38,871 nucleotides of DNA from a virus (taxonomy: Duplodnaviria; Caudoviricetes): IMG/VR virus record IMGVR_UViG_3300037047_000112, positions 1 to 38,871 of that record; one strand, 5' to 3'. A program made the position numbers and the translations under genes. The first letter of the stretch is position 1. Every line of letters starts with the position of its first letter. Shown here piece after piece: positions 1 through 38,871 of the stretch. The notes under the pieces are model-generated. The model was given only the letters and a program-made list of their open reading frames with translations, was not told the DNA's origin and searched no databases.

Positions 1-2636
1 CGGATGAGCACCACTTCGCGGCCAGTCGGCAGATGGGGTAGGAGGAATCGGACGAAACTGTACAACCGCTCCAAATCGGGATCAGTCCAAGGCATGATTT
101 GACTGAGGAAGGCATAGAGGTGCACGTAGCTGCGAAGTTTGTCGCGGAATAACTGCCTGACGTCATCGTCCTCCAACGCTTTGAATCGGTCGACCGCAGG
201 CTGTAAGTGCTTCTCCATCCGCGCGTGGTCGTGTACGTTGTGTTGGGTCAGCGGTTTGTAGAATATTGCCGCAAACGCTTCCACCTCCGACCAGTGATAC
301 ACCTGCATTTCGTCCATTTCGTGCTTGAGCGTTTCCAACTGCTCCGGGTCAGAAGTCTCCTGCAAGCTGGTGGTATCGTAATACGGCTTGAAGGCGGAGT
401 AGATTTCCTCGGGATCGTTTACGAAATCGAGGACAAACGGCGCTTCCTTGCCGGGATGCGTACGGTTCAGCCGCGAAAGGGTCTGCACAGCCTGCACGCC
501 CGCGAGCCGCTTGTCCACATACATGCTTTGAAGCAGAGGTTGGTCAAACCCGGTTTGATACTTGTTGGCCACCAACAGGATCTGATAATCGGAGCTGTCG
601 AATCGCTCGGGTAACCTCGATTCGCTTATGCTCTTGCCGGTCACCACGTCTTTGTTCATTCCTGGCTCGGTATATTCGAGACCTGTATCCGGGTCCTTCA
701 CCGTGCCGCTGAAGGCGACCAGCGGCCGCACGTCGTCGTACCCGTTGTCGGCGATGTATTTCTCGAAGGCCAGCATGTATCGCACAGCGTGAAGGCGCGA
801 ACTGGTGACCACCATCGCCTTGGCCCGATTACCGATCTGGTGCTTCGCGTTCCGCCGGAAATGTTCGACCATGATCGCGGTCTTCTGCTCGATATTGACG
901 GGATGCAAACTCATGAATCGGGCCAGGGACCGCGTCGCCTTCTTTTTGGGAAACTTCGGATCGTCTTCGATGGCCTTCACCAGCCGGTAGTAGGTGGCGT
1001 AGGTGGTGTAGTTCCTCACCACGTCCAAAATGAAGCCCTCCTCGATGGCCTGCCGCATGGAGTAGAGGTGGAACGCCTCGGGCAAGCCGCCCGGACCCTT
1101 GCGGCCGAAAAGCTCCAGCGTCTTGCCCTTGGGCGTGGCGGTGAAGGCGAAGAAGCTGAGGTTCGGTTGGCGACCCCGCGACTGCATCACCTGGTTGAGG
1201 CGGTCTTCCCAATCGGGTTCCTCCTCGGCGCTGTCCGCATTGGCCACCGCGCCGAGGATGGCCTTCAGCTCGCGCGCCGTCTCGCCGGTCTGGCTGGAGT
1301 GCGCCTCGTCCACGATGACGGCGTAGCGGCGCTTGGCGATCTCGGCTTCCCACTTGGCGGCGTCGGCCTTCTGCTCGGCGGTGGCCTCTTCCTGCCTCTC
1401 CGCCCCTGCGGCATGGAGCAGGCCGCGCAGAACGAACGGGAACTTCTGGAGCGTGGTGACGACGATCTTCGTGCCGTCGATGAGGGCGGCGGCGAGCTGC
1501 TTGGCGTCCTGGTCGATGGCCTTGACGACGCCCTGCGAATGCTCGATCTGGTAGATGGCGTCCTGCAGTTGCTGGTCGAGCACCTGCCGGTCGGTGATGA
1601 CGACCACGCAGTCGAACACCTTGACGCTGTCCGCATTGTGGAGGCTGGCGAGGCGATGCGAGAGCCACGAGATGCTGTTCGTCTTGCCGCTGCCGGCCGA
1701 ATGCTGGATCAGGTAGTTGCGGCCGGCGCCCTGGGAGCCCGCGGCGGCGACCAGCTTCCGCACGCCGTCGAGCTGGTGGTAGCGCGGGAAGATCATCGTC
1801 TCCTTCGTCACCACGCGATGCCCGCCACGGCCGTCTTCGACCTTCTCCTCCTTCTTCTCCAGGAACAGGAAGTGCCCCAGGATGTCGAGGAAGCTCCCGA
1901 ACTGCAGGACCTCTTCCCAAAAATAGCCCGTGCGGTAGCCGGAGGGGTGCCGGGGGTTGCCCGCGCCGCAGACGATCTCGCCCGGATGGCTGCCGCGGTT
2001 GAAGGGGAGAAAGCGCGTCTTCTCGCCAGCCAGCCGGGTCGTCATGTGGACTTCGTCCGGGTCGGCGGCGAAATGCACCAACGCCCGCTTCTTGAACTCG
2101 AACAAGGGGGCGCGCGGATCGCGGTCCTCCTGGTATTGGCGCACGGCGTTCCGCCAGCTCTGGCCCGTGCCGGGGTTCTTCAGCTCGATCGTCGCAACGG
2201 GGAGGCCGTTCACCGCCAGCGCGAGGTCCAGTGTGCGGTTGTCGCCTGGATGACAGGGCACCTGCCGCGTGACGGTCAGGCGGTTCTTGCCGAACTGCGC
2301 CAGCACCTCGTAGTTGGCGCCGTGGGCAGGCTTGAAGAAGGCGAGGCGGAAGGTCTTGCCGTAGAACTTGAAGCCATGCCGCAGCACGCTGAGCGAGCCT
2401 TTGGCGTCCAGTTCCTTGACCAGCGTGGCGAGGAGCATCGGCTCCAGACCTTCGCCGTGGAGCGCGCGCATGTCGGCCCACAGTTTCGGTTGCGTGTCTG
2501 CGAGGAACGCGAAGACCTGCGACGGGAACAGCGCCCGCTCCTTGTCCCACTCGGCGTTGCTGCCGGACGTCCAACCGCACGTCCGCAGGGTCTGCGCGAC
2601 AAAGGTCTCGAAGGCGTGCTCGGTGGTCTGGCTCAT
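1..2636 (-). CDS. hsdR: Type I restriction endonuclease subunit R (3' end outside window)
   Basis: Translated by hand from ATG 2636: MSQTTEHAFETFV..., nuclease motif D-x-ALAVNGLPVATIELKN, helicase motifs RYHQL, QHSAGSGKT, VVITDR, TTLQKF, IVDEAHSSQ. Absent from the ORF track because it has no stop in the window; ATGA overlap with the upstream gene. Confidence 0.95.
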   Translation of the reverse strand, partial: MSQTTEHAFETFVAQTLRTCGWTSGSNAEWDKERALFPSQVFAFLADTQPKLWADMRALHGEGLEPMLLATLVKELDAKGSLSVLRHGFKFYGKTFRLAFFKPAHGANYEVLAQFGKNRLTVTRQVPCHPGDNRTLDLALAVNGLPVATIELKNPGTGQSWRNAVRQYQEDRDPRAPLFEFKKRALVHFAADPDEVHMTTRLAGEKTRFLPFNRGSHPGEIVCGAGNPRHPSGYRTGYFWEEVLQFGSFLDILGHFLFLEKKEEKVEDGRGGHRVVTKETMIFPRYHQLDGVRKLVAAAGSQGAGRNYLIQHSAGSGKTNSISWLSHRLASLHNADSVKVFDCVVVITDRQVLDQQLQDAIYQIEHSQGVVKAIDQDAKQLAAALIDGTKIVVTTLQKFPFVLRGLLHAAGAERQEEATAEQKADAAKWEAEIAKRRYAVIVDEAHSSQTGETARELKAILGAVANADSAEEEPDWEDRLNQVMQSRGRQPNLSFFAFTATPKGKTLELFGRKGPGGLPEAFHLYSMRQAIEEGFILDVVRNYTTYATYYRLVKAIEDDPKFPKKKATRSLARFMSLHPVNIEQKTAIMVEHFRRNAKHQIGNRAKAMVVTSSRLHAVRYMLAFEKYIADNGYDDVRPLVAFSGTVKDPDTGLEYTEPGMNKDVVTGKSISESRLPERFDSSDYQILLVANKYQTGFDQPLLQSMYVDKRLAGVQAVQTLSRLNRTHPGKEAPFVLDFVNDPEEIYSAFKPYYDTTSLQETSDPEQLETLKHEMDEMQVYHWSEVEAFAAIFYKPLTQHNVHDHARMEKHLQPAVDRFKALEDDDVRQLFRDKLRSYVHLYAFLSQIMPWTDPDLERLYSFVRFLLPHLPTGREVVLI

Positions 2637-3802
2637 GGCAGGGCTTTCAGCTCGAGTGTGTCGATCTCCCGCAGAGGCAGCGCGGTGATCTTCTCCGTCA
2701 TCGGGTAACGCAACGTGCCTGGATAGAGCACCCAGAGATGCTCCAGTTTCAGGTCGTCCAATGCGATATGCATGGACTTCGTGGTCGTCGGCGCGTCCGT
2801 GCACTTGAACTCGAACCCCCAGCGCCGTCCGCGTCGAAGCAAGAGCAGGTCCAGCTCCGCGCCGCGTTGCGTGCCGTAGAAATACGCATCCCGCTGGCCG
2901 TGGGCAATGAGCGTCTGCTCCAGTGCGAAACCTTCCCAACTCGCGCCGTAGCGCGGGTGGGTGCGCACCGCCAGCATTTCACCGAGGCCGAGCAAGCTGT
3001 GGAGCACGCCGCTGTCGCGCAAGTAGACCTTCGGCGATTTCACCAGCCGCTTGCCCAGGTTCTCGAACCATGGCGGCAACACCCGCACCATGAAGGTGCC
3101 AGCGAGCAGATCCCGGTAGTGATTCACCGCCGTCGCGCTCACATCCATCGAACGGGCCAGTTCGGCGGCGTTCCAAACCTGCCCGTGGAAATGGGCCAGC
3201 ATCCGCCAGAATCGACCCAACGCCTCCGGGGCCACCTTCGATCCCAGCCCCGGAATGTCCCGTTCCAGAAATGTGCGCGTGAAGCCCTGCATCCACCGCT
3301 CCCAACCCGCCGTGGTCGCGGCGAGGAAGGCGCGCGGAAATCCGCCTCGCAGCCACAGCCGGTCCTGCTCCTCGACGCCTGCTTCGGAGAGGGAAAACCC
3401 CGCCACATCCACAAACTGAATCCGGCCCGCGAGCGTCTCCGATACGCCCTTGACCAGCTCCCACGACGCGCTCCCGAGCAGCAAGAAAACCGCCTTGCGC
3501 TTGCGGTCGTCGCACAGCGGGCGCAGCAGCGTGAACAGCTCTGGCAGCCGCTGCACCTCGTCCACGATCACCAGCCCCTCGCGCTCCGCCAGCAGCTTTT
3601 CCGGCGTGGCCCGCAAGGCTTCCAGCGTGTCCGGCTTCTCCAGATCGAGAAGCAGCGTTGGTCCGGCCCATGCCGCCGCCACCTGCTCCGCCAGCGTCGT
3701 CTTCCCCACCTGCCGAGCTCCGAGCAAGGCGACCACGGGCGACTCCGCCAGCCGCAAACGGATGGATGCCAGCAGGGCTTCGCGTTGTATAGATTGTTGC
3801 AT
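2633..3802 (-). CDS. AAA_14 ATPase with C-terminal DUF4143 domain
   Basis: GARQVGKTT Walker A, IVDEVQ Walker B, LLGSAS, RGGFP, KRLVKSPKVYLRDSG, GASWEGF, ELDLL...FEFK. Start taken at ATG 3802; the ORF track extends to TTG 3817. Confidence 0.9.
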   Translation of the reverse strand: MQQSIQREALLASIRLRLAESPVVALLGARQVGKTTLAEQVAAAWAGPTLLLDLEKPDTLEALRATPEKLLAEREGLVIVDEVQRLPELFTLLRPLCDDRKRKAVFLLLGSASWELVKGVSETLAGRIQFVDVAGFSLSEAGVEEQDRLWLRGGFPRAFLAATTAGWERWMQGFTRTFLERDIPGLGSKVAPEALGRFWRMLAHFHGQVWNAAELARSMDVSATAVNHYRDLLAGTFMVRVLPPWFENLGKRLVKSPKVYLRDSGVLHSLLGLGEMLAVRTHPRYGASWEGFALEQTLIAHGQRDAYFYGTQRGAELDLLLLRRGRRWGFEFKCTDAPTTTKSMHIALDDLKLEHLWVLYPGTLRYPMTEKITALPLREIDTLELKALP

Positions 3803-3949
3803 ATTGTATCTGCGCAAAACGATATACTACAACCATCGGACGCCAAAGGGAAGTTCATTCGCAGGGGTAATCGGTCAGTGACAGGGGTAGAGCGCTGGAC
3901 GGCGGCAGGGGAGGCAAAGCCATTGGGAGCGCAACTTTGCAAGCGACTT

Positions 3950-3984
3950 AAGGAAACAAAGCAACGGTGTGAGAAAGCACCGAG
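3950..3984 (-). terminator. Possible intrinsic terminator of the late operon
   Basis: Minus strand right after the last late stop codon: CGGTG-ctttctca-CACCG followed by TTGCTTTGTTT; short stem. Confidence 0.35.
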
Positions 3985-4524
3985 CTACGGGAGGGAAACC
4001 GTTACAGATGACGGCATCGATGTAATTACGTATGGGGTCAGCGAACTGTGGAACCCAGATGCACTTACAATTGAGTCGTAGGTTCCAAGAACAGACTTCT
4101 CGCTGCTGCTCTTGCCATAGATCAACGTCATGCCATGGGTTCGTGGTGGATATGGACGGTTGTGATATATATCCAGCCTAACAAAGTGGTCCGGTCCATA
4201 GATAACATCGCACCGACGGTAGCTGTTTGGGGTGTAAGCAACGTACTCCAGCAATTTGAATGTCATCGTCTCGGCATAGGGCGAAAACGTCGTCAAAACC
4301 GTGTCAAACACACACGCCTTCGGCGAAGCCATATCGCCGTACGTAAAGCTTTCCGAAGAAGGAGGTGTGCCGGCAATGAAACTAAACGCACCGGTCCACG
4401 AAAGCAGAACAGTATCTCCTACGGACGGGTAACGGAGGATGCGGCCGGTATTCGGATTTAAAGCCATCCTACCTCCGGAGTGTCGGATTATGTGCCCCAA
4501 TTTGGATGTGTCAGTAAGCGGCAT
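3985..4524 (-). CDS. Hypothetical terminal tail protein, possible receptor-binding module (179 aa, lower GC)
   Basis: ATG 4524 preceded by GAGGA; last gene of the tail operon; S/T/Y-rich, beta-like; visibly AT-richer than its neighbours. Confidence 0.55.
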   Translation of the reverse strand: MPLTDTSKLGHIIRHSGGRMALNPNTGRILRYPSVGDTVLLSWTGAFSFIAGTPPSSESFTYGDMASPKACVFDTVLTTFSPYAETMTFKLLEYVAYTPNSYRRCDVIYGPDHFVRLDIYHNRPYPPRTHGMTLIYGKSSSEKSVLGTYDSIVSASGFHSSLTPYVITSMPSSVTVSLP

Positions 4525-4531
4525 TTGGTCC

Positions 4532-6652
4532 TCACACTTCGGGCGCTTCGATTTCAACGCGCGTCTCGGCCGACACGCTCACAAAGCCGCCGCCTGTAGA
4601 CACCACTAGCTTGCGGAAATAGCCGTAGAGCTTCTTGTCCCCGGCGTGGTAGTAGCCTGGCCGCGTCTGTATCCAGAGCCACAGACCGAGCGGGTTGGGC
4701 GGCGTGCTGGCGTCCACGTCGCCGACGGCCCAGGTGTCGGTCGCGGCCGCTTCGTCGCCCTCGGTGTTGGAGCCGAGAGTCTTGTAGTAGGTCGGCGCCG
4801 ATGCCGCTGCGCCTCCGAGGGTAGCGGCGTCGCCGTAAAGCTCGCTGCAAAGGACCTGGGCCAGCTTGGCCTTTTTGACGCCGGCGTCGTCGTAGACAAC
4901 CCAGAATTCGCGCGGCTGGATGACGGTGGGGGTTTTGTCGCCAGCCGTTGCAAAGGCCGTGCCGGCGGGGTGCAGGTCGATTGCATGGAGATTTTCGTCG
5001 GCGTCCTCGGCGGCGATCCTGAGACGCTGGCGGGAGTGCGCGGGGGCTTCGGCTACGGACTCCTTGGGAAATGCGTCCTGTCCGCTGATAGCCTCGACCG
5101 TGCCGTCGTCGCGCTGCGACCGGGAGACCGGGCGCCGACGCCCGCGCACCGCCCTCCACAGGGCCATGCGGCCGTCGGCCTCCAGGCGCGCGCACGGGCC
5201 GACGGAGACGGATGTGACGCCGGCGGCGATGTCGTAGTCGCATCCCTGAACGACGGCGCGCATGGTGGCCCACTCGGTGCGGGCGCCGGTCCAGTTGACG
5301 ACGCGGCCGGGCCGCACGGCCAGCGTGCATTCGTCCTCGTCGATCTGGCACGAGCCGTCCCAATGCAGCAATGCCCACTCGGCGTACAGCGCGGCGGCGA
5401 GGCCGGATGGCACGCCCTCGGACGTGCCAACGGCAATCGTCTTGCTGTAGGTCCGCGTGGTGGCGTTCGTCGAAATCAGCGTGAGAGGCACGACGGCCTC
5501 GGCCTGGTCCGCCACTTCGCCTTCCGCGTCGCGCGTCACGTAGGCGACGACGCAGCTGATCGTCTCGCGCTCCGTCCCGACTCCTGACATCCAGCCCGCG
5601 ACGGCGCCCTCGACCAGGTAGCGGGGATAGACCTCGGCGCCGTCGGACGTGTAGGAGACGATGCTCCAGTCGTCGGTGGGCAGGTCGGCCAGCCACGGGA
5701 CAAACCCGGCGAGCCAGGCCTTGTCCGCCGTGATGTCCGCCGGGTACGTGCCGGTGACGACCTTCTGGGTGAGCGTCTCCGTCGAGCGGCCTTCGAGGTC
5801 CACCACCACGGAGGCGCGCTCGGGCGCGTCCGCGTCGCCCGCGGTCGCGTACGCGCGGCGCTCGTAGGGCTTGCCGTCCTTGGTCCCGGCGATGCGGTAG
5901 GTGACGACGACGCCGGGCACCTGCAGGTCGTAGCGCGGCGTGAACGCTGCGCTGGTGACGATGCCGCCGTGCAGCGCGACGTCGACCGCCGTCATGGACG
6001 CGGCTGCGGTCACGTTGGCCTGCGGCGTGTAGACGCCCGCCTCCTGGTGGTCGTAGTCCCACCAGAGCACGTGCGTCGGCGTCCAGCGCAGGCAGGCGAT
6101 AATGGCGTCCCAGCAGGTGACGTTTTCCTTCTCGTCAAGCGGGGCCGTGAGGCCCGCCGCGACGGTGCCTGCCACGATGGGGATGCCGCGCGCTGCGGCG
6201 AACGCGACAACGTCGCCGATCTGCCCGCCGGTGGTGCGCCGCGTGCCCGCCTGGTTCTCGCCGAGGATCACGCGCGGCTCGTAGGCGAGCGCGGCCGTGC
6301 CGTCGTCTTCGGTGATCACCTTCCACTGCTGCGCGTACTCGGTGCGCGCCAGCCGGGCGGACGGACCGCCCGCGCGGTAGGAGATCGATTCCGGGCCGCC
6401 GCCCGCCGTCTGCCGCGGAATGCTCTCCACCCAGCCTACGAACCAGCACACGTCGGTCGCTCCGTCGCGGCGGATCAGGCAGACCTTGCTCGCGTTCGGG
6501 AACGCGGGGTCGGCGGCGTAGTCTTCCTCGACGGTCCACTCCAGGGAGTCGGCCCCGTTGGCGACGAGGTGCAGCACGCATCGCGTGACGCCGAGGGAGG
6601 CGAGGGTCGCCGGGGTCCCGGCGTTGAGCTTGATCAGCCAGGATACGGCCAT
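4532..6652 (-). CDS. Tail tip / baseplate hub-like protein (706 aa)
   Basis: Large beta-rich ORF directly after the tape measure; hub-like segments WFVGWVESIPR and VRPGRVVNW...VVQGCDYDI. Confidence 0.65.
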   Translation of the reverse strand: MAVSWLIKLNAGTPATLASLGVTRCVLHLVANGADSLEWTVEEDYAADPAFPNASKVCLIRRDGATDVCWFVGWVESIPRQTAGGGPESISYRAGGPSARLARTEYAQQWKVITEDDGTAALAYEPRVILGENQAGTRRTTGGQIGDVVAFAAARGIPIVAGTVAAGLTAPLDEKENVTCWDAIIACLRWTPTHVLWWDYDHQEAGVYTPQANVTAAASMTAVDVALHGGIVTSAAFTPRYDLQVPGVVVTYRIAGTKDGKPYERRAYATAGDADAPERASVVVDLEGRSTETLTQKVVTGTYPADITADKAWLAGFVPWLADLPTDDWSIVSYTSDGAEVYPRYLVEGAVAGWMSGVGTERETISCVVAYVTRDAEGEVADQAEAVVPLTLISTNATTRTYSKTIAVGTSEGVPSGLAAALYAEWALLHWDGSCQIDEDECTLAVRPGRVVNWTGARTEWATMRAVVQGCDYDIAAGVTSVSVGPCARLEADGRMALWRAVRGRRRPVSRSQRDDGTVEAISGQDAFPKESVAEAPAHSRQRLRIAAEDADENLHAIDLHPAGTAFATAGDKTPTVIQPREFWVVYDDAGVKKAKLAQVLCSELYGDAATLGGAAASAPTYYKTLGSNTEGDEAAATDTWAVGDVDASTPPNPLGLWLWIQTRPGYYHAGDKKLYGYFRKLVVSTGGGFVSVSAETRVEIEAPEV

Positions 6653-6659
6653 GGAAACC

Positions 6660-8684
6660 TCAGACGTTGGGGATTTGGGAAACGGCGGCCTTGAGGTCGC
6701 GCATCTGCTGCGCCTGCTGGCGCTGCGACTCCTGGAACGCGCGGAACAGGTCGGTCGCGGCGTCCATCGAATCCTCGGTCGCCTTGCGCGCCGCGCCCGC
6801 CTCGTCGGCCATGCGCTGCGCGCCGGTGCCGGCTGCCGCCGACGATCCCGCGACCGAAACCGCCGCGGGAGCCGCCGTGGCCGCGGACGGCACGGCAGCG
6901 GACGCGACCGGGCCAGGAGCGCCGGGCAGCGCGCCGCGCACGCCGGCGAGGTTGGCCTCGTACGTCGCGCCTACGTCCACGCCCGTGCGCCGCGACAAAC
7001 CCTCGACGATGCGCCCGCCCGCCGTTCCAATGCGCTCGCGCGATGCCGCGAAGCTTTCGCCCGCCTGAGACAGCGCGCCGCCGATGTCCTGGTCGCGGTT
7101 CGCGGTCGCGATGGCGACGGCCTGGTCTAGGTCGAGCGAGTCGATGTACTCGCGCTGTTGCTTCTTGCGCCGTTTGAACTGCTCCTGGCTCATCATCGCG
7201 TCGTCGCCCCCGAACACATTGGACGGCACGCCCAGCGACTCGGCTTGTTCCGGGGAAAGGTTCGCGATGTTCTTGCGCGCGGCCTCGCGGGCGGCCTTCG
7301 TCTCGTCGCGGCCCCAGATGTCGATCTTCATCACCTCGCCTTTGATCGCCGCGCCGAATATCTTCGCCAGCGCCACGACGACCGTCCCGAGGCTGCGCAG
7401 GCCCTCGGCCAGCAGCGTGACCACGAGGTCCACCAGCGCGTTGACCGTCGCCGAGATGGCGCCGCCGATGCTGGTCTTGCCGAGCACGTCGATCACGGTC
7501 TGGACGCCCGCCACGGCCTGCGCCACGAGGTCCGCGATCCGCGACGACAGCCCCTCGACGAACCCGGCGAACCCCTTGCCGTCGCCCAGCGCGTTGAGCT
7601 TCTTCGCGACGAAGTCGATGACGGGCTTGAGCTTCGTGTCGAGCGCCTCGCCGACCTGCGACACCAGCTCCCGGATGCTCTGCCAGATCCGGGGCCAGTG
7701 CCCGACCTGCGAGTCGACCTTGGCGAAGGCCTCCTCCAGCCCGCCGCCCTCGGCGCGCATCGTGGCGAGGTCGGCGGCGGCGTTGGCCGCGTTCTCCCCG
7801 ATCATGGCCAGCACGGCGCCGACGTTCTCGCGGCCGAAGGCCTTCTCAAGGGCGACGGCGCTGAAGCCCGCCTCCGATCCCACCTTCTGCAACGCCTCCT
7901 GGAACGTCATGCTCTTCGACCATCCGTCCCCGAGCTCGCCGTTGAGCGCCAGCATGGAGTTGCGGATCTGCGTCATCGCGGTGGCGGTCGGGACGCCCTG
8001 CTTCGTGAGCGTCGCGACGGCCGCGAGCACCTGGTCGAGCCCGACGCCGAGCGCGGATGCCGTCGGGGCGGCCTGCGAGATGTAGGCGGCCAAGTCGCCG
8101 AACGTCGTCTTGCCGTTGGCGACGGTTTTGAACATCAGGTCCGTCACGGCGGCGGCCTGCGAAGTCTCCATCTTGTACGAGTTGAGGACGGTCGTGATGC
8201 CGTCGATGGCCGTCTCGATGGTGGAACCGTCGGCGACCGCCACTTTTGCCGCGGTGCGCAGGAACGGGATGAGCTGGTCCTGCGCGACGCCCGAGCTCAG
8301 CGCCTGGTACCAGCCCTTGCCCAGTTCCGACTTCGCGACGCCCAGCTCCGGCGACAGCTTGCTGATCTCCTTGCGCAGTTTGACGAAGCCCTCGCGCCCG
8401 GTGTCCATCATCGTCCAGGCGCGCGCGGCCTCCTTGTTCCAGACGTAGAACTCGCGAACGCTTCCCGCGACCGCCCCGGCCGTCGCCAGCGAGGCCTTCT
8501 TCAGCCCGTCGGCCACCGCGTGGAACCCCTTGTTGAGCCCCGCCGCGACGGTCGCCAGCCCGGCGTACGCCGCCTTCAGCACGCCGACCTCGGAGACGTG
8601 CTTCTTGAGGAACCCGCCGATTTTGGTGATCCCCGTCGCGTCGGCGACGGTCTTCAGGAAGATCTTGACGTCCTTGCTAGCCAC
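6660..8684 (-). CDS. Tail tape measure protein (TP901 family, 674 aa)
   Basis: Core motifs ELGKGWYQALSSG, AAKVAVA, TTVLNSY, DLMFKTVANGKTTFGDLA, AFGRENV; Ala/Gly-rich helical. Confidence 0.92.
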   Translation of the reverse strand: MASKDVKIFLKTVADATGITKIGGFLKKHVSEVGVLKAAYAGLATVAAGLNKGFHAVADGLKKASLATAGAVAGSVREFYVWNKEAARAWTMMDTGREGFVKLRKEISKLSPELGVAKSELGKGWYQALSSGVAQDQLIPFLRTAAKVAVADGSTIETAIDGITTVLNSYKMETSQAAAVTDLMFKTVANGKTTFGDLAAYISQAAPTASALGVGLDQVLAAVATLTKQGVPTATAMTQIRNSMLALNGELGDGWSKSMTFQEALQKVGSEAGFSAVALEKAFGRENVGAVLAMIGENAANAAADLATMRAEGGGLEEAFAKVDSQVGHWPRIWQSIRELVSQVGEALDTKLKPVIDFVAKKLNALGDGKGFAGFVEGLSSRIADLVAQAVAGVQTVIDVLGKTSIGGAISATVNALVDLVVTLLAEGLRSLGTVVVALAKIFGAAIKGEVMKIDIWGRDETKAAREAARKNIANLSPEQAESLGVPSNVFGGDDAMMSQEQFKRRKKQQREYIDSLDLDQAVAIATANRDQDIGGALSQAGESFAASRERIGTAGGRIVEGLSRRTGVDVGATYEANLAGVRGALPGAPGPVASAAVPSAATAAPAAVSVAGSSAAAGTGAQRMADEAGAARKATEDSMDAATDLFRAFQESQRQQAQQMRDLKAAVSQIPNV

Positions 8685-9270
8685 GGGCGGCCTCCTCGAT
8701 GTAGATGTCCAGCGCCCGGAGCGCGCCTTCGCGGTAGTCGTCGTCGGCGGGCAGCACGCCCGCGTCGGCCTTGTGCGTCGTCTCCTTCTTCAGCACGAAC
8801 AGGATCGACAGCATCCCGTTCGCCGCGCTCTGCGCCAGGAACGCCTTCTTGGCCTTCGTCACAACGAGGCGCAGGTTGTCGAACTCGCCGGGCGTCCTGC
8901 CTTCGGCCTTCGTCCCCGAAAGCGGGATCGCCAGCTTGCGGATGGGCTTGCCGGTGACGAGCGACACGCGCCCGCTCGGGCGCACCGTGCCGCCGAAGTA
9001 GCGCAGCGCGAGGCCCTCGTGCGGGATGGCGACCAGCGCCCCGTTGACCACGGCGCGGGAGACCACGGCGTCCGCCGCGCGCCCGTAGAAGTTGTGCGCC
9101 ACGCCGCCGCGGTGCCGCGTGCGCGAGAGCTTTCGCAGGTGCTCGCGCGTCGTGTCCGCGCCCGCCTCCGCGACGACGCGGTTGGCGGGCAGCCCGCCGA
9201 GCCCGGCTTCCAGCCTGGCCAGCATGGCGCGCACCTCGGCGTCGTCGTAGGAAACGCTCATCGCGATCAC
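8677..9270 (-). CDS. Virion morphogenesis / tail completion protein (Mu gpG-like, 197 aa)
   Basis: GTG 9270 overlapping the upstream stop; motif LRYFGGTVRP...KLAIPL; adjacent to the gpF-like gene. Confidence 0.65.
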   Translation of the reverse strand: MIAMSVSYDDAEVRAMLARLEAGLGGLPANRVVAEAGADTTREHLRKLSRTRHRGGVAHNFYGRAADAVVSRAVVNGALVAIPHEGLALRYFGGTVRPSGRVSLVTGKPIRKLAIPLSGTKAEGRTPGEFDNLRLVVTKAKKAFLAQSAANGMLSILFVLKKETTHKADAGVLPADDDYREGALRALDIYIEEAARG

Positions 9271-10493
9271 GGCGCGGCCCTCCGCAGGATGCTCTGCCAC
9301 ACCAAAGCGGGCAGGCCGTTGGCGAGCTTGCCAAGCCGGAACACGGCGCTGCCGCCCTCGTAGTCCGCGCGCACGTCGAGCTTGTCCACGACCGACCAGC
9401 GCGCGGTCGCCGCGCCTTCGGCCATCGCGAGCACGTCGCCGCGATCCACGCCGCCGCCAAGGTTGGCCGCGACCTGCTCCGCCGTCGCCACGAGCGGCGC
9501 GTGCACGGGCAGCGTGGGGACATTGCCGCGGCCCTGCAGGGCGGCTGCAAGCGCCGTGCGCGCCCCCTGCGGCACGAAGCCGAAAGGAGCGCTGCCCTTG
9601 AGCCCGGCCTCGGCCGCGTCGACCAGCTCGCCGACGACGGAGGCGTGCGGCGCGACCCACACGCGCTGCGCCTCGCGGTCCCAGACCGCGCGGCCCTCGA
9701 AGGCGTCGACCCATTTGCCGACCACGCCCTCGTCCATGCCGGCCGTGCCGCTGGACTGCAGCTGCCGCATCGGGTCCCGGAGCGGCGCCGGCTTGGGCTG
9801 GCCTTCCTTCAGGACCTTCAGCTCGCGGGCGCGGCGCGCGTCCACGTTGCGCAGGCGCATGCCGCTCTGGTAGTCGAAGGGCGGGTACGGCTGGCCGAAG
9901 CGGGAGATCGCGGACCAGACAGGATCGTTCTTGAGCGCCACGAACGGCCCGTCCTGCGAAAGCGCGTAGGTCGCCGAGGTGCCGCCCTCGCCGAGCGCGG
10001 AGCGCGCGTCGTTCCAGCGCTCGCGCCACTTGCGCGGCACCTTGCGTGCCATCGCCCGGAACAGCTCCTGCGCGGGCCAGACGCTCATCACGGCCTCGTC
10101 TTGGTGCGAGCGCCAGACGGCGTAGCCCCGCGCGCGGCTCTCCTGCATGGAAACGATGAGGTTCGTCCGCAGGTCGCTCGACAGGTCCTTGAGCCCGCCC
10201 TTGTCCTCCGGCAGCGGCTCGTAGCCGAGCTTGGCCAGGCGCAGCTTCATCCGCGTGCGGATCTCGGCGGGGTTGGGCACCGCGCCCGGCGCGCCCTTGC
10301 CGGCGAGCAGCGCCACGATCTCGCGCTGCGTCTCGGCCAGGTGCCCGGCGTAGACCGTGCGCGCCGAAAACACCGACGCCTCGCGCAACGCCGCCGGCAC
10401 GTGCTCCGCGATCTCGCGCGCGGACAGCGTCGTGGCGACGGCCCGGCGGGTGGCGAGGAAGTCGGCGGCGACGTTGGAGGGGTCGGTGGGCAT
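9267..10493 (-). CDS. Head morphogenesis protein (Mu gpF/gp30-like, 408 aa)
   Basis: VFSARTV..., RTNLIVS...ARGY...W and DPVW...YPPFDYQSGM resemble the Phage_Mu_F PPxxxNC region. Confidence 0.75.
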   Translation of the reverse strand: MPTDPSNVAADFLATRRAVATTLSAREIAEHVPAALREASVFSARTVYAGHLAETQREIVALLAGKGAPGAVPNPAEIRTRMKLRLAKLGYEPLPEDKGGLKDLSSDLRTNLIVSMQESRARGYAVWRSHQDEAVMSVWPAQELFRAMARKVPRKWRERWNDARSALGEGGTSATYALSQDGPFVALKNDPVWSAISRFGQPYPPFDYQSGMRLRNVDARRARELKVLKEGQPKPAPLRDPMRQLQSSGTAGMDEGVVGKWVDAFEGRAVWDREAQRVWVAPHASVVGELVDAAEAGLKGSAPFGFVPQGARTALAAALQGRGNVPTLPVHAPLVATAEQVAANLGGGVDRGDVLAMAEGAATARWSVVDKLDVRADYEGGSAVFRLGKLANGLPALVWQSILRRAAP

Positions 10494-10505
10494 GGGAAAA
10501 GAAGC

Positions 10506-10536
10506 CAGGGTTCAGGGTTCAGGGTTCAGAAGTCAG
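10506..10536. repeat. Heptamer tandem array (CAGGGTT)3-CAGAAGT-CAG
   Basis: Read directly; begins at the stop of 10533..11054. Confidence 0.9.
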
Positions 10537-11054
10537 CCGACGGAGCGGTAGGCATCGCCGAAGAAGGTTACGGCGCGGTAGAAGCGGTCGCCCCAGCGCG
10601 GGGACCAGTCGGCGGAGATGTCGTCGCGCAGGTCGAGGTCGGCGGCTGCGTAGACGGCTCGGACGGAGCAACCCAGCGTTGCGGCGATCAGCGCGGCGGA
10701 TCGGCAGTTGCGGTCGTGCTTCATGGAGCCCCGCGCCGCGGCGCGCCAAGCATGCCCTGCGACGCGCGGGCCGTTGGGTGTTCCCAGACTGAACAGGACG
10801 CGGCCGAAGAGCTTGATCGCGAGGCGGGGAGAGCTGCCGTCCCACGCGAAGGGCGCGTAGATCTCTTCGGAGCCGTCGGGGAAGATGCGCAAGCCGGGGT
10901 CGGCCTCGCCGTAGACGTTCGCCTCGCGGCCCCGCGTCAGCGCCAGCAGGTGCGGGCTCGGAGGGCAGCGGTAGTTCGATGTCAGGCGGTACAGCGTGCC
11001 CAGGGGGGCGACCTCCACCTTGCGGGCGAGGTCTAGCAGGGCGGTGGCGTTCAT
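10533..11054 (-). CDS. DUF1353-like protein (173 aa)
   Basis: FAWDGSSP...SMKHD...AADL-LRD...FYRAVTFFG pattern typical of phage DUF1353. Confidence 0.65.
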   Translation of the reverse strand: MNATALLDLARKVEVAPLGTLYRLTSNYRCPPSPHLLALTRGREANVYGEADPGLRIFPDGSEEIYAPFAWDGSSPRLAIKLFGRVLFSLGTPNGPRVAGHAWRAAARGSMKHDRNCRSAALIAATLGCSVRAVYAAADLDLRDDISADWSPRWGDRFYRAVTFFGDAYRSVG

Positions 11055-11209
11055 GGGGTGGCGTCCTCCTGGGGGAATTCAACCGGGATCGGGTCGCCGG
11101 CGTCGACGACGCCGATCCGGTACGCGCATGCGCGGAACACCAGCGCGGCCGCCAGAGCGACCAGCGCCAGGAGCGTGTCACGCAGGGATTTGCCTAGCAT
11201 GCCTTTCAT
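11051..11209 (-). CDS. Small membrane protein of the lysis region (52 aa)
   Basis: MKGMLGKSLRDTLLALVALAAALVFRAC...; ATGA overlaps at both ends; one TM segment. Confidence 0.55.
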   Translation of the reverse strand: MKGMLGKSLRDTLLALVALAAALVFRACAYRIGVVDAGDPIPVEFPQEDATP

Positions 11210-11607
11210 CCTTTCAGCGCGCGGCGCGCCTTGTGGTGCTCGAAGCGCCGGTCGAACTTGGCCGCGTAGTCCAGCGTGCAGTCCAGCATCCAGCGGGTCG
11301 GGCCGTTGTTGTGGACGCGGGCCATGTTGCGCAGGGTGCGGACGTTGGCGGGGAAGCGGTCCCAATAGTGCGTCGCGTGGATCAGCGTCATGTCGCGCGC
11401 CTTGACCGGGTCCGACCGGTCGGCCGGCTGGTAGACCGGGCGCCGTAGGATGCGGTTGACGTTGCGGACGAAGATCTCGTGGATCTGGTAGCGTCCCAGC
11501 GCCCGGCCCCCGTCCCCGACGGCGGAGTCGCGCTCCGCCTCGGGGAGGTGGCCGGTCTCGCAGTCCGCGATTGCGTCCGCAAACGCTTCTGGATAGGGCA
11601 GCGGCAT
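11206..11607 (-). CDS. Endolysin, i-type lysozyme (destabilase)-like (133 aa)
   Basis: AIADCET...GDGGRALGRYQIH...ARVHNNGP...T..Y matches i-type motifs E-S/T, GxxQI and ARxHNGGP. Confidence 0.75.
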   Translation of the reverse strand: MPLPYPEAFADAIADCETGHLPEAERDSAVGDGGRALGRYQIHEIFVRNVNRILRRPVYQPADRSDPVKARDMTLIHATHYWDRFPANVRTLRNMARVHNNGPTRWMLDCTLDYAAKFDRRFEHHKARRALKG

Positions 11608-11610
11608 GGG

Positions 11611-12156
11611 CTACTCCGCGGCGGGCGGGGCTTCGTTGATGATCGTGTCGCCCTCGACAACGGTGTCGCCTTCTGCCCGATCTTCGGCCCATGCCGCCAC
11701 ACCCCATCCGAACACCCCGCCGCCAAACGTCGCCAACCCATACCCGAACGGATCGGAGCGAATCAGCGCCTCATTCGTGAGACTCAGAGGCAAGCGGCCC
11801 GCCGCCACCTCATCCTTTTCCCACGCCTCCGACTGCGCAACCTTGTAGTTGTGGTACATCACGAATCCGGCCGCGGCGCCGCCTATGCCTCCGAGCATCT
11901 TCGGGCCGCTCGTGGAGCAGCCCTGGCAGAGCAGCCCGGCCGAAACGGCCAGCGCCCAGCCGATGCGGCTGCGCGGTTTCTTCAGCCACCCGCCGACCCG
12001 GCCGAACACCCGCGCGAACCAGCCGACGCGCGGCTCGCCCAGCCTCGGCAGCAGCTCCGTGATCCTGTCCGCCTCCGCGGCAGCCTTGGACTCCGCCTCC
12101 GCCAACGCCCGCGCCTTGTCCCGACGCTCAGCCTCTCCGATGTCGTATTCGCCCAC
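11611..12156 (-). CDS. Membrane/lipoprotein with glycine-zipper segments, possible spanin (181 aa)
   Basis: WALAVSAGLLCQGC lipobox-like segment, then GGIGGAAAG and FGGGVFGWG hydrophobic segments; directly upstream of the endolysin. Confidence 0.45.
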   Translation of the reverse strand: MGEYDIGEAERRDKARALAEAESKAAAEADRITELLPRLGEPRVGWFARVFGRVGGWLKKPRSRIGWALAVSAGLLCQGCSTSGPKMLGGIGGAAAGFVMYHNYKVAQSEAWEKDEVAAGRLPLSLTNEALIRSDPFGYGLATFGGGVFGWGVAAWAEDRAEGDTVVEGDTIINEAPPAAE

Positions 12157-12183
12157 TTTGCACCTGCCTTTCGTTTTGCTCGT

Positions 12184-12285
12184 TTACAGCGACGTGCCCC
12201 AAGGCACAAGGATCGCCAGCGCCGCGCCGATGGCGCCCAGGATAATGACCAGGGCGTATTCCCAGCGTTGCGGCTTCGCGGTCAT
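12184..12285 (-). CDS. Small single-TM protein, holin candidate (33 aa)
   Basis: MTAKPQRWEYALVIILGAIGAALAILVPWGTSL; ATGA-coupled to the upstream gene. Confidence 0.45.
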   Translation of the reverse strand: MTAKPQRWEYALVIILGAIGAALAILVPWGTSL

Positions 12286-12737
12286 GCCTTGCCCCGCTTC
12301 AATGCCGCGCGCGCGGCCAGTGCCGCGGCCGCGGCCAGCGCGAGGATGCCCGCGACGTTCTTCTTGCCTGCCTGTTCCCCGAGCGCGTCGAGCACGGCGA
12401 CCTTCTCTTCCGCCGTCGCGTCCGGGGCCAGCTTCGCCGCCGCGTAGGCAGCCTTCTCCAGCCGCTTGAGGGCCAGGGAGACATTGACGGCCCCGACGAC
12501 GCGGCCGGGCTGCACGACCCGCTTGACGGGCTCGGAGACGACCGTCCCGTCGGCGTAGGTCAGGGTAACCATGCCGTCCTTGAGCTGCGACTTCGCGACG
12601 CCGTTGACCTTGCGCCGTTCGGCATGCCGTTCGACGGCCGCGCCGAGCCCGTCGGGCTCGCTTCCGGGCTTGGCGAGGCAGGGTGGGGACAGCGCCGCGG
12701 ACAGCGCCGCCAGGCACAGGATGCGGTAAAGGCTCAT
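12282..12737 (-). CDS. Exported protein with C-terminal membrane anchor (151 aa)
   Basis: Signal-like MSLYRILCLAALSAALSPPCLA; C-terminal VAGILALAAAAALAA followed by RAALKRGKA. Confidence 0.65.
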   Translation of the reverse strand: MSLYRILCLAALSAALSPPCLAKPGSEPDGLGAAVERHAERRKVNGVAKSQLKDGMVTLTYADGTVVSEPVKRVVQPGRVVGAVNVSLALKRLEKAAYAAAKLAPDATAEEKVAVLDALGEQAGKKNVAGILALAAAAALAARAALKRGKA

Positions 12738-13657
12738 AGCAGGTTGTTCCCCTTGTACGTGGTTCCGTTCTGGACGGCCTCGACGGCGATCCCGCCGAGG
12801 AGGCGCACGGCGATGGCGTCGGCCCCGGCGCCGAGCGTCACCCAGCCCGTGTGCGGCAGGTACTCGACCTCCCCGACCTGCACCGTGACGCCGCTTTCCG
12901 GCACGCTCAGGTATTCGTCGGGAGCGAACCCGCCGAACTCGACCTCGTACTGCGGACGCAGCGGAGTGCCGGCAATGCCCTCCGGGATCGCGTAGACGTA
13001 GCGGACGCACTCGGCTCCGTTGACGTTCTCCGTCGCGGGCCAGAAGTTCGTCGTCGGGTCCAGGAGGCCCCACTGCCCTTCCGCGACGCTGTACCGGATG
13101 CGGATGTTGACGTTGGTCGCCGGCGGATCGCTGAACCAGACCAGCGCCGTCAGGTTCGACGGCGTCTGCGTGACCTGCTCGAAGCCGACCATGATGTTGT
13201 GGTTCGTTTCGACCGGCGTCCCGCGCGGCATGTCCAGGGCGATGTACGCGGCGCTGTAGTCCCCCTGGGCGAGCTGGTTGGTGAGGTCGATGCAGTCCTG
13301 CCGCGCGGCCTCGACCACGTTGGAGAGCGCCGCCGCGATCTGCCCCGCCTCGGCCGCGAAGGCATCCAGCGCCGCCGCCTGCGTGCCGCTCACGACGCGG
13401 CCGCGGACGTCCTTGAGCGATCCGTCGCGCAGCACCGTCAGGAGCTGCAACACGACGGACGACGGCTGCGGGTTCGGCTTGTCCCCGCCGTAGCCGGCGA
13501 CCAGCGCCAGCACCACAAGGGCCAGCGCCCGCTGCCAATGGTTCGTCGAGCGCTTCAGCCTGCGCCACAGTCCGCACTTTGCCGCGCAGATCAGCGCCGC
13601 GGCCAGCGGCACGAGGCAGGCCAGAAAGGCTGCGGCAAGGCTATTCGGGCAGTTCAC
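12734..13657 (-). CDS. Membrane-anchored exported TN-rich protein (307 aa)
   Basis: Two N-terminal hydrophobic segments ending in LVAGYGGDKP; 5 TN dipeptides; overlaps both neighbouring genes. Confidence 0.7.
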   Translation of the reverse strand: MNCPNSLAAAFLACLVPLAAALICAAKCGLWRRLKRSTNHWQRALALVVLALVAGYGGDKPNPQPSSVVLQLLTVLRDGSLKDVRGRVVSGTQAAALDAFAAEAGQIAAALSNVVEAARQDCIDLTNQLAQGDYSAAYIALDMPRGTPVETNHNIMVGFEQVTQTPSNLTALVWFSDPPATNVNIRIRYSVAEGQWGLLDPTTNFWPATENVNGAECVRYVYAIPEGIAGTPLRPQYEVEFGGFAPDEYLSVPESGVTVQVGEVEYLPHTGWVTLGAGADAIAVRLLGGIAVEAVQNGTTYKGNNLL

Positions 13658-14378
13658 AGAACACCCCCCCGACGATGCGCCACGTGTTCGTCCCCTCCGT
13701 CAGCTCGACGGACAGGGGTATTTCGTTGCCGACCTTGATGCCGTTGCGCACCGGCAGGAAGGCCCCGGTCTGCTGCTGCTGGGTTTCGGCGAAGATGCGG
13801 AAGAACGAGTTGGTCTGTTCGTTCGGCACGGCCACCGTGTTCCTGAAGCAGTCGTACAGCGTCGCGCCGACCAGCACGTTCGTCGCGACCACGGCGACGC
13901 TCTCCAGCTCGGTCCACGCCGGGTCGTCGCGGGGAGACGCGCTCCAGCGCACGACGGGGAACTCCGCGGGCTCCTCGCTGAAATAGGTGTACAGGTCCGA
14001 ATAGGTGTACGTGGCATCGTTCGAGACGGCCGGCGCGAAGTAGACGACGGTCGCGATGACGTTCGTGTTCGGTTCCACGCCCGAGACGCCGAAGTCGAGC
14101 ATGAAGCCCTGGATGTACCCCACGCCCTCGACCCCGTTGACGACCGCGCGGACGCCGTCGACCAGCGCCGCGACTTCCGCGACGGCGTTGCTCGTGGCCT
14201 GCAGCGCGGCGTCCGCGGCGACCAGCGCGACGACGTTGGAGGCGAGCTGGGCGACGGTCGCGACGGCCCCGGCCGGCGACAGCCCGGCGGGCGTCACGAT
14301 GACGAACTCGGCGTCCTGCGCGCGGCAGAGTCCGCACAGCGCCGCGAGGACCAGCAGCGTGGATAGTCGGCTGATCAT
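13641..14378 (-). CDS. Secreted TN-rich protein (245 aa)
   Basis: Signal peptide MISRLSTLLVLAALCGLCRA-QD; 4 TN and 3 SN; short helical N-region followed by a beta domain. Confidence 0.72.
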   Translation of the reverse strand: MISRLSTLLVLAALCGLCRAQDAEFVIVTPAGLSPAGAVATVAQLASNVVALVAADAALQATSNAVAEVAALVDGVRAVVNGVEGVGYIQGFMLDFGVSGVEPNTNVIATVVYFAPAVSNDATYTYSDLYTYFSEEPAEFPVVRWSASPRDDPAWTELESVAVVATNVLVGATLYDCFRNTVAVPNEQTNSFFRIFAETQQQQTGAFLPVRNGIKVGNEIPLSVELTEGTNTWRIVGGVFCELPE

Positions 14379-14893
14379 GGCGTGGTCTCCGGTCGAGTTG
14401 TGATGCCGTCTACGGTGACGCTGTCTGTCCGCAGCATGACGCGATTGCCACTAACTTGTTTCCGGTCGTAGATCGTGGTTGGAGCGGATGCATGTTCCAT
14501 CCATACCCGGTTGAACGGATGTAGCGTGCAGGTTTCGAGCACCGCGTCGCGCCTTCCGTCGCCGTCCGTGTCGCGGTCGAACACAAGCCAATTCTGGCGC
14601 ATGATGTAGTTCTGGGCTTCGTTGGTCGTCACCATCGTCAGGCGGTCGGCGACATTGGTGGCTTCCGCGAGCGTGCAGGACGTGCGGACGGTGTTTTCGG
14701 AAATGGTCGCCGTAAACTCTCTACGCCACGGAGCTGAGATGCGGACCGCATCGAGGCGCGATTGCTCCGCACGCCATTCGCGGTGGTCCGTTTCGATCAT
14801 GACAATCATTCCGGCGGAAAACGTCAACGACGCAACGACGGCCACATATCCAACGAAGAACCGTACGTTCCACTGTTTGTCGCCCGTAGTCAT
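14375..14893 (-). CDS. Membrane-anchored protein with DxDxDG calcium-binding-like motif (172 aa)
   Basis: ATG 14893 (ATGA overlap); N-terminal TM FFVGYVAVVASLTFSAGMIVMI; DRDTDGDGRRD; lower GC. Confidence 0.6.
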   Translation of the reverse strand: MTTGDKQWNVRFFVGYVAVVASLTFSAGMIVMIETDHREWRAEQSRLDAVRISAPWRREFTATISENTVRTSCTLAEATNVADRLTMVTTNEAQNYIMRQNWLVFDRDTDGDGRRDAVLETCTLHPFNRVWMEHASAPTTIYDRKQVSGNRVMLRTDSVTVDGITTRPETTP

Positions 14894-16329
14894 GGCGTCA
14901 CCTCCGTCCCAATTATCAGCCAATGCCCGTTGCTCACCGACACCGTCCACAAAATGTTGGTGGCGGAGTCTAGACTCGGCCACGAAATGGCGGCGACCGC
15001 CTCCGCGACCTGGTTTGTCGTGGCCACGGCCGCGTAGACGGCCTGGTTGGTTGCGACGGACAGCGTCCCGTTGTAGACAAGGCCGTTGTGCACGGGCAAC
15101 AGGCCGTTCCCGCAGTCAAACACACCCGTGACCGCAACCGGCAAAACAACCGGGTCGTAGCAGTAGTTATAGCCGTACCAGTTGTTGTTCGTGATGCCGT
15201 AGAAGTTGGAATCTCGTCCGGTGACGCCGTTGACGTGCGCCACGATGTTGCTGCCGCGGCCTAGGAACAGCCAGATGTCCCTTGACCAGTTGCTGCCCGT
15301 GTACGACGCCATCCAAAGGCCCGTGGCCGCGTGGATCGAGGCGCCCAGCGACACGGGAAAATCGCCGTCCCACATGATGCCGGTGTCGGCCCACGTGAAG
15401 TCGCCGTCCGCGGCGGCGGACAGATTGGTGGCGACGCTCTGCGGCGAGACGAGCACCCGCAGCGAGTCGGCCCGGTCGTCGTCGGACGCGAGTCCCATCA
15501 AGGATACTCCCGCGACCGCGTTGGACGCCGCCGCATCGGCGTAGCCCTGCGCGTTGGTCTGCGCCTGGGCGGCGACGGCGGCGGCGTAGTCCTGGGCGTT
15601 GGTCCGCGCCTGCGCGGCGACGGCTGCGGCGTAGCCCTGCGCGTTGGTCTGCGCCTGGGCGGCGACAGCGGCGGCGTAGTCCTGGGCGTTGGTACGCGCA
15701 TGCGCGGCGACTGTGTCGGCGTAGCCCTGCGCGTTGGTCTGCGCGTATGCGGACACGGCGTCGGCATAGCCCTGCGCGTTGGTCAGCGCCTGGGCGGCAA
15801 CCGCGTCGGCGTAGCCGGGCGTGGCCCAAGGAGCGTTGGAGACCGTCACCGTGGCGAAGTCGATCACCCGCGCGGGCAGCGGCAGGGAGTTGGGCGTCGC
15901 GCCCGGGGCGCGCTTCATCTTGAGCGTGCCGTTGGCCCGGTAGCTCCTCCCGCCGGACGAGCCGGACACGCCGACGAAATACGGGTACTGCGCGGCCCCC
16001 ACGTCGTTGGTCGGGCTCCACGTGGCGCGGACCAGACCGGCCGTGTTGGTGACGACCTCGGCCGGCGCGGACCACCAGAGCGTGTCCATGCCGTTGGTCT
16101 GCCAGTAGAGCGTCGCCGTCTCCGCGCCCGTCCAGGCGACGGCGGTGCCCGCCTCGCGCAGCTCGGGGAGCAACAGCGCCGTCTCGCCCTGGTAGACGTC
16201 CCAGTTCTGCGCGGCGGGGCGCTGCGCCTCGGCGATCCAGCGGAGGGGGACCTGGGAAAGGATGAAGGATGAAGGATAAAGGACAAGGGCCAGAAAGGCG
16301 GCTGCGACGGGCTTGCAAGGGGTTTGCAT
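14890..16329 (-). CDS. Fibre-like protein with signal-like N-terminus, BppU-like domain, 15-aa repeats and variable C-terminus (479 aa)
   Basis: ATG 16329; hydrophobic N-terminus; WDVYQGET...ATLYWQ...YPYFVGV resembles baseplate upper-protein N-domains; AQTNAQGYA repeats; 14 TN. Confidence 0.65.
   Translation of the reverse strand: MQTPCKPVAAAFLALVLYPSSFILSQVPLRWIAEAQRPAAQNWDVYQGETALLLPELREAGTAVAWTGAETATLYWQTNGMDTLWWSAPAEVVTNTAGLVRATWSPTNDVGAAQYPYFVGVSGSSGGRSYRANGTLKMKRAPGATPNSLPLPARVIDFATVTVSNAPWATPGYADAVAAQALTNAQGYADAVSAYAQTNAQGYADTVAAHARTNAQDYAAAVAAQAQTNAQGYAAAVAAQARTNAQDYAAAVAAQAQTNAQGYADAAASNAVAGVSLMGLASDDDRADSLRVLVSPQSVATNLSAAADGDFTWADTGIMWDGDFPVSLGASIHAATGLWMASYTGSNWSRDIWLFLGRGSNIVAHVNGVTGRDSNFYGITNNNWYGYNYCYDPVVLPVAVTGVFDCGNGLLPVHNGLVYNGTLSVATNQAVYAAVATTNQVAEAVAAISWPSLDSATNILWTVSVSNGHWLIIGTEVTP
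15535..15816 (-). repeat. 45-bp coding tandem repeat, ~6.3 copies (AVAAQAQTNAQGYAD)
   Basis: Six 15-aa units plus GYAD seen in the translation and the DNA. Confidence 0.92.
16259..16286. repeat. Heptamer array AGGATGA-AGGATGA-AGGATAA-AGGACAA inside a signal-like coding region
   Basis: Read directly; encodes LVLYPSSFIL on the minus strand. Confidence 0.85.
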
Positions 16330-16748
16330 CAGGAGACCTCCCCGTATTCGAACACATAGGAACAGACGACCGAGACGCCGCGCACGCGGCAGGAGCAGGA
16401 GGCCATCGCGCCGACCAGCGACTGCGTGCTCGATCCGTCGGCGATCTCCAGCTTGGTCAGCGCCTGCAGGCAGACGGCCTTGGCGTGCGCCGCGGCCCAC
16501 AGGCGGGCCGCGGCGTAGGTGGAGAACTCGCGCAACGCCGAGAACGGGTAGCTCCCGGTGTTGCAGCCGCGCGCCCGCACCACGGCGGCGGCGGCGCGGA
16601 CGGGGCGCGAGACGGCGGTCGACTGCGCCGCGTTGAACTCCTCGCCGTCCCCGAGCGGCCCCTGGGCGTAGGTGTCGCTGGGGCGTGCCGGCCCGTGGAC
16701 CAGGACGATGTCGGCGGAGCTCGCGGCGTTGGTCAGCGTGATCGTCAC
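16329..16748 (-). CDS. Hypothetical tail protein (139 aa)
   Basis: GTG start with GGAGG RBS; follows the tail tube gene; beta-rich. Confidence 0.6.
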   Translation of the reverse strand: MTITLTNAASSADIVLVHGPARPSDTYAQGPLGDGEEFNAAQSTAVSRPVRAAAAVVRARGCNTGSYPFSALREFSTYAAARLWAAAHAKAVCLQALTKLEIADGSSTQSLVGAMASCSCRVRGVSVVCSYVFEYGEVS

Positions 16749-16762
16749 CTAGGCGTCCCTCC

Positions 16763-16818
16763 GTGATCAGTAATCAGTGATCGGTGATCAGTTATCAGTG
16801 ATCGGTAGACAGCGATCG
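16763..16818. repeat. Eight-unit heptamer array, consensus GTGATCR
   Basis: gtgatca gtaatca gtgatcg gtgatca gttatca gtgatcg gtagaca gcgatcg; fills the gap between the tube stop and the next RBS. Confidence 0.92.
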
Positions 16819-16820
16819 GT

Positions 16821-17786
16821 CTACGCCTCGGGCTCGGGCTCGGTGGCGATGGCGATGTCGAAGACCGCGCCGAGCGTGGTGTTCGGCGATTCGCCCGAAA
16901 ACTCGCGGCTGGCCTCGAAGCCGATCTCGTTGGAGCGCAGCACGCTCGCGCCCCAGCGGCTGCCGCCGGTCAGCAACGCGGCGTCCTTAAGAGTCACGAG
17001 CAACCCGCCGACCTCGCCGGTGATCACGAGGTCCTCGCTCTGCCGCAGCGTGCTGCCCAGGGCGAGGCCCTCGGGACGGAGCTGCGTGAGCAGCGCGGAG
17101 GCGGAGATCCCGACGGGCACGCAGCTCGCGCGGGCCGTCACCCCGGTGATGCGGTAGTCGACCGTGCCGATCCCGGCGACGTAGATCGGCTCCGTCTGCA
17201 CCTCGAAGGAGACGCGCCAGCCGTCCTCGGTCGGGATGTCGATGCTGTTCCACGCGCCGGCATAGGGCACGGCGACGACGAGCCCCTCGTCGAACGTCTC
17301 GCTCCACGCTCCGGTGGTCGAGCTGAAGAAAGCCCCCGTCGCTGTGCGCGCGGTGTTGTCCTTGACAAGCGCGGTGAAGGCGGCCTGCCCGAACGCGGTG
17401 GCCTTGGGCGAGAGCACCAAATCCGGCATCTTCGTCAGGGCCGCGTTCGGGAAGGTCAGTTTGCTGCCGTCGATGCCGTGCACCAGGAGCGCCGTGTCCG
17501 AGGCCGGAAACACGCGCGACCCGACGGACGGATTGCGGAACGCTGCGGGGAAAAGCAGCGTCAGCAGGTCCGCGCTGATCTGGCCCGCCGGCGTGAAGGT
17601 GATCTCGGCGATGGCGTCGCTGATGCGAGGCGCGCCCTGGCCGTGGGTGGAGATCTGCGGGCGCCACGTCTCGGGGTTGCAGGACGCCTCGATGTTCTCC
17701 TGGGAGAACAGCGTAGGCCCGGTGCCGTACAGGAGGGTGCCGGGTCCGGTGAGGATGTTGCCGCGGGCGATGGATGGGCTGGCCAT
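16821..17786 (-). CDS. Major tail tube protein (321 aa)
   Basis: Position after the neck/terminator genes; starts ILTGPGTLLY; two internally similar beta-rich halves. Confidence 0.7.
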   Translation of the reverse strand: MASPSIARGNILTGPGTLLYGTGPTLFSQENIEASCNPETWRPQISTHGQGAPRISDAIAEITFTPAGQISADLLTLLFPAAFRNPSVGSRVFPASDTALLVHGIDGSKLTFPNAALTKMPDLVLSPKATAFGQAAFTALVKDNTARTATGAFFSSTTGAWSETFDEGLVVAVPYAGAWNSIDIPTEDGWRVSFEVQTEPIYVAGIGTVDYRITGVTARASCVPVGISASALLTQLRPEGLALGSTLRQSEDLVITGEVGGLLVTLKDAALLTGGSRWGASVLRSNEIGFEASREFSGESPNTTLGAVFDIAIATEPEPEA

Positions 17787-17798
17787 GGTGGGCTCCGT

Positions 17799-17833
17799 GA
17801 TTGACGATTGACGAATGCCGAGTGACGAATGCC
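17799..17833. repeat. Five-unit heptamer array GATTGAC/GAATGCC/GAGTGAC
   Basis: gattgac gattgac gaatgcc gagtgac gaatgcc, intergenic. Confidence 0.85.
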
Positions 17834-17846
17834 GAAAGAAAGCGGG

Positions 17847-18314
17847 CTAGGAGGGAAACCCGAGGTCGGCGTCGAAAAGGACGCGCGTGGTGAAGCTCGG
17901 GACGTAGACGACGATGGGCTTGGTGTCGTGGCGGCTGTAGCTGATCTCGGTGGCGGTGAGCACCTGCCCGCGCGTCCAGCCGAAGTGGTGCAGCGCCCGG
18001 ACCGCGAGCACCGCGACGCGGATGCCGGGGATCTTGCGGCCCGACGCGCCGCGGTTGACGGCCGGGACCTCGGCGCACTCGACGAAGATCTCCGCCTCGC
18101 ACTGCGGCAGCGGCAGGTTCGGGCTAAGGAACCGCCCGCCGCCGGTGGAGACCGCGATCACCAGGCCGCCGCCCGTGGCGAGGCCCTTGGCGATCTCCGC
18201 CTGGATGTCGAGCCGGTCCTCGCCGAGGACGGGGATGCCGGCCAGGGCGGGGACGGACTGCAGGCGGGCCACGACTGCGGAGCGCAGGTCGTCGAGTGTG
18301 CCGGGTTCGGTCAC
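17847..18314 (-). CDS. Tail terminator-like protein (Mu gp37-like, 155 aa)
   Basis: LRSAVVARLQSVPAL... N-terminus and position before the tail tube gene. Confidence 0.6.
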   Translation of the reverse strand: MTEPGTLDDLRSAVVARLQSVPALAGIPVLGEDRLDIQAEIAKGLATGGGLVIAVSTGGGRFLSPNLPLPQCEAEIFVECAEVPAVNRGASGRKIPGIRVAVLAVRALHHFGWTRGQVLTATEISYSRHDTKPIVVYVPSFTTRVLFDADLGFPS

Positions 18315-18317
18315 GGG

Positions 18318-18752
18318 CTATTGCTCCAGGCCATGCACCGTAACTGTGCAGGCGTTGGTTACAGAGGCCGTGACCGTCGGGGAGTTTCCCCGTCGGATGT
18401 ACCAGTCGTTCGTTTCGAAGGACACCCCGCTATAGGCCGCGCCGCCGTCGTTGCCGTGGGCAACGGTCTTCCACGCCGGACCTCCCGCCGACTTGGTAAC
18501 GCTGAGCGTGCCGTTGGTGGCGGCGGTGCCCGCGTACAGCCATTCCACCGCCAGCACCTTGATGGCGCTGTTCGCCGGCTGCGCGACGCCGGCGGAGTAC
18601 GTGTTGGTCGCGACGTTGGCCGAGCCGCCCGGCAGGGCGAACGTCAGCGTCACGGGCGTGCCTTCGGCGCGCGCCGTCTGCGCCGGCATCATCAGCGCGA
18701 GGACCGCGCAGACCAGCAGTGCTTGCATCAGAGTCATTCCGAATTTCTTCAT
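18318..18752 (-). CDS. Secreted TN-rich beta protein inserted among neck genes (144 aa)
   Basis: Classical signal peptide MKKFGMTLMQALLVCAVLALMMPAQTARA-EG; 4 of 8 Asn are preceded by Thr. Confidence 0.75.
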   Translation of the reverse strand: MKKFGMTLMQALLVCAVLALMMPAQTARAEGTPVTLTFALPGGSANVATNTYSAGVAQPANSAIKVLAVEWLYAGTAATNGTLSVTKSAGGPAWKTVAHGNDGGAAYSGVSFETNDWYIRRGNSPTVTASVTNACTVTVHGLEQ

Positions 18753-18767
18753 GGTTCCGTTTCCTTC

Positions 18768-18802
18768 CTTCGTCCTTCTTCCTTCAGACTTCTCACTTCG
18801 GC
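18768..18802. repeat. Five-unit heptamer array CTTCNNN
   Basis: cttcgtc cttcttc cttcaga cttctca cttcggc, abutting the stop codon at 18803. Confidence 0.85.
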
Positions 18803-19261
18803 CTACAAGCCGTTGAGGTCGCCCCTGCGGAGCGTCGTGCCGCCGCCCGCGGCCAGCTCGGCGGATGCCGACTTGGCGTCGAGCGTCGACTCTTCCCCGG
18901 CTTCCGGCAGCTCCACGGCGAACAGGCCGCGGGCCGCGTCGCGCAGCAGGGCTTCGGCGGACTTCGCCGCTTCCCTGCGCACGTCGTTGAGGTCGATCAT
19001 CAGGCCGGCCGTGCGGCCGTACAGCGCGGGCACGAGGAGGGCGCACGCCGCGTCCATGAGCCGCGCGGGCACCGTGCCCGCCGGACCCATGACGTTGCGC
19101 GGCCACGCGGCCACGTAGCCGCGCACGCGGTCGACGACCTGCGCCACGGCCTCCGCGACGGGGTCGGTGCCGTCCGGGGCCGAAGCCCGGATCGACTCCA
19201 GCTCGTCGGCGGAGAGCTTCGCGGTGATGTCGCTGTCTGCGATTGCGCGCCACGTGGCCAT
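18803..19261 (-). CDS. Head-tail connector (Mu gp36/DUF1320-like, 152 aa)
   Basis: VDRVRGYV...VPARLMDAACAL..LYGR...A.ALLRDAARG pattern; follows the capsid gene. Confidence 0.75.
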   Translation of the reverse strand: MATWRAIADSDITAKLSADELESIRASAPDGTDPVAEAVAQVVDRVRGYVAAWPRNVMGPAGTVPARLMDAACALLVPALYGRTAGLMIDLNDVRREAAKSAEALLRDAARGLFAVELPEAGEESTLDAKSASAELAAGGGTTLRRGDLNGL

Positions 19262-19296
19262 TGCGTGTTCCTCCTACGGTGCCTGCGGGGGTGCGG

Positions 19297-20259
19297 TCAG
19301 GAGACCGTGTACTTGAGCAGTCCGACCGTGCCGGTGGCCACGATGCGGACGTAGCGCTCGACCGTGACGGCCCAGCACTTTTCGTTGACCTGCCGCACGT
19401 AGACGCGGTACTGCGTCCCGTCGCCGCAGGGGCTCCAGAAGCGCTTCATGTTGCTCGGGTCGTCCTTCGTCAGGCCGGCCTCGGCGTAGAGCGCGATGGC
19501 GTAGGCGCCGCCGCCGACCTTGGCCTTCGCGGCGGCCGCGGACTGGTAGCGGGCATTGATGTCCATGCCCTCCTGGAATCCGCAGTAGCGGGCCACCTCG
19601 GAAGGCGTGGTGAGCGCGATGCCCGCGAAGCCCCCGGCGGTCGTCTTGGCGCGGAGCGCGGTGAGGCGCTTCGTCCAGGCCGCGCCCAGGAACGCGATCC
19701 GGTTGGGGTTGAAGCCCATCGCGTCGCCGCTGGCCTCGCAGAGCGCGATCAGGTCGGCGTCGGGATCGCTCGCGCTGTCCCACGTCTTGGGCGTGTTCTC
19801 CGCTCCGGCCACGGCCAGGGCGATGGCGGCGACCAGGTCGTTGCGGACGGAGCGGCGCATGAGCATGCCCACGGCCTCCTGCTGCCAGTCCTGTTCCATG
19901 CCGACCTCGTCCATGTCGACGAACGTGGTCAAGCCGCGGTTCACCGTCTTGCTCTGCTCGATGGTGCCCGAGGACTTGACGCGCTTGAAGTCCGCGCCGA
20001 CCGCGCGCTCGTCGTCGCTGTCGACGAGGAAGTCCGCCGCGGCATTGGCCTTGCGGAACTCGAAGCGTCGCGAGGTGCGCACTCCGGGGGCGAGGAAGTC
20101 CAGCATCCCCTGCAGGTTGCTGGGGTCGCGCCAGCCCACGGCGAACGTGGTCAGCGGCTCGCTGAAGTGCGTGTTGTTGAAGCTCGCGGCGTCCGCGAGC
20201 GCCACCATGCCGTGCGCGGGACTGCGGACGGCGGTGTCGAGGGGGAGGAGTTCTTTCAT
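19297..20259 (-). CDS. Major capsid protein (320 aa)
   Basis: Size and position after protease and decoration genes; LTTFAVGW, DPDADL, GFNPNRI, C-terminal ERYVRIVATG. Confidence 0.8.
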   Translation of the reverse strand: MKELLPLDTAVRSPAHGMVALADAASFNNTHFSEPLTTFAVGWRDPSNLQGMLDFLAPGVRTSRRFEFRKANAAADFLVDSDDERAVGADFKRVKSSGTIEQSKTVNRGLTTFVDMDEVGMEQDWQQEAVGMLMRRSVRNDLVAAIALAVAGAENTPKTWDSASDPDADLIALCEASGDAMGFNPNRIAFLGAAWTKRLTALRAKTTAGGFAGIALTTPSEVARYCGFQEGMDINARYQSAAAAKAKVGGGAYAIALYAEAGLTKDDPSNMKRFWSPCGDGTQYRVYVRQVNEKCWAVTVERYVRIVATGTVGLLKYTVS

Positions 20260-20304
20260 GGTGCTTGTTCCTTGTTGGGGAATTGAGGATGGATGGAGCC
20301 CGGC

Positions 20305-20712
20305 TTAGTTGCCGGAGATGACGACCGGATACGGGACGCAGCCCTCGTACTCGATTTCGTCCGCCGCGGCGGCGGCGGCGGTGATCGCGCGGCCGATCAC
20401 GTAGTACGTTCCGTTGACGGTCGTCGGCAGGGTCTGGACCTTGCCCGCGGTGGCCGCGCAGAGGCGCGCGCCGACGGCGATGGCGGCGAGCGCCACGCCC
20501 TTCTTGGTGCCGGGAGCCGAGAACAGCTCGACGCCGACATCGTCCTCGGCCGCGTCCGTCGCGGAGGTTGCCACGCCGATGGGGTTCTCGGTGGCTGCGG
20601 TGGCGACGGCGACATGGTTGTCGTCGGTGCCGGCCTTTACGACGACGCCGTCCGCGAGGGCCGCGTCGCATTTCCGGGTGATCTTCCCGTTCTCGTGGGT
20701 TCCGATGCTCAT
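20305..20712 (-). CDS. Capsid decoration/cement protein (DUF2190-like, 135 aa)
   Basis: PIGVA...AAIAVGARL...GKV...VIGRAITAAAAAADEIE. Confidence 0.8.
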   Translation of the reverse strand: MSIGTHENGKITRKCDAALADGVVVKAGTDDNHVAVATAATENPIGVATSATDAAEDDVGVELFSAPGTKKGVALAAIAVGARLCAATAGKVQTLPTTVNGTYYVIGRAITAAAAAADEIEYEGCVPYPVVISGN

Positions 20713-20757
20713 GGTTCTTTGGTCCCTTGTTGGGGTGGTGTGGAAATGCGCGTGCGG

Positions 20758-21288
20758 CTACTCGCCGAACAGCGCGGGGTTCTGCTTGCGGACGCGCTTG
20801 AAGGCGTCGTCGTAGGAGATGTGCTGCTCCGCCATCGCGGCGTTGACGAGCTCGTGGACGCGGACGCGGCGCTCGCTGGTGTCGGCGCTGCGGCGCGCGG
20901 CGTCGCCCGCGGCGGGCTTGGTCTTCATCAGCGGCGGCAGCGCGGCGATCTCGGAGGCGCGCGTGTCGAAGGCGTCGCCCGCGTTGACCAGCTCGGCGAT
21001 CCGCGACTCGGCGTGCTCCTGGAGCACGGCGCCGCGCGACACGGCGGCGTTGACAAGCGTCTGCGCGAGCAGCCGCGTCTTGGCGACAAGCTTCGTTTCC
21101 AGCGCGGCGGCTCGCTCGGCCAACGTACCGGAAGCGCACTCCAGCGTGTCGCGTTCGGCGGTGGCCGCGTTCAGCTGCTGCGTCAGGGTCTGGACGTTGC
21201 CCAGGGCGGACTGGGCCGCGTTGACGAGGGAGTCCTCGTCGGCGTAGGTGCCTCCCAGGAGGGCGGCGATTCGTTCGGTGAGCGTCAT
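20758..21288 (-). CDS. Probable scaffold protein from an internal in-frame start (Mu Z-like, 176 aa)
   Basis: ACGGAG RBS 6 nt before in-frame ATG 21288, just after the protease domain; same RBS form as other late genes. Confidence 0.55.
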   Translation of the reverse strand: MTLTERIAALLGGTYADEDSLVNAAQSALGNVQTLTQQLNAATAERDTLECASGTLAERAAALETKLVAKTRLLAQTLVNAAVSRGAVLQEHAESRIAELVNAGDAFDTRASEIAALPPLMKTKPAAGDAARRSADTSERRVRVHELVNAAMAEQHISYDDAFKRVRKQNPALFGE

Positions 21289-21963
21289 GGGCGTCTCCGT
21301 CCCCCCGCCTGGGTGTGCCGCGTTGACCAGCGGGGGCATGGGCCAATTCGGCGTGTTGACGAGGCCCGCGCTGCGCATCAGGCGGGGCTCGAAGATGCGC
21401 GTCCCGTTTTCCTTCCCGGCGTCGGCGCCGAGGAACAGCGGGGAGAAAAAGCGGTACTTCTTGGACTGCACGAGCGACCAGCCTTCGTCCGTCCACTCCG
21501 TGCGCATGTCGAGGCTGTTGGCGGAGACGCGGAAACCCTTGATCCAGCCATAGGCGGGCGGCATGTTGCGCAGCCACTCGGCCGGATCGGTGGTGCCGTT
21601 CTTGGGCCAGTAGTCCGGATGCCCGACGTACATCGGCAGCCCGGCGCCGAGGCGCGGATCGGCGGCCATGGCGGCTTCCATCGCGGCGACGAACCTGCCG
21701 GCCGACGCGGCGTTGAGGCGCTGGATGCCGCGCACCCCGTCGCGGTCGTAGGGCACGTCGGCGAACGGCACGGAAAGCCACTCGTGCGCGGAGCCCTCGC
21801 CGAACGGCACGGCGTTGAGCATGGGGCGGAGTTCAGTCCCGTACGCGGCGGCGTCCTCGGAGTTGACCAGGACAACAGCATCCATGCCGGCGCGAGCGGC
21901 GGCGCGGACCATTTCGAAAAGGCCAGCGGTGGAGACGGTAACGTTCATGATGGCGGTCTTCAT
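20758..21963 (-). CDS. Mu-like prohead protease with C-terminal scaffold (401 aa)
   Basis: LPMYVGHPD, PAYGWIK, EWTDEG..LV..KKYRFFSPLF, SAGLVNTPN; coiled C-terminus ending ISYDDAF...NPALF. Confidence 0.88.
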   Translation of the reverse strand: MKTAIMNVTVSTAGLFEMVRAAARAGMDAVVLVNSEDAAAYGTELRPMLNAVPFGEGSAHEWLSVPFADVPYDRDGVRGIQRLNAASAGRFVAAMEAAMAADPRLGAGLPMYVGHPDYWPKNGTTDPAEWLRNMPPAYGWIKGFRVSANSLDMRTEWTDEGWSLVQSKKYRFFSPLFLGADAGKENGTRIFEPRLMRSAGLVNTPNWPMPPLVNAAHPGGGTETPMTLTERIAALLGGTYADEDSLVNAAQSALGNVQTLTQQLNAATAERDTLECASGTLAERAAALETKLVAKTRLLAQTLVNAAVSRGAVLQEHAESRIAELVNAGDAFDTRASEIAALPPLMKTKPAAGDAARRSADTSERRVRVHELVNAAMAEQHISYDDAFKRVRKQNPALFGE

Positions 21964-23465
21964 GCTTCCTGGTCCTCCTTGAAGTGTTCGACGCCGTCGG
22001 CGAACGCCTGCGCCAGGCGGCGCGCCATCGCGGCGGGGGCGTTGCCGCGCGCGTCGATCTCGGCGTAGAGGCCGGCGGCGTTGGCGGCGAGGGATTCGAG
22101 CGCGGCCTCCATCTGCCCGTCGGGAAGTCGCAGGGCGGCTGCAAGGCGGTCGCGGAGCGGCTGCAGGTCGGCTGCCAGCGCCTCCATGACGGCGTCTCGG
22201 CGGGGCTCCTGGCCTCCGGCGTTAGCCATCGCGGCGGGGGCTCCGGCGGCGGGCTTGGCGAGCGCCTCGCCGGCCTCGGGCGTCGGGCGGCCGTAGCGCG
22301 AGAGCAGGTCGGAGACGGAAACGGGGACGCCCCAGCCGACGAGGGCCGCGTCGACCTTGAGGTCCCGTTCGACGAAGGGGTTGGTGGTGGCGATGCGGAT
22401 CTCCGCCAGCGCGGGCACGTCGCCCAGCGTGTACCGGAGCACGTACCGCGAGACGCGCTCGGCCAGCACCTCCTCGGCCCAGCGTGCGTCGTCGTTCGTC
22501 AGCAGGTCGGTCTCGGCCTGCTGGAGCGAGGCGCCGGTGGCGTCGGCGCTGGAGATCGTGCCGAGGTCGCCGCCGCGCCAGAGGGCCGTCAGGCGGCGGT
22601 CGCAGCGCTCGACGATCTTCTCGTAGGGCAGCTCGCCCTTGGCGTTGGCGTCGATGGTCTTGACCGTGGCGTCGCTGCCCGTGAGCAAGGCCCAGTCCTG
22701 GCCGAAGTTGGCGAGGGCGTCGCGCAAATCGTCCCACTCCTGCGTGCCCTTGCGCGCCGGGGTCTGGCCGTGCAGGCCGGGGACCACGTAGCGGTGGCAG
22801 TAGACGAGCCAGTCGCGGAGCGGCAGGTGCTTGTACAGGTACAGCACGAGCGAGGCCACGCCGAGGCGGTCCGGGTGCGAGGAGACGAGCCAGCCGCCCT
22901 CCTCCAGCTCGACGCCGTTGTACGCGCCCTCGCTGGGCAGGTAGCGCAGCTTGCCGGTGCGGCGCTCGAACAGGTCCAGCGGCACCTGGCGGAACTCGGC
23001 GGAGAGCCCGTCGGGAGAGGGACGCCAGACGATCTCCTGGACGCTCCACCCGGCGCCCACCGCGCGCAGCATGCCGCGCAGCAGCGCGGAAAACCCGCCG
23101 GAGGCGTCCTCGTCGAGGGCCTCGGTGTAGCGCAGGCTGCGGTAGAACGCCTCCAGGATGTCCTTCTGGCGGGCGGCGGCGGGCGAGTCTTCCCGGGAGA
23201 CGACTTCCCAGTCCAGGCGCGAGACGGCCTTGAGGCGCTTGGGCTCGACGGTGGGGATCGTGTCGTCGCGGAGCCGGGCGTCTTCCCAGAGCCGCGCGAA
23301 GGCGGCGAGGTCGCCGCCCTTGTAGGCGTTGAGCGCGGCGGCGAGGGTGCGCGGCGTCAGGGACTCCAGGGGGGACCACGCGGCCATCATGCGCAGCTCG
23401 ACGCGCGAGGCGCTGACGACCGGCCCGGACTTGGAGGCGAGGAAGCTGGGCAGGCGGAACTTCAC
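21960..23465 (-). CDS. Portal protein (Mu gp29/DUF935, 501 aa)
   Basis: GTG 23465 overlapping the terminase stop; KRLKAVSRLDWEV, GWSVQEIVW, DWLVYCHRYVVPGL.G, GGDLGT. Confidence 0.9.
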   Translation of the reverse strand: MKFRLPSFLASKSGPVVSASRVELRMMAAWSPLESLTPRTLAAALNAYKGGDLAAFARLWEDARLRDDTIPTVEPKRLKAVSRLDWEVVSREDSPAAARQKDILEAFYRSLRYTEALDEDASGGFSALLRGMLRAVGAGWSVQEIVWRPSPDGLSAEFRQVPLDLFERRTGKLRYLPSEGAYNGVELEEGGWLVSSHPDRLGVASLVLYLYKHLPLRDWLVYCHRYVVPGLHGQTPARKGTQEWDDLRDALANFGQDWALLTGSDATVKTIDANAKGELPYEKIVERCDRRLTALWRGGDLGTISSADATGASLQQAETDLLTNDDARWAEEVLAERVSRYVLRYTLGDVPALAEIRIATTNPFVERDLKVDAALVGWGVPVSVSDLLSRYGRPTPEAGEALAKPAAGAPAAMANAGGQEPRRDAVMEALAADLQPLRDRLAAALRLPDGQMEAALESLAANAAGLYAEIDARGNAPAAMARRLAQAFADGVEHFKEDQEA

Positions 23466-25552
23466 AGCAGAGGCCCTCCGAAGGTGTTCCCGTTTCCGTC
23501 GAGCGGATGTCCGTCGGCGGCGTGGACGCGGCCCGCGCCGCAGGAACCGCCGCGCGTGGCGGCGTCGGAGGCGACGGCCTCGGCGACGCGGGCGTAGGCG
23601 CTGGCCAGCAGCAAGTGGTTTTCCACCTGGTCGATGTAGTGCTCCTCGCGGCCCGTGGCGTCGCGCTCCTTGCGGGCGCCGGAGAGGATGTGCGAGTGCA
23701 GCGTGGCGACGATGGGCTGCGCGCCGGGCACGTCCGCAGGCAGGAGCCAGAGCGGCTCGCTGCGCAGGCGTCCGTCCGCGCCGACGACCTGCACGCCCTC
23801 GCTGGCCGTGAGCAGCTCGTCGACCGCCATGCCGATGGCCTCGTCGCGGTTGCACGAGACGACGGGGTAGAAGCTGGAGTTTGCGGGCGTCAGGCGGCAG
23901 GCCTGCGCGATGCCGCTGCCGGGCTTGCCCGTGAACTCGACCGCCGCGCAGCGGAGGCCCGTCCAGACGCGGCGCGCGCCGTCCCACGTCACGGCCCCGA
24001 GGTCGATCCGCCCGCCGAGGTCGAAGCCTCCCGCGCCGTGGATCTCCGGCTGGATGCCGTTGAGGAGCAGGCAGAGGTCGCGCGCCAGGTCGCGCAGCGG
24101 ACCGGCGTCCACGAAGAGGCAGGATGCGCCGAGCGTCGCGAAGAGGGCGGGCACGCGGGAGCGTACCGACTCCGCCGCGATGCTCTCGGCCCACACCGTG
24201 GCCTTGCGGCCCGTGGCGGTGTCCAGCTCGCGGCAGGTGAACCAGCAGCGGTCGCCGGTGTCCAACCCGCAGAAGCGCACGCGGCCCTCTGGGGAGGGAG
24301 CCAAGGACAGGAACACGGGGGAAAGCGTCGTCGCGCGGTGCAGTACTTCCGGCGTGACGGCCTGCGCGGTGCTCTTGGGGATGGCGAGGCGGTCGCAGGA
24401 AAAGGCCTTCATCGAGTCGGGGTCGCGCACGGCGTTCTGCCACGATTGCGCGAACATGATGACGGGCAGTCCCGAGCAGCAGAGCTGCGAGACGCGGACG
24501 CTCCACTTGCGCGCGGCGACGCGCTCCGGGCGGCGCGCCTCGTACGCGATCTGGGTGCGGTCCAGACCCTGCCCGCAGTCGGGGCACGCGAAGTAGTACT
24601 TGCCGGTCGGACTGAAGGCGTGGCGTCCGCCCGCGTTGTCGAGGAAGTCGCCTTCCGGCGTCAGCCATGGGTCGATGCCGAGGTGCCCGACTTCCAGCCT
24701 GCAAATCTTCGGCCAGCTCTCCTCGGGGTTGTGCTTCGCGCCGCAGGCCGGGCAGACCAGGTAGCCCACGTGCTGCGTGCCTTCCTCGAACTTGAGGTTC
24801 TGGCCCGCGCCGTGGTAGCGCTGGGTGCCGATGGTGACGTGGAACCGGAGCAGGGACGCCGTCATGCGGCCTTCGAGGAAGCGCGCGTTGGCGTCCTTGA
24901 TGTCGTCCTTCTCGTCCTCGATCACGCAGTCGGCGGAGAAGGTCGTCGGCACCTTGGCGTTGATGCCGCGCATGTAGCTCATGGCGGTGGTCGTGCCGTC
25001 GGTGAGCAGCATCGCGCCCTTGCGGTCGGCGGCCTTGCCGGAGGCGTTGAGCGCCTTGCCGACCTTGGCCATGGCGGCGAGCCACGGAATCTGGTCGATG
25101 ACCTCGGGCCGTTCCTTGCCGTCGACGATGCCCTGCACCAGGTCGTCGTCGGGCAGGGCGTAGTAGGTGTTGCAGCCGCGCACGGCGGCGAGGTAGGCCT
25201 TGAGGTGGAGACCGATGATCGTCTTGCCGAACTGCGCCCCGCCGCACACGTCGAGGCAGGCGTCGGCGACCGGGCCGTCGGCGCGTTCGGAGTCCGTCCC
25301 GAACATGGCGACACGCTCGGCGGGCGAAAGGTAGGCGGTGGAGTTGCCGAGCACGCGGTCGATCACGCCGATCACCATCAGCAGCGGCTCGCGGCCGGCC
25401 GTGCTGTACGGCAGGAACTTCGTCCCGACCTTCACGCTGGCATGCTTGTGCATGAACTCGTGGAACGAGATCCCGCGCGGCACCTTGACGGCCGGCTCGG
25501 CCTCGGCGGCGGCGGCGGCGACGCGGTCCCGAATGGAGGTTTGCTTCTTCAT
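23462..25552 (-). CDS. Terminase large subunit, GpA-type (696 aa)
   Basis: GGAQFGKT Walker A, YYALPDD, VIEDEKD Walker B, two CPxCG zinc motifs, CGLDTG nuclease motif, ENHLLLA. Confidence 0.85.
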   Translation of the reverse strand: MKKQTSIRDRVAAAAAEAEPAVKVPRGISFHEFMHKHASVKVGTKFLPYSTAGREPLLMVIGVIDRVLGNSTAYLSPAERVAMFGTDSERADGPVADACLDVCGGAQFGKTIIGLHLKAYLAAVRGCNTYYALPDDDLVQGIVDGKERPEVIDQIPWLAAMAKVGKALNASGKAADRKGAMLLTDGTTTAMSYMRGINAKVPTTFSADCVIEDEKDDIKDANARFLEGRMTASLLRFHVTIGTQRYHGAGQNLKFEEGTQHVGYLVCPACGAKHNPEESWPKICRLEVGHLGIDPWLTPEGDFLDNAGGRHAFSPTGKYYFACPDCGQGLDRTQIAYEARRPERVAARKWSVRVSQLCCSGLPVIMFAQSWQNAVRDPDSMKAFSCDRLAIPKSTAQAVTPEVLHRATTLSPVFLSLAPSPEGRVRFCGLDTGDRCWFTCRELDTATGRKATVWAESIAAESVRSRVPALFATLGASCLFVDAGPLRDLARDLCLLLNGIQPEIHGAGGFDLGGRIDLGAVTWDGARRVWTGLRCAAVEFTGKPGSGIAQACRLTPANSSFYPVVSCNRDEAIGMAVDELLTASEGVQVVGADGRLRSEPLWLLPADVPGAQPIVATLHSHILSGARKERDATGREEHYIDQVENHLLLASAYARVAEAVASDAATRGGSCGAGRVHAADGHPLDGNGNTFGGPLL

Positions 25553-26262
25553 GCCTTAAGCCCCTCCTCGATCTCGGCTTCGATTCGCCGAATCCGCTCG
25601 ACCGCGTTCGCGCAATTCTCCGCGTCGATGTCGATCCCCACGAACTTGCGGCCCGTGCGCAGGCACGCCACGCCGGTCGATGCCGAACCCATGTACGGGT
25701 CGATGACCGTCTTGCCCAAGCCCACGCGGATTGTGTCCAGGAGCCACGCCATCAGCTCGACGGGCTTCTGCGAAACGTGCAGTCGCTTCTGCTTGCTCGA
25801 CCCGTCCTCGCCCGCACGAAACGCTCCCATCCAGAAGTGTCGGAAGATGCACCGCGCGTTGCGCCGGTTTGTCCAGACAATCTCTGCGTCTGCAAACGTC
25901 GCTGCCGCGCCCTGGCCAACGCTCTTGTCCCACGTAAGGAACATTCCCTTGGGCAGACGCTGCGCGAAGTGGTCGCCTCCGCACAAAGCGATGGGCATGT
26001 TTTTTTTTCCGGAAAAGTCCAGCAAGGGGGCGGGGTCGAAATCAACGTCGTCGCCATGGATGGGCTTGTTACAGTGACAAGCGTGGTGTGGCGGAACTAG
26101 CCCTGAACTCTTTTGTTTCGCGCCGTAAGTGAACTTGACTCCATACGGCGGGTCGCTCACGACGGCGTCGATGCCGCGCAGCAGCGGAAGCATGGGCAGG
26201 CAGTCGCCGCAGTAGAGCGTGGCGCGCTTGCTCTGGTAGATCGGGGTAGGCAGGGTGGTCAC
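25549..26262 (-). CDS. Site-specific DNA methyltransferase, N6/N4 beta class (237 aa)
   Basis: LYCGDC, VSDPPYG (motif IV), HVSQKPVELM, VIDPYMGSASTG (motif I); GTG start coupled to the upstream gene. Confidence 0.9.
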   Translation of the reverse strand: MTTLPTPIYQSKRATLYCGDCLPMLPLLRGIDAVVSDPPYGVKFTYGAKQKSSGLVPPHHACHCNKPIHGDDVDFDPAPLLDFSGKKNMPIALCGGDHFAQRLPKGMFLTWDKSVGQGAAATFADAEIVWTNRRNARCIFRHFWMGAFRAGEDGSSKQKRLHVSQKPVELMAWLLDTIRVGLGKTVIDPYMGSASTGVACLRTGRKFVGIDIDAENCANAVERIRRIEAEIEEGLKA

Positions 26263-26777
26263 TGTGCCCCCCCTTCCGTCGCGGCGGTGTCCGCACCCTT
26301 CCCCGCGTCCAGCGCTTGCAGGAACGCGGCGAGGGCGGCCTTGGCTGCGGGGTTGCCTTCGGCTTCCTTGAGCAGTGCGTCGACGGCGAGGTCGCGGGCG
26401 TTGCGGTCCTTGCCAGCCAGCTCGCGCTCGGTCTGGTCGAGCTTCCAGACGGCGAGCTGCTGCTGCACGGAAAGGTCGCGCATCGTGAGGTCGAACTTGA
26501 GCATGCGGATGCGCTCGCGCAGCTTTTCGTCGGCATCCGACGGCAGTTCGGCCACGGCCTCGTCGCTGGCGCGGACGGCCTGCTCGGCGCGCCAGACGCC
26601 CATGTGGTACGTGACCAGGTTGTGGACCGCGCCCATGCTGGCCGCCACGCCGCGCTCCTCCAGCCACGCCAGCATGTCGCGGAAGCCCGGCGCGTCCGTC
26701 GCCACGAAGGCGAAGAACTCGTCGAGCTGCGCGGCCCGCTTGAGGCGGGCGAAGAGGCTATCGGATCGTGGATTCAT
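26259..26777 (-). CDS. Terminase small subunit candidate (Mu gp27-like, 172 aa)
   Basis: RSDSL..., HTH-like FRDMLAWLEERGVAASMGAVHN, then helical; position upstream of the terminase large subunit. Confidence 0.6.
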   Translation of the reverse strand: MNPRSDSLFARLKRAAQLDEFFAFVATDAPGFRDMLAWLEERGVAASMGAVHNLVTYHMGVWRAEQAVRASDEAVAELPSDADEKLRERIRMLKFDLTMRDLSVQQQLAVWKLDQTERELAGKDRNARDLAVDALLKEAEGNPAAKAALAAFLQALDAGKGADTAATEGGAQ

Positions 26778-26822
26778 GGGAGCAATCTGGAACTCAGGAA
26801 GGCAGGAAGAGACGGGAGCGTT

Positions 26823-26851
26823 TGAAAAGCGCACGCGGCGTGCGCTTTTCA
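26823..26851. repeat. 29-bp palindrome, copy 1: TGAAAAGCGCACGC-G-GCGTGCGCTTTTCA
   Basis: Perfect 14-bp arms around one central base. Confidence 0.92.
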
Positions 26852-27118
26852 GAATTGGGATTCGTAGGCGAGCTTGCGGGCTTCGGCGAAGCCATCCTTG
26901 GTGATGGTCCAGACGTTGCCGCGGAGGGAGTCCACGCGGCGGACGGCAAGGCCGTCGTCGCGCAGCTTGGCGAGGGCGGCGGCGACCTCGGCGGCGGTGG
27001 CGGTCGGGGAGACCGCGATCTGGAAGTCCGTGACGAGCTGTAGCTCGCGGGCTTCGATGCCCTGGTACTGGTGCAGGATGCCGAGCAGCTTCTGGGCGTA
27101 GAGTTCGGGCTTGCTCAC
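26849..27118 (-). CDS. Small winged-helix protein (Mu gp26-like, 89 aa)
   Basis: GTG 27118 overlapping the upstream stop; EVAAALAKLRDDGLA...WTITKDG. Confidence 0.65.
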   Translation of the reverse strand: MSKPELYAQKLLGILHQYQGIEARELQLVTDFQIAVSPTATAAEVAAALAKLRDDGLAVRRVDSLRGNVWTITKDGFAEARKLAYESQF

Positions 27119-27831
27119 AGGTCCTCCCCGGTTTCGGCCAGCATCGCGGCGGGGGCCTTGCCCTGCCCGATCAAGACGCCGAGGAGCTTGCCCACGGCGC
27201 GGTTGGTGCGTTGCGATTCGCGGAACAAGGTGTCGATGCGGGCGTGGGTGCCGCGCGTGCGGTCCTCGTCCTTGGAGTCGAGCGCGGCGAGTTGGATGCG
27301 GATCGCCTCCGAGTCCTTGCGGCAAATGCCCTGGCACTGGACGAACTCCTCGCGGCGGACGTAGTCGCGGTAGAGCTCCTCCTGGACGGGGGGCTTGCGC
27401 GTGCCGTGGTCCTTGATCTTGAGCCACGCGAGGATCGCGGCCCCGGCCGCGGCCGCCCCGACGAGCCACTGCGAACCTGCGTCCGTGACCTGGGTGGCGG
27501 GCGCCTGGGCGGCCTCGGCGGCGAAGGCGGCTGCGGGCGAGGCGAAGACCGCGGCGACGGCGGCGGCGAAAAGCGCACGCGGCGTGCGCTTTTCGTTTTC
27601 CGTAGCGTCGCCCGCCCAGGACGGCGCGCGGGGAGGGACATCCCGGAGCGCCGGAGCCTGGGCGGGGTGGACGTGCCCGGCGGTGCAACCAGCAATGTCC
27701 GCCGGGCGCTTCACACTCGCGTTTTGCGGTATATCGACGGAAAACGGGGCGGACGCGGGGGCGGTCCCCGCGCCGCGGCGGCATGCGTTACATGGCGGTT
27801 GACTCCTGGTTTCCGGTGATCCGTTCGTCAT
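27115..27831 (-). CDS. First late gene, membrane protein with Mu gp25/DUF2730-like C-terminus; start uncertain
   Basis: Hydrophobic segments, then DYVRREEF...HARIDTL...VGKLLG; ATG 27831 lies 7 nt after a CATAGT -10-like box. Confidence 0.55.
   Translation of the reverse strand: MTNGSPETRSQPPCNACRRGAGTAPASAPFSVDIPQNASVKRPADIAGCTAGHVHPAQAPALRDVPPRAPSWAGDATENEKRTPRALFAAAVAAVFASPAAAFAAEAAQAPATQVTDAGSQWLVGAAAAGAAILAWLKIKDHGTRKPPVQEELYRDYVRREEFVQCQGICRKDSEAIRIQLAALDSKDEDRTRGTHARIDTLFRESQRTNRAVGKLLGVLIGQGKAPAAMLAETGEDL
27567..27595. repeat. 29-bp palindrome, copy 2: CGAAAAGCGCACGC-G-GCGTGCGCTTTTCG
   Basis: Perfect arms; lies inside the ORF (KRTPRALF). Confidence 0.92.
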
Positions 27832-27920
27832 GCCGGGCACTATGCGGCATACGTCTCTGGCGCGCGCGCGCGCGTGCCGGATGTGCAAAGTATTTCGGAT
27901 TGCGGGATTGCGGGATTGCG
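27832..27920 (-). promoter_or_regulatory. Putative activator-dependent late promoter
   Basis: Minus strand: (CGCAATCC)3, GCACATCCG-GCACGC direct repeat, (CG)7 run, -10 CATAGT at 27844-27839; no consensus -35. Confidence 0.5.
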
Positions 27921-27926
27921 AAACCG

Positions 27927-27951
27927 AAAAGCGCACGCGGTGTGCGCTTTT
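27927..27951. repeat. Palindrome, copy 3: AAAAGCGCACGC-G-GTGTGCGCTTTT
   Basis: One mismatch to the 25-bp core; may also terminate the repressor transcript. Confidence 0.9.
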
Positions 27952-27994
27952 GAAAAATTGACGGCATCGAAGTCAAGCAATTAAATCGCGCCGC

Positions 27995-28432
27995 TCATTT
28001 TTCGGGGCGCTTCGCGAGTTCGGCGGAGATGGCGGCGGATGCCTCCTCGCCGCTGCTTCCGGCGTTTCGCAACTGGACGTAGACCGCCGCGACGAGCGGT
28101 AGATCGTTCGCCGTGGGCGTGGCGAGGTGAACCCGGTTGACGTTTTCCAAAACCGACTGGATCGTCTCCTCGATCCCGTACTTGTCGCGTAGTATCTGAG
28201 ACGCCTTAACGGCCACGTCGGCCGCGTGCTGCTGCGTCGTGCCGTACCGCGTCGCCATCTGCTCCAGCAGCGCCGACACCCGCGTCTTGTCGATCTCTTT
28301 CCACAGGCGGCGGCCGGCGTCGATGCGCACGACCTGTTCCGCCAGCGACGGTAACTGTTCGTCCGAGCGGCACGGTGCGGACATCGCCACAAGCGCGGCG
28401 GCGGAAATCGCGAAGGCTGTTCGTGCGTTCAT
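27995..28432 (-). CDS. Exported or lipoprotein downstream of the repressor (145 aa)
   Basis: MNARTAFAISAAALVAMSAPC signal-like N-terminus; co-oriented 22 nt after the repressor. Confidence 0.65.
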   Translation of the reverse strand: MNARTAFAISAAALVAMSAPCRSDEQLPSLAEQVVRIDAGRRLWKEIDKTRVSALLEQMATRYGTTQQHAADVAVKASQILRDKYGIEETIQSVLENVNRVHLATPTANDLPLVAAVYVQLRNAGSSGEEASAAISAELAKRPEK

Positions 28433-28454
28433 GTTCCGGTTTTCTTTCGTTGCT

Positions 28455-28907
28455 TCATCCAGCGCGCGACTGCGCTCCACATTCCGATGATGAAGGCCCC
28501 GAAGCCGAGGCGTCGGGGTAGCGGCAGACGCCGCGCGAGAGCCTTTCGATGGTCGCGGCCTGCGATTCGACCGTCCGCGCCAAGCTGGCCACCTGTGCGC
28601 GGAGCGTCTCCAATTCCGAACGGGCCACAGGTTCGCCGGAGTACCTGCAGGCGGGATCGTTGGCCGCGCTGTCAACATCCGGCCCCGGTGTAGCGGCGGC
28701 CATGTCAGCACCCTGCCGCGAGATTGTAGCATGCACCGCCTTCCATTCCCGCAGGCGGCGGAGGAGGTCAGGCGTCGCGGAGCGCTGCCCGATCTCTAGC
28801 AGCGACACGTAATTACGTGATATTCCAAGGAAATCGGCCAGCTCCTGCTGCGTCACGCCAAGCTCCGCCCTTGCCTGCGAGAACGGCGTCGGACCGTGTT
28901 TGCGCAT
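28455..28907 (-). CDS. XRE-family HTH prophage repressor (150 aa)
   Basis: ARAELGVTQQELADFLGISRNYVSLLEIGQR; divergent from the Ner-like gene. Confidence 0.85.
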   Translation of the reverse strand: MRKHGPTPFSQARAELGVTQQELADFLGISRNYVSLLEIGQRSATPDLLRRLREWKAVHATISRQGADMAAATPGPDVDSAANDPACRYSGEPVARSELETLRAQVASLARTVESQAATIERLSRGVCRYPDASASGPSSSECGAQSRAG

Positions 28908-28922
28908 GTAGCAATTTCCTTG

Positions 28923-28951
28923 TTGACAGTGTAACGGTCTGCCGCTACATT
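28923..28951 (+). promoter_or_regulatory. Early promoter TTGACA-17-TACATT with overlapping operator-like dyad TGTAACGG-TCTG-CCGCTACA (28930-28949)
   Basis: Perfect -35, 17-nt spacer, near-consensus -10; the dyad has one mismatch. Confidence 0.75.
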
Positions 28952-28959
28952 ACGGCCCC

Positions 28960-29247
28960 ATGAAACACGGATTTTCTACGCGGGGCAAAAAAGAGAAGGC
29001 CGCACCGGACCGCAGGCTGGTGGGCATGGCGAGGGCCGCGCTGATCCTGCGCGGCACCACGCTGGCCGACTGGGCACGGGCCGAGGGCTACCTTCCGTCG
29101 ACGCTGCACAACGCGGTGTCGGGACGGCGCGCCGGGCTCCGCAGCCGGATGCTGCGGACGAAGCTGCTGCGGGAGTTGGGGATCGGCGATCCGTGCGTGC
29201 GCGCTCATGTGCGAGAGGCTACGCCCGGCACTTCGGCGCGTCAATAG
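28960..29247 (+). CDS. Ner/Cro-like DNA-binding protein (95 aa)
   Basis: ARAALILRGTTLADWARAEGY..STLHNAVSGRR; first early gene. Confidence 0.8.
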   Translation: MKHGFSTRGKKEKAAPDRRLVGMARAALILRGTTLADWARAEGYLPSTLHNAVSGRRAGLRSRMLRTKLLRELGIGDPCVRAHVREATPGTSARQ

Positions 29248-29291
29248 CGATTTTGCGCCGGGGCGGTTCCCGGCGCGCAACCAGGGGGACG

Positions 29292-29326
29292 AGATGAAGG
29301 ATGAAGGCAAAAGGCTGAAGGATGAA
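29292..29326. repeat. Five-unit heptamer array, consensus GGATGAA
   Basis: agatgaa ggatgaa ggcaaaa ggctgaa ggatgaa; supplies the ATG and N-terminus MKDEGKRLKDE. Confidence 0.85.
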
Positions 29327-29857
29327 CCGGCGAGCGTGCCGACCGCCGACGAGGCGTTCGCGCGGGAGTTCGCCGAGGCGGCTTGCTGGCGGGCGCAGGA
29401 TGTTCGCCAGGCGGCGAAGCGGCTGGCGGGCGCGGCGGCGGAGGCACAGTTCCGGGTGGACGCGAGCGACGGCATCGCCGGCGACGCGGAGGGGATCGCG
29501 CGGACCTCGCCGGCGGCGGCGCGGGAGCTGATCGACTCGTGGGGCGACCGCAAATACGGACGCGGGTGGATCGAGGGCTGCATCCTCGAAGGCGTCGTGG
29601 GAGACCGCGACGCAGACCTTGACGACGATGTCGATCTGGCGGTGTACGAGAGCGCCGCGACGGGCGCCTGGGCGGACGCCGAGCTGGTGGCCGCGCATTT
29701 CCGCGCCGAGTTCCCGGCCCCGGACTCCGAATCCGTCGACGCCGGGACGCTGGCGGACGTGCGCACGCTGGGGAACCTGCTGGAGGCCGCGCGCAAGATC
29801 GTCGATCGCCGCATCCGCGCCAACGCGGCGGCGGCGGGGAAGGCGGTGGGGGCATGA
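29294..29857 (+). CDS. Acidic early protein with degenerate acyl-carrier-protein-like C-terminal region (187 aa)
   Basis: GGGGGA RBS; ...ELVAAHFRAEF...DAGTLADVRTLGNLLEA resembles ACP helices II-IV. Confidence 0.5.
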   Translation: MKDEGKRLKDEPASVPTADEAFAREFAEAACWRAQDVRQAAKRLAGAAAEAQFRVDASDGIAGDAEGIARTSPAAARELIDSWGDRKYGRGWIEGCILEGVVGDRDADLDDDVDLAVYESAATGAWADAELVAAHFRAEFPAPDSESVDAGTLADVRTLGNLLEAARKIVDRRIRANAAAAGKAVGA

Positions 29858-30162
29858 GCGGAGCGCGCTACAGGATCAAGTGCGAGGCGACGGGGATGCT
29901 GGTCTCGCTGGACATGGTGATGGAGGACGGCACGCCGTCGTGGACGCGGCTGCCGCACGACGGGGACGCCTACCCGCACGACGTCGCAGAGGGCCTCGGG
30001 GAATGGTACGAGGAGGAGACCGGCAACGCCTACGAGCTCGAACGCGAGCCGCCGTTCGCGGAGTGCCCGTACTGCGGCGACCAGTACCCGCCCGAGGAAC
30101 GCCACGTGTGCCCGAAGCAAAACCGCAAGGAGGCCGCCCATGCCGCGCAAACGAACGGTTGA
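29854..30162 (+). CDS. Hypothetical protein with CPYC...HVC zinc motif (102 aa)
   Basis: ATGA coupling; metal-binding motif. Confidence 0.6.
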   Translation: MSGARYRIKCEATGMLVSLDMVMEDGTPSWTRLPHDGDAYPHDVAEGLGEWYEEETGNAYELEREPPFAECPYCGDQYPPEERHVCPKQNRKEAAHAAQTNG

Positions 30163-30469
30163 GCTGGACCCGGCGCTGGCGCCGCTGACGAAGGGCGAGA
30201 CGGCTGCGTACCAGGCGGCGCTGGAACGGACGCGCGGGGCGCACCAGGCGGCGGAGCGGATGCTCTCCGCCGCGGCGAGCCAGGCGCTGGAGCTGGTGGC
30301 GGCGCACGTCGACGACGCGCCGCAGGACGACCCCGACGCGGTCCGCGCATGGATGACCCTGCCGCGGACGGAGACCGGGTACGAGATCGCGCGGGCGCTG
30401 CTGGCCGTCGAGGGGCGCAAGGCGGAGGCCAACCGCATGGCCGCGCTGCGCCGCGGGGTCCGGGCGTGA
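30140..30469 (+). CDS. Hypothetical early protein (109 aa)
   Basis: AAGGAGG RBS; helical. Confidence 0.65.
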   Translation: MPRKRTVELDPALAPLTKGETAAYQAALERTRGAHQAAERMLSAAASQALELVAAHVDDAPQDDPDAVRAWMTLPRTETGYEIARALLAVEGRKAEANRMAALRRGVRA

Positions 30470-30987
30470 GCCGCCGGGCCGCCGAGCCGGTGTCGCGCCA
30501 CGCGGCGCTCGCGGACCTGCCGCTCTTCGCGGCAGGCGGCCGAGCCACGCTGGCGAACGATCCGCGGACGTACGGCGGCGCGGGATCGCCGCCCTCCCCG
30601 TGGACGGCGCCGGCGTGCGCGCCGGCCTCGGCGGCCCCCGACGACTTCGCCCGCGCGGTCCGCGTGCCGGACTACGACGTGTGCGCGGCGCGGCACGGCG
30701 GCAACCGCCAGAGCGACGCGGCCAACGAGCGCGGCCTGGCCAACCGGCAGGGGCAGAGGGACCGCGTGCTGGCGGCGATCCGAGCCGCCGGCAGCCACGG
30801 CCTGACCTGCAAGGAACTCGCGCGCCGGTCGACGCCGGCCGACGGGATCGCCGAGCGCTGGCGCGACGCCTGCCTCCGCGGGGACGACCGCGGCAAGGCC
30901 GCGCTGAAGGCCGAGGCCGCGCGCCTCGGGGTGGCCTGGGAACAGGTCCGCGCCGCCATCGAAGCCCTCAACGGAGGCAGGCCATGA
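30466..30987 (+). CDS. Hypothetical protein with partial HTH (173 aa)
   Basis: GTGA coupling; RDRVLAAIRAAGSHGLTCKELARR. Confidence 0.55.
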   Translation: MSRRAAEPVSRHAALADLPLFAAGGRATLANDPRTYGGAGSPPSPWTAPACAPASAAPDDFARAVRVPDYDVCAARHGGNRQSDAANERGLANRQGQRDRVLAAIRAAGSHGLTCKELARRSTPADGIAERWRDACLRGDDRGKAALKAEAARLGVAWEQVRAAIEALNGGRP

Positions 30988-31157
30988 CGTGCCCGGACGA
31001 ATTGCGCGAGGCCGCGCTGTGGGTGCTCGGGGAGGCGGAGCCGGGCATCGAGTACACGCTCGCCGAGCGCCTGTGGATGGGCGTCCGCAGGGCGCTGTGG
31101 CAGTTGGCCGTGGCACTGGCGCTGCTGGCCGCGGCGGACAAACTGGGCCTGGTCTAG
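30984..31157 (+). CDS. Small hypothetical membrane protein (57 aa)
   Basis: GGAGG RBS, ATGA coupling, hydrophobic C-terminus. Confidence 0.55.
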   Translation: MTCPDELREAALWVLGEAEPGIEYTLAERLWMGVRRALWQLAVALALLAAADKLGLV

Positions 31158-31175
31158 CAACCGCGGAGGGACGCC

Positions 31176-31274
31176 ATGGACGAGAACGAAGGCTCCGTGC
31201 CGGCGGCGGCGATCCTGGTCTGCGCGGCGATCCTCGCGGCGCTCGCGGCCGCGTGGCTGATGTCGATCCTGTAG
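31176..31274 (+). CDS. Small single-TM protein (32 aa)
   Basis: GGAGG RBS; MDENEGSVPAAAILVCAAILAALAAAWLMSIL. Confidence 0.5.
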   Translation: MDENEGSVPAAAILVCAAILAALAAAWLMSIL

Positions 31275-31288
31275 GCGGGGGGAACGCG

Positions 31289-31663
31289 ATGCCGAACAAC
31301 CACAACCAGCAACCGCCGCTCTTCCCCGAATGGGAACGCGCCCAGGCGCAGGCCCGGCAGGCGCCGGGCGACGGCGCCGCGGCCGCGCCCTGCATCCTGC
31401 CCCTGCCGCCGAAGCCCACCTGCACGCCCGACGAGGCCGCGCGCACGACCGGCCTCGCCAGCGTGCGCCAGTTCCGCAACTGGGTGGAGGACGGCACGCT
31501 GCTGGCCGTCGACGCCGCGCGCCACGCCGTGAGCGGGAAGTCCATCCGCGCCTCGTGGCGCATCGTGGTCCGGCGTTCGCCGGCCTTCGACCTGCCCGAA
31601 CACAAGCATTTCCTGACGCTCGACGAGCTGATCCGCCGGGCGTCCAACCTGGAGAAAGCATGA
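31289..31663 (+). CDS. Excisionase/HTH_17-like DNA-binding protein (124 aa)
   Basis: CTPDEAARTTGLASVRQFRNWVEDGTL.A...SWRI. Confidence 0.7.
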   Translation: MPNNHNQQPPLFPEWERAQAQARQAPGDGAAAAPCILPLPPKPTCTPDEAARTTGLASVRQFRNWVEDGTLLAVDAARHAVSGKSIRASWRIVVRRSPAFDLPEHKHFLTLDELIRRASNLEKA

Positions 31664-32037
31664 TTCCGCAACCACAACCCACGACGCAACCCATGCCGGC
31701 GCACCCGCCGGTGACGCGGCCCGACGGGGCCGCGACGACGCTCTGCAAGGCCGCCCTCCAGGCGACCGCGCGGGCGCTCCACACGGCGCAGATCGCCGCG
31801 GACCTGATCGCGCGGCACGGCGGGGACCCCTCGACGGGCGGCGCGATGACGGCGATGCGCGACAAGCTGCTCGACGCCTACCGCTGCCTGCCGGAGCCGA
31901 TGCGCAAGGCGATCTTCGACTGCAAGTGCGAAGTCTCCTCCGACGAGCTACTCGAACTCCTTTCCCTCGTGGTGCGCGGAGAAAACCCGCGCGCCCACGC
32001 AACCACAACCCAGAACCACACCAGCAAGGAACCCTGA
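31660..32037 (+). CDS. Hypothetical early protein (125 aa)
   Basis: GGAG RBS, ATGA coupling. Confidence 0.55.
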   Translation: MIPQPQPTTQPMPAHPPVTRPDGAATTLCKAALQATARALHTAQIAADLIARHGGDPSTGGAMTAMRDKLLDAYRCLPEPMRKAIFDCKCEVSSDELLELLSLVVRGENPRAHATTTQNHTSKEP

Positions 32038-32040
32038 GCC

Positions 32041-33069
32041 ATGCCCAAGAAGCAATCCAAGGCACCCGCCACGAAGCCCGCGAAGGAGACCGCAGAGCCG
32101 ATGAAGCTGTTCACAAAACCGAACGAAGACTGCGCCAACCTGCAGGCGGACGGGAAGTGCGGGAACATCGACAGCGTCCACCGCTACAGCCCGTGCCGCG
32201 GCGAGGGATGCCCGCAAACCATCCCGTTCGACACCGGCGACGAGCCGAAGCACCGCCGCCCGCGGGCGGTCGAGCCGGAGGTGATGCCGGCGGGGACCAC
32301 GGCGGTCTCGATCCTCCGTCGGGCCGAGAACGCCAACAGCTTGGAGCGCATCGAGGAGAGCATCCAGCGCGACATCGTGCTGTCGGGGCGGCTGGACAAG
32401 GCCGGGGCCATGGTCGGCGTGAAGATCGGCCTCGCGCTGCAGGCCGGCAAGGCGCTGCTGCGGCACGGCGAGTACGAGCCCTGGGTGGCGGCGCGGTTCG
32501 GGGAACAGTTCGGGACGCGCAAGGCGCAGTATTTTTCCAAGCTGGCGGTCGTGTTCCTGCGGACCGAGCGCTCGGCGGTCCTGCAGCTCCCGCCCCCGGA
32601 GGAGACCGGCAAGTGGCTGGCCATCGCCGACGAGGTGCACCCGCTGACGCAGGCCGTGGCGGAGTTCGTGGGAGACAAGACCATCGCCGAGCTGCTCGAC
32701 GAGCACGGCGTGCGCCCCGTCCGCGCCAAGAAGGGCGGCTGGCGCCCGGCGCAGTGGCTGGTCTCGCAGTACCAGGACCTGCACGCCGAGCTGCGCAACC
32801 TCGACTTCGAGGTCTGGACGCCCGCGCAGAAGGAGGCGTTCAAGCTCTGGCAGGAGAACCAGACGGCGGAAGACGACGCGGCCCCCCGGCGCATGGCGGC
32901 GGAGGCCACGTGGGAGACGCTGCGCGCGACGCTGGCCGACCACGGCATCGGGCGCAAGACGTGGAAGTTGCTGACGACCGACGCGCTGGCCTCGCTGCAC
33001 GACGTGCTGTCGGGCGTGGCGCGCGACATCGGCAAGGCCCTGAAGCACCCCGAAACGCTGGAGGCGTAA
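32041..33069 (+). CDS. DUF3102-domain protein (342 aa)
   Basis: KIGLALQAGKALLRHGEYEPWV...FGTRKAQYFSKLA. Confidence 0.75.
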   Translation: MPKKQSKAPATKPAKETAEPMKLFTKPNEDCANLQADGKCGNIDSVHRYSPCRGEGCPQTIPFDTGDEPKHRRPRAVEPEVMPAGTTAVSILRRAENANSLERIEESIQRDIVLSGRLDKAGAMVGVKIGLALQAGKALLRHGEYEPWVAARFGEQFGTRKAQYFSKLAVVFLRTERSAVLQLPPPEETGKWLAIADEVHPLTQAVAEFVGDKTIAELLDEHGVRPVRAKKGGWRPAQWLVSQYQDLHAELRNLDFEVWTPAQKEAFKLWQENQTAEDDAAPRRMAAEATWETLRATLADHGIGRKTWKLLTTDALASLHDVLSGVARDIGKALKHPETLEA

Positions 33070-33070
33070 C

Positions 33071-35149
33071 ATGGGAGCGGCCGTACAGATCCGGGCGGGC
33101 ATCCCCGCCCACGACGCGGCGACCTTCGCCGCGCTGCCCGACGGAGTGAAGTGGGACGTGCTCGACCTGCTCGACACGTGCCGCGAGGCGTCGCGGGCTC
33201 CGCGCCCGCGCGCCTACCTGGCCGAGGTGGCGGCCCGCAAGGGCCACCTCCGCGGATGGAGCTTCAAGAGCCTGGAGCGGAAGTTCTACAGGCTCTTGGA
33301 CACGCGCGACTGGAAGGAGCTGATCGACGGCGCGAAGACGCCCGGCAACGGCAAGAGCGAGTTCATCACGCCCGCCGTGGCCGAGGCCTGGAAGGGCTAC
33401 TGCGACCGGCATCCGCGCTCGTACAAGTCGGCGTGGATCGAGATGGCGGCGGACTACCGCTCTGGCGCGATGGTCGGCGACGTGGACTGGCGCCGGTTCT
33501 GGGCGGCCGACGACCGCCTCAAGGACCAGCCCATGCCCTCGCGCTGCCCGCCCGGCATGCCGCTGCCCGACGGCTGGAGCTACCACAACCTGATGCGGCA
33601 CCAACCGAAGCAGATCGAACAGGACGCGGCCCGCCTGGGCCGGCACGCGGCGCGCAAGCTCGCGCCGCGCGTCCTGACGACGCGCTCGGAGCTGCCCGTC
33701 GGCGCGCAGTACGAGTTCGACGACATGTGGCACAACTGCGTGGTGGTCTATCCGGGACAGGCGAAGGCCGTGCGGCCGCTGGAGCTGGCCTGCCTCGACA
33801 TCAGCAGCGGCCACAAGGTCGCGTTCGGGCTCAAGCCGCGGACGGAGGACGCGGACGGCAAGCGCCGCAACCTGACCGAGGCCGACATGCGGTTCCTGGT
33901 CGCGCACGTCCTGATCAACGTCGGCTTCCACCGCGACGGCTGCCTGCTGCTCGCGGAGGGCGGCACGGCGGCGATCAAGGAGCGGCTGAAGAAGGTCCTG
34001 CACGAAGTCAGCGGCGGGCTGATCCGCGTGAGCACCAGCGGCGTCGACCGCGTCGTGCCGCTCGGCAAGTGGGGCTACGACCCGAAGGGCAACCCCGACC
34101 ACAAGAGCCACCTGGAGAGCCACCACAACCTCGCGCAGAACCGGCTCGACAACCTGCCCGGCTACCTGGGCAGCAACTCGCGCCTGGACAAGCCGGAGGA
34201 CAGCGACGCCCTGGTCAAGGTCGTCGACAAGATGCTGGCCGCGCAGGTGGTGCTGCCGCCCGAGCTGGCGCGCAAGCTCGTGTTCCCGGTGCTGGACTGG
34301 CAGACCTTCAGCGCCGTGGTCCACGAGGTGTACGCGCAGATCGGCGCGAGCAACGACCACCGGCTGGAAGGCTGGCAGGGCCGCACCGAGCGCCAGTGGA
34401 AGGCGCACCCGGCCGACCTGTGGCACAGCGAGCGCGACTTCGAGTTCCTTCCGCAGGAGGCGCGCAACGCCCTTGCGCCGATCCTGCAACAGCCCGGCAT
34501 GACGCGCGTCGCGCCGCTCTCGCGCCGCCAGGTGTGGGAAGCGGGCCAGGCCGACCTCGTGCGCCTGCCCGACTGGACGGTCACGCTGATCTGCGGGCAG
34601 GACCTCGCCAAGCCGCGGCCCTGCCCGGAGTGCGCGGAGATCGTCTTCGAGGACGCGGAGTCCGGCGGCGAGCTGGTCTACAAGCTCGACCGGTGCGTCG
34701 GCGTGGACGGCGCGCCCGTCGCGCTCAAGGAAGGCGAGCCCTACCTGTGGCTCGTCAACCCGTTCGACCCTCGCGCGGTGTTCGTGACGGACACGTGGGG
34801 CCGCTACGTGGGCCGCTGCCCGCGCTACGACCGCATCGACCGCGCCGACCTCGCCGCCATCGGCCTGCAGGTCGGCCACGCCCGCAAGGCGCTCGACGCC
34901 GCCCTGGCGCCGCTCGCGCGCCGCGGCCGGGAAGCCGCCCGCAACCAGCTCTCCGCGATGGAGCGCAACGCGGAGACCCTCGGCGCCGGGCGCGCCGCGC
35001 TCGACGCCGGCGCCGCCGCGGAGAAGGCCGTCTCCGAGGAGCGCCGCGACGCGACGCGCGGAGTCTCGCTCTCCGACCTCGCCGACTCGATCTCCGTCGA
35101 CGCCGACATCGCGGAAGGGGCCGCCGCGACCATCGACGACCTGATGTGA
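33071..35149 (+). CDS. Mu-like DDE transposase (692 aa)
   Basis: YEFDDMWHN, LACLDISSG, AEGGTA, GNPDHKSHLESHHN; directly upstream of an AAA ATPase. Confidence 0.88.
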   Translation: MGAAVQIRAGIPAHDAATFAALPDGVKWDVLDLLDTCREASRAPRPRAYLAEVAARKGHLRGWSFKSLERKFYRLLDTRDWKELIDGAKTPGNGKSEFITPAVAEAWKGYCDRHPRSYKSAWIEMAADYRSGAMVGDVDWRRFWAADDRLKDQPMPSRCPPGMPLPDGWSYHNLMRHQPKQIEQDAARLGRHAARKLAPRVLTTRSELPVGAQYEFDDMWHNCVVVYPGQAKAVRPLELACLDISSGHKVAFGLKPRTEDADGKRRNLTEADMRFLVAHVLINVGFHRDGCLLLAEGGTAAIKERLKKVLHEVSGGLIRVSTSGVDRVVPLGKWGYDPKGNPDHKSHLESHHNLAQNRLDNLPGYLGSNSRLDKPEDSDALVKVVDKMLAAQVVLPPELARKLVFPVLDWQTFSAVVHEVYAQIGASNDHRLEGWQGRTERQWKAHPADLWHSERDFEFLPQEARNALAPILQQPGMTRVAPLSRRQVWEAGQADLVRLPDWTVTLICGQDLAKPRPCPECAEIVFEDAESGGELVYKLDRCVGVDGAPVALKEGEPYLWLVNPFDPRAVFVTDTWGRYVGRCPRYDRIDRADLAAIGLQVGHARKALDAALAPLARRGREAARNQLSAMERNAETLGAGRAALDAGAAAEKAVSEERRDATRGVSLSDLADSISVDADIAEGAAATIDDLM

Positions 35150-35173
35150 CCAGCAACCAACCAGCAACCAGCA
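35149..35173. repeat. ACCAGCA heptamer array (3 units plus a partial)
   Basis: accagca acca accagca accagca, starting at the transposase stop. Confidence 0.7.
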
Positions 35174-35196
35174 CGAAGAAGAAGAGGGACAACACC

Positions 35197-36276
35197 ATGC
35201 AGAACGAAACCAACGACAAGACCGAGGCCACCGAACACGCGCCGCGCCAGCGGATCATCATCCCCGGAGACCAGGTGCAGTCCGCGCTCAAGCGGCTCAC
35301 CGAGCAAGGCGAGATCGACGCCGACGCATCGAAGGACATCTGGTGGCTGTACAGCTACGCGATGGACCACAACTGGGCGCTCGACGACGTGGGCAAGGCC
35401 ATCGACAAGGACGCATCGACAGCCCACCGGCTGTTCTGCGGGCGCTACGGGGCCAAGTACGACAACCTCGTGGATGCCGTGCGCCGCTACCGCAAGCTGG
35501 CCGAGGCCCGCGGATCGCGCACCGAGCTGGGGTTCGTCGAGACCTCCACCTGGCAGAAGATCGACGCCGTGTGCCGCCACGCGCTGGTTTCCCAGGCCCC
35601 GGCGTTCATCTTCGGCGCGTCGCAGGTCGGCAAGACCACCTGCCTGGAGGAATACGCCCGACGAAACAACCACGGGCAGACGCGCTACATCCGCATGCCC
35701 GCCGCGCCCGGCTTCGCCCACGTGCTGCGCGAGGTGGCCAAGGCCTGCTACCTGTCGTCGGGGCTGAGCTGCGACGCCATGCGCGACCGCGTGATGGCCT
35801 CGATCAATGACCAGATGCTGCTGATCGTCGACGAGATGCACCAGGCGCTGCTTCCCGGCCTGCGCGAGGGGACGGCGGTGCGCATCGTCGAGTGGTTCCG
35901 CGAGATCTACGACCGCACGCGCTGCGGCATCGTGTTCGTCGGCACCAAGGTGTTCCGCAAGGAACTCGAAACGGGACGGCTCGCCCTCGTGCTGGAGCAG
36001 TTCCGCCGGCGCGGCATCGTCACGCTCCAGCTCCCGGACACGCCCCCGGCCTCCGACGTGGCGCTGATCGCGAAGGAGTTCGGGCTGCCCAAGCCGGAGG
36101 GCATCGCCGCCGACATCGTCGCCGACATGCTCCGCCGCTGCGGCCTTGGCCAGTACGTGAAGTTCCTGCAATCGGCCAGCAACCTCGCCGCCAGACAGAA
36201 GAAGCCCGTGTCGTGGGACCATTTCGTCACCGCCTACGACGTCATCCGCAAGCTCAGCGCCGGAAAGGAAGGCTAA
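35197..36276 (+). CDS. MuB-like transposition ATPase (359 aa)
   Basis: N-terminal HTH, FVETST, GASQVGKT Walker A, LIVDEMHQ Walker B, REIYDRTRCGIVFVGT. Confidence 0.92.
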   Translation: MQNETNDKTEATEHAPRQRIIIPGDQVQSALKRLTEQGEIDADASKDIWWLYSYAMDHNWALDDVGKAIDKDASTAHRLFCGRYGAKYDNLVDAVRRYRKLAEARGSRTELGFVETSTWQKIDAVCRHALVSQAPAFIFGASQVGKTTCLEEYARRNNHGQTRYIRMPAAPGFAHVLREVAKACYLSSGLSCDAMRDRVMASINDQMLLIVDEMHQALLPGLREGTAVRIVEWFREIYDRTRCGIVFVGTKVFRKELETGRLALVLEQFRRRGIVTLQLPDTPPASDVALIAKEFGLPKPEGIAADIVADMLRRCGLGQYVKFLQSASNLAARQKKPVSWDHFVTAYDVIRKLSAGKEG

Positions 36277-36279
36277 CCC

Positions 36280-36924
36280 ATGGCCAAGCAAACCACCCCC
36301 GCGGTCTACGTCGACGCGCAAGGCCAGACCGTGCCGGCGCAGTACGTCAAGCCCTACGACAAGGCGCGCGACAAGGTCGCCCGCCGCATCCTCGCGCGGT
36401 TCCAGAAGGGCAACGCCTACCTCGCGCGCCTCAAGGCCGACACGCTCGCCGACATCGATGCCCTGCGCTCCTTCGACGGCGCCGGCCTCGGCGGCGCCAA
36501 GGGCAACATCCAGTTCTCCAGCTTCGACGGCCTGGTCCGCGTCCGCGTGGACGCCCGCACGCTCGTGGACTTCGACGACCGCTTCCGCCAGGCGCAGGCG
36601 CTGATCTTCGCGTACGTCGACGAGCTCACCGGCGCGACCGGCCAGGGCGACGTGGCGGAGATCATCCGCGCGGCGTTCCGCCCCAACGGCTCCGGGATGC
36701 TCTCCCGCGCCCGCGTCATGGGCCTGCTGCGCCTCAACATCAAGCACCCGCAGTGGGTGAGCGCGATGGAGCTGCTGCGCGAGTGCCAATTCGTCAAGAG
36801 CGGCCGGAGCTACCTCTACTGCGAGACCAAGGCCGGCCGCGACGCCGAGTTCGAGGCCATCCCGCTCGACCTCGCCGCCATCGACCCCGCCGTCGACGAG
36901 CCCAAGGAAGGCGGTGCCGAATGA
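36280..36924 (+). CDS. DUF3164 family protein (214 aa)
   Basis: DAQG..VP..YVKPYDKARD, GGAKGNIQFSSFDG, FDDRF..AQ.LI, IPLDLAA. Confidence 0.88.
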   Translation: MAKQTTPAVYVDAQGQTVPAQYVKPYDKARDKVARRILARFQKGNAYLARLKADTLADIDALRSFDGAGLGGAKGNIQFSSFDGLVRVRVDARTLVDFDDRFRQAQALIFAYVDELTGATGQGDVAEIIRAAFRPNGSGMLSRARVMGLLRLNIKHPQWVSAMELLRECQFVKSGRSYLYCETKAGRDAEFEAIPLDLAAIDPAVDEPKEGGAE

Positions 36925-37187
36925 TCGACTTCGCATCGATGGTGCGCTGCGAGCTGGATCGCGCGCGGCGGAAACACGCCTCCGCCATCCACAGCGCGGC
37001 GGAGGGCTACGCGGTGATCCTGGAAGAGGTCGACGAGTTCTGGGACGAAGTCCGCAAGCAGAGCGGCGCTCGGTCGCTCCGCGACATGCTCACCGAACTG
37101 GTGCAGATCGGCGCGATGGCGCAGCGCTGCGCCGAGGACCTCCACCTGGTGGACGCCGAGTCGCGCGGGAACGGAGGCGCGTCATGA
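36921..37187 (+). CDS. MazG-like nucleotide pyrophosphohydrolase (88 aa)
   Basis: EGYAVILEEVDEFWDEV...ELVQIGAMA (ExxE...ExxQ). Confidence 0.7.
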   Translation: MIDFASMVRCELDRARRKHASAIHSAAEGYAVILEEVDEFWDEVRKQSGARSLRDMLTELVQIGAMAQRCAEDLHLVDAESRGNGGAS

Positions 37188-37570
37188 GCCATGGCTACGC
37201 TTTTTCTGTCGGCGCGTACGTGCGCGACCGCATCGGGCGCAAGGGGCGCGTGGCGGGGCGCGAGGCCGGCCTGTACGAGGTGGCCTGGTTCGGCGCCGGC
37301 AAGCGCGACTGGCAACTTCCGCAGGACCTGCTGGCCGACGAGACCGTGATCCCGTACGGATGGGATGTCGCAGTGCGGATGGGGCCGCCGGACTACCGGG
37401 AGCACACCTACCACTGGCGCGGGCTGAGCGAGAACACGGCCAGCCGCCGCGCGATGGGAAAGTGTCAGGGCGTGCACGTGCTGTCGGTGCTGCCGATCAC
37501 GCGCGAGCAGTGGGTCCGCGCGTACGGCGACCCGGACATCCAGGGGAACACGCGGAGGATGATGTCATGA
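37184..37570 (+). CDS. Hypothetical protein (128 aa)
   Basis: GGAGG RBS, ATGA coupling; SH3/KOW-like N-terminus FSVGAYVRD...GRV. Confidence 0.6.
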   Translation: MSHGYAFSVGAYVRDRIGRKGRVAGREAGLYEVAWFGAGKRDWQLPQDLLADETVIPYGWDVAVRMGPPDYREHTYHWRGLSENTASRRAMGKCQGVHVLSVLPITREQWVRAYGDPDIQGNTRRMMS

Positions 37571-37810
37571 GGCAGGCAAGCACGCCGGATTCCGATTCCC
37601 CGCCCGTCATGTGATCGCGCTTGCAAAGGACTGCGAAGCACACTAGGAGTAGTTGAACGGCCCCGAGAACGGGGCAGGACAGATCATCTAGGGCTTTCAC
37701 CCCCTCCAACCGAAACGGTGTTGCCAGCACCGAGACACGCTCGCCAAGCGTTGCCCTGCCCACGGCAGTAAGCGAATGACAGGCGGCGATTCTACAGGAA
37801 AGGAGGGTGC

Positions 37811-38598
37811 GTGAAAGCCCCTTTTTCGTTCCATCCGTACAACAAGATCGTTCCCCTCGTCAAACGCCCAGGCGGCAAGACGAGGATGCTCAAGCACCTG
37901 CTCCCCATCATCACAGGCACTCCGCACGCCTGCTACTGCGAGCCATTTTGCGGCGGCGCCGCCGTCCGTGCGCGAAGCCCCCGAGCGCGCGCGAAGTCAT
38001 CAACGACATCGACGGCGAGCTCATCAACCTCTACCGCCAGGTCAAGTGGCACCTCCCGGCCGTCGTCGCCCAGCTCTCCATGGTCACCGAAAGCCGAGAA
38101 CTGTTCCACGACGCCAAGGAGCATCCGGGCGCCACGGAGATCCATCGCGCCGCGAGCTTCGCCTACCGGAACTTCTACAGCTTTGGCGGGGACAACGATT
38201 CGTTCGGCGTCAAGCGCGTCGGCTTCTCAACGCGCACCTGGCTAATCACCAAGATGGTCGCCATGCACCACCGGCTCAACCGCGTCTGCGTCGAGCACCT
38301 GTCATGGGAGCGCTGCATCAGCCTCTACGACAGTCCCGACACGCTGTTTTTCTGCGACCCTCCCTACACCGTCGGAGAGGTCAAGACGTACGCGGCATGG
38401 ACGGGCGACAACGCGGCGCAATTGGCCCGTGCGCTGGCCTCCGCCAAAGGCCGCTGGGTAGTCACCCTCAACGACTGCGAGGCCAACAGGGCGGCATTCC
38501 GGGGCTGTACGTTCGCTGCCGTGACGACCCACGCCAACATGAGCAGCAAATAGGGCTCCGACCGGCGCTTCGCCGAGGTCATCATCACCCCTGCATAG
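37811..38598 (+). pseudogene. Dam/D12-class DNA adenine methylase disrupted by a frameshift (~37967) and an in-frame TAG (38551-38553)
   Basis: PGGKT, YCEPFCGGAAV in one frame; EVINDIDGELINLYR, FFCDPPY in another; the typical tail RFAEVII lies beyond the TAG. AAGGAGG RBS. Confidence 0.85.
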
Positions 38599-38643
38599 CT
38601 TCTGCACGGCGTTTGCATCGGGCCTTCAGGCTATGCGCCTCAT

Positions 38644-38796
38644 CCTCAAACCCCTGCCAACCCTGCGGTTCTGCCCTCGTTCAGCCTCAAACCATTGTCG
38701 TTTCGACCCTTCATACATAAGTGCCGACAGTTCAGTCGTTTACAGCCTTGTCCGGGCTTGTTCAGCCTTTCCTCAGACCGCCCGCTCCCTCTTGGA
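38644..38796. repeat. Candidate transposase-binding repeats near the right prophage end
   Basis: CCTCAAACC at 38644 and 38685, CTTCATACA at 38709, CCTCAGACC at 38771. Confidence 0.45.
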
Positions 38797-38871
38797 GGTG
38801 CTATTCCGATGAACAGGCTGATGGGGCGACGCGTCGTAGCCGCGTCGGTACTGCCGCTACAGCGGGGTAGC

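Follow-up and report, generated by a model that had tools for sequence, protein, structure and literature searches.

The 38,871-nt stretch of DNA analyzed here, referred to as the window, holds a Mu-like prophage in which a Mu-type portal, I protease, gp36, transposase, and transposition ATPase are all present. Genes in the window match PF06074, PF10123, and PF07030 (Mu gp36), all over the cut-off, and matches to the phrog_310 transposase and the phrog_296 transposition protein were also obtained. The prophage has dozens of relatives, mostly in Kiritimatiellia. The six genes singled out in the original prediction between 12282 and 18752, here called S1 to S6, are all present on the minus strand, as are the other features given below. 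They are embedded in the late operon, whose genes share a strand and have starts overlapping stops; a search of 10000-21000 of the window for sigma-70-like promoters found none. S1 lies within a leaderless virion core (16821..20712) of cement (PF09956-like), major capsid, gp36, gp37-like, and tail-tube-like genes, which contain no Thr-Asn (TN) dipeptide. A leaderless, conserved 139-aa gene (16329..16748) precedes S2; it gave neither a family nor a PDB match, and its position alone suggests a distal-tail-like docking ring. The tape measure (PF10145) and the leaderless 706-aa last late gene, probably the tail tip or hub, lie at 4532..8684 and contain 0 and 1 TN, respectively. A probable lysis cassette (11051..12285), assigned by eye and with no family matches, comprises two small membrane proteins, an internal-lipobox-like protein, and a 133-aa leaderless lysozyme-like protein. 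The proposed setting among virion genes holds in related prophages, since Mu-like virion genes adjoin S2 homologues in 34 of 40 distinct loci.

The N-termini of all six proteins had been described as signal-peptide or transmembrane-like, and all six pass our own hydrophobicity/charge heuristic, which is the source of every signal call reported here. The heuristic is also passed by two of the 36 other phage genes, the small membrane protein gene at 11051 and the gene at 27995, and by none of 17 fibre, baseplate, and decoration proteins of T4, Mu, and TP901-1 used as controls. It is passed by 83 of 88 homologues of S2, 27 of 28 of S4, and 146 of 149 matches to an S1 profile that itself included the leader and TN columns; the homologues in such counts are related sequences rather than independent samples. 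For the 67 of 88 S2 homologues with a placeable mature start, the leaders are 16-37 aa long, variable in sequence, and end mostly in small residues immediately ahead of a conserved VPLRW. These comparisons support the leaders as conserved features of the families, whereas an ordinary trimeric phage fibre is cytoplasmic and has no signal peptide. Could the hydrophobic N-termini nevertheless not be export signals, with ordinary cytoplasmic assembly and TN as a structural quirk? The leader calls are heuristic, and a heptamer repeat contributes some of the coding sequence for the S2 leader. We consider this very improbable, as the leaders vary in sequence but are constant in character and end just ahead of the conserved mature start, and the leaderless fibres of the same phages and of the control phages show no TN excess.

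The count of 29 TN made by hand in the original prediction was exact. S1-S5 contain 29 TN in 1347 aa, where the T and N content of the individual proteins would predict 6.7, and 23 compared with 6.2 when the S2 tandem repeat is excluded, again the number first given. None of 5000 within-protein shuffles without the repeat reached 23, the highest being 15, so T and N composition does not account for the frequency. SN is also over-represented in the module (11 vs 4.4 expected). In the remaining 36 phage genes (9059 aa in total), TN occurs 10 times, with 12.1 expected. The absence of TN from the capsid, tail tube, tape measure, and transposase was correctly noted, at 0 each, but these zeros say little alone because only 3.3 were expected. 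Five genes were said to carry the dipeptide; of these, S3 is not enriched (2 vs 1.1 expected, p 0.30).

The same contrast between exported and other phage proteins, which had been suggested as a check, is found across the phage families. Leader-bearing or module proteins (n = 146) have 535 TN vs 153 expected, a 3.5-fold enrichment, while core virion proteins (n = 156) have 94 vs 88, leaderless tail-tip proteins (n = 41) 33 vs 43.5 (observed/expected, O/E, 0.76), and the T4, Mu, and TP901-1 controls 49 vs 52.8 (O/E 0.93). With the search-seed site masked, TN is higher in leader-bearing than in other genes at 35 of 37 loci. Before N, the enrichment is confined to the -1 position, 3.5 for T and 1.56 for S, and the +2 position is hydrophobic in 58% vs 30%. 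The TN sites turn over between homologues and recur in coils, strands, and loops. The lipoprotein-like proteins of these phages (38 TN vs 11.0 expected) and the positional counterparts of S6 (n = 18; 39 vs 8.0) are equally enriched, and TN therefore marks export rather than virion fate. Taken together, the sequence comparisons support the view that TN follows export, not composition or fold. The leaders and the TN excess of the late-operon genes are conserved across families, and the core head and tail proteins lack both.

S1 (144 aa, 18318-18752) has a predicted leader at aa 1-29, ending in ARA ahead of EG, followed by a single jelly-roll domain, and contains 4 TN. It had been placed between two neck genes. 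One of these matches Mu gp36 (PF07030), while the other is gp37-like by position only, with no family match. The predicted model (pLDDT 86) resembles the HFTV1 turret 8qpg_TD (Z 8.6, rmsd 2.6, 92 aligned) and the KHP40 cement protein 7dou_4 (Z 6.9), although the best fold match is nucleoplasmin (Z 9.0) and jelly rolls are common. By eye, a leader-bearing, S1-like gene of 120-180 aa lies directly before gp36 in 10 of 40 loci and before gpF in 5 of 40, with weak kinship among these positional genes (15-28% identity). The model and setting make S1 a likely capsid decoration or vertex protein. The HFTV1 turret (8qpg) and KHP40 cement (7dou) are likewise single jelly rolls of ~115 aa whose gene often adjoins the capsid gene; S1 differs in its predicted leader and TN motifs. 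The available parts of the HFTV1 preprint do not mention a signal peptide.

S2 (479 aa, 14890-16329) comprises a leader (aa 1-25/26), a BppU_N-like beta domain (~aa 27-170), a stalk of six 15-residue helical repeats with TN in each, and a variable tip of low GC3, with 14 TN in all. The repeats are encoded by a tandem array of a 45-nt unit (15517..15831) giving YAxAVAAxAxTNAQ(G/D). The domain model matches BppU_N clusters with TM 0.66-0.69, the top value reaching the atlas naming bar, in a model of low confidence (whole-protein pTM 0.24, pLDDT 0.47). S2 gave no Pfam match to BppU_N (PF10651), no match in a profile comparison with TP901-1 BppU, and nothing in a PDB sequence search. Tail-fibre PHROG segments occur in 5 of 41 S2 homologues and Gly_rich_2 in 2 of 12 locus homologues; with the model match, the PHROG segments support the earlier description of a fibre-like protein with a BppU-like N-terminal domain. 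S2 is thus likely to be a baseplate arm or fibre. It is like TP901-1 BppU and other BppU_N-type (PF10651) fibres in its predicted N-terminal beta domain, helical stalk, variable tip, and tail-gene setting, but the heuristic finds no leader in TP901-1 BppU, which also contains 0 TN and shows no similarity at the sequence level.

S4 (245 aa, 13641-14378) has a leader ending in CRA ahead of QD, a coiled coil (aa 42-83), an Ig/FnIII-like domain (aa 104-202), and a C-terminal beta tip, with 4 TN and 3 SN. The suggested trimer modeling was run on S4, and a homotrimer was predicted with a score of 0.47, where the best control scored 0.00, with contact agreement of at least 46% and partner pLDDT of at least 54 in the runs. 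Of 30 proteins solved as same-chain pairs, 20 reach the mark used, as does 1 of 23 whose solved structure is a single chain; these counts hold roughly for a run with its own alignment and three copies. S4 is thus predicted to be a homotrimeric fibre with a coiled-coil stalk. S5 (307 aa, 12734-13657; 5 TN) is a distant paralogue of S4 in which the shared part is preceded by two hydrophobic helices and a GGxK motif that is conserved. It passes the heuristic, but the two hydrophobic segments are not a simple signal peptide; S5 would be membrane-tethered unless cleaved and may stay in the membrane. Among 50 homologues, S5 bodies have 253 TN vs 39.7 expected, and only one homologue retains the TN of the predicted cytoplasmic loop. 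S3 (172 aa, 14375-14893; 2 TN) has an N-terminal hydrophobic helix and had been counted in the module. It is probably a passenger gene, because TN is not enriched, GC3 is lower (0.72 vs 0.86-0.95), and no homologue was found in the fetched loci except copies of the same phage.

What is the function of S5 and S6? S6 (151 aa, 12282-12737) has a leader, a beta-hairpin, helices, a C-terminal hydrophobic tail, and 0 TN, and is a candidate envelope helper or lysis protein. The exported genes could mainly be lysis or exit machinery, spanin-like or envelope-remodeling, with S5 and S6 as the core. These two lie directly ahead of the probable holin, lipoprotein, and lysozyme-like genes, and the two-helix GGxK leader of S5 and the S6-like neighbor are retained also at loci with a short S5 body. 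Spanins of the inner membrane (i-spanins) have a membrane anchor plus a coiled coil, as S5 does. However, S6 lacks a lipobox, family searches with S5 and S6 gave no match, and a lysis role leaves unexplained why S2 has a BppU-like domain, tail-fibre segments, and tips that vary, why the jelly-roll S1 lies beside the capsid gene, and why S5 is a paralogue of S4, the predicted trimer. It is improbable for the module as a whole; for S5 and S6 alone, it is plausible, if somewhat less than likely.

The main rival to a virion role is that the module encodes adhesins on the host cell, for adhesion, aggregation, or blocking other phages, like the mosaic adhesive trimers (MAT) of Bdellovibrio, whose genes are chromosomal and whose display on the cell has been demonstrated (PMC10769870). 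The MAT layout of signal peptide, conserved ~130-aa beta-rich domain, trimeric stalk, and mosaic phage-fibre-related tips (PMC10769870) resembles the one predicted for the module. The hosts encode fibre-like proteins of their own outside prophages, with leader and rich TN (L136), and in G189 such genes are chromosomal. Between the S4 Ig domain and the FYR domain at the C-terminus of host proteins, hhalign gives an alignment (probability 71%, pairwise E 3.7e-5), a partly circular comparison, as the host set was picked by that motif, and S5 has its membrane anchor. Nevertheless, we regard host-surface adhesins as unlikely. Unlike the MAT genes, those of the module share a late operon with the capsid and tail genes of a prophage. 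They run in the same direction, their start codons overlap stop codons, and no sigma-70-like promoter of their own was recognized; they also lack an S74 match and bear the TN motif. Furthermore, the place of S2 among tail genes is kept across distant phages, S1-like genes adjoin the capsid gene, and the prophage, in which no leaderless fibre gene was recognized among the 42 called genes of the window, would then be left with no recognized fibre or receptor-binding gene.

In the hosts, TN is not the general mark of exported proteins that had been supposed: O/E for the bulk of signal-bearing proteins in five sampled hosts is 0.92, 1.04, 1.30, 1.92, and 1.98, and two prophage hosts show no bulk enrichment (G003, 126/137; G339, 224/215). 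Host TN concentrates mainly in surface-type proteins whose C-terminus carries an Ig-like domain (O/E 1.92). The canonical N-X-S/T system (PglB/AglB/STT3) is not supported for TN, as N-X-S/T is not enriched in the phage proteins (253 vs 269 expected, 0.94) and STT3 gave no match in nine distinct prophage-bearing genomes, including G339 and other than the window's own host. The Bacteroidota-type D-S/T motif is likewise not enriched in the hosts, with DT at 0.64-0.94 and DS at 0.85-1.04 in signal-bearing proteins of four of them. TN might be another export-linked signal or modification, such as recognition for outer-membrane export or a different Thr/Asn change, with a virion role still possible. 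Consistent with this, STT3 is over the cut-off in only 8 of 101 genomes of the class, no modifying enzyme was identified, and TN in G339 exceeds expectation where the C-terminal FYR domain is present (84 vs 44.5) and is flat in 112 other signal-bearing proteins (206 vs 205.7). On the other hand, matches to PMT_2-type enzymes were obtained in 8 of 10 searched hosts and to Wzy_C-type enzymes in 5 of 5, both families having many other jobs, and sites in coils, strands, and loops that turn over are expected of a coat. Enrichment confined to non-cytoplasmic proteins is also the signature of Bacteroidota D-S/T O-glycosylation (PMC12871550). We judge a non-glycan meaning to be a minority prospect, albeit one with some weight.

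The best reading, to which we give an even chance, is that the appendages are exported, modified by the host, and joined to the particle at lysis. Because of the predicted leaders and the TN over-representation, the fibre and decoration parts likely mature outside the cytoplasm. They would very probably be exported by Sec with leader cleavage. The T/S-N-x-hydrophobic motif would then probably be recognized outside the cytoplasm by an enzyme of the host, one with host surface proteins among its substrates, for which GT-C/PMT_2 and Wzy_C-type enzymes, but not STT3, are candidates; that the modification is specifically a glycan, on T or N, is only slightly favored. The matured parts, namely the predicted BppU-like adaptor S2 with its repeat stalk and swappable tip, the predicted trimeric fibre of S4, perhaps with S5, and the predicted jelly-roll decoration protein S1, would rather likely bind the particle at or after lysis, when the inner membrane is opened, S2 docking by way of the BppU-like domain and S1 attaching to the head. 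Retention or release of the matured parts in the envelope may fall to S5 and S6. A fuller version is tentative: in a clade of tailed phages, virion assembly would be split across the inner membrane, with a head and tail core made in the cytoplasm and all fibres and the capsid decoration secreted by the path that host surface proteins take. A non-STT3 enzyme would glycosylate these parts at a T/S-N-x-hydrophobic sequon not described before, S5 and S6 would keep them in the envelope, and departing particles would pick them up as a host-made sugar coat.

Tailed phages are taken to build all their particle parts in the cytoplasm. The absence of signal peptides has even been used as a sign of a phage part (PMC6199706). 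Should the leaders be real and the proteins become part of the particle, receptor-binding parts would be able to mature outside the compartment in which the particle is built and be attached at lysis, and modification by the host beyond its cytoplasm would be open to use by phages. TN is denser in the phage proteins (3.5-fold, up to 6.4-fold) than in host proteins, which makes them the best substrates for finding an undescribed Kiritimatiellia modification system. G339, a single-contig 6.1-Mb genome with a whole prophage bearing the same TN-rich, putatively exported module, makes the question testable if the strain can be grown.

A literature search found no description of this module. The general O-glycosylation motif of Bacteroidota, D-S/T-(A/L/V/I/M/T), is enriched only in non-cytoplasmic proteins, and is likewise short with a preferred hydrophobic neighbor (PMC12871550). 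The candidate motif here is instead T/S-N-x-hydrophobic, in only a subset of host exported proteins. In membrane-containing archaeal viruses of the HFPV-1 type, which bud, the spikes are glycosylated by the host with AglB at N-X-S/T, while the lytic head-tailed HRTV-DL1 is unaffected by aglB deletion (PMC10384203). The proposal resembles the HFPV-1 case in that viral structural proteins would use a host extracytoplasmic glycosylation route, but here in a tailed phage of a Gram-negative bacterium, with no STT3 match in the nine prophage-bearing genomes searched. Freeman et al. 2023 reportedly described glycosylated mycobacteriophage virions, from phages encoding their own glycosyltransferases; no such enzyme was recognized in the window prophage. 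If the TN proposal holds, the particles here would likewise be sugar-coated and tailed, although with the modification on appendages made for export and not on capsid or tube.

The source of the window is a single 38.9-kb virus contig, in which bases about 4500–38700 are a Mu-like transposable prophage. Family matches were obtained for the portal (PF06074), I protease (PF10123), gp36 (PF07030), and tape measure (PF10145), and also for terminase, capsid, transposase, and transposition ATPase; the late operon is coded on the minus strand. The prophage has no recognisable gene for a sheath or a contractile baseplate, so the tail is probably long and non-contractile. Six late genes on this strand had been flagged for export-type N-termini: S1 (18318–18752), S2 (14890–16329), S3 (14375–14893), S4 (13641–14378), S5 (12734–13657), and S6 (12282–12737). 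They gave nothing above threshold in Pfam, PHROG, or NCBIfam, and gene calling missed S3 and gave a few genes wrong starts. Gene calling gave 42 genes in the window, none of them recognised as a leaderless fibre gene. Alignments of the 706-aa last late gene, a probable tail tip or hub, and of the leaderless 139-aa gene before S2 found no PDB sequence match; the former, for which no family matched, could still bind a receptor. Aligning four DNA runs revealed no more than recurrence of the sequence. The left flank (1–4500) is lower-GC DNA that by eye carries host restriction-modification and ATPase genes, and the prophage has one N6/N4 DNA methylase match (25549–26262) and, towards the right (37948–38553, its end), another frame that looks Dam-like by eye.

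All six genes encode a hydrophobic N-terminal stretch, as the original prediction held: each passes a hydrophobicity and charge heuristic for signal peptides, as do 2 of the 36 other phage genes. The heuristic is passed by 83/88 S2 and 27/28 S4 homologues and by 146/149 S1-profile proteins, the last figure being biased because the profile included the leader. None of the 17 T4, Mu, and TP901-1 proteins used as controls (fibre, baseplate, and decoration) passes the heuristic. The S2 leader is variable (16–37 aa), mostly has small residues at its end, and stops directly before a conserved VPLRW in 67 of 88 homologues with a placeable mature start; the S4 leader follows the same pattern before QDAEFV. 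Judged from their sequences, the S1, S2, and S4 leaders look like real signal peptides, and we regard it as highly improbable that there is no export at all. A TCATCCT-type heptamer repeat encodes part of the S2 leader (16255–16285), similar runs fill the intergenic gaps at 16760–16820, 17795–17835, and 18755–18800, and several homologue leaders (e.g., P0026, P0023, and P0058) resemble translated heptamer repeats, judged from the protein. The N-terminus of S5 is unlike the others: two hydrophobic helices are accompanied by a basic loop and by a GGxK motif that is conserved. It reads as a putative inner-membrane anchor, which may or may not be cut, and searching the sampled host DNA with its profile brought up no significant host protein. 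In the membrane protein at 11611–12156, a lipobox-like segment lies well inside the chain, a long way from the start, and the same internal signal is present in the protein's counterparts at other loci.

The hand count of 29 Thr-Asn (TN) dipeptides was exact: they lie in the 1347 aa of S1–S5, for which composition predicts 6.7, and S6 has none. With the S2 repeat removed, 23 remain against 6.2 expected, a number reached in 0 of 5000 shuffles. These shuffles, the repeat removal, and the use of four codon pairs for TN rule out an artefact of DNA repeats or of Thr and Asn composition, the latter having been named in advance as a possible refutation. The remaining 36 phage genes contain 10 TN (12.1 expected). 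Taken by itself, S3 is not enriched. We treat S3 as a passenger since it also has lower GC3 and its only homologues in the fetched loci are copies of the window's phage.

The same distribution is found among relatives. Across 40 loci, the 146 proteins that bear a leader or belong to the module contain 535 TN where 153 are expected, whereas 156 core virion proteins have 94 against 88, and 318 other genes have 167 against 150; this is the proposed comparison of exported with other phage proteins, and it bore the expectation out. When the search-seed site is masked, 35 of 37 loci show a higher TN level in genes with a leader than in the others. By class, the ratios are 56/10.2 for S1-like, 39/8.0 for S6-like, and 38/11.0 for lipoprotein-like proteins, and for S2 269/79.6 overall and 178/60.3 outside the conserved domain. 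The bodies of 50 S5 homologues give 253/39.7, and the window's TN in the predicted cytoplasmic loop of S5 is kept in only one. Leaderless tail-tip proteins (n = 41; 33 against 43.5) and the T4, Mu, and TP901-1 control proteins (49/52.8) rule out TN as a generic feature of fibres. On these counts, TN appears to follow export.

Enrichment before Asn is confined to the directly preceding residue (Thr 3.5, Ser 1.56), and the canonical N-X-S/T sequon shows none (0.94). The +2 position is hydrophobic in 58% vs 30%, with charged residues, Gly, and Pro scarce. The sites are often lineage-specific, and Thr or Ser before a column rises with Asn (39–84% vs 7–29%, the relatives being non-independent samples). 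These properties argue for a selected recognition motif rather than a single structural position, and we propose T/S-N-x-hydrophobic as a candidate undescribed modification motif.

About 2.4 Mb from five prophage-bearing genomes was taken as the host sample. TN had been suggested as a general mark of exported host proteins, and this was not borne out: ratios for signal-bearing soluble proteins are 0.92 (G003), 1.04 (G339), 1.30 (G172), 1.92 (G128), and 1.98 (G189), and most of the excess belongs to a narrower class, large proteins of surface type whose last domain is Ig-like with an FYR motif (16 proteins, 213/110.8); in G339, these have 84/44.5 and 112 others 206/205.7. Host TN sites show the same +2 preference as in the phage, and the FYR-domain proteins may define a surface-sorting class. 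Examples are L097:914-9997, L191:38-5236, L191:12990-19391, and L175:1862-3889; at its C-terminus, the L097 protein has no Pfam or NCBIfam match. The Ig domain of S4 aligns weakly with the FYR domain (probability 71%, partly circular). In a second class of large host proteins, the last element is a short G-x-hydrophobic-R strand. On the G189 chromosome (L136:7515-12668, minus strand), tail-fibre-like genes that bear leaders and are rich in TN form a cluster amid housekeeping genes, a host counterpart of the phage fibres.

STT3 had no match in nine distinct prophage-bearing genomes. Of 101 genomes of the class, 8 have STT3-like genes above cut-off (L104–L109), a canonical-type glycosylation system of patchy occurrence that is distinct from the TN signal. 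Among the hosts searched, 8 of 10 have matches to PMT_2-type and 5 of 5 to Wzy_C-type enzymes; both types are candidates for the modifying enzyme. That TN has a non-glycan meaning, which would be compatible with either location of the proteins, is rather unlikely in our judgement. SprA of type IX secretion had no match in any genome searched, the controls being equally without match, which makes this result uninformative. K. glycovorans is described as having Sec, Tat, and type II secretion together with an envelope of Gram-negative type (PMC5148204).

Synteny in related prophages was confirmed: recognisable Mu-like virion genes lie on the same strand as S2 in 34 of 40 distinct loci, the other six being short or divergent. 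Dropped before counting were eight loci duplicating the window's phage or one another, the prophage-containing stretches of G172 and G128, and one over-long S1-profile hit. S2 has 88 database homologues, with the first about 170 residues common and the tips different; one bears the name Kiritimatiellae, and the majority of 28 genome loci are in MAGs labelled Kiritimatiellia or Verrucomicrobia. Its domain is present in 13/201 genomes of the class and 17/401 of the phylum, and tblastn found no match in 50 697 phage records. In G339, which is one contig of 6.13 Mb, a complete prophage has the module order of the window: tube, 139-aa gene, S2, S4, S5-like body, S6-like gene, holin-like and lipoprotein-like genes, S1-like gene, gpF, gpG, tape measure, and tail tip. 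A role in lysis is improbable for the module overall, and less so for S5 and S6. In several phages, a further large TN-rich protein (44 vs 14.3), mostly leader-bearing, directly precedes S2 (L011:8260, L023:7911, L028:7645, L034:7555, L045:7773, and L040:8749); family searches with two of these found nothing. L023:9938-10510 is a stand-alone BppU-like domain in a 190-aa leader-bearing protein.

On the predicted models, the mature proteins resemble appendages of the virion. For S2, the proposed BppU-like domain has structural matches to BppU_N clusters (TM 0.66–0.69, Atlas structure search; whole-protein model pTM 0.24), but direct profile comparison with TP901-1 BppU gave no match, and its alignment had no PDB sequence match. 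Tail-fibre PHROG segments occur in 5/41 homologues and a Gly_rich_2 domain in 2/12 locus homologues; the stalk has six helical repeats of 15 residues with TN in each. S4 is predicted to comprise a coiled coil, an Ig/FnIII-like domain, and a beta tip, and to trimerise through coil and tip. The trimer score was 0.47, against 0.00 for the best control; 20/30 proteins whose solved structures pair one chain with itself reach this mark, as do 1/23 solved as single chains, counts that apply only roughly to a run with three copies and a custom alignment. The trimer runs had contact agreement of at least 46% and pLDDT of at least 54. Fold searches with S4 yielded nothing beyond generic Ig/FnIII matches (best Z 6.2), and no viral protein matched significantly. 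By profile, S5 is a putative distant paralogue of S4, whose domain matches two S5 homologues (E 2e-5).

S1 is modelled as a single jelly roll (pLDDT 86), with matches including nucleoplasmin (Z 9.0), the HFTV1 turret (Z 8.6), and the KHP40 cement trimer (Z 6.9). Because the jelly roll is common, the meaning of this fold depends on gene position. Judged by eye, a leader-bearing 120–180-aa gene lies directly before gp36 in 10/40 loci and before gpF in 5/40, in loci found through S2 and capsid. These genes have only 15–28% identity to S1, their profile finds 205 clusters, and profile comparison of S1 with the phage's own cement gene gave no match. A leader-bearing 141-aa protein with 2 TN and no Pfam match (L023:1839-2264) directly precedes a Mu gpT capsid gene, in the usual place of the cement gene.

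From the observed gene positions, the leaders conserved by heuristic, and the motif statistics, together with the predicted folds and S4 trimer, we propose that the appendages would leave the cytoplasm via their predicted leaders, be tagged by a host enzyme at T/S-N-x-hydrophobic, most likely by glycosylation, and join the particle at or after lysis; we hold this sequence, in which leader cleavage, modification, and docking are all inferred, to be about evenly poised between right and wrong. In T4, fibres and decoration proteins are added late to finished particles, and gp11 and gp12 can be added later according to the database entry; docking after lysis is thus physically plausible. Our literature search, mainly of open-access main texts, found no account of signal-bearing tailed-phage fibres or of the TN motif. 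The module is a genuine and conserved deviation, as yet unexplained, from the cytoplasmic route by which tailed phages usually assemble, and split assembly, if shown, would be categorically new.

The mosaic adhesive trimers (MAT) of Bdellovibrio have a layout like that of the module but, in the part of the source cited (PMC10769870), are distinguished by their chromosomal location; fibres of this kind displayed on the cell surface are a rather unlikely reading of the phage genes. Exported appendages that join the virion would work as BppU-type fibre systems do, but the latter assemble in the cytoplasm without a leader. In budding archaeal viruses, virion proteins are host-glycosylated, and a lytic head-tailed virus is indifferent to aglB loss, according to the portion of the source cited (PMC10384203). 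The Bacteroidota O-glycosylation motif, as given in the cited part of its description (PMC12871550), behaves like that of the window's phage but differs from it in sequence.
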